Shown: positions 1 to 64,000 of the stretch, piece after piece | Numbering within the stretch: the first letter of the stretch is position 1 | Layout of the letters: each line of letters starts with the position of its first letter | Assembly: GCA_028821265.1 (NCBI GenBank) | Contig: JAPPGU010000033.1 | Location: 11,437-75,436, forward strand | Origin: a bacterium | GTDB lineage: Bacteria > Actinomycetota > Acidimicrobiia > Spongiisociales > Spongiisociaceae | DNA: 64,000 nt | Reading direction: 5' to 3' | Notes under the pieces: model-generated | Told to the model about the DNA's origin: nothing | Databases searched by the model: none | Seen by the model: the letters and a program-made list of their open reading frames with translations, nothing else | Program-made: the position numbers and the translations under genes

Positions 1-13
1 AGCTCCTCAAGAT

Positions 14-100
14 CTAGTTGTTGGTTTCTAGTTGTTAGTCGGTAGTTGGTAGTCATTCAACCAATCATCAGCAACTAAAACTACAAACTGAGAACTACAG
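14..100. repeat. AT-rich imperfect-palindromic intergenic element, TAGTTG/CAACTA family, copy A
   Basis: Left arm ctagttgttggtttctagttgttagtcggtagttggtagtc and right arm cagcaactaaaactacaaactgagaactacag are imperfect reverse complements (about 21 of 28 positions by eye). It shares the exact 15-mer tggtttctagttgtt (22-36) with 3582-3596. Its ggtagttggtag (41-52) is the exact reverse complement of 3653-3664. The segment is much more AT-rich than its surroundings. Confidence 0.6.
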
Positions 101-203
101 GCTGCGCAGCTCGTCCTCGCGAGCGCCCTCGATCAGGAATAGCCACGGGATCGGCCCTCATAGGGGTATTCTGGACCGACTTACCCCGAGGAAACGGTTA
201 CGC

Positions 204-1313
204 ATGGTTGGTGATGGCACCGATCCGCCCCCCGAGTTAGGTGATGAGGAGGCTGGGGACCAGCCTGCCGACGCCGAGGCCCCTCCCACGGAGTCCGACG
301 AGTTCACCGACCGCGACTACATCCGATCCACCACCCGCGAGTACAAGGGCCTGGCCGAAGCGGTAGCCCGGGCGGGTGAGGAAGAGGTCGAGCAGTCGGC
401 GGTGGCGGCTTCGATCCCGGGGGTCGGCACCAGCGTGGTCGGCTTCGAGGATGTGACGGGCGTCGAGGAGGAGGACCCGGAGCAAATCGAGCAGATCGAC
501 CGGGCCCGCCGTTCCGAGCTGGCGCTCCGGATCGCCACCGGCCTGGCTGTGGTGGCTGTCTTCTTCGGATCCCTGTATGCGGGAGCGCTATGGGTCACCC
601 TGTTCGTCAGCCTCCTGATCCTGGTCGCGGTGGTGGAGTTCTACCAGGCCGTCCGCCGGGTCGGCTTCACGCCCCTGGCGTTCATCGGCCTACCCGGGGC
701 CGCGGCGGTCATGTACGTGGCCTGGGACTCGGGACCCGCCGCGGTGGGCGGTGTGCTGGCAGCCGTGATCCTGCTGTCGGGCCTGTTCTTCGTCGCGGCC
801 CGCCGGAACTACCCGCTGGCCAACATCGGGGTTACGGTCCTCGGCGTGGCCTGGGTGCCGGTCCTCGCCTCGTTCGCGGTGCCGATCTTCCGATCCCCCG
901 AAGCGTGGAGCTTGACCACCGCACTGGTGGTGCTGACCGCTCTCAACGACATCGCTGCCTTTTCCTACGGACGCACGCTCGGGAAGCGCCGGATGGCCCC
1001 CAACCTCTCGCCCAACAAGACCGTGGAGGGGTTCCTCGGCGCCACGGTCATCACCGTGCTGGCAGGGGTTGTGATCGGGAGGTTCGGGCTGCTCGAGCCG
1101 CTCACCCTTCAGTCGGGCATAGCGCTGGCCGCTGCTATCAGCGTGTTCGGGCCCATCGGCGACCTGGCCGAGTCGGCGGTGAAGCGTTCGATCGACATCA
1201 AGGACATGGGTAGCAGCCTGCCCGGCCACGGCGGCGTGCTGGATCGGCTGGACGCCTTCATGTTCGCGATACCTACCGCCTATCTGGTGTATCTCTGGTT
1301 CGGATACCTGTGA
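204..1313 (+). CDS. cdsA: phosphatidate cytidylyltransferase (CDP-diglyceride synthase) with an acidic N-terminal extension
   Basis: 369-aa ORF. The C-terminal ~260 aa are multi-pass hydrophobic and carry SPNKTVEGFLGA and DLAESAVKRSIDIKDMGSSLPGHGGVLDRLD (CTP-transferase 1 signature region). GAGGAAA lies upstream of ATG 204. The gene sits directly upstream of dxr, as in actinobacterial genomes. Confidence 0.9.
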   Translation: MVGDGTDPPPELGDEEAGDQPADAEAPPTESDEFTDRDYIRSTTREYKGLAEAVARAGEEEVEQSAVAASIPGVGTSVVGFEDVTGVEEEDPEQIEQIDRARRSELALRIATGLAVVAVFFGSLYAGALWVTLFVSLLILVAVVEFYQAVRRVGFTPLAFIGLPGAAAVMYVAWDSGPAAVGGVLAAVILLSGLFFVAARRNYPLANIGVTVLGVAWVPVLASFAVPIFRSPEAWSLTTALVVLTALNDIAAFSYGRTLGKRRMAPNLSPNKTVEGFLGATVITVLAGVVIGRFGLLEPLTLQSGIALAAAISVFGPIGDLAESAVKRSIDIKDMGSSLPGHGGVLDRLDAFMFAIPTAYLVYLWFGYL

Positions 1314-2443
1314 GGCCCGTTGTCGTCCTCGGGGCGACGGGGTCGATCGGTCGCCAGACACTCGAAGTAGCGGACCGCCTCGGCGTTCCGGTGGCGGGAC
1401 TCGCCGCGCGGCGAGCAGGAGACGACCTGGCGCGGTTGGCCGACCGTTACCCGCGGGCCACCGTCGTGGCGGTGGCGCCCGACCCGGACGGCCATGACCG
1501 TTTTCGCCGGCAGTACGGCGACCGCTACGCGCCTGGTCCCGCCGCCCTGGTGGAGATGGCGCAGCACCCGGGTTCGACGGTGGTCAACGGTGTGGTGGGG
1601 TCGGCGGGCCTCGAATCCTCCATCGCCGCACTGGAGGCGGGAAACCGTCTCGCCCTGGCCAACAAGGAGAGCCTGGTCGCGGGCGGGGAGTTGGTGATGG
1701 CGGCCGCACGGCACGGTGAGTTGATCCCCGTCGATTCGGAGCACTCCGCCCTGTTCCAGTGCATGGTGGGGGAGCGGCTTCCCGAAGTCTCCCGCCTGGT
1801 GCTGACCGCTTCGGGCGGCCCCTTTCGAGGCCGGGACCGGGAAGGGCTGGTAAGCGTGGGAGTCGATGAGGCACTGGCCCATCCCACCTGGAACATGGGA
1901 CCCCGGATAACCATCGACTCGGCCACGCTGGTGAACAAGGGCTTGGAGGTGATCGAGGCCCACTTCCTGTTCGATCTGGCCTTCGAGAAGGTGGACGTGG
2001 TGGTACATCCGCAGAGCATCGTCCACTCGCTGGTGGAGTTCGTGGACGGGTCGCTGAAGGCCCATCTGGGCGTCACCGACATGCGGATCCCGATCCAGTA
2101 CGCCCTCACCTATCCGCAACGCTCACCGGGTGGTTTTTCCCGGTTCGACCTGACGCGGTCCCACCTGACATTCGAGGCGGTCGACCGCGACGCCTTTCCG
2201 GCGCTCGACCTCGCCTACGCGGCGGGAAGGGCGGGAGGAACCGTCCCGGCGGCCTTCAACGCCGCTGACGAGGTGGCGGTGGCCGCCTTCCTGGAGCGGC
2301 GGATCGGGTTTCTCGACATTCCCGCCGTGATCGCCGAGGTGCTCGACGGTCACGAGGCATTCGAGGCGACCTCGATCGACGTGGTGATGGAAGCCGATCG
2401 GGCCGCCCGGAGAGCGGCTCGCGCCGCAGTGGAGCGCCGGTAG
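1310..2443 (+). CDS. dxr: 1-deoxy-D-xylulose-5-phosphate reductoisomerase
   Basis: 377 aa. Contains VVVLGATGSIGRQTLEV (NADPH-binding N-terminus), LANKESLV, PVDSEHSA and HPTWNMG motifs. The GTG start overlaps the cdsA stop (GTGA). Confidence 0.95.
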   Translation: MRPVVVLGATGSIGRQTLEVADRLGVPVAGLAARRAGDDLARLADRYPRATVVAVAPDPDGHDRFRRQYGDRYAPGPAALVEMAQHPGSTVVNGVVGSAGLESSIAALEAGNRLALANKESLVAGGELVMAAARHGELIPVDSEHSALFQCMVGERLPEVSRLVLTASGGPFRGRDREGLVSVGVDEALAHPTWNMGPRITIDSATLVNKGLEVIEAHFLFDLAFEKVDVVVHPQSIVHSLVEFVDGSLKAHLGVTDMRIPIQYALTYPQRSPGGFSRFDLTRSHLTFEAVDRDAFPALDLAYAAGRAGGTVPAAFNAADEVAVAAFLERRIGFLDIPAVIAEVLDGHEAFEATSIDVVMEADRAARRAARAAVERR

Positions 2444-2453
2444 AGGAGAGGTC

Positions 2454-3563
2454 TTGGTCGGCGGAATAATGATGGTGGTGGCCATCTCGGCGTTCATCGT
2501 CGTGCACGAGGCCGGCCACTACTGGGCAGCCCGGGCCACCGGGATGAAGGCCACCGAGTTCTTCCTCGGCTTCGGGCCCCGACTGTGGTCGTTCCGCCGC
2601 GGCGAGACCGAGTTCGGAGTGAAGGCGCTCCTGTTCGGCGGGTACGTGCGGATCGCCGGCATGAGTATCGGTGAGAGGATCGACCCGGCCGACGCGGGCC
2701 GCGCCTACCGGGAGCAGCCCTTCTGGAAGAAGTCGGTGGTGGTCCTCTCCGGGGTGACGCTGAACCTCCTGACCGCGTACCTGCTGCTGTTCGGTCTGTT
2801 CTGGTACTCCGGCGCCGCCGAGCTGACCACCGCGGTGGAGAGGGTCAGCCCCGAGATCTCGCCAGGAGTGCCCAGTCCGGCCTCCGTGGCCGGCGTGCTG
2901 GACGGAGACGTCATGACCGCCATCGACGGCGTAGCCCTGGACGGTTGGGAACAGGCCGTGCAGCTGATCATGAGCCGCCCCGGCGAGACCGTCACCCTGG
3001 AGGTCGTTCGCGACGGCCTTCCCCGTTCCCTGACCGCCACCCTGGGCTCGTACCATCCGCAGACCGGTGAGGCGGTCGGCTTCCTAGGCGTTTCACCCGT
3101 GGCGCGGCGGGTCTCGATCGGGCCCATCACGGCCGCCGGACGGGCGGCCGTGGCGGAGTGGGCGATCCTCTCCGGCGCGCTGGACGCCATCGCCCGCATC
3201 GTTCGACCCGGGTCGCTGCTCGAGTTGGGCGGGGTGCTGGCCGGGCAGAGCGACGTTCCCGAAGAGATCCGGCCGGTCAGTCCCATCGGTCTGGTCAGGA
3301 TCGGAAGCCAGGCGTCGGAGGTGGGCATCGGCAACATCGTCTTCATCCTGGCGGTGGTGAACGTCACCCTGGCCCTGTTCAACAGCGTGCCCCTGTACCC
3401 GTTGGACGGGGGGCATTTCGCGGTGGCGCTCTACGAGAAGGTCACGGGCCGGCGGGTGGATCACCGCAACCTGGTCCCCATCGCCGCCCTGGTGGTCCTG
3501 TTCATGCTGTTCCTAGGCCTGGTGGCGATCGTCCTCGACATCGTGAACCCGCTGACTTTGTAG
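2454..3563 (+). CDS. rseP: M50 site-2 (RIP) zinc metalloprotease with PDZ domain, RseP/Rip1-like
   Basis: 369 aa. Has the HEAGHYWAAR HExxH motif in the first TM helix, a central PDZ-like segment, and a C-terminal NSVPLYPLDGGH (NxxPxxxLDG) motif. Lies between dxr and ispG as Rip1 does in mycobacteria. The start is either TTG 2454 or in-frame ATG 2469. Confidence 0.9.
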   Translation: MVGGIMMVVAISAFIVVHEAGHYWAARATGMKATEFFLGFGPRLWSFRRGETEFGVKALLFGGYVRIAGMSIGERIDPADAGRAYREQPFWKKSVVVLSGVTLNLLTAYLLLFGLFWYSGAAELTTAVERVSPEISPGVPSPASVAGVLDGDVMTAIDGVALDGWEQAVQLIMSRPGETVTLEVVRDGLPRSLTATLGSYHPQTGEAVGFLGVSPVARRVSIGPITAAGRAAVAEWAILSGALDAIARIVRPGSLLELGGVLAGQSDVPEEIRPVSPIGLVRIGSQASEVGIGNIVFILAVVNVTLALFNSVPLYPLDGGHFAVALYEKVTGRRVDHRNLVPIAALVVLFMLFLGLVAIVLDIVNPLTL

Positions 3564-3667
3564 TTGCTGGTTGCCAGTTCCTGGTTTCTAGTTGTTGGTG
3601 CTGTGTTATATTCTATTATCCTATCAGTCGACTACCGACCAGCAACTACCGGCTACCAACTACCTAG
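3561..3667. repeat. AT-rich imperfect-palindromic intergenic element, TAGTTG/CAACTA family, copy B
   Basis: Begins at the rseP TAG stop. tagttgctggt (3561-3571) pairs with accagcaacta (3638-3648). Direct tagttg and inverted caacta motifs flank an AT-rich core (ttatattctattatcctatc). Shares a 15-mer and a 12-mer with copy A. Confidence 0.6.
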
Positions 3668-3682
3668 TAACATGGCAGTCTG

Positions 3683-4888
3683 ATGGCTCACCGCGAAGGA
3701 ACCAGGCAGATTCACGTGGGTCGCGTCCCGGTGGGGGGTGGCGCTCCGGTCTCGGTGCAGTCGATGACCACCACCAAGACCGCCGACGTGGACGGCACCC
3801 TGGCCCAGGTCTACGCGCTGGCGGGCGCCGGCGCCGACATCGTCCGCATCACTTGCAACGATGTCGCGGCCGCCGAGGGGCTGGCCGAGATCGTGCCTCG
3901 CTCGCCGGTGCCGATCATCGCCGACATCCATTACCAGTACCGCTTGGCGCTGGCTGCGCTCGAAGCCGGTGTGCAGGGCTTGCGGCTCAACCCGGGCAAC
4001 ATCCGGAAGCCGCACCAGATCCGGGCGGTGGCCCGCGACGCCAAGGACCGGGGAATCCCCATCCGGGTGGGCGTCAACGCCGGCAGCCTGGACCGCGATC
4101 TGATGAAGCGATACGGTTCCGCCACGCCCGAGGCGCTGGTGGCGTCGGCGCAGAAGGAGATCGAGTACCTGGCCGAGGAAGACTTCCATGACATCAAGAT
4201 CTCGGTCAAGCACTCCCACGTGCCATCCATGGTCGAGTCCTACCGCCTGCTGGCCGACACGGTCGGATTCCCGCTCCATCTCGGTGTCACCGAGGCGGGA
4301 CCCCCACCGGGGGGACTGATCAAGTCGGTAGCAGGCATTGCCACCCTGCTGCTCGAAGGCATCGGCGACACCATCCGCTTCTCGCTGACCGCCGATCCCG
4401 TTGAGGAGGCCAGGGCCGGACGCCAACTCCTCGAGTATCTGGACCTGCGGGAGCGCACCGGGCTTGACCTGATCGCCTGTCCCAGTTGCGGGAGGGCGGA
4501 GGTCGACGTGCTCGAGGTTGCACAGGCGGCGCAGGCCAAGCTGGAGGAGGCGAAGCTCCCCATCCAGGTGGCCGTGATGGGCTGCGTAGTGAACGGTCCC
4601 GGAGAGGCGCGGGAGGCCGACCTGGGAATCGCTGCCGGTCGGGGCCGCGGGCACCTGTTCATCAAGGGGAAGGTGGTGAGGGTGGTGCCGGAGGACGAGA
4701 TGGTGGAGGCGTTGCTCGACGAGGCGCGCAAGCTGGTGGACGAGGGCGTGGAGGCCCGGATCGCGGCCGCAGACGACCTGGCCGCGGACCTGGCTGCCCA
4801 GGACCGGCAGGTGTTGATCGACATCCAGGGCGACGCCAATCGTGCCGCAGCTCGCCGCGCCGCGGTCGCCGATGTGGCGGCTCGGTGA
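3683..4888 (+). CDS. ispG: 4-hydroxy-3-methylbut-2-en-1-yl diphosphate synthase (flavodoxin)
   Basis: 401 aa. Contains VQSMTTTKT, RITCND, RLNPGNI, IRVGVNAGSL and the Cys cluster ACPSCGR...GCVVNGPGE. Confidence 0.95.
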   Translation: MAHREGTRQIHVGRVPVGGGAPVSVQSMTTTKTADVDGTLAQVYALAGAGADIVRITCNDVAAAEGLAEIVPRSPVPIIADIHYQYRLALAALEAGVQGLRLNPGNIRKPHQIRAVARDAKDRGIPIRVGVNAGSLDRDLMKRYGSATPEALVASAQKEIEYLAEEDFHDIKISVKHSHVPSMVESYRLLADTVGFPLHLGVTEAGPPPGGLIKSVAGIATLLLEGIGDTIRFSLTADPVEEARAGRQLLEYLDLRERTGLDLIACPSCGRAEVDVLEVAQAAQAKLEEAKLPIQVAVMGCVVNGPGEAREADLGIAAGRGRGHLFIKGKVVRVVPEDEMVEALLDEARKLVDEGVEARIAAADDLAADLAAQDRQVLIDIQGDANRAAARRAAVADVAAR

Positions 4889-4923
4889 CGGCCCGACTCC
4901 TCACAGACCACTAGGAGTTCCCG

Positions 4924-6621
4924 GTGCGTTGGTCACGGACGTTCATTCCCACCCTCCGCGACGACCCGGCGGATGCGGTCGCGGCCAGCCACCGCTTGCT
5001 GATCCGGGGCGGTTTCATCCGCCAGCTCATGGCAGGGTCCTATTCGATGCTCCCGCTCGGGATGCGGGTCGCCACCAAGGTCTCCGACATCATCCGGGAG
5101 GAGATGAACGCCATCGGCGGCCAGGAGTTCCTGGCGCCCGTGGTCCATCCGGCCGAGCTGTGGAAGAAGACCGGCCGGTGGGACGACGTCGAGGGCATCA
5201 TGGTCAAGCTCGAGGATCGCCGGGGCGCCGACCTCGTGCTGGCCCTCACCCACGAGGAGGTGTTCGCCCACCTCGCCTCGGAGTTGAACTCCTACCGGGA
5301 GCTGCCCCAGCTCTGGTATCACCTCCAGACCAAGTTCCGGGACGAAGCCCGGCCCAAGTCCGGCCTCCTCAGGGTGAGAGAGTTCATCATGAAGGACTCC
5401 TACTCGCTGGACATCGGCCCGGACGGCCTCGACGTCCAGTTCGAGGCCCACCGCGGCGCCTACGACCGGATATTCGCCCGTCTGGGTCTTGATTCCATCC
5501 AGGTGGAGGCCTCCTCCGGCAACATGGGCGGCAGCGACTCCGTGGAGTTCGTGGTGCGCTCGGACACCGGTGAGGACCGCGTCGCCCTGTGCGGCAACTG
5601 CGGATACGCCGCCAATCTGGAGCGGGCTGTCAGCGAACCCGACCAGGTGAGGGACGAGCCTTGGGAGGGCCCGCCCCTGCCCTTCCCGACTCCGGGAGTT
5701 CGCACCATCGCGGCGCTCACCGCTATGGGCCGGTTCGCCGCCGCTCGCCGCCAGATCAAGACCCTCGCCTACTACGTGGGGGACGAGTTCACGCTGCTGG
5801 TGCTGAGGGGTGACCACGACCTCGAAGTCCAGAAGGTGGTGGACTCGGTGGCCGGAGTGGTTCGCCCGGCGACCGAAGGAGAGATCGTCAAGCGGCTCGG
5901 CGCTCATCCCGGGAGCCTCGGGGCAGTAGGCGTGGAGTATCCCGTGATCGCAGATCCGGCCCTTCGGGGGCGCTCCAACATGGTGACCGGCGCCAACGAG
6001 GACGACGTTCACCTTAGAGGGGTGGACGTGGCGCGCGATCTCCCGGTGGCCAGGTGGCTCGACATGCGCTCGGTACGCGAGGGGGAGGCTTGCCTGAGTT
6101 GCCCGTCCGGTTCCCTCTCGTTGTCGCGAGTGATCGAGGTGGGTCACATCTTCAAGCTCGGCCGCAGATACAGCGAGGCCCTCGGGGCCACCGTTCTCGA
6201 CGAGTCGGGCCGGCCCGCGCCCATCGTGATGGGTTCCTACGGGATCGGTGTGGGGCGGTCGATGGCTGCCGTCGTCGAGGTGAGCCACGACGGCAGGGGA
6301 ATCATCTGGCCCCTCGCCGTGGCGCCGTTCACGGTCGTGATCACGCTCCTGCGACCCGACAACCCGGTAGTCGCCGAGGCGGGAGAGACCCTCTACCGCG
6401 ACCTGGACAGCGCAGGGATCGAGGTCCTGCTGGACGACCGCAACGAGCGTCCCGGGGTCAAGTTCGCCGATGCCGAGCTGGTCGGGATCCCCTACCGGCT
6501 GACGATAGGTCCCCGGGGCATCGAGGCCGGAGAGGCCGAACTGGCCGCCCGCGACGGCTCGTTGACCGAATCCCTACCCCTCGATCAGGTGGTGGAGCGG
6601 CTCGCCGCGCTGGTGTCCTAG
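4924..6621 (+). CDS. proS: proline--tRNA ligase (bacterial type with editing insertion)
   Basis: 565 aa. MRWSRTFIPTLRDDPADA is a typical ProRS N-terminus. Also has FRDEARPKSGLLRVREFIMKD (class II motif 2) and GSYGIGVGR (motif 3). GTG start. Confidence 0.95.
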   Translation: MRWSRTFIPTLRDDPADAVAASHRLLIRGGFIRQLMAGSYSMLPLGMRVATKVSDIIREEMNAIGGQEFLAPVVHPAELWKKTGRWDDVEGIMVKLEDRRGADLVLALTHEEVFAHLASELNSYRELPQLWYHLQTKFRDEARPKSGLLRVREFIMKDSYSLDIGPDGLDVQFEAHRGAYDRIFARLGLDSIQVEASSGNMGGSDSVEFVVRSDTGEDRVALCGNCGYAANLERAVSEPDQVRDEPWEGPPLPFPTPGVRTIAALTAMGRFAAARRQIKTLAYYVGDEFTLLVLRGDHDLEVQKVVDSVAGVVRPATEGEIVKRLGAHPGSLGAVGVEYPVIADPALRGRSNMVTGANEDDVHLRGVDVARDLPVARWLDMRSVREGEACLSCPSGSLSLSRVIEVGHIFKLGRRYSEALGATVLDESGRPAPIVMGSYGIGVGRSMAAVVEVSHDGRGIIWPLAVAPFTVVITLLRPDNPVVAEAGETLYRDLDSAGIEVLLDDRNERPGVKFADAELVGIPYRLTIGPRGIEAGEAELAARDGSLTESLPLDQVVERLAALVS

Positions 6622-6704
6622 CACTCCCGCTGAGGTCTCTTTGGGTGGGACGAATGCTATGATTCTCGGCGAGACACTCGAAGGACGTGACTTTGTGCTA
6701 CAAG

Positions 6705-6728
6705 GTGGGCGCCCAGCCCGCTTTTTTT
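6705..6728 (+). terminator. Rho-independent terminator after proS
   Basis: Stem gtgggc / gcccgc (one G-U pair) with loop gccca, followed by a run of 7 T (6722-6728). Confidence 0.6.
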
Positions 6729-6845
6729 ATTGTAGAAACCGGCTGGCCGGCGCATCCCGCCGCGCCGGGAGCCCGACATGCCTCCACGCAGAAGCGGCTG
6801 GTGGCGCTCTCTTCCGTAACGGATGGTGGCTCGGAGCCGGGGCCC

Positions 6846-7343
6846 ATGAGTGTTGAGAAACGGCTTGGAGACCTGTTCGAGCAGCACCTGGCCGGCCAGG
6901 GCCTGGAGCTCGACTATCTCCAGGTGGCCGGCAGGGGTCCGCGGATAGTCAGGGTGATCGTCGATCGCGACGGCGGGGTGGGGGTCGACCAGTTGGCGGC
7001 CGTGTCCCGCTCCCTGTCACGCCAGCTCGACCGCCTTGATCCTTTCGAGGGTTCCTATTCGCTGGAGGTGTCCTCGCCGGGGCTCGAGCGCGCCCTTCAC
7101 CTTCCCCGCCACTTCCACAAGTCGATCGGCCGGGACGTGGTCATCAAGACCGACGTAGACGTGGCTGGTCACCGGCACCATCGGGGCGTGCTGGAAGCTG
7201 CCGACTCGGATGGTTGTTCCGTGCGGGTCGACGGTGAGTCGAGGCTGATCGGGTACGGACAGATCCGGTCGGCGCGCACGCGGTTCGAGTGGAACAGGCA
7301 AGGCAGGGCGACCAGGAAGTCGGGGTATCGGGATGAAGATTGA
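6846..7343 (+). CDS. rimP: ribosome maturation factor RimP
   Basis: Protein from MSVEKRLGDLFEQHL with LEVSSPGLERAL (the RimP SPG motif). Immediately upstream of and overlapping nusA. The track ORF starts at 6687, but that extension spans the proS terminator, so ATG 6846 is preferred. Confidence 0.85.
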   Translation: MSVEKRLGDLFEQHLAGQGLELDYLQVAGRGPRIVRVIVDRDGGVGVDQLAAVSRSLSRQLDRLDPFEGSYSLEVSSPGLERALHLPRHFHKSIGRDVVIKTDVDVAGHRHHRGVLEAADSDGCSVRVDGESRLIGYGQIRSARTRFEWNRQGRATRKSGYRDED

Positions 7344-8355
7344 CTACCGGGTCATGGAGGCCCTCGAGATGCTGGAGCGGGAGCGAGGTATTCCTGTCGA
7401 CACGATCCTCGCTGCCCTGGCCAACGCTCTGGTGTCGGCCTACAAGCGGACTCCGGGAGCTGCTGAGGAGGCCCGCGTGACCATCGAGCCGGACTCCGGC
7501 GAGATCATCGTCTACGCCCAGGAGCTCGATGACGACGGAAACGTCATCGAGGAGTGGGAGGACACCTCCACGGACTTCGGTCGGATAGCCGCCAGCACCG
7601 CCAAGCAGGTGATCGCCCAGCAGCTCCGGGAAGCCAAGCGAGAGCAGGTGTTCGACGCCTACGAGGGCCGGGAGGGCGACCTGGTCACCGGCATGGTGCA
7701 GCAGCATGACAACCGGTACACGATCCTCGACCTGGGAAACGCCGAGGCGATGATGCCCGGTTCCGAGAGGATTCCCTACGAACGGCTGGAGCGAGGCGCC
7801 CGGGCGAAGGCCTTGATCATCGAGGTTCGGCGGGAGACCAAGGGCCCGCAGATCGTGGTGTCGCGCTCCCATCCCGACCTGGTTCGCCGGCTGCTCGAGC
7901 TGGCGGTGCCGGAGCTGCTGGACGGAACGGTGAAGATCCGTTCGATAGCCCGGGAAGCGGGCCATCGAACCAAGATCGCCGTGGTGTCCAATGATCCCAA
8001 CGTGGATCCGAAGGGCGCTTGCGTAGGGGCCCGTGGCTCCCGGGTACGCAACGTCGTGAACGAGTTGCGGGGCGAGAAGGTGGACGTGGTGCAATGGCGC
8101 GAGGACACGGCCCAATTCATCGCCGAAGCTCTCGGCCCGGCCAAGGTGCGCGACGTGCAGGTTGATGAGGAGGAGAAGTCGGCGGTGGTGATCGTGAGCG
8201 AGCACCAGCTCTCGCTGGCCATCGGTCGGGAAGGTCAGAACGCCCGGTTGGCCACCCGGCTCACGGGCTACCGCATCGACATACAGAGCGACTCCAGGTC
8301 CCCGCGGCCTTCTCGGGATCGGGGACGCGGTCCGGTCACCGCCGGTGGCCGGTAA
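7333..8355 (+). CDS. nusA: transcription termination/antitermination factor NusA
   Basis: 340 aa. Has an N-terminal NusA domain, an S1 region (GDLVTGMVQQ) and two KH regions (REAGHRTKIAV, DPKGACVGARGSRV, LSLAIGREGQNARLA). Confidence 0.95.
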   Translation: MKIDYRVMEALEMLERERGIPVDTILAALANALVSAYKRTPGAAEEARVTIEPDSGEIIVYAQELDDDGNVIEEWEDTSTDFGRIAASTAKQVIAQQLREAKREQVFDAYEGREGDLVTGMVQQHDNRYTILDLGNAEAMMPGSERIPYERLERGARAKALIIEVRRETKGPQIVVSRSHPDLVRRLLELAVPELLDGTVKIRSIAREAGHRTKIAVVSNDPNVDPKGACVGARGSRVRNVVNELRGEKVDVVQWREDTAQFIAEALGPAKVRDVQVDEEEKSAVVIVSEHQLSLAIGREGQNARLATRLTGYRIDIQSDSRSPRPSRDRGRGPVTAGGR

Positions 8356-8397
8356 GGGGCGCACCCTCGTGAGAGGACAGCGGAGGCGTAGGCATCC

Positions 8398-10419
8398 ATG
8401 GTGACCAAGCGCATCTACGAGCTTGCCAAGGAGATGGGCCTGGCCTCGCGCGACGTCCTGGCCACGGCACAGGACCTGGGACTGCCGGTTACCACCGCCT
8501 CCTCCGGGCTGGATCCCGGCGATGCCGAGGCCCTTCGCTCCATGCTCCTGCCCGAGGAGCCGGAGGAGGATGGTGCCGACGCTGAGCACGCGCCCGACTT
8601 GCCGGAGGAGGACTCGCCGCCCGAGGTCGAGGAATCCGAGCCCGACATCGAGGTCATCGTGGTGCCGGCCGGGGTGTCGGTGCTCGAGATGGCGAGGGCC
8701 ATGCGCCAGCCCGTGGGAGAGGTCGTCAAGCAGCTGCTGTCGATGGGACTGATGGCGGCCGCCGCCGCACCCGTTCCGCCCGACGCCATCGAGCCCCTGG
8801 GGGAGCACTTCGGGATCATGGTGGAGGTCGAGGAGGGTGCGGAACCGGAGGAGGCCGACGAGCCCCTGGTCAAGCCGAAGAGGGTGTTCGACGACGATCC
8901 CGCCACCCTGGTCGGTCGCCCGCCCGTAGTCACGGTGATGGGGCATGTCGATCATGGCAAGACGACGTTGCTGGACTTCATCCGCAACACCAATGTCGTG
9001 TCGGGAGAAGCCGGGGGGATCACCCAGCACATCGGCGCGTACCAGGCCACGGTGGACGGCCGTCCGATCACCTTCATCGACACCCCCGGCCATGCCGCCT
9101 TCACCGCCATGCGGGCCCGGGGCGCCGAGGTGACCGACATCGTCGTCCTGGTGGTGGCGGCGGACGACGGCGTGATGCCACAGACCATCGAAGCGATCAA
9201 CCACACCATGGCGGCAGACGTGCCGATGATCGTCGCCATCAACAAGATGGATCTCGAGAATGCCGACCCTGTGAGGGTCCGGGCCATGCTGACCGAGCAC
9301 GGGATAGTCACGGAAGAACTGGGTGGCGAGGTCGTCTCGGTGGAGGTGTCCGCAACGTCCGGGGACGGTATGGACAACCTTCTGGAGATGATCGACCTGG
9401 TCGCGCAGGTATCGGAGTTCCAAGCCAACCCGAAGGCCCTGGCGTCGGGAGTGGTGATCGAGAGCCACCTCGATCGAGGGCTGGGTCCGGTAGGTACCGT
9501 GATCGTGCAACGGGGAACCCTGAAGAGGGGGAATTCCCTGGTGGCAGGGACGGTGAGCGGCCGGGCCCGCTCCATCATCGACCACAAGGGGAGCCGTGTC
9601 TCCACAGCGACTCCGTCCACTCCGGTGCTGGTATCGGGATGGACGTCCGTGCCGGCGGCCGGTGACATGTTCGAGGTGGTCAAGAACGACCGTATAGCCC
9701 GTTCCATGGCCTCCGAGCAGGTGGATGCGGTTCGGGCCAGGACCCTCGTCGTGCCCACCGCCCGCGAGCGCCTCGGGCAGTTGCTGGAGCGTCTGCGGTC
9801 CCAGGAGCAGACCGAACTCCTCCTGATCATCAAGGCCGACGCCGATGGTTCGGTAGAGGCGATCCGGGAGGCGGTCGGCCGGATCGCCCGCGAGGGCGGC
9901 CGGGTCAACGTGGTGCATGCCGCGGTGGGCGGCATCAACGAGAACGACATCACCCTCGCCGACGCGACCGGCTCGGTGGTGGTCGGCTTCAACGTCCGAC
10001 CCGACCCCAACGCGAGGCGCGCGGCCGCGGCGGCGGGCATCGAGGTGCTCACCTACTCGATCATCTACGAGCTCCTCGACGAGATGGAGCAGATGCTGGT
10101 CGGCCGGTTGGCGCCGACGCGGGAGGAGACCCTGGTCGGCGTGGCCGAGGTCCGGGCCATCTTCCGCGTGCCGCGCCTGGGTGCGGTGGCCGGTTGCTAC
10201 GTGACCGAGGGCAACATCGTGAGAGACGCGAGGGCCCGGGTGGTCCGGGGCGGGAGCGTGGTCTACGACGGTCGTGTGGCGTCACTGCGCCGGTTCAAGG
10301 AGGATGTGCGCGAGGTGGTGGCCGGATACGAGTGTGGTGTTGGGCTCGAACGCTTCCGGGACGTCAAGGAGGGCGACGTCATCGAGACCTACCGCATCGA
10401 TGAGATAGCGGCCACATGA
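8398..10419 (+). CDS. infB: translation initiation factor IF-2
   Basis: 673 aa. G-domain motifs VTVMGHVDHGKTTLLD, DTPGH and NKMD. Typical C-terminal IYELLDEM and FKEDVREV regions. Confidence 0.97.
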   Translation: MVTKRIYELAKEMGLASRDVLATAQDLGLPVTTASSGLDPGDAEALRSMLLPEEPEEDGADAEHAPDLPEEDSPPEVEESEPDIEVIVVPAGVSVLEMARAMRQPVGEVVKQLLSMGLMAAAAAPVPPDAIEPLGEHFGIMVEVEEGAEPEEADEPLVKPKRVFDDDPATLVGRPPVVTVMGHVDHGKTTLLDFIRNTNVVSGEAGGITQHIGAYQATVDGRPITFIDTPGHAAFTAMRARGAEVTDIVVLVVAADDGVMPQTIEAINHTMAADVPMIVAINKMDLENADPVRVRAMLTEHGIVTEELGGEVVSVEVSATSGDGMDNLLEMIDLVAQVSEFQANPKALASGVVIESHLDRGLGPVGTVIVQRGTLKRGNSLVAGTVSGRARSIIDHKGSRVSTATPSTPVLVSGWTSVPAAGDMFEVVKNDRIARSMASEQVDAVRARTLVVPTARERLGQLLERLRSQEQTELLLIIKADADGSVEAIREAVGRIAREGGRVNVVHAAVGGINENDITLADATGSVVVGFNVRPDPNARRAAAAAGIEVLTYSIIYELLDEMEQMLVGRLAPTREETLVGVAEVRAIFRVPRLGAVAGCYVTEGNIVRDARARVVRGGSVVYDGRVASLRRFKEDVREVVAGYECGVGLERFRDVKEGDVIETYRIDEIAAT

Positions 10420-10440
10420 TCGTGCTGACGTGAGTTCCCC

Positions 10441-10743
10441 ATGGCGAGCATGCACGCAGCGGCGCTCCGGGTTGATCTGCGTTTGCGGGATGTTCATTCG
10501 CTGAAGGCCAAGCGGCAACGGATCGCTCGGCTGTCCGCCAAACTGCGCCGGGCCTTCCCTGTGGCGTTTGCCGAGGTCGATCACCATGACCAGTGGCAGC
10601 GGACCGCCGTGGGGGTGGGCATCGTCTCTTCGCACGCGACACAACTGGAGATGGCGGTCCATTCGGTGTGCCGCTTCTTCGATCGGTGGGAGGAGGCCGA
10701 AGTCCTCTCGGTCGGGGTTTCCTACCTGGAGGACCCGCCATGA
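10441..10743 (+). CDS. DUF503 (YlxP-like) protein
   Basis: 100 aa, DLRLRDVHSLKAKRQRIARL. Small conserved protein at the usual infB-rbfA position. Confidence 0.75.
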   Translation: MASMHAAALRVDLRLRDVHSLKAKRQRIARLSAKLRRAFPVAFAEVDHHDQWQRTAVGVGIVSSHATQLEMAVHSVCRFFDRWEEAEVLSVGVSYLEDPP

Positions 10744-10756
10744 TGGAGGGGACAGG

Positions 10757-11107
10757 ATGGGTCTGAGGCTGCGCCGGGTCAACGAGATCCTCAGGGAGGT
10801 CATCGCGGAGGAGTGCCAGAACCTCAAGGATCCCCGCATCGGGTTCCTGACGGTGACCGGGGTGTCCGCGTCCCCGGACCTCCGCAAGGCCGAGGTCTAC
10901 TACACCGTTCTGGGCGACGAAGAGACCGAGGCCCGGACCGCCGAGGCGCTGGCGGCGGCGGCCTCCCGGATCCGCGCCGCGGTCGGTCCGCAGGTGCGGA
11001 TGAAGTACCTCCCCGAGTTGAGGTTCGTTCCCGATCCGGCCGTGGCGCATGCCCGGCGGATAGAGGAGATACTGAGGAACATGGACGGGCAAGGCGGGAG
11101 CCGGTGA
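10757..11107 (+). CDS. rbfA: ribosome-binding factor A
   Basis: Starts MGLRLRRVNEILREVIAEE, with LKDPRIGFLTVTGV and YLPELRF. ATG 10757 was chosen inside the longer track ORF 10568-11107. Confidence 0.9.
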   Translation: MGLRLRRVNEILREVIAEECQNLKDPRIGFLTVTGVSASPDLRKAEVYYTVLGDEETEARTAEALAAAASRIRAAVGPQVRMKYLPELRFVPDPAVAHARRIEEILRNMDGQGGSR

Positions 11108-12075
11108 TGCCGGGAGTGAGCCGTGGCCTCAGGGACGCGGCCCGCGCCGTCCGGGAGGCCCGTACGCTGGTCACCACGGGCCATGTCAAGCCGGATGGCG
11201 ATGCCCTGGGGTCAGCCCTGGGCCTGGCTCTGGCGGCCCGCGCCGCGGGTTGCTCGGCACGAGTCTGCTTCGGGGAGCGCTTCGTCCTGGGACGGCAATT
11301 CGGTTTCCTGGATGCCCGTCCGGTGGTTGATCCCGCCGAGGCGGGTGCGCCCGACGTGCTGGTGGCCTTTGACTGCAATGACCTGGACCGGCTCGGCCCG
11401 GAACTGGTCCCGGTGGTCGAGGCGGCCGGGACGGTGGTGATGATCGACCATCACGTGGCGGGTCCCGGATTCGGAGACATCAGGGTTTGTGACCCGGATG
11501 CTCCGGCGGCCGCGCTGCTCTGCTACCGCCTGATCAGGCTGATCGGATGGGATGTGCCGGCCGAGGCGGCCACGGCCCTGTTGCTGGGCCTGGTTACCGA
11601 CACGGGTCGCTTCCAGTACGGCAACACCAATCCCGAGGTCCTCAGGGCGGCGGCGGAGCTGGTGGAAGCAGGAGCGCGCCCGGAGGTGATCGGGCAGTCC
11701 GTCTACGAGTCGGTGGCGTTCGGGTATCTCGGCGTGGCCGGAACGGTGCTGTCCCGCGCCACGCTCGAGCCGGCTCACGCCCTCGTCTGGTCCTACGTCA
11801 CCCAGGACGATCTCAGGCGCCACGGCATCGGGATGGAGGACGCCGACGCCCTGATCGACGACATTCGGGTGGCCCGGGAGGCCGAGGTGGCGCTGTTGCT
11901 CAAGCAGCAGCCCGGCGGGGAGTGGAAGCTGAGCCTGAGATCCCGCCGGCACGTGGATGTCGCCGCCATAGCGGAGACGATGGGTGGTGGCGGCCACCAC
12001 CGGGCCGCCGGATGCTCGTTCTCGGGCACGCGGGACGAAGCGGTCGAAGTCGTCAGGAAACGGCTGGCCGGGTGA
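11107..12075 (+). CDS. nrnA: DHH/DHHA1 phosphoesterase, NrnA/CnpB-like nanoRNase and pAp phosphatase
   Basis: Contains HVKPDGDALGS, AFDCND, IDHHV (DHH motif) and GGGGHHRAAG (DHHA1 GGGH). Its start overlaps the rbfA stop. Position between rbfA and truB as in mycobacteria. Confidence 0.85.
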   Translation: MPGVSRGLRDAARAVREARTLVTTGHVKPDGDALGSALGLALAARAAGCSARVCFGERFVLGRQFGFLDARPVVDPAEAGAPDVLVAFDCNDLDRLGPELVPVVEAAGTVVMIDHHVAGPGFGDIRVCDPDAPAAALLCYRLIRLIGWDVPAEAATALLLGLVTDTGRFQYGNTNPEVLRAAAELVEAGARPEVIGQSVYESVAFGYLGVAGTVLSRATLEPAHALVWSYVTQDDLRRHGIGMEDADALIDDIRVAREAEVALLLKQQPGGEWKLSLRSRRHVDVAAIAETMGGGGHHRAAGCSFSGTRDEAVEVVRKRLAG

Positions 12076-12953
12076 GTGCCGGTTCCGGGTTCGTCCTGGT
12101 CGACAAGGCCGGCGGGTGGACGTCCCATGATGTGGTGGCCAAGTGTCGCCGGATCCTCGGTATGCGCCGGATCGGGCACGCAGGCACCCTCGATCCCATG
12201 GCGACGGGCCTGCTCGTCCTCGGCATCGGGAGGGCCACCCGGCTGCTCCGCTTCGTCACCGACCTGCCCAAGGAGTACGAGGCCACGGCCCGCTTCGGCG
12301 TGGCCACCGACAGCCTGGACGCCGACGGCAAGGAGACGGCGCGGGTGCCGATGAGCGTCGACCGTGAGGATGTGGTCGGCGCCCTGGACCGCTTCAGGGG
12401 AGAGATCCTCCAGACACCGCCGATGGTGTCGGCGGTGAAGGTGGGCGGCAAGAGGCTGCATGAGCTGGCCAGGCGTGGCGAGGAGGTGGAACGGCCTCCC
12501 CGGAAGGCGAGGGTGCACCGCCTGGATATGGAGGGTTTCTCGGCCGGGCCGTTCCCGGAGGTCCACCTCCGGGTGGTCGGAGGGAGCGGCCTCTACGTCC
12601 GGGTACTGGCCGACGACCTGGCCGGGGCCCTCGGCGGGCGGGCCCACCTGACTGCCCTTCGCAGGGTGGCGAGCGGCAGCCTCCGGGTGGAAGAGGCGTG
12701 GACGATCGACCGGTTGGTGCGCCTCGGCGCCGAGGGCCGCCTGGCAGAAGCGGTGCTGGAACCGGCCGCCGCCCTGTCGCATCTGCCGTCCGTGAGTGTG
12801 GACCACGACAAGGCTGTCCGGGTGCGTAGCGGGCAACGACTGCCCTCCCCCCCTGACCTGGACGGGCTGGTTCGGGTGATCGCGGAGGGGCGTCTGCTGG
12901 CCATCTACCGCGCCCGTGACGATCGGCTGGTTCCGGAGGTTGTGCTGGCGTGA
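12072..12953 (+). CDS. truB: tRNA pseudouridine(55) synthase
   Basis: From GTG 12072: VSAGSGFVLVDKAGGWTSHDVV and GHAGTLDPMATGLLVLGIG (catalytic Asp motif). Overlaps the nrnA stop. Confidence 0.92.
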   Translation: MSAGSGFVLVDKAGGWTSHDVVAKCRRILGMRRIGHAGTLDPMATGLLVLGIGRATRLLRFVTDLPKEYEATARFGVATDSLDADGKETARVPMSVDREDVVGALDRFRGEILQTPPMVSAVKVGGKRLHELARRGEEVERPPRKARVHRLDMEGFSAGPFPEVHLRVVGGSGLYVRVLADDLAGALGGRAHLTALRRVASGSLRVEEAWTIDRLVRLGAEGRLAEAVLEPAAALSHLPSVSVDHDKAVRVRSGQRLPSPPDLDGLVRVIAEGRLLAIYRARDDRLVPEVVLA

Positions 12954-12963
12954 ATCGGGTCCG

Positions 12964-13881
12964 ATGAAGATCTGGAGGGGCGATCCACTCGCCTGGGGAC
13001 CGGGCCCGGATGGCGGGACGGCACTGACCATAGGCGTATTCGACGGCGTCCACCGGGGTCACCGGACGCTGCTGGACGACCTGGCGGAGCAGGCCGTCCG
13101 AGCGGGGGGCCTCGAGACGGTCGTGGTTACGTTCGATGTCCATCCCCGCCGGTTCTTCGATCCGATCCACGGGCCGGCCTTGCTGGTGACGCTGTCGCGC
13201 CGGCTCGAGTTGCTGGAGTCGGCGGGTGCGGACCACGTGGGGGTGCTCCCTTTCGCGGACGTGCGCCACCTCGGTCCCGAGGACTTCATCCGCCGGGTGG
13301 TGTCGGGCGGGTTCAACGCCCGAGCCGTGGTGGTGGGGGAGGGTTTCCGGTACGGGGCCGGTAGATCCGGAGACGTGGACGACCTGGTGGCATCGGGCCA
13401 TTCCCACGGCTTCCGGGTCGAGGCCATCCGGCTGCAGGACGGTAAGGAAGGGCCGATCTCGTCGTCCACGATCCGTCGCCACATAGCGGTGGGTGAGGTG
13501 GCGGCTGCCGCCGAGTTGCTCGGCCGGCCTCATGAAGTGCCCGGCCGGCTCGTCACACCTGAGGAGAGAGGGGATGCCTCGACCCTGGCCGTGGATGTGA
13601 ACTGGTCGATGGCGGTGCCCGGATCCGGGGTATACGCAGTGACCCTGGGCGCGGACGACCCCGACAGCCCCGGCGCCTGCGCCATCGGTGGTGCCGGCCG
13701 ACCGCTCCGGGTCTGCCTGCCGGATCGGTCGACCGGTCCGGCTCCGGGTGACCGCCTGGTCCTGACCTTCCTCGACCGCCTCCGCCCTTCTCCGCCGGGA
13801 GGCAGTGCTCCACCCCGGATCACCCCCGCGGATCTCGCAGGAGTACTTCGCCTGAAGGGTGGTTCCTCCCGTCGAGTCTGA
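12964..13881 (+). CDS. ribF: RibF-type FAD synthetase / riboflavin kinase fusion with a divergent C-terminal kinase module
   Basis: GVFDGVHRGH, VVGEGFRYG, ISSSTIRRHI and AAELLGRP are typical of the FMN-adenylyltransferase half. The C-terminal half aligns only loosely with riboflavin kinase (see findings). ATG 12964 preferred. Confidence 0.8.
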   Translation: MKIWRGDPLAWGPGPDGGTALTIGVFDGVHRGHRTLLDDLAEQAVRAGGLETVVVTFDVHPRRFFDPIHGPALLVTLSRRLELLESAGADHVGVLPFADVRHLGPEDFIRRVVSGGFNARAVVVGEGFRYGAGRSGDVDDLVASGHSHGFRVEAIRLQDGKEGPISSSTIRRHIAVGEVAAAAELLGRPHEVPGRLVTPEERGDASTLAVDVNWSMAVPGSGVYAVTLGADDPDSPGACAIGGAGRPLRVCLPDRSTGPAPGDRLVLTFLDRLRPSPPGGSAPPRITPADLAGVLRLKGGSSRRV

Positions 13882-14004
13882 GCCCGCCCGCGGAGAGTGA
13901 GAAACGTAGGGGTTGAACTCCGGTGGATACGGGTCCACTATGGCCATCACGGGGCGCACGGGGGACGGCACACACCTGCAAGCGACATGATTGGATGATT
14001 TCAA

Positions 14005-14205
14005 GTGGACGATCGAGACCGCAACGGGCAGCTCTTTCGGGCCTATCTGGCCGTGTTCGAGCTCACCTACCTGCGCATCCTGCTGGCGTTCCTGCAATTC
14101 CAGCGCTGGGCCATGATCACCTTCTACCGCCTGGTGCTCGGGATCGACAAGCGCCCTCCGCCCCGGCCGACGCAGGCGGAGCTCCGGGAGAGGTACGGGC
14201 GGTGA
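14005..14205 (+). CDS. hypothetical small protein (66 aa)
   Basis: The only support is strong GC3 codon bias across the ORF (ctc, gcc, ctg, ttc, atc, cgc and similar) within an otherwise noncoding ribF-rpsO gap, plus a hydrophobic/amphipathic central helix (LAVFELTYLRILLAFLQF). GTG start, no clear SD. Confidence 0.4.
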   Translation: MDDRDRNGQLFRAYLAVFELTYLRILLAFLQFQRWAMITFYRLVLGIDKRPPPRPTQAELRERYGR

Positions 14206-14348
14206 AGCGAGGGGGGCACGCAAAATAGTCCGGTTGGTCTGATAGCGGGCAGCAGCACCCCGAGTCGACGGATCGCTGGTCAACCACCCCCGTCGCCAGC
14301 ACCTTCCTCGGCAGCTCGCGGCCGGCGCGCACCCGGTCGCCATGGAGG

Positions 14349-14357
14349 TGCTACACT
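14349..14357 (+). promoter_or_regulatory. candidate extended -10 promoter element for rpsO
   Basis: gtgcTACACT (TGn + TAnnnT) lies about 57 nt upstream of the rpsO ATG. No convincing -35. Confidence 0.25.
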
Positions 14358-14413
14358 CCGGCCGGTCCCCACTTCTACATGCCGGTCCGGTATGTGCTGA
14401 TCGAGTGAGAGAG

Positions 14414-14671
14414 ATGAAACCGACCCAGGAAATTGTTGCCGAGTTCGGCGCACACGACAGCGACACCGGATCTCCCGAGGTCCAGGTCGCGCTGCTCTCA
14501 CAGCGAATCCGTCACCTGACCGATCACCTGCGTGAGCACAAGCATGACCATCACAGCCGCCGAGGTTTGCTGATGATGGTGGGCAAGCGCAAGCGGCTAC
14601 TGGACTACCTGCGGACGAACGATGCCGAGCGGTATCGTCGGGTGATCGCCAAGCTCGGATTGCGTCGATAG
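14414..14671 (+). CDS. rpsO: 30S ribosomal protein S15
   Basis: [71 protein letters not shown]-like sequence upstream of ATG 14414. Confidence 0.95.
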
Positions 14672-14710
14672 CACTCCGTGGAGACGGTCGTTCCGTATCA
14701 AGAACGGACC

Positions 14711-14743
14711 GGCCACCGGCAGCGCTCGCTCGGTCCGGTGGCC
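14711..14743 (+). terminator. stem-loop in the rpsO-pnp intergenic region (rpsO terminator/attenuator or pnp leader structure)
   Basis: ggccaccgg (14711-14719) pairs with ccggtggcc (14735-14743), a 9-bp GC stem. There is no U-tract. rpsO-pnp leaders are known sites of RNase III/PNPase autoregulation. Confidence 0.4.
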
Positions 14744-14998
14744 AAGGAAGAAGTGGGATGATTCGAAGCGCCCGTATGGCGCTCATCGATAGTGATGGCT
14801 GATCGGGAAAGTCCCGTAGGCCAACCGAACCACACAAGCAGGCTGGTAGCGCCCGGAGAAACGGCGTAGATCAGTTGTCAGTCGCCATTCCTTCATGACG
14901 CGGCGCAGCTACGAAGCGTCCGGAGGTATGACCACTGGTAATTGACTTCGCCGCTCTCCGAGCGATAGGTGCCTGGGCATAGAAACCAAGGAGAGCAT

Positions 14999-17464
14999 GT
15001 GTCTGAACAAGTCGTTCGTGGCCTTATAGGTGAAAAAGAGGTCGTGATTTCCACCGGCAAACTCGCCGGTCAAGCAAACGGGGCGGTTCGCGTCTCCATG
15101 GGGGAGACGGAAGTGCTGGTCGCCGCCACCGCCAGCGACAAGCCGCGGGAGGGAGTGAGTTTCTTCCCCCTCACGATCGATGTCGAGGAGCGGATGTACG
15201 CGGTGGGCAAGATCCCCGGGTCCTTCTTCCGCCGGGAGGGTCGGGCCACCGAGCGGGCCACGCTGAGTGCCCGGCTCATCGACCGGCCCCTCCGCCCGTC
15301 CTTCCGTGACGGGTACCGCAACGACACCCATGTGGTGGCCACCGTGCTCCAGGTGGATGGTGAGACGGCCTATGACGTGCTGGCTCTCAACGGCGCGTCT
15401 GCGGCCCTGACCATCAGCGATCTCCCCTTCGAGGGACCGCTGGGCGGGGTCCGGCTGGGCCTGGGCGAGAACGGGTGGGTGCCGTTCCCCACGTTCAGCG
15501 AGTTGGAGGAGTGCGTGTTCGACCTGGTGGTGGTCGGCAAGCACAACGACTCAGGGGCCGTGGACATCATCATGGTGGAGGCCGGCGCCACCGACGGCGC
15601 CCTGGCCCTGATCGGAGAGGGTCATGCCCCACCGGACGAGGACGCAGTAGCAGCCGGCCTCGAGGAGGCCAAGGCCTACATCGGGCAGTTGCTCGATCTG
15701 CAGGGCGAGCTACAGGGACTTACCAATAAGGAAGTCGGGGAGTGGCCGTCGGTCATCGAATACACAGAGGATGTGTACGAGCGGGTGTCGGATCTGGCCG
15801 CCGACGGGATCGCCGAGGTGGTCAGGATTGCTGACAAGGCCGAGCGAGAGTCCGCTGGGGCGGAGTTGGCCGAGCGGGTGGCCGCGGAGTACGGCGTCGA
15901 TGAAGATGACGCCGAAACTGCTCGGCAGGTCAAGGCCGCGTTGCGAGCCGCCACCAAGAAGGCGATGCGCCGGCAGATCATCGATGAGGGAATCCGCATG
16001 GACGGCCGGGGTGTCACCGACATCCGGCCGCTGTCCGCCGAGGTCAACGTGTTGACCCGGGCCCACGGATCCGCGCTGTTCACCCGCGGGGAAACGCAGG
16101 TGCTGAACGTCCTCACGCTGGGCATGCCGCGCATGGAGCAGATGCTCGACACCATCAGCAACGAGGAAGCCAAGCGCTACATGCACCACTACAACTTCCC
16201 GCCCTACTGCACCGGGGAGGCCGGGTTCATGAGGGGACCCAAGCGGCGGGAGATCGGACACGGCGCTCTGGCGGAGAAGGCCCTCCTACCGGTGCTTCCT
16301 GCCGATGACGGGTTCCAATACACGCTCCGGCTGGTCTCGGAGGTGCTCTCGTCCAACGGGTCCTCCTCGATGGCATCGGTCTGTGGCTCCTCGCTCTCCC
16401 TTATGGATGCGGGCGTCAGGATCGCCGATCCGGTGGCCGGTATAGCCATGGGCTTGATCGCCGACGGTGACAACTACGTGACCTTGACAGACATCCTCGG
16501 GGCGGAGGACGCCTTGGGCGACATGGACTTCAAGGTGGCCGGAACCGCAGACGTCATCACCGCCCTCCAGCTCGATATGAAGATCGACGGTCTGCCGGCG
16601 GAGGTACTCGCCGGTGCCCTCATCCAGGCCAAGCAGGCCCGGATGGAGATACTGGATGTGATGATGGAGGCCATCGACGGGCCTCGCGAGGAGATGAAGG
16701 AGCATGCTCCCCGCCTCGAGACCGTCAAGATCCCGGTGGACAAGATCGGCGACATCATCGGTCCCAAGGGGAAGATCATCCGCGAGCTGGAGGCCGAGAC
16801 CGGCGCCTCGATCGAGGTTCAGGATGACGGCACGGTGCTGGTGTCCTCGAGTGACGGCACCTCACTGGCCGACGCCTTGAACCGGGTCAACGAGATCGCC
16901 TTCCCGCCGACGCCCGAAGTGGACAAGCAGTACGAGGGCAAGGTGGTGAGCATCACCGACTTCGGGGCGTTCATCAACATCCTTCCGGGCCGGGACGGCC
17001 TCCTCCACATCTCCAAGTTCGACAGCACCCGCCACGTGCGCCGGGTCGGCGACTACCTGTCCGAGGGTGATCCCCTGACGGTGGTGGTCGACTCCATCGA
17101 CCGCAACGGCAAGGTCTCGCTCAAGGTGACGGCCGACCTGGAGCCGAAGCCCGGCGCCAAGGTCGGGGCACCGGGCCAGCCGCGCGATCGGGGTGACCGA
17201 GGACCCGGACGGGGCGGCGGCGGGAGAGGCCCCAATCGGGGTCGCGGACCTCGCCAGGGTCGAGGCGGCGGCCGCCCGCAGGGCCGCGGCGGCAACCGGG
17301 GTCGTGGCCAGGGTGGTCGTGGCCAGGGTGGTCGTGGCCAAGGCGGTCGCGGCCAGGGTGGTCGTGGCCAGGGCGGCGGCGGCAACCGCCGGAGATCAGG
17401 CTCGGCAGGCAACGGCGGGCGTAGGTTCGCCTCCTTCGAGGACGCCTTCACCGACGGCATCTAG
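14999..17464 (+). CDS. pnp: polyribonucleotide nucleotidyltransferase (PNPase) with a C-terminal RGG-repeat tail
   Basis: Two RNase PH domains (FFRREGR, FMRGPKRREIGHGALAE), a KH domain (KIGDIIGPKGKIIREL), an S1 domain (YEGKVVSITDFGAFINI), then about 80 aa rich in RG/RGG. GTG 14999 is preceded by AAGGAGAG. Confidence 0.95.
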   Translation: MSEQVVRGLIGEKEVVISTGKLAGQANGAVRVSMGETEVLVAATASDKPREGVSFFPLTIDVEERMYAVGKIPGSFFRREGRATERATLSARLIDRPLRPSFRDGYRNDTHVVATVLQVDGETAYDVLALNGASAALTISDLPFEGPLGGVRLGLGENGWVPFPTFSELEECVFDLVVVGKHNDSGAVDIIMVEAGATDGALALIGEGHAPPDEDAVAAGLEEAKAYIGQLLDLQGELQGLTNKEVGEWPSVIEYTEDVYERVSDLAADGIAEVVRIADKAERESAGAELAERVAAEYGVDEDDAETARQVKAALRAATKKAMRRQIIDEGIRMDGRGVTDIRPLSAEVNVLTRAHGSALFTRGETQVLNVLTLGMPRMEQMLDTISNEEAKRYMHHYNFPPYCTGEAGFMRGPKRREIGHGALAEKALLPVLPADDGFQYTLRLVSEVLSSNGSSSMASVCGSSLSLMDAGVRIADPVAGIAMGLIADGDNYVTLTDILGAEDALGDMDFKVAGTADVITALQLDMKIDGLPAEVLAGALIQAKQARMEILDVMMEAIDGPREEMKEHAPRLETVKIPVDKIGDIIGPKGKIIRELEAETGASIEVQDDGTVLVSSSDGTSLADALNRVNEIAFPPTPEVDKQYEGKVVSITDFGAFINILPGRDGLLHISKFDSTRHVRRVGDYLSEGDPLTVVVDSIDRNGKVSLKVTADLEPKPGAKVGAPGQPRDRGDRGPGRGGGGRGPNRGRGPRQGRGGGRPQGRGGNRGRGQGGRGQGGRGQGGRGQGGRGQGGGGNRRRSGSAGNGGRRFASFEDAFTDGI
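17301..17375 (+). repeat. five tandem copies of a 15-bp unit (GTCGTGGCCAGGGTG) encoding (GRGQG)n within pnp
   Basis: Read directly: gtcgtggccagggtg x2, gtcgtggccaaggcg, gtcgcggccagggtg, gtcgtggccagggcg. Confidence 0.9.
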
Positions 17465-17479
17465 CCTTCGCGGAGAGCG

Positions 17480-17508
17480 CCCGGCCCACGCCAGTGACGT
17501 GGGCCGGG
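17480..17508 (+). terminator. GC-rich hairpin after pnp (putative terminator without U-tract)
   Basis: cccggcccacg (17480-17490) pairs with cgtgggccggg (17498-17508), an 11-bp perfect stem with a 7-nt loop. It starts 16 nt after the pnp stop. Confidence 0.5.
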
Positions 17509-17548
17509 GCACTGTCCATCGACAACCAACCACTGTAGGCTCGGCAGC

Positions 17549-18427
17549 ATGCCGGAACTGCCCGATGTGGTCGTGTATCTGGAGGCCCTCGAGCGGTTCG
17601 TCGGGGGGCGGGTTCTGGAACGGGCCAGGGTGGTGTCGATCTCGCTCCTCCGCACCTTCGACCCGCCGCTATCCGAAGTGGAGGGCAGGCGGGTGGTCGG
17701 GTTCCGCCGCATGGGGAAGCGCTTGGTCCTGGAGCTCGAGTACGACCTCTTCATGGTGTTCCACCTGATGATTGCGGGCCGGTTCAGATGGAGGGTTCGC
17801 GGCGCGGCCGTACCCAGGAAGGTCGGTCACGCCGCGTTCGACTTCCCGAACGGAACGCTGGTACTCACCGAACAGGGCTCCAGGAAGCGGGCCTCGTTGC
17901 ATGTGCACCGGGGCGCGGAGGGCCTGGACGAGCATGACCGCGGCGGCCTGGAGCCGCTCGAAGCTGGCCCGGCCGCTTTCGCCGAGGCGCTCAGACGGGA
18001 GAACCGGACGCTCAAGCGGGCGCTGACCGATCCCCGCATCCTCTCGGGTATCGGCAACGCATACTCGGACGAGATACTCCACCGGGCCGGGCTCTCGCCG
18101 GTGGTCCTGACCAGCCGGCTTGACGATCCCACCCTGGAGCGGCTCCGTGAGGCGACCGTCAGCACGCTGACCGAATGGGTGGATCGGATGCGGGACGAGG
18201 TGGGTGAAGGGTTCCCGGACCGGGTCACGGCCTTCCGGCCCGAAATGGCTGTCCATGGCAAGTACCGGCAGCCGTGTCCCGCGTGCGGGAGTCCGGTCCG
18301 GAGGATCGTGTACGCATCGAACGAGACCAACTACTGCGCCGGATGCCAGACGGGGGGCAGGATCCTGGCCGACCGGGCACTCTCACGGCTGCTGAAGGAC
18401 CAGTGGCCCGCCGCGATCCCGGACTGA
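17549..18427 (+). CDS. Fpg/Nei-family DNA glycosylase/AP lyase
   Basis: 292 aa. N-terminal MPELPDV (catalytic Pro2/Glu3), H2TH region (LTDPRILSGIGNAYSDEILH) and a C-terminal zinc finger CPACGSPV...YCAGCQ. Confidence 0.85.
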   Translation: MPELPDVVVYLEALERFVGGRVLERARVVSISLLRTFDPPLSEVEGRRVVGFRRMGKRLVLELEYDLFMVFHLMIAGRFRWRVRGAAVPRKVGHAAFDFPNGTLVLTEQGSRKRASLHVHRGAEGLDEHDRGGLEPLEAGPAAFAEALRRENRTLKRALTDPRILSGIGNAYSDEILHRAGLSPVVLTSRLDDPTLERLREATVSTLTEWVDRMRDEVGEGFPDRVTAFRPEMAVHGKYRQPCPACGSPVRRIVYASNETNYCAGCQTGGRILADRALSRLLKDQWPAAIPD

Positions 18428-18454
18428 CCTGGACCGGGAGCCTTCCAGGGGGGC

Positions 18455-19447
18455 TCAGCCCGCGGCGGCCTCGCGGAGTGCGGGGAGTACCTCCCGGCCC
18501 AGGAGGTCGATGAGACCCTCCTGGTCGACCGAGGCCATCTGGATGGTGACGATGTCGGCGTCGATCGAGCCCAGCAGCGGCAGGTACAGGTCGACGATGT
18601 CCTCGGCGCTGGTCGCCCTTGCGTAGCGTCCGAGTATCTCCTCGCGCGGTAGGTCGTCGGCTCGTTTCCGGAGCGTCATCGGATCGACGGCCTGGAGACG
18701 CCCCGGCGCCCGCAGCCCGCGCCACGAATACAGCGCTTCCCAAGCCTCGTCATCGTTACCCGCCATGATCGACCAGCGTGAGGTGAGCAGCAGCGGGCGG
18801 GGCCTTCCCGCCTCGGCCGCCGATTCCCGGGCCGGGTCGATGACCCGCTCCAGCGCGACCGCGGGATCCTTCACCGAGACGATTATCCCGTCCGCCTTGC
18901 GACCTGCCAGACCGGCTGTCTTGGGACCGCCCGCCGCCAGGAGGATCGGGACCCGGGATACCGGCGGGGAGTACAGCTTGGCCCGGTCGGTGGTGTAGTA
19001 CTCGCCGCTGTAGGAGAGTTTCTCTCCTTCCAGCAGGCGCCTCATGATGTCAAGCGCCTCCGACATCCGGGCCGCGCGCTCCGCGTACTTGGGGAAGTGA
19101 TATCCCAGCGGACCTTCGTTGATGTTCTCGCCGGTGCCCACGCCGAGGTTGAACCGCCCTCCGCTCAAGCGATTGAGGGTGGCGGCGGCCTGGGCCACGA
19201 TGGCGGGATGGAACCTCCACAAGGGGGTGGTCACCCCGGTCGTGATCTCGATCCGCTCGGTGGCCTCCGCCACGGCGCCCAGGGTCGAGAAGGAGAATCC
19301 GGAGGCCGACGCATCATCCACCCAAGGATGGAAGTGTTCCGAGACCACCAACATGTCGAAGCCGGCTTCCTCGGCGAGGACCGCATGGCGGACCACCTGC
19401 TCGGGATGCCACTGCTCGTGGCCGCAGAAGTAGGCGAAGCGTTTCAT
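18455..19447 (-). CDS. LLM-class (luciferase-like) F420-dependent oxidoreductase, G6PD-family-like
   Basis: 330 aa. MKRFAYFCGHEQWHPEQVV...SEHFHPW and LGVGTGENINE are typical of the actinobacterial F420-dependent LLM subfamily. Confidence 0.8.
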   Translation of the reverse strand: MKRFAYFCGHEQWHPEQVVRHAVLAEEAGFDMLVVSEHFHPWVDDASASGFSFSTLGAVAEATERIEITTGVTTPLWRFHPAIVAQAAATLNRLSGGRFNLGVGTGENINEGPLGYHFPKYAERAARMSEALDIMRRLLEGEKLSYSGEYYTTDRAKLYSPPVSRVPILLAAGGPKTAGLAGRKADGIIVSVKDPAVALERVIDPARESAAEAGRPRPLLLTSRWSIMAGNDDEAWEALYSWRGLRAPGRLQAVDPMTLRKRADDLPREEILGRYARATSAEDIVDLYLPLLGSIDADIVTIQMASVDQEGLIDLLGREVLPALREAAAG

Positions 19448-19477
19448 CGGACCATCTCCGTAGGGTCTGAGTGTCGT

Positions 19478-19585
19478 TCAGGCCGGATTGGGCCAGAGAT
19501 AGAGCGCCACCATGATCCCGAGGAAGATGACCGTGGCCAGAAAGGAGCCCCACCGGCTCCGGCCGTTGTCTGCAGGCGATGCCAT
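19478..19585 (-). CDS. possible 35-aa single-TM small protein
   Basis: MASPADNGRSRWGSFLATVIFLGIMVALYLWPNPA has one clear TM helix and mostly GC3 codons. It sits in the gap between two co-directional genes. No SD seen, so support is weak. Confidence 0.25.
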   Translation of the reverse strand: MASPADNGRSRWGSFLATVIFLGIMVALYLWPNPA

Positions 19586-19635
19586 TGCCGGGACAGGATA
19601 GACGGAATCGGAGGCCGGTATCAATCCTCCGGAGC

Positions 19636-20328
19636 TCACCAGAGAGGCCACGGCAAGGGGTGGCGGTCGGTGGGCGGGTATGGGTGGGTCGGATCGTGGA
19701 GGAGCGCCTCCACCCGGGCAGCCAGCGCGTCGGCTTCCTCGTCGCCGAGGAGTTCCTCGGTGCGGGTGTGGAGCCGACTGCCGATTGCCCGCTCGAGCCT
19801 CCTGAGGCAATCCACCATCGTGTCGGGGAGGGCTTGGCCGGAGAATCCCCACATCACGGTGCGGAGTTTGGGCTCGGCGTGGAGCGCCAGACCGTGATCG
19901 ATGCACCAGATCCGCCCCGAGCCGTCGGCGATCACGTGTCCGGCCTTGCGGTCGGCGTTGTTGATCACCAGATCCAGGGTGATGATCGGCCAGAGGCTCG
20001 GGTCGGCCTCGTTGATCAGGGGTGCCGGATCGAACTCCTCGTCCACCTCCACGAAGGCCTGGGCTGAGCCCGGTCCGAACGGCCCGCTGACCGGCACCGT
20101 CTCGGGAACGCAATCCAGCCCCGCCGCTCGGGCCAGCTCGAAGGTCAGCACCTCGCGGGCCGGCAGCGTCCGGCAGTCGAAGTCGTAGAGGGGTCGTTGT
20201 CCCTGCTCGGGCTTGTAGACCACCATCCGGCCCGCACGGGTCACCGCCAGCAAGGTTGCGTTGGAAGCGTTCTGGAACCGGCCGATGATCTCGGTGATGT
20301 CCCAGTCGTCGCCGGCCGGGCCGGTCAC
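19636..20328 (-). CDS. SCO1664-family protein (PI3/4-kinase-like fold, function unknown)
   Basis: Contains DLVINNADRKAGHVIAD and IWCIDHGLALH (kinase catalytic-loop and DxG-like motifs). GTG 20328 overlaps the stop of the upstream DUF3090 gene (GTGA). The longer track ORF to 20403 would overlap by 79 nt. Confidence 0.75.
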   Translation of the reverse strand: MTGPAGDDWDITEIIGRFQNASNATLLAVTRAGRMVVYKPEQGQRPLYDFDCRTLPAREVLTFELARAAGLDCVPETVPVSGPFGPGSAQAFVEVDEEFDPAPLINEADPSLWPIITLDLVINNADRKAGHVIADGSGRIWCIDHGLALHAEPKLRTVMWGFSGQALPDTMVDCLRRLERAIGSRLHTRTEELLGDEEADALAARVEALLHDPTHPYPPTDRHPLPWPLW

Positions 20329-20837
20329 CCGGGCAGTCGGTGGCCGTTGCCCGACGGGCAGTTGTGCCCCTCGGGGTCCTCGGGCAACAGACACTCCGGG
20401 CACTGAGCTCGTCCCGAGTGAACGGCCCGCAGCGCCATCACCGCTCCCGCTTTGAGTTGCTGCGGTGTGATCGCGAAGGTGGCCCTTTCATCGTCGGCCT
20501 GACCCTCCAGCAGCAGGGTCATCTGCTCGTCCCCTTCGATTCGCATGGCGATGGACATCACCCGGAACAGCACGTCGGTCTCGAGGGTCGGCTCTGGCAG
20601 GTCGGCGCCCTGCGCCACCAGGTCATCCACCGGCACGTCGTCATCCCATCCCATGTTCGAGATCAAATCCAGGCCTTGCTCGCCGAGCACCGCCGCCTGG
20701 GTCTTCTCGAACAGGAACCAGGCTCTCTCGTGCTGCGTCTGGACGAACAGGTAGAAGGCCCTCTGTCCCGGCGGGCCGATTGCCCCGACAAGGAAAAGGT
20801 CCACCGGTCCGAACTGCCGGGAGGATGGGCTGGTCAC
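20325..20837 (-). CDS. DUF3090-family protein with a C-terminal three-Cys motif
   Basis: 170 aa. FGPVDLFLVGAIGPPGQRAFYLFVQ and the C-terminal CPECLLPEDPEGHNCP. Always seen by me next to SCO1664-family genes in Actinobacteria. Confidence 0.75.
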   Translation of the reverse strand: MTSPSSRQFGPVDLFLVGAIGPPGQRAFYLFVQTQHERAWFLFEKTQAAVLGEQGLDLISNMGWDDDVPVDDLVAQGADLPEPTLETDVLFRVMSIAMRIEGDEQMTLLLEGQADDERATFAITPQQLKAGAVMALRAVHSGRAQCPECLLPEDPEGHNCPSGNGHRLPG

Positions 20838-21436
20838 ACGACCACCCCGGTTGCGTTGATGGAGACCACGGCCGGAGGCCGGCCTGCTTCGATGCTGAGT
20901 TCGGATATCGAGGCGGTCGAGATCCTCAGCCGCTGGAACAGGTCGAGGGCTTGGCCGAGGTAGTGGGCGATCACCAGCTTGATGATGTCGGCGTGGCTTA
21001 CCGCCACCACCGTCTTCCCTTCGTGCATCCCGGCGATCCGCTCCACGCTTCCGACCGACCGGTGCTGGGCCTCCGCGAAGGACTCACCATCAGGGAACCG
21101 GAACCGGGAAGGCGTCATCTGGACCGATTGCCAGGCCTCCAGACGCCGCAGCGAGTCGAGGGTCTGCCCGGTCCAGCCGCCGAAGTCCATCTCTGTCAGG
21201 CCGGGTTCGACGACGGGGTCCATCTCGTGCGGCCGGGCGACCAGGACCGCTGTTTCCATGGTTCGTTCGATGGGTGAACTGTAAACCGCCTCGATGTCCA
21301 GCCCGGCCAGCGCCTCGGCGGCGGCTCGGGCGGCCTCGCGACCCTTGCGATCCAGGGTGACGCCCGGGGCCCGCCCGGTCAGGCGGTCGCCGGTTTCCGG
21401 CGTGGGGGCGTGGCGCACCAGGAGTATGCGGGTCAT
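20834..21436 (-). CDS. histidine phosphatase superfamily protein (MSMEG_4193-like putative phosphomutase)
   Basis: From ATG 21436: MTRILLVRHAPT (RHG-type motif with A) and a later SHADIIK (His motif). Overlaps the DUF3090 start. Confidence 0.8.
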   Translation of the reverse strand: MTRILLVRHAPTPETGDRLTGRAPGVTLDRKGREAARAAAEALAGLDIEAVYSSPIERTMETAVLVARPHEMDPVVEPGLTEMDFGGWTGQTLDSLRRLEAWQSVQMTPSRFRFPDGESFAEAQHRSVGSVERIAGMHEGKTVVAVSHADIIKLVIAHYLGQALDLFQRLRISTASISELSIEAGRPPAVVSINATGVVV

Positions 21437-21842
21437 GTGCACGACTGAATCTAGATCGCTCCGGCGCGCATCGGTAAACGACTTCTCCGGGTGTGGGCCA
21501 AGAGTGAGGCTCCGGTTGCCGGAAGCCGGGTGACTGCGCAGCCGAGGCACAAGGCTCGAGAGTGACCGGCGCGGCACGGCGCGCCCCCAACATTCGGCAG
21601 TCCTCGGAGCCGGGAGCCCCAGCGAGATTTTTCGCGTTCTCGCCAAGACGGCCTGGATCTGTCACACGTCCCGTATACGTTGCCTATCGCTAAGCACCCA
21701 CACCGGCCGATGATGTAGAACCGATCGGAACGGCCGGCCCGAGGGAACATGACAGATCAATGGAGCGAACAGCCGACTCCCGGCATCCGGCCGGGCATGG
21801 CCGACCACGCTCCAACAGGATGGGTGGTGGCGGGGGAGGGGG

Positions 21843-21865
21843 CCCGGTGCGGAGCACCGGGTTTT
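21843..21865 (+). terminator. orphan Rho-independent terminator-like hairpin (plus strand) in a long noncoding region
   Basis: cccggtg / caccggg 7-bp stem with loop cggag, then tttt(cgcgag)tttt. No credible plus-strand CDS lies upstream. Confidence 0.5.
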
Positions 21866-21889
21866 CGCGAGTTTTGCCTCGAATATCGG

Positions 21890-22016
21890 TTCTTGATGCA
21901 CAGGGCACCATCTATGACGTCCTGATCCTTGGGTTCACAGCACCGTGTGTGGCGTTCTGATCCTCAGGTTCACAGCACCACAGATGACGCCCTAAGCCTC
22001 AGGTTCCGGACCGCGG
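21890..22016. repeat. degenerate tandem repeat of about 35 bp, 3-4 units
   Basis: Units are tgatccttgggttcacagcaccgtgtgtggcgttc (21923-21957), tgatcctcaggttcacagcaccacagatgacgccc (21958-21992) and partial units on both sides (gatgcacagggcaccatctatgacgtcc; taagcctcaggttccggacc). Confidence 0.7.
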
Positions 22017-22085
22017 CTGGTGATGTTGGTAGCCCTGGTCTCGGCCAACCGGCGGTCGTGGGGGCGGTGGAGACAGTCCGGTCGC

Positions 22086-22778
22086 CTAGGAGTCGAGCAA
22101 TTCGAGACGCGACAGGGGGGTGATGTTGGTGGGGAGGTTGTTCCGGACGCTGTTGACCTGGCGGGACACCGGGTACCAGGTCAGCTTGGAGTCGGCTAGC
22201 GGACCCAGGAGCGGCTCGACGGCCCCGGCGGACCGGATGTCCCGGTCCAACCAGAGATCCCAGTGGTCGCGTTCCAGTATCACCGGCATGCGGGTGTGGA
22301 TCGGAGACAGTCCCTCGTTGGCGTTGGTCGTGATGATGGCGGCGCTCCGGATCCACTCCCCGGCTTCCGGATCCCTCCAGGCCGCCCAGATACCCGCAAA
22401 CGCCATCGGGGAGTCGTCGGCCATCCTCACGAAGTAGGGATGCTTCCCGGCCTCGGTATGGCCCCATTCGAAGAACCCGGTGGCCGGCAGGATGCACCGC
22501 TTACGGCGCAGCGAATCCCGGAAGGCGGGCTTGGTGGCCACGGTCTCAGCCCGGGCGTTGATGTTGAGCGGGCCCCTCCGGTTGGCGGACCAGTGGGGGA
22601 TCAGGCCCCACCGGAACGACCCCAGCTGCCGGAATCCTCTGTGCTCGGCCACGGCGTATACGGGGTCGGTCGGCGCCACGTTGTAGCTGGGTTCGAGACG
22701 CTCCGTCATCATGTGGTCCACTCCGAAGTAGCCGACCAGATCGTCGGGCTCGGCGTTGATGACGTACCGTCCACACAT
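22086..22778 (-). CDS. SOS-response-associated peptidase (SRAP/YedK-like abasic-site processing protein)
   Basis: 230 aa starting MCGRY (catalytic Cys2), with SYNVAPT, LIPHW and FFEW motifs. Confidence 0.9.
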   Translation of the reverse strand: MCGRYVINAEPDDLVGYFGVDHMMTERLEPSYNVAPTDPVYAVAEHRGFRQLGSFRWGLIPHWSANRRGPLNINARAETVATKPAFRDSLRRKRCILPATGFFEWGHTEAGKHPYFVRMADDSPMAFAGIWAAWRDPEAGEWIRSAAIITTNANEGLSPIHTRMPVILERDHWDLWLDRDIRSAGAVEPLLGPLADSKLTWYPVSRQVNSVRNNLPTNITPLSRLELLDS

Positions 22779-22822
22779 CGGTTGCCCAGGTTACCGGCCA
22801 CTCGGGCGGTCGCCCGGGCAAG

Positions 22823-22851
22823 GTCGATCGAGATGGACCGGTCACTATCCT
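22823..22851 (+). promoter_or_regulatory. candidate sigma-70-type promoter of rnpB
   Basis: TGGACC (22823-22828), a 17-bp spacer, then TATCCT (22846-22851). This places a TSS about 8-10 nt downstream, at the predicted 5' end of the P1 helix. Confidence 0.35.
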
Positions 22852-22860
22852 GTCCCTCTG

Positions 22861-23230
22861 CGGCGAGTTCGCCAGACGGCCGCGGTTGCCCAGGGCAATC
22901 GAGGAAAGTCCGGACTCCACAGGACAGGGAGCTGGGTAACGCCCAGGCGGGGCGACCCGACGGAAAGTGCCACAGAGATCAGACCGCCGATGGCCCTCTC
23001 GGGGGCACAGGCAAGGGTGAAACGGTGGTGTAAGAGACCACCAGCATCCCGGGAGACCGGGGTGGCTGGTAAACCCCTCCCGGAGCAAGGTCAAGCAGAG
23101 GCGTCGGTGGTCCGCCGGTCAAGCTTCGGGTGGACCGCACCGAGGTCTGGCGGCAACGCAGACCCCAGATGGATGGCCGTCGCCCGTCACAGGCGGGTAC
23201 AGAATCCGGCTTACCGGCGGGCTCGCCGTA
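22861..23230 (+). ncRNA. rnpB: RNase P RNA, bacterial type A
   Basis: Universally conserved cgaGGAAAGTCCGGactccacagg (P4 5' strand), gggtaacgccc, agggtgaaacggtggtgtaagagaccacc and gtACAGAAtCCGGCTTAccgg (P4 3' strand). The P1 helix pairs ggcgagttcgcc (22862-22873) with ggcgggctcgcc (23216-23227). Confidence 0.93.
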
Positions 23231-23258
23231 CCCCGCTAGCAAATCAAACTACTACCGG

Positions 23259-23657
23259 CTAGGAGGGATCGGTGGGGCGGGGCCGGCCCCCGAACGCGCC
23301 GGCGACGTGGCCGATGATGGCGGCGACCAGTGCGAATCCTGCCAGGGTCAGCGGGCTGGCGGGACTGCCGGCCACCAGGCTGAAAGCGGCCACCACCGCG
23401 TATACCGCCAGGGCGGCGACCGCGCCGTGCATTCGGGCGAAGAAGGGTGGAACCAGGCGCCCGGCCACGTATCCCGCCACATGCTCGCCCCCGAACAGGG
23501 CCAGGGCCAGCACGGCCCAGGTGACGGTCTGGCCGGTGTCTATCCCGAAACGGGCGCCGAGCCACAGGACAGCCAGTCCGATCAGCCCGGCGAAGACCAT
23601 CGAGAGCAGGCCTGCTACCGCCCCGAGCCCCACCGCCACCAGGTTGATCGACTTCAT
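23259..23657 (-). CDS. hypothetical integral membrane protein (4 predicted TM helices)
   Basis: 132 aa, almost entirely hydrophobic Gly/Ala/Val-rich helices (MKSINLVAVGLGAVAGLLSMVFAGLIGLAVLWLGARFG...). No motif recognised. Confidence 0.6.
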   Translation of the reverse strand: MKSINLVAVGLGAVAGLLSMVFAGLIGLAVLWLGARFGIDTGQTVTWAVLALALFGGEHVAGYVAGRLVPPFFARMHGAVAALAVYAVVAAFSLVAGSPASPLTLAGFALVAAIIGHVAGAFGGRPRPTDPS

Positions 23658-23807
23658 GACCCCAGTCGCTCTTCGACCACCGTGCCTGCCAGGAGACAGC
23701 TCTGCCGCCCGGGCCGGGCCGGGTCCGCCGCCCCGGTGAAACGCTGGGGCATAGTGGCAGGTCTAACCTGCGACAAGTAGCCCACTTTCAAACAGGGGAG
23801 GTCCGTC

Positions 23808-24449
23808 TTGACTGGTTCACTCAACAGGTACCTAGCGGAGTTGCTGGGGGCGTTCGTGCTGATCGGGGTCGGTTCCATGGCGATCCTCAGCTCGGGCGGA
23901 AGCATCGCTGCCATCGCCTTCGGGTTCGGTCTGGCCCTTCTGATAGCGCTGTACATGTTCGGCTCGGTGTCGGGCGGTCACTACAACCCTGCCGTCACGC
24001 TGGCCCAGCTTATCCGGGGTGAGATCACCGGCGCCGATGCGGTCGGATACATCGTGGCCCAGCTCGCCGGTGCGGTTCTAGCTTCGGGACTGGTGGCCGC
24101 CGTGCTGGGCGCCTCTGCGGTCGGAAGGACTGTGGTGGGGGACGGTTCGGACGTCGGTTCGATCTGGGTTCTGGCGCTCGAGGCACTGTTCACCGCCTTC
24201 CTGGTGCTGGTGATCCTCCGAGTCACCTCGGGCGAGAACGCCACCGCGCCCGTCGTGATCGGTCTGACGCTGGTAGTGATCCACCTGGCGCTGGTCCCCG
24301 TTACGGGCGCCTCCGTCAACCCGGTGCGGAGCCTGGGCCCCGCCATCGTGGCGGCGGACTTCACCGACGCCTGGGCATACATCGTGGGCCCGCTGGTGGG
24401 TGGTGCGGTAGCGGTCTACGTGGACCGTTTCATCAACACCGAGTCCTGA
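23808..24449 (+). CDS. MIP-family channel (aquaporin/glycerol facilitator-like)
   Basis: 213 aa. Two half-repeats with SGGHYNPAVT and GASVNPVRS (NPA / NPV boxes) and six hydrophobic helices. TTG start. Confidence 0.88.
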   Translation: MTGSLNRYLAELLGAFVLIGVGSMAILSSGGSIAAIAFGFGLALLIALYMFGSVSGGHYNPAVTLAQLIRGEITGADAVGYIVAQLAGAVLASGLVAAVLGASAVGRTVVGDGSDVGSIWVLALEALFTAFLVLVILRVTSGENATAPVVIGLTLVVIHLALVPVTGASVNPVRSLGPAIVAADFTDAWAYIVGPLVGGAVAVYVDRFINTES

Positions 24450-24450
24450 G

Positions 24451-24475
24451 AAAGGCCTTCCTCCTCAGGCCTTTT
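24451..24475 (+). terminator. hairpin terminator after the aquaporin gene
   Basis: aaaggcc (24451-24457) pairs with ggccttt (24468-24474), with a 10-nt loop. T residues close the stem, followed by tgagg. Confidence 0.45.
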
Positions 24476-24608
24476 GAGGTACGGGGTCGGTCACCTTCTC
24501 CCGGCCCCGTACCTTCCGCCTCCACGCCATCCGTCTCCGGCCGGAGTTCTGGATGCCATGCAGATCCCGCCCGGATCGGGAGGACGGACCGCTGATAAGC
24601 TTCGCGCC

Positions 24609-25643
24609 ATGACGGAATTCTCCTGGTCGGAGGTGCTGGGAACGATCTCCCAGGGCGGCGACCTCAACCGCACCCAGGCCCGCCAGGCCATGCGCCAGGT
24701 CATGGGCGGACTCGCCTCCCCAGCCCAGATCGCCGGCCTGATCGTGGCGCTCCGGATGAAGGGAGAGACGGTCGAGGAGATGGGCGGCCTGGTCGACGGC
24801 ATGGTGGAGGCGGCGGTCCGGGTCGACCTCGGCGACGCCGACCCCGTGGACATCGTGGGTACCGGAGGCGATCGTTCCGGTACGTTCAACATCTCCACCA
24901 CCGCCTCCTTTATAGCGGCCGGCGCCGGCATCCCGATCGCCAAGCACGGCAACCGGTCGATGTCGTCCAAGTGCGGCTCGGCGGACGTGCTGGAGGCCCT
25001 TGGGGTGATCATCGACCTGCCGGCAGAGAGGAACCGCCGGTTGTTCATGGACACGGGCTACGCGTTCTTCCTGGCGCCGGTCTACCACCCGGCCATGCGG
25101 TTCGCCGGGCCGGTTCGCAAGGAACTCGGCATTCCCACGGTCTTCAACTTCCTGGGACCGTTGAGCAATCCGGCCGGGGTGCGGAAGTACGCGCTCGGGG
25201 TGGCGGATGGGCGCATGGCCGAGCGCATGGTCCGGGTGCTGAGCATCCGGGGATCGGAGCGAGCCCTCGTGTTCCACGGCTCGGACGGTTTGGACGAACT
25301 CACCCTAAGCGGCCCTTCCGTGGTCTGGCAGCTTGACGGAGGCCGGGTGTCCAGAACCGAGGTGTCACCCCGAGATGTGGGCCTGGGACCGGCGCCCGTG
25401 TCCGATCTCCTGGGGGGAACGGCCGAGGTGAACGCAGGCATCACCCGCCGCGTTCTGGAAGGCGAACCGGGCCCCTGCCGGGATGTCACGCTGCTGAACG
25501 CGGCGGCCGCCATCGCCGCATCCGGCCGTACGGACGACCTGGCCGAAGCGGTTGCCATAGCCGCCGAGTCGATCGACAGCGGTTCGGCCGGCGAGGTCCT
25601 GGACAGAGTGGTGGCGCGGAGCCGGGAACTGGCCGCGGGCTGA
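24609..25643 (+). CDS. trpD: anthranilate phosphoribosyltransferase
   Basis: From MTEFSWSEVLG: VDIVGTGGDRSGTFNISTTA, KHGNRSMSSKCGSADVLEALG and FLGPLSNP. Confidence 0.93.
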   Translation: MTEFSWSEVLGTISQGGDLNRTQARQAMRQVMGGLASPAQIAGLIVALRMKGETVEEMGGLVDGMVEAAVRVDLGDADPVDIVGTGGDRSGTFNISTTASFIAAGAGIPIAKHGNRSMSSKCGSADVLEALGVIIDLPAERNRRLFMDTGYAFFLAPVYHPAMRFAGPVRKELGIPTVFNFLGPLSNPAGVRKYALGVADGRMAERMVRVLSIRGSERALVFHGSDGLDELTLSGPSVVWQLDGGRVSRTEVSPRDVGLGPAPVSDLLGGTAEVNAGITRRVLEGEPGPCRDVTLLNAAAAIAASGRTDDLAEAVAIAAESIDSGSAGEVLDRVVARSRELAAG

Positions 25644-25716
25644 TCCCGCCAATTCACCGGAGATCTTCATCCGGATGGCGCACGTTTACATCCGTCCGAT
25701 GCTTATCATCCCGGAT

Positions 25717-26466
25717 ATGAGAGGTCGTAATCGAGTGCTGGCCACCGTCCTGGCCGCCGTGGTCGCCGTGGGGGCGTGCGGAGGCGGCTCGGACGAGCAG
25801 GCCACACCCGAACCCGCGGAGCCGGCCACCACTTCAGCGGCGACTACGGCCGCGACCACTGCTCCCAGCCCCACCATTTCAGAAGGTACGTCTGCCGAGT
25901 CCCCCACGACCACGGCCGCTGCGACTGCCGAGACGACCGTGGCAACGGAACCTGCCGCCACTCCGGAGACGACTGCGGTCACGGAAACTACCTCCGCTCC
26001 GGAACCCACCGCTGCTCCACAGACGACCGTGGCAACGGAACCCGCCTTCGTCCCCGAGGGCCCTCCTATCCCGGCGTTGACGCTGGAACTGGACGACGGG
26101 ACCACCTTCGTCACGACCGAAGCCACCCGGCCCGTCCTCTACCTGTTCTGGGCGGAGTGGTGACCGTCATGCCGACGGGAGTTACCCGTCGTCGACTCTG
26201 TGGCCGCCGAGTACGCCGGCCAGGTGGACGTGATCGCGGTCGCCTGGGCATCGACGTACGACAAGACGGCCTCCGCAGCCCGCGGATTCCTGAGCTCGGG
26301 GGCCACCCGCTGGTTGCTGGATGAGGACAATTCGATTTTCGCCGCCTTCGAGGTGACCTACCAGCCGGTCGGAGTGTTCGCGGTGAGTGGTGTCGAGGTC
26401 AACCGCTGGTTCGGTTCCATCCCCGAGCAGGAGTTCCGCCAAGCAATCACCGACGCCCTGGCGTAG
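25717..26466 (+). CDS. TlpA/ResA-like thioredoxin-fold lipoprotein. Either a candidate selenoprotein, with in-frame TGA 26161-26163 read as Sec (UxxC), or a nonsense-disrupted pseudogene
   Basis: Signal/lipobox-like MRGRNRVLATVLAAVVAVGAC, then a T/A/P/E-rich linker. Next comes PVLYLFWAEW-TGA-PSCRRELPVVDSVAAEYAGQVDVIAVAW...LLDEDNSIFAAFEVTYQPVGVFAV. Track ORFs 25675-26163 and 26200-26466 are in the same frame (525 nt apart), with no other stop between them. Confidence 0.6.
26173..26191 (+). promoter_or_regulatory. candidate bacterial SECIS hairpin downstream of the in-frame UGA
   Basis: cgacggg (26173-26179), loop aguua, cccgucg (26185-26191): a 7-bp perfect stem starting 10 nt after the UGA. 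The loop contains GU. Confidence 0.4.
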
Positions 26467-26664
26467 CCCCAATTATTCATCGATGGGGGTTTGTACGGGT
26501 ACGGAATGGGAGTTCCGTGTCTTCTGAACTGGGGTTATGGCCATTGGGACGCCCGATCTTCCGGCCGCTTTGGATCACCGCCGGGTGAAGGGTGGCCACT
26601 CGCGAATGATGCGGTCTAAGTGGCCTGATCCAGGTTGGTGTGCTGGGAACATGAATAATCAGGG
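26467..26664. repeat. intergenic ~200-bp segment bracketed by a 14-bp inverted repeat (12/14), with internal hairpins
   Basis: ccccaattattcat (26467-26480) against atgaataatcaggg (26651-26664); the core 9-mer attattcat/atgaataat is exact. Internal stems are acggaa/ttccgt and ggccact/agtggcc. It fills the whole gap between two convergent genes. Confidence 0.45.
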
Positions 26665-26668
26665 CTAG

Positions 26669-28010
26669 CTACAGGGCGGTGGCGATGGTGAGGGTGTAGG
26701 TGCCCGTTCCATCCCCGAAGCTGGTCACCTCGACGTAGTAGGTGCCTGTGCTCGGCGCCAACCAAATGAGCCGGGACGCTGTCGAGTCGCCATAGTCGTC
26801 GTTACCGTCCAGCCATGTGCCGTCGGCGTCGTATAGGTCGAGTACGGAGTCTTGGAGGGTTCCGAGGGTTAGGTCCAGGTCGTAGAACTCCCCCTCTGTG
26901 GCTTGGAAGGCGAAGTAGTCGCCGTCGCCCTCGTATTCCATCTCGCCCTCGACGGCCATGCCTAGCTCGACGGCCGTTGCGTTTGCTGTCGAATTCGGGT
27001 GGTCGTCTGTGATGTCCGAGATGGTGATGGTGAGGGTGTAGGTGCCGGTGCCGGTGTCGAAGCTGGTCACCTCGACGTAGTAGGTGCCTGTGCTCGGCGC
27101 CAACCAAATGAGCCGGGACGCTGTCGAGTCGCCATAGTCGTCGTTACCGTCCAGCCAGGTGCCGTCGGCGTCGAGTAGCTCAAGTACGGAGTCTTGGAGG
27201 GTTCCGAGGGTCACTTCTATGTCGTAGATTTCGCCCTCTGTGGCTTGGAAGGCGAAGGAGTCAGCGTCGCCTGAGTATTCCAGTTCTCCTTGGTTGGCCA
27301 CGTCGAGCTCGACGGATGTTGCGTTTGCTGTCGAATTCGGGTGGTCGTCTGTGATGTCTGAGACAGTGATGGTGAGGGTGTAGGTGCCGGTGTCGAAGCC
27401 GGTGACTTGGACGTAGTAGCTACCCGTGCTCGGTGCGTACCAGGTTATGTTGTCGTTGCCGGCCTGTCCGGTCAGCCAGTTGCCGTCGGCGTCGAATATG
27501 TCCAGTACCGAGTCCTGGAGGGTTCCGAGGGTTACGTCCAGTTCGTAGAACTCGCCCTCCGTGGCTTCGAAGGCGAAGAAGTCAATGTCGTCCTCGTATT
27601 CCAACTCGCCTCGGGCAGACACACCGAGCTCGACGGATGTTGCGTTTGCTGTCGAATTCGGGTGGTCGTCTGTGATGTCTGAGACAGTGATGGTGAGGGT
27701 GTAGGTGCCGGTGCCGGGTCCGAAGCTGGTGACTTCGACGTGGTAGGGGCCGGTGCCAGGTGCTTGCCAAATGAGCCGCGATGCTGTCGAGTCGCCGTAG
27801 TCGTCGTTACCGGCCAGCGGGTGGCCTTCGGCGTCGTATAGGTCGAGTACGGAGTCTTCGAGGGTTCCGAGCGCGACGTCCAGTTCGTAGTACTCGCCCT
27901 CTGTGGCTTCGAAGGTGAAGAAGTCACGATCGTCCGCGTACTCCAACTCGCCAGGGACAGACACGCCGATCTCAACCGGTGTCGCCTCCCCGAGCAACTC
28001 GTCCGAAGGG
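26669..28010. repeat. intragenic tandem DNA repeats (about 342-bp period) encoding the PPC domains
   Basis: A 97-nt run is perfectly identical between 26719-26815 and 27061-27157 (offset 342 nt). The segment gttgcgtttgctgtcgaattcgggtggtcgtctgtgatgtc recurs three times. Confidence 0.9.
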
Positions 28011-29053
28011 AGCGCGCCGGCCGCCGACCACGCTAGGTCCGGAACGCAGTCGAACAGGCCGGGGAGGAATTCAAAGAGCCCGAGGTCGTCGGCGGAGCCC
28101 GTGAGGAGGCTTGTCCAGTCGGTGTCGGTTACCCATTCGCGAAGGCAGGATGCTTCCTCCTCGCTGAGGTCTTCGAGGGTCATGCCGGTTTCCTCGAGCA
28201 TGGACGAGATGAACATGTCGGGGGCGCATTCGATCAGATCGGCGGCGAAGCCCATGAGATCGGAGGGGTCGTCGGCGGAGCCGGTGAGGAGGTTTGTCCA
28301 GTCGGTGTCGGTTATCCACTCGCGAAGGCAGGATGCTTCCTCCTCGCTGAGGTCTTCGAGGGTGAGGCCCGTTTCCTCGAGCATGAGTGAGACGATCAGG
28401 TCCCGATTGCAGGCCAAGAACGCGGTGGTGACATCCCCTGTCACCTCCGTGTCATCAATCGACAGGGCCAGCATGGTGGCAACCACGTCGAGCCCGGCCA
28501 CCCACTCGGCCAGGCAGGCTTCCGTGTCCGCGTCCAATTCGAATGCCTCGTCCTCTCCCAATCCCGCGACCATCGTGGAGAGGAATACGGCTTGGGCGGT
28601 CTCAGGAGCGAGGCACGAGAAAATCAAGATCACCCACGCCTCCGGTGTCTCTGCCTCCGACATGACCGGCAGGGCCAGCACCGACTCCAAGGTGTCGCCA
28701 TCGAACGTGTCGCGGACACACTCCTGCTCGGAAGTGGTGAGAGCGTCGAACACGTCTCCCCATTCGGTGTCCGTGTCCACCCGGAGATCGAAGTCGGAGG
28801 TGGCTTCGGTCGTATCGGGTGGGGCCGTTGTCGTCGTGCTTGGCGCGGTTGTCGTGCTGGCCGAAGTCGTTGTTGGAGTCGTAGTAGTGCTGCTTGGACT
28901 CGTTGTCGTGCTGCTTTCGGCTGTGGAGGTTGACTCCGGCGTCGAGTCGCCCCCGCAACCCGCCAGGGCGATGATGACGGCCAGAGCGCCCAATATCGGG
29001 ATCCAATGGACACGACGAGGCGTCACCGATGACTTCGAAAGACCGCTCGACAT
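26669..29053 (-). CDS. large lipoprotein: S/T-rich linker, four Cys-pair helical repeats, four pre-peptidase C-terminal (PPC)-like domains, no catalytic domain
   Basis: 794 aa. Lipobox IIALAGCGG and a poly-S/T linker. Repeats of type LEDLSEEEASCLREW(I/V)TDTDW..LLTGSADD......C(A/V)PD. Four C-terminal repeats GELEY..D.D.F.F.A.EGE.Y.LD..LGTL.DSVL.L.DA.G.W..GNDDYGDSTASRLIW.AP.TG.YYV.V.SF..GTGTYTLTI are typical of PPC (bacterial pre-peptidase C-terminal) domains. Confidence 0.8.
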   Translation of the reverse strand: MSSGLSKSSVTPRRVHWIPILGALAVIIALAGCGGDSTPESTSTAESSTTTSPSSTTTTPTTTSASTTTAPSTTTTAPPDTTEATSDFDLRVDTDTEWGDVFDALTTSEQECVRDTFDGDTLESVLALPVMSEAETPEAWVILIFSCLAPETAQAVFLSTMVAGLGEDEAFELDADTEACLAEWVAGLDVVATMLALSIDDTEVTGDVTTAFLACNRDLIVSLMLEETGLTLEDLSEEEASCLREWITDTDWTNLLTGSADDPSDLMGFAADLIECAPDMFISSMLEETGMTLEDLSEEEASCLREWVTDTDWTSLLTGSADDLGLFEFLPGLFDCVPDLAWSAAGALPSDELLGEATPVEIGVSVPGELEYADDRDFFTFEATEGEYYELDVALGTLEDSVLDLYDAEGHPLAGNDDYGDSTASRLIWQAPGTGPYHVEVTSFGPGTGTYTLTITVSDITDDHPNSTANATSVELGVSARGELEYEDDIDFFAFEATEGEFYELDVTLGTLQDSVLDIFDADGNWLTGQAGNDNITWYAPSTGSYYVQVTGFDTGTYTLTITVSDITDDHPNSTANATSVELDVANQGELEYSGDADSFAFQATEGEIYDIEVTLGTLQDSVLELLDADGTWLDGNDDYGDSTASRLIWLAPSTGTYYVEVTSFDTGTGTYTLTITISDITDDHPNSTANATAVELGMAVEGEMEYEGDGDYFAFQATEGEFYDLDLTLGTLQDSVLDLYDADGTWLDGNDDYGDSTASRLIWLAPSTGTYYVEVTSFGDGTGTYTLTIATAL

Positions 29054-29200
29054 TCTCGTCTCCTAAGTCTGGCTCGACAGGACACAGGTTAAGTCCCGGG
29101 AGCGTGGTAGTGATGCACGGGTCTGTAGCGGCGTCCGGCGGCTCTATGGCCTTCGTGTCGAACCGGTCGAGACACCGGGACACGATGCCGCGGAGCCGGT

Positions 29201-30430
29201 TTACGGTCGAGCTAGGGCGAACCTGAGCGAGTTGAAGCCGCGCAGGACGAAACGTGGCGGTCGCACCGGTTGCTCGACCAACTCCAGCTCGGGGCACCGG
29301 GTTGCGAGCCGGTGGAGCGCTACGTCCACCTCGAGGCGGGCCAGGGGCGCGCCCAGGCAATGATGGATTCCCCCGCCGAAGCTGACATGGGTCGGGTCGC
29401 CCCTTCCGATCCGGAAGGAGTTCGGGTCATCGAAGTGGCGGGGGTCGCGGTTGGCACATCCGAGAAGCACGGTCACCTGTTCGTACTGCCCGATCGTCTG
29501 CCCGCCGACCTCGTAGCTATCGGCGACCACCCATCGGTCGAAGGTCTGGATGGGCGCGTCCCAGCGGAACAGTTCCTCGGCGGCGGTCGCCGGGTCGACT
29601 TCGCCGCCGGTGAGGAGACCCCACTGGTCCGGATGCTGCATCAGTGCCAGCATTCCGTTGGCGAGCGTGTTGACCGAGGCCTCGTGGCCGGCGTTCAGCA
29701 GGGTGATGATCATCGACACGATCTGGGTGTCGGTCAGCGTTCCGTCCTCGGTCCTGGCGAAGCACAGGGCGGTGATCATGTCGTCGCGGGGCCGAGCACG
29801 CCGGCGGTCCATCAGCTCCCTGCAGTACTCGGCGAACTCCACGGAGGCCGTCACCGCGGCGCGGGTGTCCGCGTCGGTGATGTTGTACTCGTACATCCGG
29901 GTGATCCGGCTCGACCAGTCGAGCATCCGGCACCAATCCTCGGTCGGGGCACCCAGCAACTCGGCGATCACCTGGACGGACAGGGGTGCCGCGTAGTCGT
30001 TGACCAGATCGAAGCGGCCTCGCTCGACGACCGGGTCGAGCAGGCGGTCGGCAAGTTCGCCGATGCGCGGTCGCAGGCCGGCTAGCCGCCGCATCGTGAA
30101 GGCGGTTGAGACCAGGCGGCGGATCTTGGTGTGGTTGGGTGGTTCCAACCACACCAGAGCCCAATGTTCCACGTCGTAGTAGGGCTCGAGCCCGTCGCGG
30201 AGCGGGGGGAGTCCCCAGGCCTCCCGGTCCACGGTGGGCTGGTCGATCCGACCGAGTCGGCGGTCGCGCAACGCCCGACGGACATCGTCGTGGCGGGTCA
30301 GGAACCAGATCGGTCGCTCACCGGCGCGGCCCGGACCGCGGAAGACGGGTGTCTCCTCGCGGATCCGGTCGAACGCCGGATAGGGGTCGCGCAGGAACTC
30401 GGGATCGTAGGCGTCGAGGACGAACGTCAT
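29201..30430 (-). CDS. cytochrome P450
   Basis: 409 aa. Heme-thiolate loop FGGGIHHCLGAPLA, I-helix LLNAGHEAS (A/G-G-x-E/D-T/S) and an EELFR (ExxR) motif. Confidence 0.92.
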   Translation of the reverse strand: MTFVLDAYDPEFLRDPYPAFDRIREETPVFRGPGRAGERPIWFLTRHDDVRRALRDRRLGRIDQPTVDREAWGLPPLRDGLEPYYDVEHWALVWLEPPNHTKIRRLVSTAFTMRRLAGLRPRIGELADRLLDPVVERGRFDLVNDYAAPLSVQVIAELLGAPTEDWCRMLDWSSRITRMYEYNITDADTRAAVTASVEFAEYCRELMDRRRARPRDDMITALCFARTEDGTLTDTQIVSMIITLLNAGHEASVNTLANGMLALMQHPDQWGLLTGGEVDPATAAEELFRWDAPIQTFDRWVVADSYEVGGQTIGQYEQVTVLLGCANRDPRHFDDPNSFRIGRGDPTHVSFGGGIHHCLGAPLARLEVDVALHRLATRCPELELVEQPVRPPRFVLRGFNSLRFALARP

Positions 30431-30489
30431 TGACGAACCGTAACAAACGCGTTCCTACGACGGGGTGAAGGCTTGGCGGGGAAGGCGGC

Positions 30490-31932
30490 TCAGTCGACGA
30501 GTGGCCAGGAGGCATAGGTGGAAGCGCCTACGCGCGTTTCGAACTCGGCCGCCGCCTCGTCGATCCTGCGGTAGGCCTCCTCGCTGTCGAAGCGGGTAAA
30601 GGCGCCTCGGTCGAGGACGGCCTCCCCGTCGACGAAGACCGTGTCCACGGTGCTGGACGCCCGGAAGTAGACGAGATTGTCCACAGGATCACGGAACCGA
30701 GGGTGTGCCTCCGGTCTGTCCAGCCGGTGCACCACCAGGTCGGCGCGCTTGCCCACCTCGATCGATCCGATCTCGTCCTCGAGACCCAGCGCCCTGGCGC
30801 CATGGAGCGTGGCCATCTCAAGGACGGTCTCGCCGGTGAGGACCGGCAGTTCGCCCCGGAATTCACGGAACCCCACCGCTGCAAGGTAGGCCTGGCGCAG
30901 CACGTCCCGGCGCCCGCTGTAGCCATCGGAGCCGAGAGCCACCGGCACTCCCTTGGCCAGCATCTCCGGGAACGCGCCGACCCGGATGGCGCCCATGCCC
31001 CGTCTGAGAGATGCGGCCGGGCAGTGCACCACCCGGGTACCGGAGTGGGCGACCAGGTCCACCTCCCGCTCTGACAGATGGTTCATGTGCACCAGGGTCA
31101 GGTTCTCGTCCAGCACGCCGATGTCCGCCAGGTGCTCGATGGGGCGGCATCCGTACAAGGCCTCGGAGATGGTCACTTCCTCGGGGTCCCACGATTGGTG
31201 CATGATCATCGGGGCTCCGTGCTGGCGGGCCAGGGCCTGGGCCTGGACCAGCAACTCGTCGGAGCACCGCATGCAGCCGTACATGGTGGCTGCGCCACGC
31301 ACCCGGCCGCCGTTGCGGAACGGGTAGCGGGTCATCTGTTCCTCTAGCCGTTGCACGCACTCCCGCGTCGGAGTGCGCAGTGTCTCAGCCTCCTCGTCGG
31401 ACATCGCCCCCGCGGAAGTGTCGCGACCGGGTACCTGCGGCCTGAAGTCGAGCATCGCGTATCCCGGCAATCCCCTCATCCCGACCATCTCGATCGCCCG
31501 TACCGTTTCCTCCAGGAAGAACGAGCCGCCGGTGTCGCTGTAGGCCGTGGTGCCGTTGGTCACCATCTCCATGCACGAGAGCAGGGCGCCCAGATGGTCG
31601 GTCTCGGGACTGCGGCAACTGAACAGCCAGTCGTCCACCGCCCCGTAGTCGGCGTGGTCCTTGGGCGCCATGCCACGGCTGAGTTCAGAGCTGCCGGCAT
31701 GGACGTGCGCGTCGACCAAGCCCGGATGCACCAGTGCTCCCCCGAGGTCGCGGATGGCTGCGGCAGTCGTCATCGGAGCAACTTCACGATCGGGCCCCAC
31801 CCTCGCTATTCGCCCGTCGTGGATGACGATCGCTCCGTCGACCAGGATCCGCCGGTATGGATCCATGGTGATGACACGACCATGGCGGAGAAGCAGGTCA
31901 ACCGTTCCGTCATTGCTATTCCCGCGATTCAA
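30490..31932 (-). CDS. amidohydrolase-superfamily protein (SsnA/TrzA/aminohydrolase-like)
   Basis: 480 aa. HPGLVDAHVHAG (HxH metal site), later HMNH and GSDG motifs. The layout is typical of chlorohydrolase/deaminase-type amidohydrolases. TTG start. Confidence 0.8.
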   Translation of the reverse strand: MNRGNSNDGTVDLLLRHGRVITMDPYRRILVDGAIVIHDGRIARVGPDREVAPMTTAAAIRDLGGALVHPGLVDAHVHAGSSELSRGMAPKDHADYGAVDDWLFSCRSPETDHLGALLSCMEMVTNGTTAYSDTGGSFFLEETVRAIEMVGMRGLPGYAMLDFRPQVPGRDTSAGAMSDEEAETLRTPTRECVQRLEEQMTRYPFRNGGRVRGAATMYGCMRCSDELLVQAQALARQHGAPMIMHQSWDPEEVTISEALYGCRPIEHLADIGVLDENLTLVHMNHLSEREVDLVAHSGTRVVHCPAASLRRGMGAIRVGAFPEMLAKGVPVALGSDGYSGRRDVLRQAYLAAVGFREFRGELPVLTGETVLEMATLHGARALGLEDEIGSIEVGKRADLVVHRLDRPEAHPRFRDPVDNLVYFRASSTVDTVFVDGEAVLDRGAFTRFDSEEAYRRIDEAAAEFETRVGASTYASWPLVD

Positions 31933-32039
31933 GTGTCCACCTCCAGGATCCCGGCCCGCGGCTCCGCTCTCAGGCCTGCCACGTGCTCATCGGCCCGTTA
32001 GAGTTCCACTCGGCTCGCGATGGCCGACTGGAGGGTTCG

Positions 32040-32981
32040 ATGAACGATGCCGGAACGGTCATGACGGTACTTGGGCCGGTGCCGGCGAACGAACTCGGGT
32101 TCACCCTTCCCCACGAGCATATCTACTGCACCCTGCGCCATGCCGACTACCGCTACGACGTGGCCGATCAGTTCGTGGACGAGGAGGTGATGGCGGACGA
32201 GGTCGGGGCCTTCGCCGACCTGGGGGGCGAGACCATCTTCGACCTGAGCGTTCCCGACAACGGCCGGTCCCCGGAGCGGTTGCGAACGTTGTCGGAGCGG
32301 ACAGGTGTGCACTTCGTCATGGGCTGCGGCTGGTATCGCGGCAACTACTACCTGCCCGAGGAACGGATCGACCGGCGGCCGGCCGGTGACCTCGCGGACG
32401 AACTGATCCGGGAGATAACCGACGGGGTGGGCGACACGGGGATCCGCCCCGGCGTGATCGGTGAGATCGGGTCCGAGAAGGACTGGGTGTCACCCGCCGA
32501 GGAAAGGGTGTTGCGGGCCGCCGCCCGGGCCCACAAGGCCACCGGTCTGGCCATCGGCGCGCTCCACGCCATCGGACCGGTCGCCCCCGAGCAGCTCACC
32601 ATCCTCGAGGAGGAGGACGTGGACCTGACCCGGGTGGCGGTCGCCCACTGCGACGCCTACCCGCACCTCCGTTACCTGCTCGGACTCATGGAGAGGGGTG
32701 TGTACATCATGTTCGACAACTGTGGCCAGTTCAGGGGACTGGGTCAGTTCGAGAACCGGATCCTCGCCCTGATCGTGGAACTCGTGGACCGCGGCCTGGA
32801 GGACCGGCTGATGTTGTCCCACGACGTCTGCAAGCTCGGACAGTTGCGGATACACGGTGGCACCGGGTTTACCTACCTGTTCGAGACGTTCCTGCCGGCC
32901 CTCTCGGCCAAGGGCATACCGGACGAGACGATCAGGACCATCACCCATGACAACCCCCGGCGCTGGTTGACAGGGGTATGA
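32040..32981 (+). CDS. phosphotriesterase-family (PTE/PHP-like) metal-dependent hydrolase, copy 1
   Basis: From MNDAGTVMTVLGPV: LPHEHI (HxH), GVIGEIGSEK (Glu at the bridging-ligand position as in PHP), VAVAHCD and MLSHDV. Confidence 0.85.
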   Translation: MNDAGTVMTVLGPVPANELGFTLPHEHIYCTLRHADYRYDVADQFVDEEVMADEVGAFADLGGETIFDLSVPDNGRSPERLRTLSERTGVHFVMGCGWYRGNYYLPEERIDRRPAGDLADELIREITDGVGDTGIRPGVIGEIGSEKDWVSPAEERVLRAAARAHKATGLAIGALHAIGPVAPEQLTILEEEDVDLTRVAVAHCDAYPHLRYLLGLMERGVYIMFDNCGQFRGLGQFENRILALIVELVDRGLEDRLMLSHDVCKLGQLRIHGGTGFTYLFETFLPALSAKGIPDETIRTITHDNPRRWLTGV

Positions 32982-34279
32982 GCGCCGGCGAGCGCCTCCT
33001 GGGCTGGTATCAAGGCGTAGTCGACGAGTACCGCCGGCTCACGCCCCGGTCGGCGGCCCTGTTCGTCCGGGGCGGAGGGGTCCTCCCCGGCGGCGATACC
33101 CGCTACTCGATCACCACCCGCCCGCATCCTCCCTACTTCGACCGCGGGGAGGGTCCCCACATATGGGACGTCGACGGGAATCGCCGCCTCGACCTGAACA
33201 ACAACTCCACAGCGCTGGTCCACGGCCACGCCCATCCGGAGATCGTGGCGGCGGTCCGCTCCCAGGCCCGGTCGGGGACCGCCTGGGGTGGGCACAACCC
33301 GATCGAGGTCGATTGGGCGCAGTTGATCTGTGAACGGGTTCCCTCGATCGAGCGGGTGCGCTTCGCCAACTCGGGCACCGAGGCCAACATGCACATGCTG
33401 AAGGTGGCGCGGGCCTTCACCGGCCGGGATCTCGTCCTCAAGCTGGACGGCGCGTACCACGGTACCTACGACGCTTTCGAGTTCGCAGCCACACAGGACG
33501 GCCGCCTAGCGCCCAGCACCGGGGGAGTGCCCGCCAACCTGTCGGAGAACATCGTCCTGGGCGCCTGGGGCGATACGGATGGTGTCACCGCTCTGATACG
33601 GGAGAACGCCGACCGCCTGGCCGCGGTGATCCTCACCCCCTTCCGCTCGGCCGGCGGGTTCGCTCATCCTCCCGAGGGCTTCCTGGAGACGTTGAGGGCG
33701 GTGACGGCGGACGAGGGAGTGCTCCTCCTGTTCGACGAGGTCATCTCCCTCCGCCTCGCGATGGGGGGCGCGCAGGACCGCTACGGAGTGGTGCCCGACA
33801 TGACCGCCCTCGGCAAGCTGATCGGGGGCGGCCTCCCGGTGGGCGCCTTCGGGGGGAGGGCCGACATCATGGCGGTGACCGACCCCTTGGGTGACATGAA
33901 GGTGGCCCTGGCAGGTACCTTCAACGCCAACCCGATGACCGCCGCGGCTGGCGTCGCCGGCCTGCGCCTGCTGACGCCTGAGGTCCACGAACGGATCGAC
34001 CACCTCGGCCGTGGGCTGCGGGAGGGGTTGTCCGCAGCGGTGGCCGAACGCGAGCTGCCGCTCCGGGTGGAGGGTGGCGGTTCCCTGCTCACCCTGGCCT
34101 GCGATCCGGAGGTGACGCGGCCGGACGTGCTGATGACCGGCCTCAGCCTGGCCTTCGGCAACCGGGGTGTCTTCGGCTTCCCGTTCGTGTCCACCTCCTC
34201 GGTGATGGAGGAAGAGCACGTGGAAGACGTCTTGAAGTCGGCCGCTGCCGTCTTCGACCAGGTGGCAGAGGCTCTCTAG
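32978..34279 (+). CDS. class III PLP aminotransferase-fold protein, glutamate-1-semialdehyde 2,1-aminomutase-like
   Basis: 433 aa. NSGTEANMHMLKVARAFTGR, LLFDEVISLRLAMGGAQ and TALGKLIGGGLPVGAFGG (PLP Lys). The start overlaps the stop of PTE copy 1. Confidence 0.85.
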   Translation: MSAGERLLGWYQGVVDEYRRLTPRSAALFVRGGGVLPGGDTRYSITTRPHPPYFDRGEGPHIWDVDGNRRLDLNNNSTALVHGHAHPEIVAAVRSQARSGTAWGGHNPIEVDWAQLICERVPSIERVRFANSGTEANMHMLKVARAFTGRDLVLKLDGAYHGTYDAFEFAATQDGRLAPSTGGVPANLSENIVLGAWGDTDGVTALIRENADRLAAVILTPFRSAGGFAHPPEGFLETLRAVTADEGVLLLFDEVISLRLAMGGAQDRYGVVPDMTALGKLIGGGLPVGAFGGRADIMAVTDPLGDMKVALAGTFNANPMTAAAGVAGLRLLTPEVHERIDHLGRGLREGLSAAVAERELPLRVEGGGSLLTLACDPEVTRPDVLMTGLSLAFGNRGVFGFPFVSTSSVMEEEHVEDVLKSAAAVFDQVAEAL

Positions 34280-34388
34280 GTCGGAGCCCGGTAGCACGCA
34301 CACGATGCCCGATTCCGGGCTCGGCATGCACCCGGATCGAACCAAGTCAGCCCCAAGCGCTGTGCTGCATGCTCCGTGCCTGTCCGGT

Positions 34389-34817
34389 TCAGGATCGGGC
34401 GTCGAGACAATCCGGCTGTGCTCGGCTCTCCGCCCAGCGCAGGATCTTGCGATCTGAGGTGACCAACCGGCGCCCGGTGAGAATGGCAGCCGCGGTGATG
34501 AGTTGGTCGGCCGGGTCGGCATGAAAGCCGTCCCGTCTCTCCAGAGAGCCCGCCAGGATCGACATCTCCGATGTCACGGGTATCTCATGCAGACCCTGGT
34601 CCAGTAGGCTGCGGAGCCATAGGCCGGGATCTTTCCTGAGGTCGATCCTCCCCTCCCAGTGGAGCCGTGCTATCTCGAGCATCGAGACGGATGAGAACCT
34701 CAGGGAGCCGCCCGAAGCGGCATCTTCGATGGCGGTCCTAGCCCTAGGTCCCAGGCTCGGGCTGTCTCGCGACATCCAGAGCAACGCATCCGTATCGAGG
34801 ATGAGGTTCACACTCAA
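34389..34817 (-). CDS. vapC: type II toxin-antitoxin system VapC-family PIN-domain toxin
   Basis: 142 aa. LILDTDALLW, MLEIARL, DPADQLITAAA and LVTSD supply the four acidic PIN residues. Confidence 0.85.
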   Translation of the reverse strand: MSVNLILDTDALLWMSRDSPSLGPRARTAIEDAASGGSLRFSSVSMLEIARLHWEGRIDLRKDPGLWLRSLLDQGLHEIPVTSEMSILAGSLERRDGFHADPADQLITAAAILTGRRLVTSDRKILRWAESRAQPDCLDARS

Positions 34818-35104
34818 CGCTGGTCGTTGCTTGGAAGGCCGGTCAGGACTCGTTCAGGGTCGGAGACGACATGCCAGTCCTCAGGTGGCACGGCCGGCTC
34901 GGTCAAATCGGTGCCGATGCGGATATCGTCGCTCCACCCGATGACGCTTGCCTCGGATGACGCTACCGCCGGCACTACGGCTGCGACGGGTCGTCCGTGC
35001 TTGGTGACAATGAGTTTCTCACCCGTGGCGTGGACCTCGTCCAGCAGTTTCAGGCATCGGTCACGAAACTGGGCAGCGGGGATGGTTCGGGTGCTGGCCC
35101 CCAT
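34814..35104 (-). CDS. Phd/YefM-type antitoxin
   Basis: From MGASTRTIPAAQFRDRCLKLLDEVHATGEKLIVTKHGRPVAAVVP. The stop overlaps the vapC start. GGAGGG SD lies 7 nt upstream of ATG 35104. Confidence 0.8.
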   Translation of the reverse strand: MGASTRTIPAAQFRDRCLKLLDEVHATGEKLIVTKHGRPVAAVVPAVASSEASVIGWSDDIRIGTDLTEPAVPPEDWHVVSDPERVLTGLPSNDQR

Positions 35105-35135
35105 ACAGTTCCCTCCAAGAAGTATTGTACAGAAG

Positions 35136-35141
35136 ATTATA
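35136..35141 (-). promoter_or_regulatory. perfect TATAAT -10 box upstream of the antitoxin gene, followed by a TGTACA palindrome
   Basis: The minus strand reads tggcTATAATcttcTGTACAatacttcttGGAGGgaactgtATG. The region is AT-rich relative to its surroundings. Confidence 0.5.
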
Positions 35142-35295
35142 GCCACTTCGTACCGTATGCGGCATCCGTACGCCTTGGGTGGTAACGCTCAGATGTCGCT
35201 TGCGGACAGCCATTCTCCGTATCGGCCCACATGGTGACGATGCGGGGGATGGAGGAGCGAAGTTGGCGCTACCGCAAAGGGCCATCCTCATACCC

Positions 35296-35946
35296 TCATT
35301 GCCGTTGCGTCAGCGTCAGGAGCCACTCGTCAGCAGCCCTCGGCGAGCGCAGGTGGATCAGGTCCAGATGAGCATGGTCCGGATGGGCCAGGGCCGCTGG
35401 TATCGACCGGCGTCGCCGCCAGTGGGTCTGCAATGCCCAGAGGAATAACGACTGACGGCTGAAGAAGTGCCACCATATCTGTTCCCTATTGCCGTGCCAC
35501 AGCTCTTCCCGGAGGACGCCGCGACGCATTGTCCTCCAAAACAACCTCCACAGGACCACGCGTATCGGGTAGTCCAGCCATATCAGCGTGGTTGCCTTGG
35601 GCCAGACGACATCCCGGGCGAGGCTGTAGTTTCCGTCTCCGACCCACCGGTCACCCCGCAACTGCTGCCGTAACCGCTCTCTGAACACTTCGTCGGGTGT
35701 CTCCGTCCAATCCGGCCCATGGCGGATGGCGTCGAACTCGATGTGATCCATGCCGAGCGCTTGAGCAATCGTCTTTGCCATCGTTGTCTTGCCCGCGCCC
35801 GTAGTACCGACCAGGACAAGGCGGTCGTTATTCCGAGGAAGGCCTTCAGCGTCAGAGCCTTGCGAGTCGATCATGTCTTTGAGCGCCCGGAGGCGAGACC
35901 CGGCCGTGTCCAATTTCGATGCGGACTCGCGGCGCACACGGGCCAA
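35296..35946 (-). CDS. P-loop NTPase, adenylate-kinase/FlaR-like small kinase
   Basis: Walker A VLVGTTGAGKTT, then DGNY and WLDYP, typical of the AAA_17/topology-modulation-like kinase family. The true start may be the internal MIDSQG (35874). Confidence 0.65.
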   Translation of the reverse strand: MARVRRESASKLDTAGSRLRALKDMIDSQGSDAEGLPRNNDRLVLVGTTGAGKTTMAKTIAQALGMDHIEFDAIRHGPDWTETPDEVFRERLRQQLRGDRWVGDGNYSLARDVVWPKATTLIWLDYPIRVVLWRLFWRTMRRGVLREELWHGNREQIWWHFFSRQSLFLWALQTHWRRRRSIPAALAHPDHAHLDLIHLRSPRAADEWLLTLTQRQ

Positions 35947-35950
35947 GCAG

Positions 35951-37537
35951 CTAGCGCTGCTTACGGGCGATCTGGCCCCGGCGGGCCCGGGTGGGACCCC
36001 CCGGGTCTACCGCGACCGCACCGCCGACGATTACCCAGTCGATCCCGGAGGGTGAGAGCTCGGGCTGGTCATATGTCGCCCGGTCGATCACCCTGTCCGG
36101 GTCGAAGGCGACCAGGTCGGCTCGCTGTCCCGGTGCGATCTCACCTCGGTCGTCCAGCCCGACCCGCCGTGCTGCCCGGAACGAGAGCCGGGCGATGGCT
36201 TCGCGTACTGTGACGACGCCATCCCTGATGGCGTAACCGCCCAAGAACCGGGGTGCGGTGCCCCACAGCCTCGGGTGGGGGGTGGCGGCGAAGACCGCGT
36301 CGCTGCCCACCAGCATGGCCGGGTGCCGGGCGATGGCCTTGACGACGGATTCGTCGGCGTAATGGAGGATGACCAGCGCGCTCATCCCGGTTTCCAGCAA
36401 GAGGTCGATGACCACCCGTTCGGGCTCGACTCCACGGGCGGAGGCGATCTCGGCCAGCGTGCGCCCCATTGCGTCGCCGGGGCCGTCGAGCCCGCAGTCG
36501 ATCACGACGATGCCCTCCGGGCCGCACTGGTAGTAGAAGCTCTCCGGGCCCGCGTCCGGGTCTCCGAGCGCCTGGAGCAGACGGTCCACCGTAGGGCGGT
36601 CCCGCAAACGAGCTGTCATCTGGTTGACGCCCCCGTCATGTGCCCACGGGGGCAGCAGGGCGGACAGCAGGGTCACACCGGCGCCGTACGGGTACTGGTC
36701 GAAGGTGACATCGACCCCGTCCGCCGGCGCCCTGTCGATCATTTCGAGCAGCGGTTCCAGCTTCCAGGCGTTGCGATGCCCAAGCACTTTCAAATGGGAG
36801 AGGTGAAGGGGCGCACCACTCCGTCGTGACACGTCGATCATCTCCTCGACCGCCTCCAGCAGGTTGTGGCTCTCGCCCCGCATGTGGACGGAGATCAGCC
36901 CGCCGAACCGGCCCGCCTCGGTGGCGACGGCCACGACCTCGTCGCGGTTCGCGTACGCGCCCGGGGTGTACACGAGGCCGAAAGAGATTCCCCACGCGCC
37001 CGCCTCCATGCCTCGGGCCACCTGGCGCCGCATGGCACGCAGCTCGTCGGCGCCGGGTGCCCGCTGGGCACCCCCCAACACGGCGTCACGCACGGCACCA
37101 TGAGGCACGAACGGGCACAGGGTGATGGCGGGACGCGTACCGTCCAGGGCGTCCAGGTACTGGCCGATGGATCGCCAGGGCCACTCGGCAGGGCCTCGAC
37201 CTTCCGACAGAGCCAGCTGTGTCATCCGATCGGCCAGACCCTTGTCCGTTACGGGTGCCGGACCCATCCCGTCAGGGTTGATCAGCTCCGTAGTGAAGCC
37301 CTGGAGAAGCTTCGGCGTGAGGATCGGATCCTCGAAGGTACGCAGAGCGCTGTGGGCGTGCATGTCCACGAATCCGGGCGCCAGGCACAGTCCCCCGAGG
37401 TCGATGGTCCGGGCCGCTTCGTGCTGGAGTCCTGGGCCCACCGCTACCATGACGCCGTTGTCGATTGCGACATCTCCCGGCCGAGGCTCGGCGTCGCCGG
37501 GGTAGATCGTCGCATTCCGCAGGAGAAGGTCGACCAT
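35951..37537 (-). CDS. N-acyl-D-amino-acid deacylase (D-aminoacylase)-family amidohydrolase
   Basis: 528 aa. MVDLLLRNATIYPG...IDNGVMVAVG...LAPGFVDMHAHS, later SVHMRGE, LHLSHLKV and VGSDAV. The layout is typical of D-aminoacylases. Confidence 0.8.
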   Translation of the reverse strand: MVDLLLRNATIYPGDAEPRPGDVAIDNGVMVAVGPGLQHEAARTIDLGGLCLAPGFVDMHAHSALRTFEDPILTPKLLQGFTTELINPDGMGPAPVTDKGLADRMTQLALSEGRGPAEWPWRSIGQYLDALDGTRPAITLCPFVPHGAVRDAVLGGAQRAPGADELRAMRRQVARGMEAGAWGISFGLVYTPGAYANRDEVVAVATEAGRFGGLISVHMRGESHNLLEAVEEMIDVSRRSGAPLHLSHLKVLGHRNAWKLEPLLEMIDRAPADGVDVTFDQYPYGAGVTLLSALLPPWAHDGGVNQMTARLRDRPTVDRLLQALGDPDAGPESFYYQCGPEGIVVIDCGLDGPGDAMGRTLAEIASARGVEPERVVIDLLLETGMSALVILHYADESVVKAIARHPAMLVGSDAVFAATPHPRLWGTAPRFLGGYAIRDGVVTVREAIARLSFRAARRVGLDDRGEIAPGQRADLVAFDPDRVIDRATYDQPELSPSGIDWVIVGGAVAVDPGGPTRARRGQIARKQR

Positions 37538-39143
37538 GCACCGAGCCTACCCCGGGGAGAGGTCCGCGATTACCGGCGCCGATGCACTGATCGAATCGCT
37601 CCGGGTGAACGGCGTCCGGCACGTCTTCGGCATTCCGAGCACCCACACGCTCGAGATCTACCGCGCGCTGGGCAGGGCACCTGACATCGCGCACATCACC
37701 ACCACCCATGAGCAGGGTGCAGCCTTCATGGCGGATGGTTACGCCCGGGTGACCGGCAGCCCGGGGGTGTGCCTCATTACCACCGGGCCGGGCGTTACCA
37801 ATGCGGCAACCGCGATCGCCGAAGCCTATTCCGACTCCGTTCCGGTGTTCTGCATTACCGCCCACATCCCGAGCGAGGATATCGGGCGCGGCAGGGGTCA
37901 CTCGCACGAACTCCGTTCCCAGGAGAGCGTCCTGGAGGGCATCTCCGACAGGCCTCGGCTCGTGCTCTCGCCTGACGAGGTGGCTCAGGCGGTGTGCGAC
38001 GCGTTCCGGCGGTTCAGGACCGAGCGACCCCGGCCGGTGTGCCTGGCCATTCCCGTGGACGTGCAGGAGGCGGCGACCTCCGCCCCTGTTCCGGCCGCAC
38101 CCGCCGAGGATCCACCCGCTCCGGACGGGGACGCGGTTGGCAGGGCCTGCCGGCTGCTCGGTTCGGCCGCGGCGCCCGCCATCGTGGCAGGTGGCGGTGC
38201 TCAAGGGGCGGTCGAGGAGGTGTTGGCGATTGCCGAGCGACTTGACGCGCCCGTCGCAACCACGCTCAACGGGAAGGGGGTGGTCCCGGGCGGTCATCCT
38301 CTGGAGGCTTCGCTGGTTGTCTACAGCGCGGTGGCGCGTTTCCTCGAAGGGTGTGACGTGGTGCTGGCCGTGGGCACGGAGCTGAGCCCGGCGGACTTCT
38401 GGCTGGGCCCGCTGCAACTGGGTGGGAAGCTGGTACAGATCGACATCGACCGAGACCAGATCGGACGCAACCACCCGGTGGACGCGGCGGTGGTGGGGGA
38501 GGCCGGGACGGCGTTGGCGATGATGCTCGACTCCGTTGCGGGTTCGAGCCCCCGGGCTGGTGCTGCCCGTGCCGCCCATGTACGCGACGCGGCGGAGAAG
38601 GAGGCGTTGGTAATGGGCCGGACCTACCTTCCCTGGATCCGAGCCCTGCGGTCGGCTATGCCCGAGGAGTCCTCCCTCGCCCTGGATGTGGCGATGGTGG
38701 CCGGATTCGGCGCTTTCCCCTTCTACGACCTTCCCGGACCGCGGACATGGATCAACCCGTCCGGTCTGGCCACTCTGGGATACGCGTTGCCCGCGGCGAT
38801 CGGCGCCAAGATCGCCCGGCCCGACAGAGCAGTGGCCGCGCTGGTGGGGGACGGCGGGTTCATGTTCACAATGTCCGAGCTGATGGTGGCCGCGCAACAC
38901 CGGCTGGCGCTCCCGGTGGTCATCTGGAACGACCGGGCCTTCGGAGAGATAAGCCGCCTGATGCGGGAACGAGGGTTCGAGCCGTTCGCCACCGACCTGG
39001 CGGTCCCGGACCTGGCAACCCTGGCCTCCGCTTACGGAGCGGCATGGGCGCGCGCGGACGAGCCCCCCGATCTGGCGGACGCGGTGGAGGTTGCCCTGGC
39101 AGCCGACGGCCCGACCCTGATCGAGGTGCCCGCATGGTCATAA
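37536..39143 (+). CDS. thiamine-diphosphate enzyme, acetolactate-synthase-large-subunit-like, copy 1
   Basis: 535 aa. GADALIESLRVNGVRHVFGIPS, HEQGAAFMADGYARVTG, TTGPGVTNA and ThDP motif GDGGFMFTMSEL...VIWNDRAFG. Confidence 0.88.
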   Translation: MHRAYPGERSAITGADALIESLRVNGVRHVFGIPSTHTLEIYRALGRAPDIAHITTTHEQGAAFMADGYARVTGSPGVCLITTGPGVTNAATAIAEAYSDSVPVFCITAHIPSEDIGRGRGHSHELRSQESVLEGISDRPRLVLSPDEVAQAVCDAFRRFRTERPRPVCLAIPVDVQEAATSAPVPAAPAEDPPAPDGDAVGRACRLLGSAAAPAIVAGGGAQGAVEEVLAIAERLDAPVATTLNGKGVVPGGHPLEASLVVYSAVARFLEGCDVVLAVGTELSPADFWLGPLQLGGKLVQIDIDRDQIGRNHPVDAAVVGEAGTALAMMLDSVAGSSPRAGAARAAHVRDAAEKEALVMGRTYLPWIRALRSAMPEESSLALDVAMVAGFGAFPFYDLPGPRTWINPSGLATLGYALPAAIGAKIARPDRAVAALVGDGGFMFTMSELMVAAQHRLALPVVIWNDRAFGEISRLMRERGFEPFATDLAVPDLATLASAYGAAWARADEPPDLADAVEVALAADGPTLIEVPAWS

Positions 39144-40303
39144 CGGAGCGGTACCGGTCTCTCTTCCCGATCACCGAGACCCGCGCCTACCTCTTCGCCG
39201 GGGGTCTTGCCCCGGCCGCGATCCCGGTCAAGACGGCCCTCGACCGGTGGTCCGATCGGTGGATGTTCGATCCGGCGTATCACAGGGCGCGTTACTTCGA
39301 CGAGTGGGAGATGCTCAAGGCCCGGCTGGCGACCGTGCTGGGTGCTGATCCCGGCGAGATAGCCATCGTCGACAATACCTCTCGGGGGTCCAACCTGGCG
39401 GTCCAGATGATCGAACCGCCTCCCGGCGCCAACATCGTCACGGACCCGACCTCCCATCCGAGCGCCGTCTGGCCCTGGCTGCTGCCCGGCCGCCGCCCGG
39501 TCGAGGTCCGCTCGGTCCCTGACGGACCATCCTCCACCCGCATGATGGAGATCGAGAGCCTCGTGGACGAGAACACCATCGCGGTGCTCGTCTCTCACGT
39601 GGCTCCCCGCACCGGCTTCCGCCACGACCTGCGAAAGCTGGCCGAACTCACCCGCAGTTGTGGTGGTTACCTCATCGTCGACGCCGCCCAGTCGGCGGGC
39701 GCCGTTCCCATCGAGGCCGAGGCTGCCGGTGTCGACTTCATCAGCGGCACGCTGATGAAGTGGTTGCTCGGTCCGCCCGGGCTGGGATACCTCTACGCAC
39801 GCCGGGAGCACATCGAGTCTTTGGCGCCGCCCCACGTCGGCTACGTGGGTACCTACCAGGACGGCGGACCGGACGAGCCCGGCAACCTCTCGTACCGGCC
39901 CGGTGCGGCGCGCCACGAGATCGGTCTCGCGGATCTGCCGGGCATCGCGGCGGCGCGCAGGGGATTGGACATCATCCTCGAGGCGGGCATACGGGATATC
40001 GAACGGCATGTCCTGGAGCTGACCGGGCAGATGATCGACGGGTTGGTTGAACGGGGAATCCATATGCTGACCCCGGCGAGCCCGGCCGAGCGGGGCGGGG
40101 TGGTGAGCTTTCACTTCGACGGAGCGGTGCCGTTGTGCCGCCATCTGCGGAGGCTGGGCGTGGATGTATGGGGATATCCCGAGGACGACCGGGTCCGTGC
40201 CGACCCCCACCTCTACAACACTCCCGGCGACGTGGACCGCCTTCTCGAGGGAATCGACGCGTACCGGCGTGCGCCTGGCTCTGCCCGGACGTCGGCGGGG
40301 TAG
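39134..40303 (+). CDS. class V PLP aminotransferase-fold protein (cysteine-desulfurase/epimerase-like)
   Basis: From MVITERYRSLFP: VDAAQSAGAVPI and DFISGTLMKWLLGPPGLGYLY (PLP Lys). ATG 39134 overlaps the stop of the ThDP gene. Confidence 0.8.
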   Translation: MVITERYRSLFPITETRAYLFAGGLAPAAIPVKTALDRWSDRWMFDPAYHRARYFDEWEMLKARLATVLGADPGEIAIVDNTSRGSNLAVQMIEPPPGANIVTDPTSHPSAVWPWLLPGRRPVEVRSVPDGPSSTRMMEIESLVDENTIAVLVSHVAPRTGFRHDLRKLAELTRSCGGYLIVDAAQSAGAVPIEAEAAGVDFISGTLMKWLLGPPGLGYLYARREHIESLAPPHVGYVGTYQDGGPDEPGNLSYRPGAARHEIGLADLPGIAAARRGLDIILEAGIRDIERHVLELTGQMIDGLVERGIHMLTPASPAERGGVVSFHFDGAVPLCRHLRRLGVDVWGYPEDDRVRADPHLYNTPGDVDRLLEGIDAYRRAPGSARTSAG

Positions 40304-40306
40304 ACG

Positions 40307-41050
40307 GTGGACTTGGACGGGCGGGTGGCGCTGGTGACCGGCGGCGGCACCGGTCTCGGTCGAGCAACGTCCCTCGAGTTGGCCAGGGCCGGCGTCTCGG
40401 TAGCGGTCAACTACTCGAGGTCGTGTCCAGAGGCGGAGCGGGTCGCCCGGCAGATCAGCGACCACGGAGGGACCGCCCTGGCGGTCCGGGCAGACATCAC
40501 CGACGATTCGGCGGTTTCTTCGATGGTGGCGTCGGTCGAGGCGGAGTTGGGACCGGTGAGCATCCTCGTAAACAATGCGGGCACCACCCGCTACGTTCCG
40601 TTCCCCGACCTGGGGGCGGTTACCGCGGAGGAGTGGCGGCGGATCATGGATGTCAACGTCACGGGTGCGTTCCTGTGCTCCCGGGCGGTGGCGCCCGGGA
40701 TGCGATCCAGGGGTGCGGGCAAGATCATCAACGTGGCCTCCAATTCCGCTTTCACCAGCGCGGGTAGCTCCATCCCCTACGTGGTGTCGAAGGCTGCGCT
40801 GGTGTCGCTCACCCGCTGCCTGGCCCGGGCGCTGGCGCCCGAGGTGCAGGTCAACGCCATCGCGCCGGGTTGGATGCTCACCGAATGGATAGACCGCCAC
40901 GTGCCTCCCGACCGCGCCCGAGAGCTCCGGTCAGGTGCGGTGCCTGTAATACCGGTGGAGGACGTGGTCCGGTCCCTTGTGGGGCTGCTGGCCAACGACT
41001 CGATCACGGGCGAGGTCGCGGTGGTGGATCGCGGGGAGATGCTCGGCTAG
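40307..41050 (+). CDS. short-chain dehydrogenase/reductase (FabG-like)
   Basis: 247 aa. VALVTGGGTGLGRA, NNAG and YVVSKAA (YxxxK). GTG start 4 nt after the previous stop. Confidence 0.9.
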   Translation: MDLDGRVALVTGGGTGLGRATSLELARAGVSVAVNYSRSCPEAERVARQISDHGGTALAVRADITDDSAVSSMVASVEAELGPVSILVNNAGTTRYVPFPDLGAVTAEEWRRIMDVNVTGAFLCSRAVAPGMRSRGAGKIINVASNSAFTSAGSSIPYVVSKAALVSLTRCLARALAPEVQVNAIAPGWMLTEWIDRHVPPDRARELRSGAVPVIPVEDVVRSLVGLLANDSITGEVAVVDRGEMLG

Positions 41051-41059
41051 AGGATGGGG

Positions 41060-42163
41060 CTAGTCGGGTAGTTCTTGATCGGGGGAGGAGACCCTCGAAC
41101 CGGTGAGAGCCACCAACGTCTCCCTACGTTCGGGGGAGTCCTCCACCGCCTCGGGGAAGTGGCACGCCACCACGCCGGAAGCGCCATGGTCTTGCACCTG
41201 CGCCAGAGGGGGTGCTTGGGTGGTGCAGATCTCCGGGTCTCCCAGTTTTCGCCGGAGCCAGCATCGGGTGTTGAAGCGACAGCCCGTGGGAGGATCGGCC
41301 GGGCTGGGTACATCGCCCTCCAACACGATACGTCGCCGGGTCGCTTCGGCCTCGGTGTCGGGAATGGGCGCCGACGACAGCAGCGCCACCGTGTACGGGT
41401 GGAGCGGTCGCCGGTACAGGTCCTCTGTGGGTCGCAGCTCGACGATCTTTCCCAGGTACATGACCGCCACCCGGTCGGTCACCTGCCGTACGAGGGCGAG
41501 ATCGTGCGCGATGACCAGATAGGTCAGGTGGAATTCCTGCTGGAGGTCGCTGAGCAGGTTGAGGATCTGGGCGCGGATACTGACGTCGAGAGCGCTGACG
41601 GGCTCGTCGGCGATGATCAGGTCCGGTCGAAGGGCCATGGCCCGGGCGATGGCGATTCGCTGACGCTGGCCTCCGCTGAACGCATGCGGGTAGCGGCCCG
41701 CCGCGTCAGGTGGTAACCCGACGGTGTCGAGCAGCTCGCCAACCCTCTCCCGGCGCTCCGATGCGGTCCCCTGGCGATGGATGACGAGCGGCTCGGCGAT
41801 TATCCGCGCCACCGTACGCTTCGGGTTGAGGCTGGAGAACGGATCCTGAAACACCGGCTGCATCCGGCGTCGCATCAGCCGGAGTTCTCTACGCGAGACG
41901 GTTGACAGGTCGACGCCGTCGAAGAGGATGCGTCCCTCCGTCGGGTCCAGGAGTTTGAGGACGGCTCGGGCGGTGGTTGTCTTGCCGCATCCCGACTCAC
42001 CCACGAGACCCAGGGTCTCTCCGCGCTGGACCGTGAACGTAATCCCGTCCACCGCCTTGATGGAGCCGCCGGTCTTGGTAGACGATCCCCGCCCGGCCGG
42101 AAACCAGACCCGCAGGTCCTGGACCTCGACCAAGACCGGGCTCACAACCTGCTCGGTGCTCAT
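41060..42163 (-). CDS. peptide/nickel-type ABC transporter ATP-binding protein (OppF/DppF-like)
   Basis: 367 aa. Walker [10 protein letters not shown], signature FSGGQRQR, Walker B LIIADEP. C-terminal oligopeptide-ABC extension with CRFNTRC. Confidence 0.92.
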
Positions 42164-43281
42164 CGGGCTGGTCCGGGTTCGTCTCCCGCCGGATCCGGGG
42201 GGTTCCAGCAGGCGGTCAGGTGGGGGCTCGCCGGTCCGGGAACCTGCTCTCCGTCCTCCTCACGGATCGACGCCATGTCCCAGCCCCGGGCGGCGGCGCG
42301 CCGGGCGGTAGGGATGGTCATCAACGGCGGGTCCTCATCGGCGCATCGATCGATTCTGGAAGGGCACCTGGGAGCGAAGGGGCATCCCCTGACAAGTTGG
42401 GTCGGGTCGGGAGGCTGGCCCTCGATCGTCACGAGCCGTTCTTGGCGGACATCGATCCGGGGTAGGGATCTGTGAAGCGCGACCGTATAGGGATGGGACG
42501 CTCTCGTGAACACGTCCTCGGTGGAGGAGGACTCGACTATGCGCCCCGCGTACATCACCATCACCCGTTGCGTGACGCCGGCCACCACACCCAGATCGTG
42601 GGTGATGAGCAGCATCGTGGTCTCGTGCTCGGAGGTCAGTTCCTGGAGCAACTCCAAGATCTGGGCCTGTACGGTGACGTCGAGGGCGGTGGTCGGCTCG
42701 TCCGCGATCAAGAGTGCGGGCCGGGGCGCCACCGCCATGGCTATGACGGCGCGCTGCCGCATGCCTCCGGAGAACTGGTGGGGGTAGTCGGAGATGCGCT
42801 CCTCCGCGTTGGGAACTCCCACGGTTTCCAGCAGCCGGGCCGCTTCTCTGCGCGCCGCCCTTGCCCCGAGTCCCTTGTGCTTGCTCAGTACCTCGGTGAG
42901 CTGTTTGCCGATCGTCAGCACCGGGTTCAGGGAACTGAAGGGGTCCTGGTAGACGATCCCCACCTGGTCACCCCGCACGGCCCTCAGTTCGCGCTCGTTG
43001 AGCCGCAACAGATCGGCGCCGTCCAGCATCACTCGCCCGGACACATCGGCGTAGTCGGGCAGCAGCCGCACCAGCGCCAGCGCTCCTGCGCTCTTGCCCG
43101 ATCCGCTCTCGCCGACCAGGCCGACGTGTTCGCCTGCCGCCAGGTCGTACGAGACCCCCCGCACCGCCAGCACCGGCGCTCTTGCGCGGAAGGTGACGTC
43201 CAGGTCCCTTACCGACAGCACGGGCCGGTCCGGGCCGGGAGAGGCTGCCCCGGAGCGGGATTCAGCGACCGGGGTCTTCAT
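42160..43281 (-). CDS. peptide/nickel-type ABC transporter ATP-binding protein (OppD/DppD-like)
   Basis: 373 aa. [29 protein letters not shown] and CPFAPRC. Confidence 0.92.
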
Positions 43282-44140
43282 GGACCGACCGGGTCACGAT
43301 ACCCCCGGCGAAGTTGATGGCCGATACGAACAGCAGCAGAGCGAGGCCGGGGCTGAGGATGAACCACCAGTGGGTGGGGTACTGGAGGGCCTCGCGGATC
43401 ATGTACCCCCACTCGGGGGTCGGTGCCGAGACGCCGAGGCCCAGGAAGCCGAGCGTGGAGCCGGCCAGGATGGCGTAGCCGATGTCGAGGACGAAGATCG
43501 TCTTCATCACCCCGAAGCTATTGGGCAGGACCGTCCACAGCAGGTTCCGCATCGGCCCCGCTCCCAGTGCCCTGGAGGCGGTTACGAACTCGCGTTCCTT
43601 CACCACGATGACCTGGCCCCGGATCAGCCGGGCATAGACCGGCCACCACGCTGCCGCGATCGCGATGATGACGTTGCGGATGGTGGGTCCCAGCGCCGCG
43701 GAGATGAGCAGGGCCAGCATGATGGAGGGGAACGACAGGAAGATGTCGACGATCCGCATCATCACCGCGTCGACCATCCCACCGGCATATCCGGACACTG
43801 CGCCGTAGAGCACCCCTACGGCGCCCGCCGTCAGGAGGACGAAGACGCCGATCACCACCGACACCCGGCCCCCGTAGAGGATACGTGACCACAGGTCGCG
43901 GCCCAGGTTGTCGGTGCCCAGCCAGTGATCGGCACTCGAGCCGGCCAGGGCCGACGGCAGATCCTGGGCGAAAGGATCGGGGGCGATAAGCGGTGCCGCG
44001 GCGATAGCCGTCACCATCACCACGATCACCCCCACGCCGTAGAACTCGAGGAAGGTGCGGGGCCGCAGGGACTCCATGGTCGTGGCGAAGCGGGTGGGCG
44101 CTACCGCCTCTTCCAGGCGGCGGAGCCGGCCTGCGGTCAC
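43262..44140 (-). CDS. ABC transporter permease (DppC/OppC-like)
   Basis: HWLGTDNLGRDLWSRILYG and FVTASRALGAGPMRNLLWTVLPN. GTG 44140 overlaps the upstream permease stop (GTGA); ATG 44077 is the alternative. The long N-terminal extension of the track ORF (to 44986) is rejected. Confidence 0.85.
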   Translation of the reverse strand: MTAGRLRRLEEAVAPTRFATTMESLRPRTFLEFYGVGVIVVMVTAIAAAPLIAPDPFAQDLPSALAGSSADHWLGTDNLGRDLWSRILYGGRVSVVIGVFVLLTAGAVGVLYGAVSGYAGGMVDAVMMRIVDIFLSFPSIMLALLISAALGPTIRNVIIAIAAAWWPVYARLIRGQVIVVKEREFVTASRALGAGPMRNLLWTVLPNSFGVMKTIFVLDIGYAILAGSTLGFLGLGVSAPTPEWGYMIREALQYPTHWWFILSPGLALLLFVSAINFAGGIVTRSVHEDPGR

Positions 44141-45174
44141 GACCGCATCCCGTCGCGCACCCGTGGGTCGGCCACCGTGTACAGCAGGTCTACCGTCAGG
44201 TTGGCCAGCACGTAGGCCAGGCTGATCACCAGCACCACCCCCGAGAGGGCGTTGAGATCCAGGCGGGTGGCCGCCGTGAAGGCGTACTGGCCGAGTCCGG
44301 GCCAGCCCACCACGCGTTCGACCACGATGATCCCGGTGAGCAGCGAACCGAAGGCGAGCCCCGACAGGGTGATCACGGGGATGACCGCGTTGCGAAAAGC
44401 ATGGCGGTAGAGGACCAGCCGCCGGCGCAGTCCCTTGCCGCGGGCGGTGCGAACGTAGTCCGACTCCAGGGCGTCGACCATCTCCGAACGGACCACCCGG
44501 GCGAAGTAGAAGCCGATCACCAGACCCAACACCAGGGCGGGGAACGCCAGGTGGTGCAGGGTGTCGAACAGGGCGTCCCATCGGCCGGCCAGTATGGAGT
44601 CGACGGTGACCATCCCGGTCACCTCCGGCGGTGGGCGCGTGAAGATGTCCAGCTGGCCCGGCCCGGCAGCCCACCCCAGCCGCCCGTAGAAGACCATGAA
44701 CCCGACGATGGCAAGCCAGAACACCGGCACCGAGATCGCCAGTGTGGAGACCACCTTGAAGAGCGCGTCCCAAACTCCTCCCCGGCGCGCCGCCGCGAAC
44801 ACGCCGAGCGGGATGCCGAACACGAGAGCGACCACCAGAGCTGCCACCACCAGCTCGATGGTCGGGGGTAGCACGTTGGCGAGGTCGGTGCTGACCGCAC
44901 GCGCCGAGTGGCTCGACTCGCCCATGTCGCCCTGCAGCAGGTTGGTCAGGTAGATCCAGTAGCGCTCCGGGATCGGCTTGTCCCATCCCCAGCGGGCGTT
45001 GAGGGCGTCGATGATGGCCTGTTCAGCCGCGTCGGATTGGGCTGCGCCCCGACCTCCCAGGTAGGCGGCGACCGGGTCGATGGGGATCAGTTGGGAGACG
45101 AAGAAGGTAATGCAGGTCATGCCCAGCAGCACGAGCGGAGCCAGGGCCAGGCGCCGCAGTACGAACCAGCGCAT
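44137..45174 (-). CDS. ABC transporter permease (DppB/OppB-like)
   Basis: 345 aa. MRWFVLRRLALAPLVLLGMTCITFF and YVRTARGKGLRRRLVLYRHAFRNA. Confidence 0.9.
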   Translation of the reverse strand: MRWFVLRRLALAPLVLLGMTCITFFVSQLIPIDPVAAYLGGRGAAQSDAAEQAIIDALNARWGWDKPIPERYWIYLTNLLQGDMGESSHSARAVSTDLANVLPPTIELVVAALVVALVFGIPLGVFAAARRGGVWDALFKVVSTLAISVPVFWLAIVGFMVFYGRLGWAAGPGQLDIFTRPPPEVTGMVTVDSILAGRWDALFDTLHHLAFPALVLGLVIGFYFARVVRSEMVDALESDYVRTARGKGLRRRLVLYRHAFRNAVIPVITLSGLAFGSLLTGIIVVERVVGWPGLGQYAFTAATRLDLNALSGVVLVISLAYVLANLTVDLLYTVADPRVRDGMRS

Positions 45175-45216
45175 GTCAACTCCTCCGGGTCACGGCTTCA
45201 GTCGTACGAGATGGGG

Positions 45217-45248
45217 ATCGGGGGGCGACCGGCCGGCCGCCCCCCGAT
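45217..45248 (-). terminator. intercistronic GC hairpin between the SBP and permease genes (partial terminator or mRNA stabiliser)
   Basis: atcggggggcg (45217-45227) pairs with cgccccccgat (45238-45248), an 11-bp perfect stem with a 10-nt loop. Confidence 0.5.
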
Positions 45249-45277
45249 GGATTGTGCGGTCTCCCGCGAGACCTCGG

Positions 45278-47089
45278 CTACCGGGACCGCCCCATCCGGT
45301 AAGGCTCGAACCGGTGTACGGCGTGGTAGTAGACGCCGGTCAACGTGTTGACGTGCGGGTACCACTCGGGAATCTCGACCATCAGGTGAGTCGGGTTGGC
45401 TTCCAAGCTCAACCGCTCCACCTCGTTCAGCAGGCTCAACCGCTCCGCCGGATCGACCGACGCCAGCGCCGCGTCACCTGCCGCCTTGATCTCGTCATAC
45501 AGAGGCCAGCCCTCGGCATTGTCGGGCCAGAGCGACCGCTGCCAGTTGACGAATCCGTCCGCGAACGACACCGCCGCCGAGTTCATCGCCGACGGGAAGT
45601 CGGGGAACCAGTCGCTCACGTTGATGTCGAGGTCGCCCTTGCGGAAGTCGGTGAAGAACACGCCCACATCGCGGATCTGCACCTCGGTCTTGACACCGAT
45701 GTCGGCGAAGTCGGCGGCCAGCTTCTGGGCCACGTCACCGAATCCGGGGCAGAAACCGCTCCACTGGAACGTCTGGAGACGGATCGGGTTCTCAGGATCG
45801 TCGTAGCCATCGGGATAACCTGCCTCGGCTAGCAGTTCCTTGGCCTTGTCGAGGTCACGCTCGTAGCCGTCCGTGATGCCTCCCAGGCGCATCGGCGCCA
45901 GGCCGTACACCCGGTTGGCGGTGTATCCGGGGCAGAGTCGCTGGAGGCCGTCGTAGTCGATGGCGTACTTGAGCGCCTTCTGGACCGTCGGGTTGGCCAC
46001 GAATGCGTTGTTGTTCTCCGCATCGGTCGTGAATATCACGTAGTACCAGTGGTTGGTGTTGGCCTGCAGGATCGTGTAGTCCTCTCCCAACGTAGCGGCC
46101 TGGTGCGGGATTACTGTCCACGCCAGGTCGATGTCGCCCCGGGCCAGCGCGTCGATGCGCGACTGGGCTTCGGGGATGTTCACCATGATGATCCGCTCCA
46201 TGACGGCGGGCGGGCCTCCCCAGTAGTCGTCCACGCGGACGATCTCGAGGCGACTGCCCGGTTCGGAGAAGTCGAAGGTGAACGGACCGGATCCGGCGCT
46301 GTTCAGGGCCAGCCATTCGCCGGCCGTGTCGGTCTCCGAGGCATCCTCCCCGGCCGCGCCGCCGTTGGCCATCACCAACTCGCTGTTGAGGATGCTGAAA
46401 GCGGCGGCGGTGGTCAGGCCCGGGAACTCAGCGTCGGGTGCGGCCAGGTTGACCACGACGGTCTGAGGGTCGGGCGTGTCGACGCTGTCGAGGTTGGCCG
46501 CCTGGTAGGACGGCGTGGCGGCCACGTTCTTCAGCCGCATGAACGAGAACGCCACATCGTCAGAGGTGACCGGTGACCCGTCGTGGAAGCGGGCGTTCGG
46601 GTCCAGCGTGAAGGTCCACTGGGTAGCGTCCGCGTTGGACGACCACTCGGTGGCCAACTCGGGAAGCAGCGTCTGGTAGTCGTAGCCGGTATCGGTCTGC
46701 GCCCACTGCGCGAGGTTGTTGTACACGGATCCGAGCACCAGCACGTACAGCTCCTCGAAGGCCCGGGCCGGATCGAACTTGGTGTCGCCATCCATCTTCT
46801 TGCCGATCACGACGGTTGCCTCGCGGCCCGTCAGGGGTTCGGCCATCGCCTCGGTGGTGGTCGTGGGAGCGGCGGTCGTCGTGGTGGTCTCACCCGCCGG
46901 CGCCGCGGTCGTGGTGGTCGTTCCCACCTCCACCACAGTCGTGGCAGTTGTCTCCGCGGGCGCGGCGGTGGTCGCAGGGGCCGCCGTGGTTGCGGGTGCA
47001 TCGTCCGCGTCGTCCGTGCCGCAAGCGACGGCGAACACAGCCAGTGTCAAGAACACTGCCAGCCATCGGCCTGGTCGGTGTTTGTACAT
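45278..47089 (-). CDS. ABC transporter substrate-binding lipoprotein, family 5 (peptide/nickel/opine type)
   Basis: From MYKHRPGRWLAVFLTLAVFAVACGTDD (signal plus Cys), then a ~70-aa T/A/P-rich linker, then a family-5 SBP body (FHDGSPVTSDDVAFSF, WYPHVNTL). Confidence 0.88.
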   Translation of the reverse strand: MYKHRPGRWLAVFLTLAVFAVACGTDDADDAPATTAAPATTAAPAETTATTVVEVGTTTTTAAPAGETTTTTAAPTTTTEAMAEPLTGREATVVIGKKMDGDTKFDPARAFEELYVLVLGSVYNNLAQWAQTDTGYDYQTLLPELATEWSSNADATQWTFTLDPNARFHDGSPVTSDDVAFSFMRLKNVAATPSYQAANLDSVDTPDPQTVVVNLAAPDAEFPGLTTAAAFSILNSELVMANGGAAGEDASETDTAGEWLALNSAGSGPFTFDFSEPGSRLEIVRVDDYWGGPPAVMERIIMVNIPEAQSRIDALARGDIDLAWTVIPHQAATLGEDYTILQANTNHWYYVIFTTDAENNNAFVANPTVQKALKYAIDYDGLQRLCPGYTANRVYGLAPMRLGGITDGYERDLDKAKELLAEAGYPDGYDDPENPIRLQTFQWSGFCPGFGDVAQKLAADFADIGVKTEVQIRDVGVFFTDFRKGDLDINVSDWFPDFPSAMNSAAVSFADGFVNWQRSLWPDNAEGWPLYDEIKAAGDAALASVDPAERLSLLNEVERLSLEANPTHLMVEIPEWYPHVNTLTGVYYHAVHRFEPYRMGRSR

Positions 47090-47305
47090 CGTTTTCCCTT
47101 CGTCCGGACCCCGGGTAAGAACGTCCACTTGCTCCACCTGACCCCGGAGTGGTCTCAATTTTGATCATACATGGAGGGACCGGCCGGCGTCCGAGATAGT
47201 GGGATTCCATTTTCCTTGGTGATCGGCGCGCCGTGGTAGGCGAAGACCACCCGACTGATCAGGAGCGATCCGTCGAGACCGGAGCAAGCCCGGAGCGAGA
47301 CGACG

Positions 47306-47470
47306 CTACAGGGCGATGGCGATGGTGAGGGTGTAGGTGCCTGTGCCGCCGTAGAAGTTGGTCACATGGACGTGGTGGGTACCGATGCCGGGTGCGATCC
47401 AGTAGAGCCGGGAGGCTGTCGATTCGGCGAAGTCGTCGTTGCCGTCCGGCCAGACCTGAACGTCAACGCT
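47306..47470 (-). pseudogene. orphan C-terminal fragment of a PPC-repeat gene
   Basis: The minus strand translates to SVDVQVWPDGNDDFAESTASRLYWIAPGIGTHHVHVTNFYGGTGTYTLTIAIAL*, preceded by an in-frame TAG. Its 3' end ctacagggcgatggcgatggtgagggtgtaggtgcc is nearly identical to the 3' end of the 26669 gene. No start codon or N-terminal part is present. Confidence 0.75.
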
Positions 47471-47565
47471 CTAGATGCTCGCCGCTGACGCCCCGCTGAC
47501 CCTGCCCACGCTTGAGGTCTGGCTTTGGTGGGATCGCTCTCGCCAGTCTCCGGGGTGTTCCCGGA

Positions 47566-49539
47566 CTACGCAGACGAGATGGTGAAGGTGTAGGGACCGG
47601 TACCGAAGCTGGTTACTCGGATGTAGTAGGTGCCTGTGCTAGGCGCGTGCCAAATGGGCCGGGCCGGTTTCGAGGCGTATTCGACCCGGCTGGTTAGCCA
47701 GGTGCCGTCGGCGTCGTATATGTCGAGTAGTGAGGGTTCTTCGAGGGTCGCGTCTAGGTGGTGCCACTCGCCCTCTTCGGCTTCGAAGGTGAAGAAGTCG
47801 CTGTCGCCTTCGAAGCCCAGCCCGCCTTGGGCGGGCACGCCGACCTCGACGGGTGTTGCGTTGGTGGTCAAATCGGGGTGGTCGTCCCCGATGTGTGGGC
47901 TGGAGATAGCGAGGGTGTAGGCGCCGGTACCACGGTAGACGTTGCTAACTCGCACGTAGTAGGTGCCTGTGGCGGGTGCGGTCCATACGAACCGGGCCGG
48001 ATCGGAGGCGTAGTCGACATGGCTGGTTAGCCGGGTACCGTCGGTGTCGTATATGTCGAGTAAGGAGTCTGGGAGGGTTACGTCCAGGTCGTACAGTTCG
48101 CCTTCTTCGGCTTCGAAGGCGAAGTAGTCTCTGTCGTCTGCGTACTCCAGTTCGCCTGGGGTGGCGACGCCGACCTCGACTGATGTTGCGTTCGTGGTCG
48201 AATTGGAGTGGTCGTCCACGATGTCCGAGACGGCGATGGTGAGGGTGTAGGTGCCGGTGCCGTAGAAGCTGGTCACATGGACGTAGTAGGTGCCGGTGCC
48301 GGGTGCGTGCCATGTGGGCCGGGCCGGTTTCGAGGCGTATTCGACCCGGCTGTCCAGCCAGGTGCCGTCGGAGTCGTATAGCTCCAGTACCGAGTCTTCG
48401 AGGGTTCCGAGGGTCACGTCCAGGTCGTACAGTTCGCCTTCTTCGGCTTCGAAGGCGAAGTAGTCCCTGTCGCCTCCGTAGTCGATCTCGCCTTGGAAAA
48501 CCACCCCGATCCCCAGGGGTGTCGCCTCCTCGATCACCTGGTCCCAAGTCGGCCCACCAGGCTCCGACCACGACAGGTCGGGTACGCACTCCCACAACTC
48601 GAGTAGATACATGGGGTCGTCGGCGAAGCCGGTGAAGAGGGTTGCCCAATCGAAGTCGGTTACCCATTCCCGGAGGCAGTTTGCTTCTTCCTCGCTGAAG
48701 TCTTCGAGGGTCAGACCGGTTCCCTCGAGCATGAAGGAAATGTACAGGTCGGGGGCGCATGAAAACAGGTCGGGGAGGAAGTCCAGGATGACCGCGAGGT
48801 CGTCTCCGGCGAGGAGGGTTGCCCAGTCGGTGCCGGCTGCCCATTCCCGGAGGCAGGTTGCTTCTTCCTCGCTGAGGTTTTCGAGGTTCATGCCGGTCTC
48901 CTCGAGCATCAGTGATATGAACAGATCCGGATTGCAACTCATGAACGCGGTGGTGACTTCCCCTGCCGCCTCGGCGTCATCAGCCGACAGGGCCACCATC
49001 GTGGCAACCACGTCGATCCCGGCCACCCACTCATCTAGGCATACCTCCGCATCCGCGTCTATCAGAAGTAACCCATCCTCTTCCATCCCTGCGACCAGCA
49101 AGGCGAGGAACACGGCTCGGGCGGTTTGAGGAGCGAGGCACGAGAACATCAGGACCTCCCACGCCTCCGGGGTGTCCGATTCCGACATGACCGGTCGGCC
49201 CAGCACCGATTCCAATAGGTCGCCCTCGAACGAGTCGCGGATGCACTCCTGCTCGGTCGTGGTGAGCGCGTCGAACACCTCTCCCCACTCGGTGTGCGCA
49301 TCCACGCTGATATCGAGATCGGTGGCAGCTTCCGTGGTCTCGGATGGCGCTGTCGTCGTGCTACTCGAAGTCGTGGTCGTACTGGTTGGAATGGTTGTGG
49401 TGCTTAGAGCCGTCGTCGTGCTGCTTACGGCTGTGGACGTTGACTCCTGTGTCGAGGCGCCCCCACAACCGGCCAGGACGATGGCGACAGCCAAAGCCCC
49501 AAACAGCCAGAAGCAACGGGCACTGGATCGGGACTCCAT
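47566..49539 (-). CDS. paralogous lipoprotein: S/T linker, Cys-pair helical repeats, three PPC-like domains
   Basis: From MESRSSARCFWLFGALAVAIVLAGCGG (lipobox LAGC). Same architecture and many identical stretches as 26669-29053 (LESVL..PVMSE..TPEAW..FSCLAP.TA.AVFL; EEA.CLREW; GE..Y..DRDYFAFEAEEGELYDLDVTL). Confidence 0.8.
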   Translation of the reverse strand: MESRSSARCFWLFGALAVAIVLAGCGGASTQESTSTAVSSTTTALSTTTIPTSTTTTSSSTTTAPSETTEAATDLDISVDAHTEWGEVFDALTTTEQECIRDSFEGDLLESVLGRPVMSESDTPEAWEVLMFSCLAPQTARAVFLALLVAGMEEDGLLLIDADAEVCLDEWVAGIDVVATMVALSADDAEAAGEVTTAFMSCNPDLFISLMLEETGMNLENLSEEEATCLREWAAGTDWATLLAGDDLAVILDFLPDLFSCAPDLYISFMLEGTGLTLEDFSEEEANCLREWVTDFDWATLFTGFADDPMYLLELWECVPDLSWSEPGGPTWDQVIEEATPLGIGVVFQGEIDYGGDRDYFAFEAEEGELYDLDVTLGTLEDSVLELYDSDGTWLDSRVEYASKPARPTWHAPGTGTYYVHVTSFYGTGTYTLTIAVSDIVDDHSNSTTNATSVEVGVATPGELEYADDRDYFAFEAEEGELYDLDVTLPDSLLDIYDTDGTRLTSHVDYASDPARFVWTAPATGTYYVRVSNVYRGTGAYTLAISSPHIGDDHPDLTTNATPVEVGVPAQGGLGFEGDSDFFTFEAEEGEWHHLDATLEEPSLLDIYDADGTWLTSRVEYASKPARPIWHAPSTGTYYIRVTSFGTGPYTFTISSA

Positions 49540-49717
49540 CGGCTCCGACAGGCTACCCGGACCGGTCGCCCACTGGCCCCTGGCTCGACGGCGAGAAGAT
49601 TGCCATGACCTCCGGGAGGGATGCACTACGTTCTCAGCCGGCGCCGCCTTTGACCCCGCCAACTGTGCGCGCTGCTCGTGCCATCCGATCTCGGCAGCGC
49701 GGTCCGTTCCCGCGCCG

Positions 49718-50644
49718 TCAGCCGGCGCCGTCCACGGCCAGGACTCGAGCCGGGTTGGTGTGGGTGATGTGGTGGATGGTCTCCTCGTCGACGCCCTCGT
49801 CGCGGAGCATCGGTAGGAAGCTGTCGATCAGATGCCTGTAGCCGTGGCCGCCGTTGGTCATCAGGCGCGGGCGGGCGGGCATGTCCTGTGCGACCAGCAG
49901 CCGGTCCCGGTGACCTCGACGGATCAACTCAGCCAGGAACTGGGCGCGCCGGTGGTCGGCGTTGATCCACTCGATTCCGATCAGGTCGAACTGGATGTAG
50001 GCGCCGGTCTGGGCGATGCGCTCCAACTCGTCCATCTCCAGCGTGTTGTCCAGGTGCCCGAAGATGATCCGGTCGGGCGGCACCCCCTCCTCCTTCAGGA
50101 TCTCGTGGAAGAGCAGAGCCGTGTGCGGCGGGGTGTGGGTGGTGATCGCCAGGCCGGTGGCATGGTGAGCCCGGGCGGCCGCGCGGATGACCCGCTCCTC
50201 GACCCCCTGCACCCAGCGCTTGTCGATGCCGATCTCGCCGATGATGCCCGGGCGGATGCCCGTGTCGGCCCAGCCGTTCTCGATCTCGTCGACGATGTAC
50301 TCGGCCAGCCGGCGCGTGGTCCACTTGTTGACGAACTCGGGGTAGTAGGGCTCCCGGTAGAAGCCGGTTCCCATCACGAGGTGCACACCGGTGGTTTCGG
50401 AGATCCGCCTCATCTCCTCCGGCTTCCGGCCTATGTGTTCCAGTCCGCAGTCGACGAGAGTGCCCCCGCCTGCATCCTTGTAGAAGCCGACCTCCTCGGT
50501 CATCTGGACCTCGTCGGTGATCGGCATGGCTACCCAGCGGTGCCGGGCCCACGAGATATCGGCGAAAATGTGATCGTGCGTCTGGGTGTGGCCCAGTTCA
50601 TCCGGCGAGACCGGCCCTCGCACGGTCATTACCTGCAACGCCAT
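49718..50644 (-). CDS. phosphotriesterase-family metal-dependent hydrolase, copy 2
   Basis: 308 aa. HTQTHDHIF (HxH), IIGEIGIDK, AITTHTPP, IIFGHLD and LVAQDM. Confidence 0.88.
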   Translation of the reverse strand: MALQVMTVRGPVSPDELGHTQTHDHIFADISWARHRWVAMPITDEVQMTEEVGFYKDAGGGTLVDCGLEHIGRKPEEMRRISETTGVHLVMGTGFYREPYYPEFVNKWTTRRLAEYIVDEIENGWADTGIRPGIIGEIGIDKRWVQGVEERVIRAAARAHHATGLAITTHTPPHTALLFHEILKEEGVPPDRIIFGHLDNTLEMDELERIAQTGAYIQFDLIGIEWINADHRRAQFLAELIRRGHRDRLLVAQDMPARPRLMTNGGHGYRHLIDSFLPMLRDEGVDEETIHHITHTNPARVLAVDGAG

Positions 50645-50732
50645 GTCGTCTCCCCGGTCGGTCGATCCCGTAGCTGCTTCGACCCTACCCGAACCGGCAC
50701 CGGCGGGCTGTGTCGCGGCCCCGACTATCTCC

Positions 50733-51329
50733 TCAGGGGCACATTTGCCATCCGAAGAACTCGGTCAGGACGGCCGACGCCTCCAGGACGTCGGCCTGTG
50801 CCTCCGCTATCAGGTCTGCGTCGCCCGATGCCCATCCTCGGGATCCCTCGTCGAAACCGGCGGCGTATGCCAGGACGCCCTCCCTTATGGACAGCAGCAG
50901 ATCCACGACCTCCCTTGGTGGAACTCCCATCAGATCGAGTTCCTCGACCAGCCCTAGGAGTCCGCGGCTCGCTTCCATCAGCCCGGTCGCGACCTCCGTG
51001 GGGTCCACGTGGTCAGGTGCTGAGTGGAGAAGGTCCGCGGCCTCCTCAACGATGGGCCGGAGCCGGACGAAAACCAGCCGGTCGAGCGCGACAGTGAAGC
51101 TGTCACACTCCTCCGAGGTTCCATCCAGCACCGGCGCGACCGAGACCCGCGTGCCGGTCGCTCGGGTGGTTGCGGCCGTGGCGGATGAGGCGACGGGGCT
51201 CGTGGTCGCCACGGTGGTTGTTGTGGGCGTGTCAGCCACCGGGCCGGTGGCAGGCGAGGGTGAGGCGCGGCATGCCCCCATCATGCAGGCAACCACGACG
51301 GCGATCGCGCAGAGGGCACTGGTCTTCAC
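50733..51329 (-). CDS. hypothetical lipoprotein with a T/S/A-rich linker
   Basis: 198 aa. MKTSALCAIAVVVACMMGAC signal/lipobox-like region, a T-rich linker, then a helical acidic domain bounded by Cys (EECDSF ... WQMCP). GTG start. No motif recognised. Confidence 0.55.
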   Translation of the reverse strand: MKTSALCAIAVVVACMMGACRASPSPATGPVADTPTTTTVATTSPVASSATAATTRATGTRVSVAPVLDGTSEECDSFTVALDRLVFVRLRPIVEEAADLLHSAPDHVDPTEVATGLMEASRGLLGLVEELDLMGVPPREVVDLLLSIREGVLAYAAGFDEGSRGWASGDADLIAEAQADVLEASAVLTEFFGWQMCP

Positions 51330-51385
51330 AATGAAGTTTCTAGCCTGAGAGGACCGGGGTCGGCAACCGGAAGCGAGGAGAACAG

Positions 51386-52156
51386 GTGAGGCTCGAAGGC
51401 AAGGTGGCGCTCGTGTCCGGCGCAGCCGGGGGCATGGGCGCTACCGAAGCAGCCCTGTTCGCCGAGGAAGGGGCTGCCGTCGTAGTCGGTGACATCGAAG
51501 CCGGGGCGGGGGAGGAGGTCGTGACCTCCATCACGTCCAAGGGGGCTACGGCGTCATTCATCGCACTCGACGTGACCCGGGAGGAGAGTTGGCGGCGGGT
51601 GGTGGAGGAGACGGTCGATCGCTTCGGGAGCCTGGACGTGCTGGTCAACAACGCCGGGACCGGCTCCCGCTCCTCCTTCGAGGACACGCCACTCGAGGAG
51701 TGGAACCGGGTCAACGACGTCAACCTGACCGGAACCTTCCTCGGAATCCGGGCTGTCCTGCCGGTGATGAAGGGCCAGCGATCCGGGTCGATCATCAACG
51801 TGTCGTCGGTTATGGGCATGCTCGGAGCCATCTACCCGGATCTGTCCGAGGCCCAGGCCCCTGCCTATGCGGCCTCGAAGGCGGCGGTCCGTCTCCTCAC
51901 CAGGACCGCTGCCGCCCAGTACGCCAGGTACGGGATCCGGGTCAATACGGTGGTGCCGGGATTCACGATGACCGAGATGGGTCGCTCGTCGTGGGAGGAT
52001 CCGGACCGGCGCTCCCTGTTCCTTCCCCACATACCGATGCAGCGCTGGGCGGAACCCGAGGAGATCGCCGGGGCGGTCCTGTTCCTGGCGTCGGATGACA
52101 GCTCCTACGTCACCGGCTCCGACCTGGTGGTCGACGGGGGGTACTCGGCGGTCTGA
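51386..52156 (+). CDS. short-chain dehydrogenase/reductase
   Basis: 256 aa. VALVSGAAGGMG, NNAG, SSVMG and YAASKAA. GAGGAG SD lies upstream of the GTG. Confidence 0.9.
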   Translation: MRLEGKVALVSGAAGGMGATEAALFAEEGAAVVVGDIEAGAGEEVVTSITSKGATASFIALDVTREESWRRVVEETVDRFGSLDVLVNNAGTGSRSSFEDTPLEEWNRVNDVNLTGTFLGIRAVLPVMKGQRSGSIINVSSVMGMLGAIYPDLSEAQAPAYAASKAAVRLLTRTAAAQYARYGIRVNTVVPGFTMTEMGRSSWEDPDRRSLFLPHIPMQRWAEPEEIAGAVLFLASDDSSYVTGSDLVVDGGYSAV

Positions 52157-52205
52157 GTTTGGGACCGATCGGCCCGGCTCGGGACGGGCGAATGGATGGA
52201 TCGGC

Positions 52206-53564
52206 TCAATCCCGCTCGAGTTCGGCGAGCGTGCTCCCGACGGCATGTGAGATGTAGTCGGCCTGGGGGATCGTAAGGCAAAGGGGAGGGGTGATCCTCA
52301 TCACGTGGCCGGTGCTCGATATCACCACGCCCCTGCGCAGTAGACCCCGCAGCACCTCGCGGATGAAGTCACCGGATACGGGGGTGCGGGTGGCCCGATC
52401 ACGGACCATCTCGACACCGATGGCCAGGCCCAGGCCCCGGACGTCCGCTACGTTGCGACGTTGCTCCAGGCGCTCTGCGAGCGCCGTCCGCAGGTGTTGG
52501 CCGACGCGGGAGGCGTTGTCCACCAAGCCCTCTTCGAGCAAAGCGGTCAGCGCAGCGAAACCCGATGCGCAGGCGAGCGGGTTGCCGCCGAAGGTGCTGC
52601 TGTTGTGGGTGGGTTGCGCACCAGGACCGGCGTCCATGACGTGCCGGGGACCGGCCACGATCCCGAGGGGGAAGCCTCCGCCGATGCCCTTGCCGAGTAG
52701 GAGGAGATCGGGCACCACGCCGGAGTGCTCGTAGGCCCAGAGCCGGCCGGTACGGCCGCCTCCGGTCAGTATCTCGTCGAACATGAGCAGAGCCCCCGTC
52801 CGGTCGCAGAAAGCCCTGACGGACTCGAGGAAGGCGGCGGGGACGGGAATCATACCCCCGGCCCCCTGCATGGGCTCGATGATGACCGCGGCAGGTGGGC
52901 CGGCCAGCACCTGCCCCGCCACCCGGTCGAGGTGCCGGGCGCATGCCTCGACCCGCCGGGCTTCGCTCTGGTGCGGTGTCTCCATCGGATCGGGGGCCAC
53001 CGCATGCACCACCCCCGGCAGGAACGGCCCGAGGCCCTCCCGACCCGCTCCCGAGGTAAGAGAGAGCGCCCCCAGCGTCCTTCCGTGGTAGCCGTTGTGA
53101 AAGGCGATCACCTCGTGGCGCCCTGTGGCCGAGCGGACCGTGCGGAGGGCCGCCTCCACGGCCTCGCTCCCGGAGTTGGCGAGGTGGAAGGCATCGAGAC
53201 TATCGGGCAGGGTGCTCCTGAGTAGTTCTACGAACCGCACCCGGACCTCGGTGGCGAAGTCGTAGAAGTGGGTCAGCAGCCGGGCCTGTTCCCCGAGGGC
53301 GGTCGCCACCGCCGGATGCCCGTGGCCCAGGTTCATCACCACGGTGCCGGCGCACGCATCGAGGAGCCAGTTTCCGTCGGCGTCCCGGATCATGGCGCCG
53401 CGCCCTTCGACCACGGCCAGTTCCGACCACAGCGAACCGGCGGAGTTGCCGGCCGCGAGCAGGCTCTGATCCTGCTGGAAGATCGCCCTGGACCTGGGGC
53501 CGGGCACCTCCGTGACGAGCTTGGGTAGCTCCGGGGTACCGGATGGGTTGCCGCTGTGGTTCAT
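52206..53564 (-). CDS. class III PLP aminotransferase (GABA/omega-aminotransferase-like)
   Basis: 452 aa. NSGSEAVEAALRTVR, FDEILTGGGRTGRLWAYEH and LLLGKGIGGGFPLG (PLP Lys). Confidence 0.9.
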   Translation of the reverse strand: MNHSGNPSGTPELPKLVTEVPGPRSRAIFQQDQSLLAAGNSAGSLWSELAVVEGRGAMIRDADGNWLLDACAGTVVMNLGHGHPAVATALGEQARLLTHFYDFATEVRVRFVELLRSTLPDSLDAFHLANSGSEAVEAALRTVRSATGRHEVIAFHNGYHGRTLGALSLTSGAGREGLGPFLPGVVHAVAPDPMETPHQSEARRVEACARHLDRVAGQVLAGPPAAVIIEPMQGAGGMIPVPAAFLESVRAFCDRTGALLMFDEILTGGGRTGRLWAYEHSGVVPDLLLLGKGIGGGFPLGIVAGPRHVMDAGPGAQPTHNSSTFGGNPLACASGFAALTALLEEGLVDNASRVGQHLRTALAERLEQRRNVADVRGLGLAIGVEMVRDRATRTPVSGDFIREVLRGLLRRGVVISSTGHVMRITPPLCLTIPQADYISHAVGSTLAELERD

Positions 53565-53616
53565 CTTGACTCTCCGGAGTTGTCTGCCGTGTCGTCTGGT
53601 GGCGCTATGTCCTCTA

Positions 53617-55221
53617 CTAGTCCCGGCCGTCGATCGGATCGATGCCCAGGTCGGCGATGCCGAGCCGGGCTTCGATCAGGCTCGGTTCGCCGGTTCCCAC
53701 ATGTTTGCTGAGAGCAGCCTCCAACGCGTCAGGGGTGTCGGCTCGCGACGCACCCATCCCGAATGCTCGCGCGGCGGCCGTGAAGTCGGGTTGTTCTAGG
53801 TCGACGCCGAACCGGCGCCCCCCGCAGGACGTGTCCTGCACCTCGGCGATGATCCCGTAGGAGCGGTTGTTGTACACCACCAGGCACACGGGCAGCTCAT
53901 GCTCCACGGCAGTCGCCAATTCCCCGAGCGTGAACAGAGCTCCGCCGTCTCCCATCACCGCCAGCACGGTCTCGTCCGGTGCGGCGGCCTGCACGCCCAG
54001 GGCGGCTCCGTATGCCCATCCGAGGGTCTGGAAGTTCCAAGGGGTCATGAGCCGGCGGTCAGGTCCCAGAGGCACTCCGCCGGGGATCCACCGCGAAGCC
54101 ATCGTCACGTCACCGCAGATCGTCACGCCACGGGACGGCAGCGCCCTGTCGATCGGATCCGTCCACGGATGAGAGGCGGTCACCGGGTCGATCTCCGTCC
54201 GGGGGTGGCCGGGGCGGGTCCGGTGGCGGCCCATCGTCTCTGCGAGCGAGGCAAGGAAGGGACCGATGTCGGCTTGGATGGCCATATCCGGCTCGTAGTG
54301 CTGTCCGAGGCTGGCACGATCGATATCGACGTGGATGAGCGAGCCACCGATGCGGAGCGTCCAACCTGCGGTGGAGGCCCATCCGAAGCTCGTGCCGAGA
54401 GCCAGGACCAGGTCGGCCCGCTCCACGACGGCCCGGGTGGTGTCATTGTCCATGACGCCCGTCCAGCCGCTTTCGCGATCGGCCGCGGAGCGGCCTGCGA
54501 CCGTCGTAACCACCGGCAAGCCTGTGCTGCGAAGGAGGCGCGCCAGCTGAGGCTCTGCCCGTCCCCGCACCACCCCGGCACCGGCCAGCACTACCGGGTC
54601 GGTAGCGGCAGCGAGAAGCTTGGCGACTTGGCCGACTTCGTCGCTCGTGGACATCGGATACTCCGGTCGGGGCTTCTCACGGGCAGCAGGTTGCGGAGTC
54701 TCCGGCGCCTCCAGGGCGGCGCGGCTGATGAGCACCACACCGGGTCCGGGACGACCCGCGACGCAAGATCGCAGCACCTCTGTGACGGAGGCGGCAATCG
54801 ATGCGCCGGTGTCCGCACGCACCACCCGTGCTCCGGTGGCTTCCGCCAGCGCGGCCTGGTCGAGTGCTTCGTGCGGGAGTCCGAGGGGCCGGCCACGCCG
54901 CTGGGACGGATTGTGATCGCTGGCGATGACCACCACAGGCGACGAGTCCGCGTACGCGGTCTGCAGTCCGGTGACCGTGTTCCCGAGTCCGGGACCCCCG
55001 GTGACCACCACCACCCCGGGTTCGCCCGAGCGGCGAGCGTAGCCGTCGGCCATGAAGGCGGCGGCCTGCTCGTTGCGAGCCACTATCGACCTCATGCCTC
55101 CCTGGCGGCCGATGGCGTCGTAGATCTCCACGGTGTAGCTGGCCGGGATACCGAAGACGGTAGTGACACCGCCCTCGATCAGGGCCGCGACCACCGCGTC
55201 ACCGCCGTTCGGGACCGCCAT
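53617..55221 (-). CDS. thiamine-diphosphate enzyme, acetolactate-synthase-like, copy 2
   Basis: From MAVPNGGDAVVAALIEGGVTTVFGIPAS: NEQAAAFMADGYARRSG, VTGGPGLGN and GDGGALFTLGEL...VVYNNRSYG. ATG 55221 overlaps the upstream PTE stop by 1 nt (TGATG). The track ORF extension to 55986 is rejected. Confidence 0.88.
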   Translation of the reverse strand: MAVPNGGDAVVAALIEGGVTTVFGIPASYTVEIYDAIGRQGGMRSIVARNEQAAAFMADGYARRSGEPGVVVVTGGPGLGNTVTGLQTAYADSSPVVVIASDHNPSQRRGRPLGLPHEALDQAALAEATGARVVRADTGASIAASVTEVLRSCVAGRPGPGVVLISRAALEAPETPQPAAREKPRPEYPMSTSDEVGQVAKLLAAATDPVVLAGAGVVRGRAEPQLARLLRSTGLPVVTTVAGRSAADRESGWTGVMDNDTTRAVVERADLVLALGTSFGWASTAGWTLRIGGSLIHVDIDRASLGQHYEPDMAIQADIGPFLASLAETMGRHRTRPGHPRTEIDPVTASHPWTDPIDRALPSRGVTICGDVTMASRWIPGGVPLGPDRRLMTPWNFQTLGWAYGAALGVQAAAPDETVLAVMGDGGALFTLGELATAVEHELPVCLVVYNNRSYGIIAEVQDTSCGGRRFGVDLEQPDFTAAARAFGMGASRADTPDALEAALSKHVGTGEPSLIEARLGIADLGIDPIDGRD

Positions 55222-56195
55222 CACACCATCGCCAGGACAGAGGCCGGGTTGGTGATCATGCACCGGTCCACGACATCGCCCGGGACACCCTCTCCGACGG
55301 CCAGAGCCCGGAACCCGGTGATGAGATGGGCTAGGCCGGGGCCGCCGTTGACCGTGAGGTGCCTCCTCCTGCATAGGTCGCTGGCCACGATGATCCGATC
55401 GGCCAGACCCTCCTCGGCCAGCCGGCGCAACGCTCCGGCGCGCACGCGGTCGGTCGTCATCTGTACCCCGAGCGTCTCGGTGTAGTACTCGTACCCGATG
55501 GTGTCGAACTGTGCGTAGGCACCCCGTTCGATGATGCGGCGGACAAGCCCCAGGTCGGGCTCGGTGTCGTCGAGGTGCCCGACGACTATCCGCTCGGGGG
55601 CCAACCCCGTCGACGTGAGCACGTCGATCTGGTCGAGGGCGTTGCGCCCCAGATACGTGTGGGTGGACACCGCCACGCCGGTCTCGACGGCTGCCAGCGC
55701 CGACGCCCTGAACACGGTTGTCTCGCGTTCGGTCATCGGTCCGGTATAGGTGCCCTGTTCGCCGATGATCCCGGCCCGGATCCCCGTCCCGTCCACACCG
55801 TCGGTGATCTCCCCGATCAGTATCTCGGCGATCTGGTCGGCGGTCAGGCCGGCGATGCGGTCTGGATGGAACGGTTCGTGATAGATGCCCGCTCCCATCA
55901 CGACATGTACGCCGGTTGCTTCCGATGCATGTAAGAGGCCGCCGGGATCTCGTCCCATGCCCATCGGCGTGAGTTCGACCAGGCACGTACCTCCCGCCCG
56001 GGCGTAGGACCGCAACTCGGGCAGGGTGTCCTCGATCGATAGCATGTGATCGCCGTAGCGTTCCGCGGTCTCGCTCCAGTCCGGATGCGCCTGCTCCTCC
56101 GTACCCAGCGACAGGTGGGCGTGGGCATTCGTCAGACCCCAGTCGGCCGCCGGCACGTCTCCTCGTACCGTCCTGATCAGACCCGGCGAGCGCAT
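55221..56195 (-). CDS. phosphotriesterase-family metal-dependent hydrolase, copy 3 (tandem pair, distal)
   Basis: 324 aa. TNAHAHL (HxH), GIIGEQGTYTG, AVSTHTY, VVGHLDD and VASDL. Confidence 0.88.
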   Translation of the reverse strand: MRSPGLIRTVRGDVPAADWGLTNAHAHLSLGTEEQAHPDWSETAERYGDHMLSIEDTLPELRSYARAGGTCLVELTPMGMGRDPGGLLHASEATGVHVVMGAGIYHEPFHPDRIAGLTADQIAEILIGEITDGVDGTGIRAGIIGEQGTYTGPMTERETTVFRASALAAVETGVAVSTHTYLGRNALDQIDVLTSTGLAPERIVVGHLDDTEPDLGLVRRIIERGAYAQFDTIGYEYYTETLGVQMTTDRVRAGALRRLAEEGLADRIIVASDLCRRRHLTVNGGPGLAHLITGFRALAVGEGVPGDVVDRCMITNPASVLAMV

Positions 56196-56303
56196 GCTGT
56201 CAACCGCTCCGCGGAGATCCGGCGGTCCTGCCGGCTCCGTCGAAGGTCCCGTTCGGCCGGCAAGCAGCGCGCAGCCGCCCGGTCGGGGAAGTAGGCGTCA
56301 GTT

Positions 56304-57269
56304 TCACGGCATGGTCAGAACGGTTGCCGGGTTGGTGATCATGCACTGGTCGAGCACCTCTTCGGGGACTCCTTCGGCCAGAGCCGTCCGGCGGAACCCG
56401 TCCGCCAACACCACCAGACCCGGTCCACCACGGACCTGCAGGTGCCGCTGCATTCCGAAGTCGCTGGCGAGGATCACCCGGCCGGCCAGGCCCTCCTCCG
56501 CCAGCTGGAGCAGCTTGGCGGCTCGGACGACGTCGGTGGTCATCTGGACCTTGAGCCTCTCCGTGTAGTACTCGTAGCCGATGTCGTCGAACTGTGCCCA
56601 GGCCCCCCGTTTGATGATCTCGCGGATCAGGTCGAGGTCCGGCTCACCGTCGTCGAGATGCCCGATGACGATCCGGTCCGGGGCGAGTCCTTGGGAGGTG
56701 AGCACGTCGATCTGGTCCAGGGCGTTGAGACCCAGGTGGGTGTGGGTGGTGACCGCCACTCCGGTCTCCATAGCGGCCATGGCAGACGCGCTGAACACGA
56801 CCTTCTCGCGTTCGGTCATCGGGCCGGTGAAGGTGCCCTGCTCCCCGATGATGCCGGCGCGCACACCCGTGCCGTCCACCCCCTCGGTGATGTCCCGGAC
56901 CAGGATCTCGGCGATCTCCGCTTCGTCCAGGCCGGCTATCGACTCGGGATGGTGGGCGTCGTGATAGATGCCCGTGCCCATCACGATGTGCATCCCGGTC
57001 TGCTCGGAGGCCCGCACGAGGGCCGCCGGGTCCCGTCCCATGCCTGCCGGGGTCAGATCGACCAGGCAGAACCCGCCGGCGCGGGCGAAATCCTCCACCT
57101 CGGGGAGGCTGTCGTCGAGGGTCATGGTGAGCTCTGCCGCGTCCGTGGTGTCGAAGGGGGGCTTGGAGGTGTCGGGCACGCCGACCAGATGGGCATGAGC
57201 GTTGGTTATCCCCCAGGGCTCGGGCGGTACGTCGCCCAGCACCGTCCGTATCAGACCCGTTCGGGTCAC
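56304..57269 (-). CDS. phosphotriesterase-family metal-dependent hydrolase, copy 4 (tandem pair, proximal)
   Basis: Full-length paralogue of copy 3 (TNAHAHL, GIIGEQGTFTG, AVTTHTH, VIGHLDD, LASDF). GTG 57269 is preceded by GGGGAGGA and matches the N-terminus of the paralogue. The alternative ATG is 57302. Confidence 0.85.
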   Translation of the reverse strand: MTRTGLIRTVLGDVPPEPWGITNAHAHLVGVPDTSKPPFDTTDAAELTMTLDDSLPEVEDFARAGGFCLVDLTPAGMGRDPAALVRASEQTGMHIVMGTGIYHDAHHPESIAGLDEAEIAEILVRDITEGVDGTGVRAGIIGEQGTFTGPMTEREKVVFSASAMAAMETGVAVTTHTHLGLNALDQIDVLTSQGLAPDRIVIGHLDDGEPDLDLIREIIKRGAWAQFDDIGYEYYTERLKVQMTTDVVRAAKLLQLAEEGLAGRVILASDFGMQRHLQVRGGPGLVVLADGFRRTALAEGVPEEVLDQCMITNPATVLTMP

Positions 57270-57320
57270 TCCGTCATCCTCCCCGGTCGGTCTGCTGTGC
57301 ATGTCGAAGGGCGCGTGAAG

Positions 57321-59123
57321 TCAGGCGGTTCGACCCTTCTCGGTACCCGCCGCCAGTATGTCGTTCACGTCCCAATGACCTGATCCGATGATGCGGGGAT
57401 ACGGTGTAACCGGCACTTCGAGTACCCAGGTGCCGCGTTCCTCCAAGGCCTTGGACAGAAGCCCGGGGAAGTCATCCGGGTCGGTCACCCGCTCCGCACG
57501 GGCGCCGAAGGAGCGGGCGAACGCCACATAGTCGAGATCGTAGGAAACACCTTCGGGGTCCTTGAAATAGGTGCCGGCGTCCCGCCCGTAGTGTTTGTTC
57601 TGGTACAGGGCGATCGACGCGTAACCCGTGTTGTTGGCTATCAGCCAGACCGCGTCGATGCCCGCTGTCACCGCGGTGGGGAGCGCCGCGAGGCACGCCA
57701 TCACCGCCCCGTCGCCCACCAGAGCTACCACCGGCACGTCCGGGCGGGCCCGCCGCACTCCTATCGGAGCGGCCACTTCCTGGCCCATGGTCCCGAACCC
57801 GCTGGCCACGATCTGGGTGCCCTCATTCAAGAACGGGTAGTGCTGCCCGATGGCATGGCGGATTCCCACACCCGTGACCAGGATCGTGTCGGGCGGCAGC
57901 AGCTCGCGCAGCAGGGTTCCCAGGTAGGCCGGTTCGTACGGGAAGCTCGGAGCGGTGCGGACCTCATGGAGGTCGTCCGCCCAGGTCTGCTTCTCGCCGG
58001 CCAACTCCTCGCGCCAGGCATGCCACGGGTCTGCTCCGTTCATGCGGTCTTCCAGCGCGGCGGCCAGTTCCTCGAGGGACCGGCGGGCATCACCTACCAG
58101 GCCGACATCGGTGGGGTAGATCTTGCCGATCTGGTTGGGGTCTATGTCGATATGGATCAGCTTGGCGGGCGGGATGGGGGTGAAGTACTCCGGCCTCCAG
58201 TTGTTGCAGTCCATCTCCGGGAACCGGGTGCCGACCGCCACCAGCAGGTCGGCCCTTCTCGCCGCGTTGTTGCCCGGCCTGGTCCCCACGACGCCCGTGT
58301 AACCGATCGCCAGCGGGTGGTCCTCGGCGATGGCGCCCTGCCCGCTCATGGTTGTGGCGACCGGTAGCCCGAACTCATCGGCGAGGCGCGTCACCGCCCC
58401 GGAGGCCCGCGAGATGATGGCGCCGCCTCCCGCGAATACGAGCGGGCGTTCGGCTCGGGCGATCAGATCGGCAGCCCGCTCCATCTCGGTGGAGTCGGGG
58501 CCGCTGCGGCCGGACCGGGCGGGTCGGAGCCTGGCAACCGAAGGCTCTACCCATGCCGAGAAGAAGTCGAGCGGGACCTGCAGGACGACCGGGCCCGGAC
58601 ACCCCGCCAGCGCGTAGCGCACCGCCCGGTGGAACTGGTTGGCGAGTTCGGCGGCGCCGGTTGCCTGGATGATCCGTTTGGTGAGAGGGCGGGCGATGTC
58701 GATCTGGGCGTTGTCGATCGAGTAGGAGAGTTCCTGGAGGGGCTCCTTCCCTACGTAGGCGCTCGGCATCCCCCCGGCTATCACCACCATGGCCGACGAG
58801 TCGAGCATGGCGTCCCCGAGTCCGGTCATCAGGTTCGTGAACCCCGGTCCCACTGTGGTTGTCACGACCGAGATCCGTCCGCCCGCCCGGAAGTAGGCGT
58901 CGGCGGCGTGGGCGGCCACCTGCTCGTGGAACACGGTGACATAGTCGATCGTGTCGCTGTCCGCCAGGGCGTCCACGAATGCGAGGTTGCCGTGACCGAC
59001 CAACCCGAAGACCGTGTCGATCCCCTCAAGTTCCAGGGCACGCACGAGCGATGCCGCGCCGGTTATCTGAGTCGGATCGCCCGTAAGTCCACCCCTGTCG
59101 GTGAGCGGATTGTACACGTGCAC
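57321..59123 (-). CDS. thiamine-diphosphate enzyme, acetolactate-synthase-like, copy 3 (600 aa)
   Basis: GAASLVRALELEGIDTVFGLVGHGNL, HEQVAAHAADAYFRAGG, TVGPGFTNL and GDGAVMACLAAL...LIANNTGYA. Confidence 0.88.
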   Translation of the reverse strand: MHVYNPLTDRGGLTGDPTQITGAASLVRALELEGIDTVFGLVGHGNLAFVDALADSDTIDYVTVFHEQVAAHAADAYFRAGGRISVVTTTVGPGFTNLMTGLGDAMLDSSAMVVIAGGMPSAYVGKEPLQELSYSIDNAQIDIARPLTKRIIQATGAAELANQFHRAVRYALAGCPGPVVLQVPLDFFSAWVEPSVARLRPARSGRSGPDSTEMERAADLIARAERPLVFAGGGAIISRASGAVTRLADEFGLPVATTMSGQGAIAEDHPLAIGYTGVVGTRPGNNAARRADLLVAVGTRFPEMDCNNWRPEYFTPIPPAKLIHIDIDPNQIGKIYPTDVGLVGDARRSLEELAAALEDRMNGADPWHAWREELAGEKQTWADDLHEVRTAPSFPYEPAYLGTLLRELLPPDTILVTGVGIRHAIGQHYPFLNEGTQIVASGFGTMGQEVAAPIGVRRARPDVPVVALVGDGAVMACLAALPTAVTAGIDAVWLIANNTGYASIALYQNKHYGRDAGTYFKDPEGVSYDLDYVAFARSFGARAERVTDPDDFPGLLSKALEERGTWVLEVPVTPYPRIIGSGHWDVNDILAAGTEKGRTA

Positions 59124-59184
59124 CGTCTTGCGGCCGGTGCCGCCCTGGCAGGACAGGACACGGGACGATGGCCGTCAGGGTCGG

Positions 59185-59265
59185 CGCCGGTAAGCCATTT
59201 GGACAATTGGTACTAGCTGTTTGAGAGCAGTTAGATCTCGCTCTAGATGGTGGTTTCGCGTGCGG
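59185..59265. repeat. AT-richer CTAG-containing intergenic segment, possible diverged relative of the TAGTTG element
   Basis: agatctcgctctagatggtggtttcgcg resembles copy A agatctagttgttggtttctag. It also contains actagc, agatct and tctaga palindromes. Similarity is weak. Confidence 0.3.
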
Positions 59266-59272
59266 GCTGAGG

Positions 59273-60205
59273 TCAGACCGCGCCTGCGGAGCGGGCGACC
59301 TCGGGGTCCATCACGTCGCGGACCGCGTCGCCCAAGTTGTTGAAGGCCAGGATGAGCAGGGTGATCACCAGAGCGGGGGATATGGCCATCCACGGGGCGA
59401 GGGTCAGGAAGTCGACCGAGTTGGCGAGCATCCTCCCGAGATCGGCGGTGGGAGGCTCGAAGCCGAAACCGAGGAAGCTCAGGGCGGTCTGCACCAGCAA
59501 CCCGGTGGAGAGGCTGAGCACGCACATCACGAACAGGGGAGAGCTGATGCCCGGCAGGATGTGTCGGGTGACGAGGGCCAGCGGCTTGGTGCCCGACAGG
59601 CGGGCGGCATCGACGTAGGGGAGGCCGCGGACTTCCAGGGTGGAACCGCGGGCGATACGGGTGAAGCGGGGGAGGTAAATGACCCCGATGGCCAGGATCA
59701 TGTTGCGCGACCCTCCTCCGAACACGCCGACGATGAGGATGGCGGTGAGCAGGCCGGGCATGGCCAGCAGCACGTCGGTTCCCGCCATCAGCACCCTCTC
59801 CAGCCATCCCCGGCGGTATCCGGCGAGGATGCCGATGGCGCTCCCGGCGGTCACGGCCAGGATGACCGCGCCCAGTGGCACCCAGATGACCACCGGGATG
59901 GCGCTCACCACCCTGGCAGCGAGATCCCGGCCTAGTTGGTCGGTCCCGAACCAGTGCCGGGCGGACGGTCCCTGGAGGGAGTCGGCCGGGTTGATCTGGA
60001 TGGGATCCCAGTGGATCACCAGAGGTCCGGCGATGGCGAGGATCAGCACGGGGGCGATCAGCAGAAGGCCGAACCTCCCGGAGGGATGCCTGGCCACGGC
60101 ACGGAGTTGGTGCCAGAAACGAGCGTTGCGGATCCCGGGGGTTTCCCCGGCTCCCCGCCTCTCCACCGTAGAGAGGGCGTCCGGCAGCGGGTGCGGTGTG
60201 GTCAT
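59273..60205 (-). CDS. ABC transporter permease (DppC/OppC-like), second importer
   Basis: 310 aa. HWFGTDQLGRDLAARV and YVDAARLSGTKPLALVTRHILPG. The ATG overlaps the upstream stop (ATGA). Confidence 0.9.
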   Translation of the reverse strand: MTTPHPLPDALSTVERRGAGETPGIRNARFWHQLRAVARHPSGRFGLLLIAPVLILAIAGPLVIHWDPIQINPADSLQGPSARHWFGTDQLGRDLAARVVSAIPVVIWVPLGAVILAVTAGSAIGILAGYRRGWLERVLMAGTDVLLAMPGLLTAILIVGVFGGGSRNMILAIGVIYLPRFTRIARGSTLEVRGLPYVDAARLSGTKPLALVTRHILPGISSPLFVMCVLSLSTGLLVQTALSFLGFGFEPPTADLGRMLANSVDFLTLAPWMAISPALVITLLILAFNNLGDAVRDVMDPEVARSAGAV

Positions 60206-61152
60206 GTCTGTTCCCGCTGTCTCGGGTCCAGGATGGGGTAGAGGAGGTCCACCATGAAGTTCACCACTATGTAGACGCTGGCGATGACCAGCGTGGCCGC
60301 TATCACGTACGGGAAGTCACGTTCCGCGATGCCGAGCAATACCCCGCGGCCCAGCCCGGGCAGGTTGAAGATCTGCTCCACGATGATCAGACCACCGACG
60401 AGGGCTCCGAACAGTAGACCGATCAGCGTGACCACGGGTCCGAGCGAGGCTCGGAGCGCGTGGATGTACCGGACCCTGCTCTCCCTGGCGCCCTTGACGC
60501 GGGCCGTATCGACGAACGGTTCCTGCAGGCTGGCGATCATCGTGGTGCGGGTCATCTGGATGATCGAGGCGGACGTGGGAAGGGCGATGGCCAGGCACGG
60601 CAACATGACCGACCGCAGGTTGGCGATCGGATCCTCGGTGAACGGCACGTAGAACGACGTGTAGAAGGACCTGAGGACGATCGATCCCAGCCACACGAAC
60701 AGGACTCCCGATACGAAGGTCGGGACCGAGAAGAACACCAGGGAGATACCTCTCAGGACCCTGTCCACGATCGTGCCGGTGTTCACGGCGGCGTACACGC
60801 CGAGCGGGATGCCGATGATCACCGCCAGCAGGACGCTGAGGAAGGCCACCTCCAGGGATACCGGGAACTGCTGCCGGACATCGGCGGCGATATTGCGTTC
60901 CGTGAACAACGAATGGCCGAAGTCGCCCCTCACCGCATTGCCCAACCACTCCCCGTACCTCACCATCAGCGGGCGGTCCAGCCCGAGACGGGCCCGCATC
61001 TCGGCCATCCGCTCGGGCGTGGCGCCCTCGATGCCCGCCATCTGTTGGGCGATGTCACCCGGGACGATGGTCCCGATCACGTAGATCAGGAACGTCAGCA
61101 CGAACAGCACGGCCACCGCCTCGGCGAACCTACGGACGGTGAAGAGGATCAT
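60202..61152 (-). CDS. ABC transporter permease (DppB/OppB-like), second importer
   Basis: From MILFTVRRFAEAVAVLFVLTFLIYV, with FVDTARVKGARESRVRYIHALRASL. ATG 61152 overlaps the upstream ATPase stop. The track ORF extension to 61851 is rejected. Confidence 0.88.
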   Translation of the reverse strand: MILFTVRRFAEAVAVLFVLTFLIYVIGTIVPGDIAQQMAGIEGATPERMAEMRARLGLDRPLMVRYGEWLGNAVRGDFGHSLFTERNIAADVRQQFPVSLEVAFLSVLLAVIIGIPLGVYAAVNTGTIVDRVLRGISLVFFSVPTFVSGVLFVWLGSIVLRSFYTSFYVPFTEDPIANLRSVMLPCLAIALPTSASIIQMTRTTMIASLQEPFVDTARVKGARESRVRYIHALRASLGPVVTLIGLLFGALVGGLIIVEQIFNLPGLGRGVLLGIAERDFPYVIAATLVIASVYIVVNFMVDLLYPILDPRQREQT

Positions 61153-62162
61153 GCCGAAGCCCCGGAAGTCCCGGCGCCGGTCGCGGCGTAGCGGCTGTCG
61201 AACTCCCCGGCGAAATGGCATGCGACCCGGCTGGTTGGCGAGGCCCTGACCAGCTCCGGCTCCGCGTCGGAGCAGAGCGGTTGGGCGATCGGGCACCGGG
61301 TGTGGAACCGGCAGCCGGACGGGAGTTCGGTGGCGCTGGCCACCGGCCCGGTCAGCACTATGCGGTTGCGGCGGCGTTCCACGACCGGATCCGGCACCGG
61401 CACCGCCGACCGCAGCGTGATGGAGTACGGATGGACGAGCGGGCTCGTCCGGTCGTGAGAGTCTTCGAGTTCGACGATCTTGCCTAGGTACATGACCGCC
61501 ACGCGGTCGCTCATGAAGTCGACCGCGGCGATATCGTGGGAGATGAAGACGTAGTTCACCGCGTGGCGTTCCGCAAGGTCCTTGAGCAGGTTCAGGACCT
61601 GTGCCTGGGTCGACATGTCCAGGGAACTGACCGCCTCGTCGAGCACGATCAGCCGGGGCCTCCCGGCCAGGGCCCTGGCTATCGCCGCCCGCTGCTGCTG
61701 CCCTCCTGAGAGTTGACCCGGGTACTGGTCGATCAGCGAATCGGGGAGTCCCACCTGGTCGAGCAGTTCCAGGACCCGCTCGCGCATCTCGGGTTTCCTC
61801 ATGCCCTCGTTCCTGAGCGGCTCGGCGATGCTCCAGCCGATCCGCTTCCAAGGGTTGAGGGATCCGGCCGCGTCCTGGTACACCATCTGGAAACCGTCGG
61901 CTCGAGCGTTGGCGCCCGGACGCTGGCGGAGCGACCGCTTCTCACCCCGCACCACCACGTCACCCGAAGTGGGTCGCTGCAACCCGACGATCACCCGGCC
62001 CAGGGTGGTCTTCCCGCAGCCCGACTCGCCGACGATGCCGAGCACCTCGCCCTCGTTGATGGTCAGGTCCACGCCGTCGACGGCGCGCACGATCCCGCCC
62101 GCCCGTCCGCGCCTGCGAAGCCGGAAGTGAACCGAGACGCCTTCGAGCCGTAGTAGGGCCAT
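61149..62162 (-). CDS. peptide-type ABC transporter ATP-binding protein (DppF-like), second importer
   Basis: From MALLRLEGVSVHF: [29 protein letters not shown] and CRFHTRC. Confidence 0.9.
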   Translation of the reverse strand: MALLRLEGVSVHFRLRRRGRAGGIVRAVDGVDLTINEGEVLGIVGESGCGKTTLGRVIVGLQRPTSGDVVVRGEKRSLRQRPGANARADGFQMVYQDAAGSLNPWKRIGWSIAEPLRNEGMRKPEMRERVLELLDQVGLPDSLIDQYPGQLSGGQQQRAAIARALAGRPRLIVLDEAVSSLDMSTQAQVLNLLKDLAERHAVNYVFISHDIAAVDFMSDRVAVMYLGKIVELEDSHDRTSPLVHPYSITLRSAVPVPDPVVERRRNRIVLTGPVASATELPSGCRFHTRCPIAQPLCSDAEPELVRASPTSRVACHFAGEFDSRYAATGAGTSGASA

Positions 62163-62170
62163 CCCGTCGC

Positions 62171-63223
<1,053 letters not shown>

Positions 63224-63240
63224 TCAAAGGCGATGGCCGG

Positions 63241-63272
63241 GGCCGGGTGGGCCGTTGCAGCCCCACCCGGCC
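63241..63272 (-). terminator. intercistronic GC hairpin directly after the SBP gene of the second importer
   Basis: ggccgggtggg (63241-63251) pairs with cccacccggcc (63262-63272), an 11-bp perfect stem with a 10-nt loop. Same design and position as 45217-45248. Confidence 0.5.
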
Positions 63273-63284
63273 GCTGATTGCGAG

Positions 63285-64000
63285 TTATCCGGCCGGAACC
63301 AGCGAGAGGTACAGAACCCGCTTGTCGCCGGTGATGTAGGTACCCAGGTCCGCGTTGGCGAGCAGATCGTTGTGGTACACGTGCGACGCGTTGGCGTAGA
63401 CGGTGCCCGTGTAGGGGTACACGTTCTCGGCCTCGAGCCTCTGGATCCGCTGGAAGATCTCGGGCCGCTCCTCCTGGGAGGCCGCCGCCAGGGCGTCCAG
63501 TTCGGGGATCAGCTCGGGAAGGATCTCCTCCGGGGGAGCCTGCCAGCCGGTCCTGGGCAGGACGTACCGGTAGGGGTTCGAGTACCAGCCCTGGTCCGTG
63601 GCCGACAGGTCGTAGTCCGCGTTGATCAGCTTCGGTATCCAGACCGCCTGCTCCACCGGGTTGAGGGTCACGTTGATCCCGGCTTCCGCCCAGGAGGCCT
63701 GGAGGACCTCGAAGAACACGTCCTCGTACGGGACCCGGGTCGGGTAGGTGAACACGAGGTCGACGCCGTCGGTGTAGCCGGCCTCGGCCAGGATCTGCTT
63801 GGCCGCCTCGACATCCCGCTGGTAGTTGGGCAGGTCGTCGGGTCCCAGGCCGTACGCGACCGACGGATGGGAAGTCGACCACGGGAACGCCTCGCCGAGG
63901 AAGGCGATATCGACCAGGGCCTGACGATCCATGGCGAGCCACAGTGCCTTGACCACGGCCTCGTCACGGGTCGCGCCTACCCGGCTGGCATGGATCCAGA
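63285..64000 (-). CDS. ABC substrate-binding protein, family 5, C-terminal part (gene continues beyond the window edge)
   Basis: Contains VVKALWLAMDRQALVD (the conserved A(L/I)xxA(I/M)DR segment), AKQILAEAGY and INVTLNPVEQAVW. The frame is open to the window end according to the ORF track. Confidence 0.8.
   Translation of the reverse strand, partial: WIHASRVGATRDEAVVKALWLAMDRQALVDIAFLGEAFPWSTSHPSVAYGLGPDDLPNYQRDVEAAKQILAEAGYTDGVDLVFTYPTRVPYEDVFFEVLQASWAEAGINVTLNPVEQAVWIPKLINADYDLSATDQGWYSNPYRYVLPRTGWQAPPEEILPELIPELDALAAASQEERPEIFQRIQRLEAENVYPYTGTVYANASHVYHNDLLANADLGTYITGDKRVLYLSLVPAG

Follow-up and report, generated by a model that had tools for sequence, protein, structure and literature searches.

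A putative lipoprotein gene of Acidimicrobiia with an in-frame TGA at the catalytic Cys codon: a probable UxxC selenoprotein of the ResA/TlpA/DsbE fold

Replacement of Cys by selenocysteine (Sec) in the CxxC motif of thioredoxin folds is textbook knowledge. Catalogues have listed TlpA-like selenoproteins with a UxxC motif since 2004-2005 (PMC13188914 Table 1; PMC1088965). In the catalogued thioredoxin-fold Sec families it is the first Cys of CxxC that is replaced, Cys homologues are widespread, and a SECIS-like hairpin with a G in its small apical loop lies just after the UGA. The same kind of hairpin and, in all probability, the same replacement are found in a gene of the window, i.e. the whole 64,000-nucleotide stretch of contig JAPPGU010000033.1 that was analysed, and this gene is a new, unannotated member of the known UxxC TlpA-like selenoprotein category. 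Its family is recognised by the sequence FWAEW-U-PxC-RRELPVVD together with a lipobox and an extended linker of low complexity, and the public copies seen are all annotated as fragments; it may coincide with one of the catalogued families represented by MGB1650493.1, WP_011366075.1 and HEU0032618.1.

The ResA-like WAxxUGC selenoprotein family NF041054 shares the W-A-x-x-U context with the window protein, which reads W-A-E-W-U. However, NF041054 has a U-G-C motif where the window protein has P-S-C (UxxC), its profile covers 354 positions against a domain of ~139 residues, and the window protein, with 24.7 bits for a cut-off of 300, is not a member. Against other NCBIfam profiles the scores were 28.9 for ResA (NF002854, cut-off 170), 27.2 for TlpA (NF047696, cut-off 230), 25.2 for DsbE (TIGR00385, cut-off 123) and 33.3 for StoA (NF041202, cut-off 210), and the window protein belongs to none of these equivalogs, though it would work in a similar way. 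Among solved structures the best sequence match is M. tuberculosis DsbF (Rv1677, 3IOS; phmmer E 1.3e-10, domain residues 17-135), whose FWAPWCPTC...PVV aligns with FWAEW-U-PSC...PVV of the window protein. DsbE/Mpt53 (1LU4) ranks with it among the best sequence matches, and DsbF and DsbE/Mpt53 are also high structural matches (Foldseek) of the model of an orthologue, P0209; both use Cys where the window protein would use Sec, and identity is ~30%. The two come from an actinobacterium, are exported, and belong to the CxxC oxidoreductases with the DsbE/ResA fold; they reportedly act as oxidants. The best Foldseek match of the P0209 model is B. subtilis ResA (1ST9; TM 0.91, rmsd 1.5 A over 137 residues), the likeness including the N-terminal beta-hairpin and the central insertion. 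The anchors differ, that of ResA being a transmembrane helix while the window protein has a lipobox. With regard to CcmG/DsbE, the ccm operon found near the gene in non-sponge Acidimicrobiia already holds its own CcmG/ResA-like Redoxin gene, hence the window-type protein would be an additional oxidoreductase. Lipoprotein-anchored TlpA-like domains on the outer membrane face of a monoderm are found in S. pneumoniae Etrx1 and Etrx2 (4HQS, 4HQZ), which are structural matches too but use Cys instead of Sec; their known partner is an extracellular methionine sulfoxide reductase. No gene for such a partner was seen next to the window gene.

The complete recoded gene lies at 25717..26466 on the + strand and consists of 249 codons plus the true stop TAG (26464..26466, + strand), in a single frame interrupted solely by the TGA at 26161-26163 (FWAEW-[TGA]-PSC). 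The product would be the precursor of a lipoprotein whose thioredoxin-fold domain carries UxxC. ATG 25717 is the probable start codon, judging from the MRGRNR n-region that follows from it. Gene callers split the gene into ORFs 25675-26163 (162 aa) and 26200-26466 (88 aa). The original prediction had described these as two ORFs of one frame, 525 nt apart, separated by nothing else than the TGA and 12 sense codons (26164-26199), and both the layout and the coordinates were confirmed from the sequence. The letters at 26158-26175 are TGG TGA CCG TCA TGC CGA, and the joined translation, ...LYLFWAEW, the stop, then PSCRRELPVVDSVAAEY..., stays open from the TGA until TAG 26464-26466, in agreement with the claim that no further stop follows. 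The G+C content by codon position in the fragment 3' of the TGA is 0.63/0.50/0.84, the third value bearing out the strong GC3 bias noted earlier. As had also been foreseen, the public copies are annotated as separate hypothetical proteins.

As read from the sequence, the window protein begins with a positively charged n-region, which is followed by a hydrophobic stretch and by V-G-A-C-G-G; together they make up a putative signal peptide with the lipobox MRGRNRVLATVLAAVVAVGA-C21 (25717..25779, + strand; Cys21 is TGC 25777-25779). The N-terminal fragments of the orthologues, the distant relative L029 and the Cys forms likewise have [AG]-C-G-G after a hydrophobic stretch, and lipidation would take place at Cys21. 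Between the putative lipid anchor and the catalytic domain lies a low-complexity linker rich in Thr, Ala, Pro and Glu (residues 22-110; 25780..26046, + strand), the length and sequence of which differ widely among orthologues; its equivalent in the model of a Cys orthologue has a pLDDT of ~60 and is without secondary structure. Residues 111-249 (26047..26463, + strand) form a ResA/TlpA/DsbE-type thioredoxin-fold domain according to Pfam, NCBIfam and phmmer. The Pfam matches to Redoxin (35.2 bits, cut-off 26.6), Thioredoxin (33.1, cut-off 23.5) and AhpC-TSA (29.2, cut-off 26) each run as a single stretch across the TGA. The alignment-based AF2 model of P0209 gives the domain a pLDDT of ~97 and a secondary structure of bb-b-a-b-a-b-a-bb-a, the N-terminal beta-hairpin and the central insertion of the TlpA/ResA/DsbE-like thioredoxin fold both being present, and in this model Cys92 precedes the helix 93-108. 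The earlier assignment to TlpA/ResA-like proteins with a WCxxC core agrees with the Pfam matches that span the TGA and with the superposition of the orthologue model on ResA.

Within the domain, the in-frame UGA (26161..26163, + strand; residue 149) is the proposed Sec codon and is located at the nucleophilic Cys of CxxC, so that the W-C-x-x-C active site of TlpA/ResA/DsbE-like proteins is matched by W-U-P-S-C, with U replacing the first Cys. The resolving Cys152 of U-P-S-C, identified by sequence and conservation, is encoded by TGC at 26170..26172 (+ strand), and this codon is TGC or TGT in 106/107 distinct sequences, the exception being CGT in L024. In the alignments Pro217 (CCG, 26365..26367, + strand) belongs to an invariant Y-Q-P motif; the corresponding Q103 and P104 are invariant in alignment A1, and the Pro also in the wider alignment A3. 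Pro217 is probably the cis-proline that faces the active site in thioredoxin folds.

The TGA is conserved far beyond the window, recurring at this codon in every close relative found, well above what chance would give. The identical C-terminal fragment is present on 13 contigs of independent assemblies from several metagenomes, with the two-gene split at all the places shown. The joined domain has 57 related protein clusters, every one of them a fragment, and each of the 11 N-terminal fragments ends exactly at ...FWAEW. Among species-level Acidimicrobiia loci that cover the site (GTDB species loci of the family Ca. Spongiisociaceae), 19/19 carry TGA with 98-100 open codons after it and no further stop, which answers the earlier question of TGA versus TGC/TGT in relatives. 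The gene is found on the complete chromosomes OZ241858.1, OZ253564.1, OZ241390.1, OY760694.1, OZ246890.1, OY282370.1, OZ241842.1 and OZ251535.1, and OZ253564.1 has two paralogues which both keep the TGA. The MAGs closest to the window are WTGI01 and GCA_028821235.1. L029, a non-sponge relative that is 42% identical and comes from stromatolite and other metagenomes, has the TGA too. In JGI metagenomes, 80 loci retrieved by a DNA pattern that accepted TGA, TGC and TGT equally comprised 77 with TGA and 3 with Cys. In all, 107 distinct TGA-bearing sequences were collected, and every named source of the family is a member of the Acidimicrobiia. The dN/dS ratio is 0.21 after the TGA, at a dS of ~1.0, compared to 0.14 before it; the 100 codons 3' of the TGA are under purifying selection, and hence the downstream frame is translated. 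UGA serves as an ordinary stop in 21/39 genes of the window and is not reassigned in the host code.

In some orthologues the column of the TGA is occupied by Cys. P0209, P0211, P0219 and P0227 read FWAEW-C-PxC, and P0220 reads FWAEW-C; the active-site stretch of P0209 is FWAEWCPVCRRELPVVD. By BLASTP the joined protein and P0209 are 50% identical over 127 aa (E 1e-40), continuously across the TGA. P0227 lies directly after trpD, as does the window gene, and the neighbours SRAP, MIP and ccm are common to P0209 and to the TGA-form locus L029. The predicted alignment of the TGA column with Cys was thus found both with M. tuberculosis DsbF (FWAPWCPTC) and with syntenic Cys-form orthologues. In non-sponge Acidimicrobiia the gene is located ~1.5-2 kb from the ccmABCDEFH operon, and this ancestral position beside the cytochrome-c maturation operon gives no more than a hint of function.

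Directly downstream of the TGA, RNAalifold consensus and conservation point to a candidate SECIS hairpin, C-GACGGG / AGUUA / CCCGUC-G, at 26173..26191 (+ strand). Its core is a 6-bp G+C stem (26174-26179 with 26185-26190) closed by the loop AGUUA (26180-26184), and from the UGA to the start of the apical loop there are 16 nt, a spacing inside the range of 16-37 nt given for SECIS elements of bacteria (PMC10778597). In E. coli fdhF, the SECIS is likewise a hairpin within the coding sequence directly after the UGA, with C following the UGA and a loop G-U at ~20 nt from it, a distance that obeys the same spacing rule in both genes; in comparison the window stem is shorter and bulge-free (6-7 bp), and it is nearly invariant in the family. 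Among the 107 sequences the core pairs are 98-100% paired and the loop contains a G in 106, while the outermost pair, 26173:26191, is retained in just 66%. Three TGA-form sequences have the loop AGCUC or AACUC; none of the three has G-U, and AACUC is without any G.

The codons of the hairpin are unusually uniform (CGG in 107 of 107 sequences, GAG in 106, TTG/TTA in 104, CCC in 104 and GTC in 100), with a third-position entropy of 0-0.6 bit compared to 1.2-1.8 bit in the flanks. Synonymous diversity is 0.17 at the hairpin and 0.43 elsewhere in the gene (p = 1.4e-4 by permutation), and no other part of the gene has a lower value. The hairpin is lost in the Cys forms, as exemplified by the Cys orthologue L035, where CRRELPVV is encoded by CGC CGC GAG CTC CCG GTG GTG and the hairpin is absent. 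Because the peptide R-R-E-L-P-V-V is kept in the Cys forms too, the nucleotide conservation of the hairpin is partly a matter of the protein. Covariation was weak among 20 sequences, with one compensatory pair and an equally good result in 102/500 shuffles; since it was not significant, support for the stem comes from the suppression of synonymous sites together with the Cys-form control. A conserved hairpin that is tied to the TGA state in this manner is consistent with a SECIS of the bacterial type.

The minimum-free-energy fold of 26155-26230, in which the UGA itself is paired (GGUGACCGUC/GACGG...UUACC), was rejected: most orthologues break its column-16:24 pair but conserve the GACGGG/CCCGUC stem. 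Rfam searches of 26100-26300 at permissive E-values returned noise alone, Rfam having no usable model for bacterial SECIS elements. A scan of a deduplicated subset of ~0.45 Mb for TGA, stem, AGTTN loop and open frame retrieved, without a false hit in that subset, the present family and one other UxxC family. A scan of the window for other TGA-split frames gave no candidate with a coding-like peptide context; one match lies at 11214 on the minus strand, antisense to a DHH-family gene (10813-12075).

Searches for the selenium machinery were made around the gene. ARAGORN found no tRNA-Sec in the window and the related loci, the Rfam gathering scan returned RNase P alone, Pfam found no SelA, SelB or SelD among 30 window ORFs, and extension of the window by 10 kb on each side added no sel genes. 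With E. coli and Miltoncostaea SelA, SelB and SelD as queries, tblastn gave IF-2 matches only in ~1.2 Mb of loci, a result that is uninformative rather than negative as each genome was sampled around this gene only. The selD-selA-selB operon on a Miltoncostaea oceani plasmid served as an actinobacterial anchor for a SelA search, and among its best 120 matches none was linked to Spongiisociaceae, those with a name being Thermoleophilia-like; two SelA clades that were sampled came from the unrelated assemblies BUSI22, JANMDV01 and JANMUL01, and tetranucleotide signatures gave no taxonomic assignment.

Several other readings of the locus can be weighed against these data. A single base change would be enough to turn TGC or TGT into TGA and to inactivate a TlpA-like gene, leaving two ORFs as decaying remnants, and the separate hypothetical proteins reported by gene callers and by the NCBI annotation look like what such a pseudogene would give. 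This nonsense mutation had been named from the outset as the trivial alternative, yet the same TGA is found in 107 distinct sequences at a dS of ~1 and down to 42% protein identity, both paralogues of one chromosome retain it, a second stop or a frameshift occurs in none of the genome loci covering the site, and dN/dS is 0.21 3' of the stop. A stop that is kept over such a distance with purifying selection downstream excludes a simple lesion, and decay of the gene is extremely improbable; the divergence of the relatives also excludes contaminated copies of one sequence. As for a one-base sequencing or assembly artefact, the identical arrangement appears in independent ENA, Logan, NCBI and JGI assemblies, including long-read complete chromosomes, which brings its probability close to nil. 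Termination at the TGA followed by re-initiation at TTG or GTG would leave the N-terminal part as an anchored stub and yield the C-terminal part as a separate, free piece, and callers do place a start in most orthologues at TTG, which is the Leu codon in the loop of the hairpin, and in the window at GTG 26200. However, the putative TTG is TTA in the window and in 10/107 sequences, and CTC in 3, and therefore is not a conserved start. Moreover, the P-x-C-R-R-E between the TGA and these starts is kept as protein, including the resolving Cys, and neither half forms a thioredoxin fold by itself: both the domain models and the match of structures extend across the site. Production of two polypeptides is accordingly rated as highly improbable.

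The least improbable rival is a hairpin-promoted read-through of the UGA without Sec, in which Trp, Cys or Gly would be inserted by a near-cognate or dedicated tRNA, or through some other recoding. It draws on the Sec machinery not being found in the ~1.2 Mb sampled around the gene and on the three members whose loops are without the G-U thought important for SelB binding. On the other hand, UGA is a normal stop elsewhere in the window, and a stable recoding of UGA at an active-site Cys to a residue other than Sec is not known to us from standard-code bacteria. The UGA falls exactly at the catalytic Cys of the orthologues, the classical mark of a Sec/Cys pair (PMC1088965). The hairpin, with a G-U-bearing loop 16 nt after the UGA, has a geometry that fits a bacterial SECIS (PMC10778597), and Sec use is documented in the same class, in Actinomarinales, another order (bioRxiv 10.64898/2026.04.03.716425). 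Such a read-through is thus very unlikely. We also consider it very unlikely that these Acidimicrobiia are devoid of canonical selABCD and that an ultra-conserved 6-bp/AGUUG hairpin, 16 nt after the UGA, drives a different, so far undescribed UGA recoding at the catalytic position. A milder version might hold, namely a lineage-specific pair of SECIS and SelB with a strict consensus common to at least two unrelated exported UxxC families, and if so the selenoproteome of an uncultured class would be readable directly from sequence.

Taken together, the conserved TGA, the Sec/Cys pair, the purifying selection and the TGA-linked hairpin support the original prediction of a UxxC selenoprotein. With a probability of about 0.9, 25717-26466 is one gene, and its product is a thiol:disulfide oxidoreductase with the ResA/TlpA/DsbE fold, extracytoplasmic and anchored by a lipid, in which Sec replaces the nucleophilic Cys (W-U-P-S-C). 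On the comparative sequence evidence, the "stop codon" in this gene is almost certainly a selenocysteine codon, and the residue inserted would be Sec delivered by SelB. At UGA 26161-26163, a SelB-type factor carrying Sec-tRNA(Sec) would be held by the mRNA hairpin 26173-26191, with the G-U of the AGUUA/G loop ~20 nt from the UGA, and Sec would be inserted in place of termination. The precursor would then be exported, lipidated at Cys21 and anchored at the outer surface of the cytoplasmic membrane through the flexible linker of ~90 residues. There, the selenolate at the N-terminus of helix alpha-1 would attack substrate disulfides (or thiols), and the resulting selenenylsulfide would be resolved by Cys152.

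The window gene opens no new mechanism, since Sec-for-Cys replacement is already known. Its annotation matters nevertheless, since on the Sec reading the public copies seen wrongly appear either as a pair of "hypothetical" fragments or as a TlpA cut short, and a corrected annotation would alter the number of genes in these genomes and the functions inferred from them. The near-invariant unit of UGA plus hairpin provides a practical search key. If the Sec reading is true, the bacterial selenoproteome gains a lipid-anchored extracytoplasmic member, and an exported redox enzyme that is widespread in Acidimicrobiia, among them the dominant actinobacteria living as symbionts in marine sponges, would depend on selenium, which would thereby be flagged as a nutrient of these symbionts.

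The two open reading frames at 25675-26163 and 26200-26466 share one frame and, as the original prediction had it, just the TGA at 26161-26163 and 12 sense codons lie between them. Window positions 26158-26175 read TGG TGA CCG TCA TGC CGA, and the joined translation is ...TRPVLYLFWAEW*PSCRRELPVVDSVAAEY..., ending at the TAG at 26464-26466. The most plausible gene start is the ATG at 25717 (MRGRNRVLATVLAAVVAVGAC...), giving a 249-codon gene with the UGA as codon 149. The segment after the TGA is coding-like, as had been claimed, with a G+C of 0.63/0.50/0.84 by codon position, and with Cys set at the stop the Pfam Redoxin, Thioredoxin and AhpC-TSA models each match above gathering scores in one stretch across the TGA. 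At the N-terminus, a charged n-region and a hydrophobic core lead into V-G-A-C21-G-G, kept in orthologues and read as a predicted lipobox; a variable Thr/Ala/Pro/Glu-rich linker of ~ 90 residues comes next.

The window's exact C-terminal fragment is carried by 13 contigs that belong to several ENA and Logan assemblies, with the same split in 5/5 of the places displayed among them. The joined domain, searched against 5.8 billion proteins, returned 57 clusters, every one a fragment (57/57): 46 stem from the C-terminal side and are 80-107 aa long, and 11 stem from the N-terminal side, each of the 11 ending exactly in ...FWAEW. When each GTDB species was represented by a single genome, 20 loci in 19 species were found, every one in a named MAG assigned to Acidimicrobiia or to the sponge symbionts Candidatus Spongiisociaceae. 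The TGA is kept in 19/19 of the loci covering the site, and after it come P-[SAT]-C and 98-100 codons without a stop. WTGI01000084.1 is 99% identical to the window, and the TGA is also present in a homologue of 42% identity (C-terminal part only) from a stromatolite metagenome and MAG GCA_050329555.1. JGI metagenome contigs scanned with the DNA pattern W-A-E-W-[TGA|TGC|TGT]-P-x-C-R-R-E returned 80 loci, 77 with TGA and 3 with Cys, a ratio skewed to Sec forms because the pattern requires R-R-E; the constancy of R-R-E may itself be held by the RNA hairpin described below. Together, these searches yielded 107 distinct sequences with the TGA.

An exhaustive HMMER search, for which the 100 post-TGA residues were the query, turned up full-length homologues in which Cys occupies the site: P0209 (FWAEWCPVCRRELPVVD), P0211, P0219, P0227 and P0220. 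The expectation that the TGA column would be Cys in homologues holds, since the joined protein aligns with P0209 unbroken across the site (50% identity over 127 residues, E 1e-40). The P0227 gene is directly preceded by trpD, as in the window, and P0209 shares SRAP, a MIP channel and the ccm operon as neighbours with the TGA-form locus L029 of a non-sponge relative; the Cys and TGA forms are therefore positional orthologues. Of the proteins with solved structures, M. tuberculosis DsbF matches best in sequence, and the first Cys of its FWAPWCPTC aligns with the TGA. An AlphaFold2 model of P0209 (52-sequence alignment) reached a domain pLDDT of ~ 97 and superposed best on B. subtilis ResA (TM 0.91, rmsd 1.5 A), followed by DsbE, M. 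tuberculosis DsbF and Mpt53, the pneumococcal lipoproteins Etrx1/2 and CcmG. The scores against NCBIfam ResA, TlpA, DsbE, StoA and NF041054 (ResA-like WAxxUGC selenoprotein) were all below the curated cut-offs, and the protein would therefore work like the proteins of these families while being a member of none.

The simplest alternative, a nonsense mutation in a pseudogene, would likewise leave two same-frame fragments. Nei-Gojobori estimates on 19 diverged genome sequences gave a dN/dS of 0.14 (dS ~ 1.06) for the 34 domain codons upstream of the TGA and of 0.21 (dS ~ 1.02) for codons 46-135 downstream of it, which excludes a pseudogene. Nor is UGA reassigned in this organism, since it ends 21 of the 39 confident genes in the window.

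Immediately 3' of the UGA, at 26173-26191 on the forward strand, lies the hairpin C-GACGGG-AGUUA-CCCGUC-G, and it is also the consensus that RNAalifold predicts from 20 orthologues. Its covariation is weak, with a single compensatory change, from A-U to G-C, and a few G-U intermediates, and does not go beyond chance (102/500 shuffles equally good), because the element varies hardly at all. It is the synonymous sites that are informative. Synonymous diversity is 0.17 in the nine post-UGA codons against 0.43 in the remaining gene, the lowest of any such window in the gene (permutation p = 1.4e-4); at 4/6-fold degenerate codons the values are 0.15 and 0.49 (Mann-Whitney p = 1.2e-4), and local dS is 0.28 vs ~ 1.0. 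Across the 107 sequences, CGG encodes the second Arg in 107, GAG the Glu in 106, TTG/TTA the Leu in 104, CCC the Pro in 104 and GTC the Val in 100; in the alignment's other Leu columns CTG/CTC are commonest. The six core stem pairs are 98-100% paired, and the apical loop is AGUUG in 94 sequences, AGUUA in 10, AGCUC in 2 and AACUC in 1. As the key control, the Cys-form locus L035 encodes the same peptide C-R-R-E-L-P-V-V as TGC CGC CGC GAG CTC CCG GTG GTG, codons that are unable to form the hairpin. The hairpin resembles a bacterial SECIS: its apical loop begins 16 nt 3' of the UGA, inside the 16-37 nt quoted (PMC10778597), and has a G, as does the loop of the consensus (PMC1088965).

Variant copies were also observed. 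Three JGI contigs carry rare Cys forms inside the RRE subgroup; L057 has TGC at the site with the hairpin intact, which suggests a recent Sec-to-Cys switch, and in L090 and L071 the hairpin is degraded or lost. A subclade with P-[VS]-C-RRELPVIDAVAS (L067, L111 and L121) keeps the TGA with Leu as CTC; its loops are AGCUC (L067, L121) and AACUC (L111), none with G-U and AACUC without any G, which is unexpected if the loop G-U is the SelB determinant. The complete Spongiisociaceae chromosome OZ253564.1 carries two paralogues ~ 0.8 Mb apart (L012 and L018), both among the TGA-bearing GTDB loci and both with the hairpin. A second copy in MAG APA_bin_98 (L024 ~ 1548-1880, on the 2.1-kb contig JAPOQZ010000221.1) reads U-P-S-R, the resolving Cys codon being CGT, not TGY, with TGA and hairpin retained; decay of a paralogue, a change of mechanism in this variant or an error of assembly could each explain it.

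A second candidate selenoprotein family has a thioredoxin-fold domain with WFFAPW-[TGA]-P[AS]C. One gene (L015:2655-3824, forward strand, TGA at 3492) lies on chromosome OZ241390.1 of a relative, fused to SLH repeats; the other (L043, an ENA contig, TGA at 3769) is fused to RCC1 repeats and 61% identical. Gene callers split each of these two genes. Their hairpins, GUCGAGC-AGUUC-GCUCGGC and GUUGAGC-AGUUU-GCUCAAC, differ by compensatory stem changes and have the AGUU loop in common with the main family; in L015 the loop begins 34 nt 3' of the UGA. A motif scan of a ~ 0.45 Mb deduplicated subset (TGA, 6-32 nt, stem of at least 6 bp, AGTTN loop, open frames either side) matched only the subject family and this one.

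In non-sponge relatives the ccmABCDEFH operon, which in non-sponge Acidimicrobiia includes its own CcmG-like Redoxin gene, lies ~ 1.5-2 kb downstream of the gene (L029:12240-18368; L035:8416-14538). In the sponge symbiont the ccm genes are ~ 45 kb away (L145:175-1935, in the right extension, ~ 7-9 kb past window position 64000), behind ~ 45 kb of metabolic and transport genes; at most, the proximity in the non-sponge relatives hints at an ancestral link in function. The segment 29201-63956 is dense in paralogues: amidohydrolases, class-III aminotransferases, two oligopeptide-type ABC transporter sets, four phosphotriesterase-family genes (31983-32981, 49718-50644, 55221-56195, 56304-57302) and several TPP-dependent enzymes (37536-39143, 53617-55986, 57321-59123). 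PPC (pre-peptidase C-terminal) domains occur in two large proteins, both predicted to be exported, that are encoded on the reverse strand at 26669-29053 and 47566-49662, the former with a lipobox-like N-terminus (ALAGCGGDS) and near-identical internal repeats (LTITVSDITDDHPNSTANAT... four times, MLEETG[LM]TLEDLSEEEASCLREW twice). A full-length class A bacterial RNase P RNA lies at 22864-23229 on the forward strand (275.9 bits). Positions 1-20000 hold cdsA, dxr, an rseP-like M50 protease, ispG, proS, nusA, infB, a DHH phosphoesterase, ribF, pnp and fpg, and the left extension L144 holds rpsB, tsf, pyrH, frr and a tyrosine recombinase; given this core housekeeping block, the window is chromosomal and no mobile element.

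No selABCD gene was found in the window, its 10-kb extensions or the related loci, which are small samples around one gene, and a search from an actinobacterial SelA anchor did not reach a SelA of the Spongiisociaceae lineage. A moaE-selA-(TPR protein)-selB cluster, in which a small TPR gene separates selA from selB, is present in uncultured high-G+C bacteria of unrelated assemblies (L039:10001-13436, L146:10001-13427); we found no description of this arrangement. Sec machinery and selenoproteins have been reported in Actinomarinales, a different order within Acidimicrobiia (bioRxiv 10.64898/2026.04.03.716425), which supports the Sec reading indirectly, as do the second, unrelated UxxC gene with its conserved TGA, AGUU-loop hairpin and compensatory stem change, and the agreement of the pattern with accepted in-silico criteria for bacterial selenoproteins (PMC1088965). 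Together, TGA conservation, downstream selection, the Sec/Cys pair and the hairpin support the proposed Sec-for-Cys replacement, and we put the probability that the TGA is the Sec codon of a UxxC selenoprotein at about 0.9.

UxxC thioredoxin-fold selenoproteins are already established as predicted families, and an NCBI-curated model exists for ResA-like ones; the present family could be one of the catalogued UxxC families or a separate one, and is split and unnamed in all database copies seen. The finding is of use in annotation and in sponge-symbiont biology.

Follow-up and report, generated by a model that had tools for sequence, protein, structure and literature searches.

The window, a stretch of 64,000 nucleotides from an actinobacterium that lives as a sponge symbiont, contains a cluster that combines genes for a Dpp-type ABC importer, two thiamine-diphosphate (ThDP) enzymes, hydrolases of the PTE family, and a class-III aminotransferase, and that, judged by its sequence, fits no named pathway. 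With moderate confidence, we consider it a horizontally mobile accessory cluster that serves the catabolism of a small amino compound imported by the cell. An earlier note on this DNA had proposed an uncharacterised catabolic system here, which is supported by the co-conservation of the genes and by their non-membership of named families; the chemistry is what we infer from the enzymes. Moreover, no account of such a cluster was found when the literature was searched for it, in agreement with the earlier view that the enzyme combination is apparently undescribed.

Gene content and layout of the locus

The genes, strands, order, and junctions reported earlier were all recovered by Pfam analysis and by reading of the sequence (Table 1). 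The extent of 53617-64000 given at that time encloses real genes, but its start omits the aminotransferase that the same note lists, and the unit is larger than drawn. On one side the functional unit reaches down to 49718, which brings in the genes of a third PTE and of a lipoprotein (49718-51329), and on the other side it continues along the contig for approximately 16 kb beyond position 64000. Just outside the window end are the remainder of the SBP gene and the genes of an SGL-like lipoprotein that is exported, of a TIM-barrel protein of the AP_endonuc_2 family, and of a fourth PTE.

Table 1. Features of the cluster, with positions in the window unless preceded by C71 (contig coordinates).
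Feature	Position	Strand	Evidence or remark
SBP_bac_5 solute-binding lipoprotein (SBP), C-terminal 237 aa	63285..64000 (window end)	-	Pfam PF00496
DppD/OppD-type ABC ATPase	62171..63223	-	Pfam ABC_tran + oligo_HPY
DppF/OppF-type ABC ATPase	61149..62162	-	Pfam ABC_tran + oligo_HPY
DppB-type permease	60202..61152	-	Pfam BPD_transp_1_N + BPD_transp_1
DppC-type permease	59273..60205	-	Pfam BPD_transp_1 + OppC_N
Spacer, 149 nt	59124..59272	-	probable promoter region of enzyme genes
ThDP600, ALS-like ThDP enzyme, 600 aa	57321..59123	-	three TPP domains (Pfam)
PTE4, type-B Php/PTER-clade hydrolase, tandem copy	56304..57269 (alternative start 57302)	-	PF02126
PTE3, type-B Php/PTER-clade hydrolase	55221..56195	-	PF02126
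ThDP535, ALS/AruI-like ThDP enzyme, 535 aa	53617..55224	-	three TPP domains (Pfam)
Class-III (GabT/OAT-like) PLP aminotransferase	52206..53564	-	PF00202 (Aminotran_3), 344 bits
SDR oxidoreductase	51386..52156	+ (opposite strand)	adh_short_C2
Conserved 198-aa lipoprotein	50733..51329	-	signal peptide with Cys; without Pfam family
PTE2, type-A Php/PTER-clade hydrolase	49718..50644	-	PF02126, 210 bits
PTE2b, second type-A PTE, 76% identical to PTE2	C71:79026-79940		behind AP_endonuc_2 gene

Within the importer genes, ATGA overlaps were read at 61149-61152 and 60202-60205, and the gap at 62162/62171 measures 8 nt. The PTE3/ThDP535 junction reads GTGTGATGG (55219-55227), with ThDP535 starting at GTG 55224 (4-nt overlap) or at ATG 55221 (1-nt overlap, the TGATG of the earlier note). 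The ThDP600 stop is separated from PTE4 by 18 nt (ATG 57302) or 51 nt (GTG 57269); the latter codon, which has a GGAGGA site and yields 321 aa as in the orthologues, is the likely start. The remaining gaps comprise 52 nt at 53564/53617, 108 nt between the PTE3 and PTE4 genes, and 149 nt at 59123/59273. Elsewhere, the genes upstream of ThDP600 are divergent GFO/SDR genes and not those of the transporter. Transcription must therefore be able to begin at ThDP600 itself, and the promoter of the enzyme genes probably lies in the 149-nt spacer; a scan of this spacer for the sigma-70 consensus found nothing.

The full SBP gene encodes 651 aa, including a lipobox and a linker rich in Ala and Glu (contig ORF, C71:74721-76676), and therefore runs approximately 1.2 kb past the window end. 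Its relatives in the PDB are all distant (GsiB, AccA, AgaA, and DppA, at most 105 bits), and the DppD/OppD-type ATPase stayed under every NCBIfam equivalog cut-off. The 198-aa lipoprotein, in which the signal peptide is followed by a Thr/Pro linker and then by a helical domain, is encoded between PTE2 and the aminotransferase gene in 10 loci of the sponge lineage. The SDR belongs to the NF005559 'glucose 1-dehydrogenase' subfamily (245 bits vs cut-off 215) and is an insertion limited to some lineages, being present in L001, L011, and L014 and absent from L015-L021.

Conservation of the cluster in relatives

Co-conservation, on which the earlier note had staked its proposal, extends outside this genome: synteny of the core ThDP600-PTE-PTE-ThDP535-aminotransferase is kept in 12 species-level genomes, which belong to Ca. 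Spongiisociaceae and to related sponge-associated Acidimicrobiia. Of 25 genomes searched from Ca. Spongiisociaceae, a family associated with sponges, 11 have ThDP600 and 9 have ThDP535, and their orthologues were always co-located; ThDP535 is missing in two related genomes, L017 and L019, which keep the rest of the cluster. No orthologues of either enzyme were detected in 16 genomes of the order's other families, where the sole match was a ThDP600 paralogue (38%), and no PTE-B orthologue was detected in 400 evenly drawn Actinomycetota.

Chloroflexota-type and unassigned metagenome contigs carry the core at 45-76% identity in the order PTE-A, AP_endonuc_2, PTE-B, ThDP, aminotransferase, with an SBP5 importer adjoining and with the same PTE-B-ThDP-aminotransferase triad (approximately 50% identity). 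The arrangement is SBP5-ABC, ThDP585, PTE-A, AP_endonuc_2, PTE-B, ThDP530-545, AT3 in L023, L007, and L009, and ThDP549-AT3-Aldedh-SDR-SBP5-ABC-PTE-A-PTE-B-SDR-SGL in L036 and L063, the ThDP-AT3-Aldedh trio being contiguous in L063; one Anaerolineales version is without an intact ThDP gene. SGL (gluconolactonase-like), GFO_IDH_MocA, and AP_endonuc_2 genes recur beside the core, and its flanks in other genomes hold an upstream GFO/SDR or a downstream Bmp-type transporter. The earlier note had drawn importer and enzymes as one block; they are adjacent here, but the pairing with this Dpp importer is lineage-specific. A module of Agromyces aerolatus is analogous, assembling deacylase, aminotransferase, TIM barrel, and ThDP functions from other families: besides a ThDP600 orthologue and CMD there are two PIG-L/BshB-like deacetylases and a sugar aminotransferase of the DegT type, along with two AP_endonuc_2 genes, another ThDP enzyme, and an SBP5-ABC importer. 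The sponge loci hold no regulator, kinase, or aldolase that would indicate an end product.

Hydrolases, ThDP enzymes and aminotransferase

The PTEs comprise two types, A (PTE2 and PTE2b) and B (PTE3 and PTE4), and the duplication noted earlier is reflected in 66% identity between PTE3 and PTE4. Their metal ligands (H,H,E,H,H,D) are intact in all PTEs, and the bridging position is Glu in all copies, versus a carboxylated Lys in PTE and PLL enzymes. By these residues all are classified as Glu-bridged Php/PTER-type hydrolases, and not as Lys-type phosphotriesterases or lactonases. The closest PDB chains of PTE3 are E. coli Php (1bf6, 145 bits) and then sponge PTER (9efa), whereas PTE2 matches 9efa best (160 bits) with Php near the top. 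Orthology of both types across lineages is indicated by identities of 46-76% and by the tree: PTE3 forms one clade with its orthologues in distant loci (46-56% identity), and PTE2 shares 55-76% identity with the 303-305-aa PTE that precedes AP_endonuc_2/PTE-B there.

It is highly improbable that the PTEs serve detoxification or quorum quenching as phosphotriesterases or acyl-homoserine-lactone lactonases with unrelated neighbours. Pfam PTE membership and weak matches to OPH and PLL structures would agree with such a role, but the bridging Glu, a score of 99 bits against the OPH cut-off of 500, and the close translational coupling of the PTE genes to those of ThDP535 and the aminotransferase argue against it. 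This coupling is conserved across phyla, which argues for one pathway. E. coli Php (YhfV, yhfS-yhfX operon) is similar as a Glu-bridged PTE-family hydrolase beside PLP enzymes, but identity is only approximately 30% and the score of 175 against the Php equivalog of NCBIfam falls short of its cut-off of 486. To our knowledge, that operon has no ThDP enzymes, AP_endonuc_2 protein, or SBP5 importer.

The earlier note had left room for orthology of the enzymes to families such as IlvB, IolD, or Xsc; no cluster enzyme reached an NCBIfam equivalog cut-off. The two ThDP enzymes scored 353 (ThDP600, its best) and 254 against the ALS cut-off of 538, and 252 (ThDP600) and 180 (ThDP535) against the Xsc cut-off of 620, while ThDP600 scored 251 against 715 for IolD. 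True IlvB and Xsc are encoded by separate genes elsewhere in the genome (Xsc, 854 bits, on another contig), and assignment of either enzyme as IlvB, IolD, Xsc, Gcl, or AruI was rejected. ThDP600 orthologues share 80-98% identity in the family, 60% in L007, and 55% in Agromyces aerolatus. Its closest PDB chains are BbmA and plant AHAS, and its solved relatives include the carboligases BbmA and CsmA. Secondary metabolism is rich in sponge symbionts, and both points would suit ThDP carboligases and an aminotransferase that make a small natural product in the symbiont. Such a biosynthetic role is nevertheless very improbable: SBP-dependent importers adjoin the cluster in almost every lineage, variants include IclR regulators and aldehyde dehydrogenase, and exporter, NRPS/PKS, ligase, and tailoring enzyme are all absent.

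ThDP535 matched PRK08266 best (317 bits vs 571) and the AruI subfamily second (294 vs 500), the latter score implying that it is not AruI. In loci with all three genes it is flanked by PTE-B and the aminotransferase gene, with overlaps or with spacers of no more than 20 nt, and it probably is a 2-oxo-acid decarboxylase. The AruH-AruI-KauB series of Pseudomonas (aminotransferase, ALS-family ThDP 2-oxo-acid decarboxylase, then aldehyde dehydrogenase) resembles the L063 trio, but AruH is a class-I/II aminotransferase, and we know of no hydrolases or TIM barrel in the arginine transaminase pathway. The cluster aminotransferase (58-59% identity in distant loci) scored 242 against the GabT cut-off of 507, and its closest PDB chains are P. 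horikoshii 7vno, mycobacterial GabT, and class-III racemases. Class-III aminotransferases mostly convert omega-amine substrates to aldehydes and not to 2-oxo acids, so that the decarboxylase role of ThDP535 is not secure.

Proposed pathway and comparison with known systems

For the preferred catabolic reading, we infer the following order of steps, bond types, and substrate class. The SBP5/Dpp-type importer would take up the compound, which the SGL-like exported lipoprotein and the second lipoprotein may pre-process or capture outside the cell. The type A and type B hydrolases, distinct binuclear-metal enzymes that are always found together, would then open two bonds (amide, lactam, lactone, or ester), and the aminotransferase would convert the freed amino group to a carbonyl. 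ThDP535 could decarboxylate or cleave this carbonyl compound, following AruH/AruI transaminase-decarboxylase logic, with aldehyde dehydrogenase added in some variants. Finally, the AP_endonuc_2 protein, as a metal-dependent isomerase, epimerase, or dehydratase, the SDR, and ThDP600 would rearrange and cut that portion of the skeleton which is hydroxylated and resembles a sugar, cyclitol, or polyol. The AP_endonuc_2 protein keeps its E-D-H-E residues, and the closest folds to its predicted structure (pLDDT 91.8) are keto-sugar isomerases/epimerases, AsbF, and IolI, with IolE also among the neighbours.

The substrate would, at our best guess, be a polyhydroxy amino acid or an amino sugar in N-acylated or lactonised form, perhaps resembling opines or Amadori compounds. 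In mannityl-opine and Amadori systems (AgaA, MoaA, Soc, Frl), importers of the SBP5 type take up sugar-amino-acid conjugates, which occur in lactone or lactam forms, and FrlC belongs to the AP_endonuc_2 enzymes; AgaA and AccA are among the PDB relatives of the SBP, but at 89-98 bits only. The opine/Amadori pathways known to us use oxidases, kinases/deglycases, or hydantoinase-like lactamases, and not PTE or ThDP enzymes. Myo-inositol (IolG, IolE, IolD) and rhizopine/inosamine (Moc) catabolism likewise combine a GFO_IDH_MocA dehydrogenase with a dehydratase/isomerase of the AP_endonuc_2 type and with an ALS-family ThDP enzyme, a C-C hydrolase whose target is a polyhydroxylated ring; unlike in inositol catabolism, ThDP600 is far from the IolD cut-off, IolB/C/J homologues are absent, and GFO occurs only in some loci. 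The Agromyces AP_endonuc_2 protein scored 35 against the IolE cut-off of 290.

A pathway of sugar or amino-sugar oxidation, with lactonase and not amidase roles for the PTEs and SGL, is unlikely, and it is a sub-case of the preferred explanation instead of a true alternative. SDR or GFO would oxidise a sugar to a lactone for the PTE to open, after which the amino group would be lost and the keto acid decarboxylated. The SDR score above its subfamily cut-off, the SGL, GFO_IDH_MocA, and AP_endonuc_2 genes that adjoin the core, and the sugar-type DegT and PIG-L enzymes of Agromyces agree with this, and certain PTE-family proteins are sugar-lactone lactonases (NF045706 model). Known PTE sugar lactonases, however, act on phosphorylated lactones, and the cluster reaches 88 bits against the model cut-off of 630; moreover, SDR and GFO are not universal, and the sponge loci are without sugar-acid dehydratase, kinase, and aldolase.

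Catabolism of taurine and N-acetyltaurine (NaaS, Tpa, Xsc) proceeds from an amidase via a class-III aminotransferase to an aldehyde-consuming ALS-family ThDP enzyme, a series that the cluster enzymes match exactly. Animal PTER belongs to the same Glu-bridged binuclear clade, although we know of no ThDP partner for it. N-acetyltaurine and N-acetyl-beta-alanine are hydrolysed by PTER (PMC11374699, PMC13311154), and this clade thus can hydrolyse small polar amides yielding amines for class-III aminotransferases; taurine is, in addition, a major metabolite of sponges (PMC11525543). The PTEs could accordingly deacylate N-acyl short omega-amino acids (N-acetyltaurine, N-acetyl-beta-alanine, pantothenate-like pseudo-dipeptides), with the aminotransferase producing sulfoacetaldehyde or malonate semialdehyde for an Xsc-like ThDP enzyme, a route also favoured by the rank of 9efa as best match of PTE2 and second of PTE3. 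We regard it as quite improbable, since the Xsc scores fall far below the cut-off with the true Xsc located elsewhere, sulfite exporter, sulfite dehydrogenase, and Pta are absent from every locus, and AP_endonuc_2, GFO, SGL, and the SDRs are left unexplained. Moreover, the sulfonate-holding residues of PTER are not conserved: the Arg209 position is Pro in type A, and the Arg238 position is Asn in type A and Asp in type B.

Gene content and extent of the cluster

The ten genes of the importer and enzyme block announced in the earlier note were all recovered by Pfam searches on the minus strand, at the coordinates claimed for them (see table). The junctions read from the sequence likewise agree with that description, including ATGA overlaps at 61149 and 60202, a GTGATG at 55221-55224, and intergenic gaps of 8, 18/51, 52, 108, and 149 nt. 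For PTE4, the upstream one of the two PTE-family genes, the GTG at 57269 is the better start, with a GGAGGA site and a product of 321 aa as in the orthologues. The gene content of the block thus stood, but its limits did not, as the unit reaches further both downstream of the aminotransferase and past the window end. Beyond that end, the source contig (C71, on which the window spans 11437-75436; assembly of 2.6 Mb in 87 contigs) contains the remainder of the substrate-binding protein (SBP) gene and then a gene for an exported lipoprotein whose domain is of the SGL (gluconolactonase-like) type; divergent from these two, a gene for an AP_endonuc_2 TIM barrel precedes a fourth PTE gene. A family search with the 198-aa lipoprotein returned no match, and a scan for promoters and terminators gave nothing informative in this high-GC actinobacterium.

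Features of the cluster within the window
Feature	Position	Strand	Basis or remark
SBP_bac_5	63285 to window end	-	Pfam
ABC_tran+oligo_HPY ATPase	62171-63223	-	Pfam
ABC_tran+oligo_HPY ATPase	61149-62162	-	Pfam
BPD_transp_1 permease	60202-61152	-	Pfam
BPD_transp_1 permease	59273-60205	-	Pfam
ThDP600, three-domain ThDP enzyme, 600 aa	57321-59123	-	Pfam
PTE4, PTE family	56304-57302	-	Pfam; preferred start GTG 57269
PTE3, PTE family	55221-56195	-	Pfam
ThDP535, three-domain ThDP enzyme, 535 aa	53617-55224	-	Pfam
Putative class-III aminotransferase	52206-53564	-	Pfam PF00202
SDR	51386-52156	opposite to cluster	downstream of aminotransferase
198-aa lipoprotein, without family	50733-51329		downstream of aminotransferase
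PTE2, third PTE	49718-50644		downstream of aminotransferase

The importer is of the PepT (Dpp/Opp/Nik) ABC type (TC 3.A.1.5), with one SBP_bac_5, two BPD_transp_1, and two ABC_tran+oligo_HPY genes in one operon, and none of these genes reached a specific NCBIfam equivalog (DppA, NikA, GsiB, Opp). The SBP (651 aa; C71:74721-76676, minus strand) carries a lipobox and, between it and the SBP_bac_5 domain, a coiled-coil-like linker of ~130 residues rich in Ala, Glu, and Gln. Deducing its ligand from solved relatives was rejected, as the PDB matches were distant (≤105 bits) and their ligands mixed. Thr/Pro-rich linkers occur in the neighbouring SGL lipoprotein and in the 198-aa lipoprotein. The proposed tie between importer and enzymes is found here and in many other loci, but the partner varies among genomes of the family, some of which have, in place of this transporter, a divergent GFO_IDH_MocA and SDR gene pair on the upstream side and a Bmp-type ABC system on the downstream side. 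Since the transporter is not fixed across genomes, the enzyme genes appear to be a unit of their own, and their promoter is therefore probably located in the 149-nt spacer at 59124-59272.

Conservation within and outside the lineage

The close relatives of the source organism are sponge-associated Acidimicrobiia (Ca. Spongiisociaceae / Ca. Spongiisocius). Conservation of the enzyme core outside this genome, which the earlier note had named as a check, was borne out, as the core is syntenic in relatives and versions of it are present in distant contigs. The order ThDP600, PTE4, PTE3, ThDP535, aminotransferase, (SDR), lipoprotein, PTE2 recurs in 12 species-level genomes. Orthologues of ThDP600 and ThDP535 were detected in 11 and 9, respectively, of the 25 family genomes, and the two are always adjacent, while 16 genomes from other families of the order contained neither, the sole match being a 38% identical ThDP600 paralogue. 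In one complete relative genome (G024:C1:1873165-1874946, minus strand), the ThDP600 orthologue contains three in-frame TAG codons and is probably a pseudogene.

BLAST and tree analysis resolved two orthologous PTE types: type A, comprising PTE2 and a copy beyond the window (55-76% identity across lineages), and type B, comprising the tandem pair PTE3/PTE4 (46-56%). No type-B orthologue was found among 400 evenly drawn Actinomycetota, and the organisms identified as having components of it include Anaerolineales MAGs, Chloroflexi MAGs, and Microbacterium ulmi. Two distant loci (L023 and L007, ~45-60% identity) have the order SBP5, D, F, B, C, ThDP585, PTE(305), AP_endonuc_2, PTE(314-330), ThDP530-545, aminotransferase, which looks like the ancestral operon, and their AP_endonuc_2 proteins are 62-63% identical to that of C71. 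A third locus, L009, has a rearranged version of this operon with an IclR gene. In two others (L063 and L036), the order is ThDP549, aminotransferase, aldehyde dehydrogenase, SDR, SBP5-ABC, PTE-A, PTE-B, SDR, GNAT, SGL. The constant set among the versions outside the lineage consists of PTE-A, PTE-B, the aminotransferase, and the SBP5 importer; moreover, PTE-B, ThDP535, and aminotransferase genes overlap or are spaced by ≤20 nt wherever a locus has all three. Its patchy distribution and the fact that PTE-A from different phyla is 70-76% identical suggest that this accessory cluster has spread by horizontal transfer.

A related cluster without PTE genes was found in Agromyces aerolatus (L026, JAVKGP010000012.1). 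Besides an SBP5-ABC importer, it encodes two PIG-L/BshB-like deacetylases, a DegT sugar aminotransferase, two AP_endonuc_2 proteins, a CMD protein, and two ThDP enzymes, one of which is 55% identical to ThDP600, and it thereby offers an entry point to ThDP600 function in a cultured organism.

Family assignment of the enzymes

The PTE domain (PF02126) is full-length in the cluster PTEs (177-228 bits; cut-off 22.4), and the H,H,E,H,H,D ligand set of the Php/PTER sub-clade, with Glu as bridging ligand, is present in all 16 paralogues detected by tblastn in the source genome. These paralogues group with E. coli Php and animal PTER, which gave the best PDB matches, rather than with the Lys-bridged phosphotriesterases and lactonases. 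The model of the classical phosphotriesterase OPH gave 99 and 87 bits against a cut-off of 500. Neither the bridging Glu nor the surrounding pathway genes fit a role as phosphotriesterase or in quorum quenching. The E. coli Php equivalog (NF007373, cut-off 486) was not reached either, with 175 bits for PTE3 and 152 for PTE4. In the Anaerolineales-type PTE-B orthologues P0090-P0093 (loci L005 and L009), Lys replaces the bridging Glu (GII-KVAT vs GIIGEQGT), a predicted Glu/Lys switch of the bridging ligand inside one orthologous group.

In PTER, an N-acetyltaurine hydrolase, Arg209, Arg238, and Tyr268 surround the sulfonate (PMC12873775). The cluster PTEs lack this set: PTE2, aligned to 9efa with HMMER, has Pro and Asn at the sulfonate Arg positions, and in type B the residue aligned with Arg238 is Asp. 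N-acetyltaurine as the substrate was consequently rejected, the sulfonate-holding residues not being kept, Xsc being encoded elsewhere, and sulfite genes being absent. A single, unrelated paralogue of the source genome (C65:4567-5643, plus strand) has Arg at the Arg238 position, and its sequence makes it a better candidate for an N-acetyltaurine-type hydrolase than the cluster PTEs.

PTE genes have undergone a strong, lineage-specific expansion, with 17 Pfam matches in the source genome (16 by tblastn), spread over contigs C71, C9, C65, C40, and C42. Other genomes of the family have 0-19 copies, and 16 genomes of the order's other families 0-2.

Established roles such as IlvB, IolD, or Xsc, raised in the earlier note as a possible objection, were checked by orthology, and no enzyme reached an NCBIfam equivalog cut-off. 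ThDP600 and ThDP535 scored 353 and 254 bits with IlvB (TIGR00118, cut-off 538), and 268 and 294 bits with the AruI subfamily (NF005712, 5-guanidino-2-oxopentanoate decarboxylase, cut-off 500). The two ThDP enzymes gave 252 and 180 bits with Xsc (PRK07525 / TIGR03457, cut-offs 620 / 676). ThDP600 reached 280 bits with Gcl (cut-off 791) and 251 with IolD (TIGR04377, cut-off 715), which for ThDP535 was not among the best 25 matches listed; ThDP535 scored 317 bits with PRK08266 (cut-off 571). With scores this far under the cut-offs, orthology to IlvB, IolD, Xsc, Gcl, or AruI was rejected. The true IlvB of the source genome is encoded on contig C3 (770 bits, TIGR00118). A bona fide Xsc is encoded at C70:11098-12699 on the minus strand (870 / 854 bits, PRK07525 / TIGR03457), which places the symbiont's canonical taurine desulfonation step elsewhere.

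The putative aminotransferase matched PF00202 (344 bits), a family that also includes class-III racemases and lyases, and remained below the named GabT/ArgD/OAT equivalogs (best NF004426, 345 vs 552; GabT, 242 vs 507). The AP_endonuc_2 protein is a xylose-isomerase-like TIM barrel (PF01261, 75 bits) with an invariant E-D-H-E metal site (E137, D176, H203, E263). Its sequence gave no NCBIfam match and only two weak PDB matches; a Foldseek search with its AF2 model (pLDDT 91.8) returned, at a probability score of 1.0, the isomerase Art22, AsbF, IolI, and ketose 3-epimerases, i.e., generic keto-sugar isomerases.

A second pair of putative ThDP decarboxylase and aminotransferase is located in the window at 37536-40303 (plus strand). 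Its ThDP gene (37536-39143) scored 493 bits with the AruI subfamily, against the cut-off of 500, and precedes genes for a class-V aminotransferase and an SDR. A second island, at C9:125756-145572, contains within 20 kb a ThDP enzyme, class-III and class-V aminotransferases, an SDR, and three PTE genes.

Proposed pathway and its significance

PTER cleaves small polar amides, a precedent for this chemistry in the clade, and the amines released are substrates of class-III aminotransferases (PMC11374699, PMC13311154). The two different and always paired hydrolases PTE-A and PTE-B could catalyse two sequential bond openings, or form one heteromer. In the PTE-B/ThDP535/aminotransferase triad, an amine would be converted to a carbonyl compound that undergoes ThDP-dependent decarboxylation or cleavage, and the aldehyde dehydrogenase that forms a trio with ThDP enzyme and aminotransferase in L063 may perform the subsequent oxidation. 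The order of reactions in both triad and trio would match the logic of AruH-AruI-KauB. We give this general catabolic scheme of hydrolysis, transamination, and ThDP cleavage about an even chance of being correct; the importers, the IclR regulators, and the aldehyde dehydrogenase are at odds with a role in biosynthesis.

The recurrence of AP_endonuc_2, SDR, GFO, and SGL suggests a hydroxylated, sugar- or cyclitol-like substrate part, and the Agromyces aerolatus cluster, with PIG-L, DegT, AP_endonuc_2, and ThDP enzymes, points in the same direction. The substrate class proposed, with much less confidence than the general scheme, is a polyhydroxy amino acid or amino sugar in N-acylated or lactonised form, perhaps resembling an opine or an Amadori compound.

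Targeted literature searches yielded no earlier account of the cluster. Its parts are ordinary enzyme families, and their combination is conserved, unnamed, and includes a long-standing orphan family. The bacterial Php-type PTE proteins have been orphans since the 1990s and, to our knowledge, natural substrates in the Php/PTER clade have been established for animal PTER alone (2024-2026). Here, two distinct Php/PTER-type hydrolases share a fixed, cross-phylum context with an importer, an aminotransferase, two non-canonical ThDP enzymes, and a TIM-barrel isomerase, which narrows the chemistry and opens a direct route to deorphanisation of the Php-type PTEs; related clusters in cultured Microbacteriaceae make such work practical. 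In addition, the cluster directs attention to a class of nutrients of possible importance for the metabolism of sponge symbionts. Tentatively, and with less confidence than the general scheme, it might represent a new catabolic pathway, in which bacterial Php/PTER enzymes act as physiological ring-opening or deacylating hydrolases on a polyhydroxy amino compound from the host or from detritus, and in which two dedicated ThDP enzymes of the ALS family then catalyse new C-C cleavage or decarboxylation reactions. The multiplication of PTE genes in Ca. Spongiisociaceae, which reaches 19 copies in 3 Mb, would in that case reflect a whole family of such pathways feeding sponge symbionts.

A parallel with taurine/isethionate metabolism was considered for the Anaerolineales locus, the glycyl-radical enzyme of which was suspected to be IslA, and was rejected, as this protein scored 681 bits with glycerol/diol dehydratases vs 465 with IslA. 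The same locus contains, after its permease genes, an ORF of 99 aa (L005:18298-18597, plus strand) that weakly matches TPP_enzyme_C and appears to be what is left of a ThDP gene since lost, and this remnant makes a glycyl-radical enzyme "replacing" the ThDP genes a weak argument.
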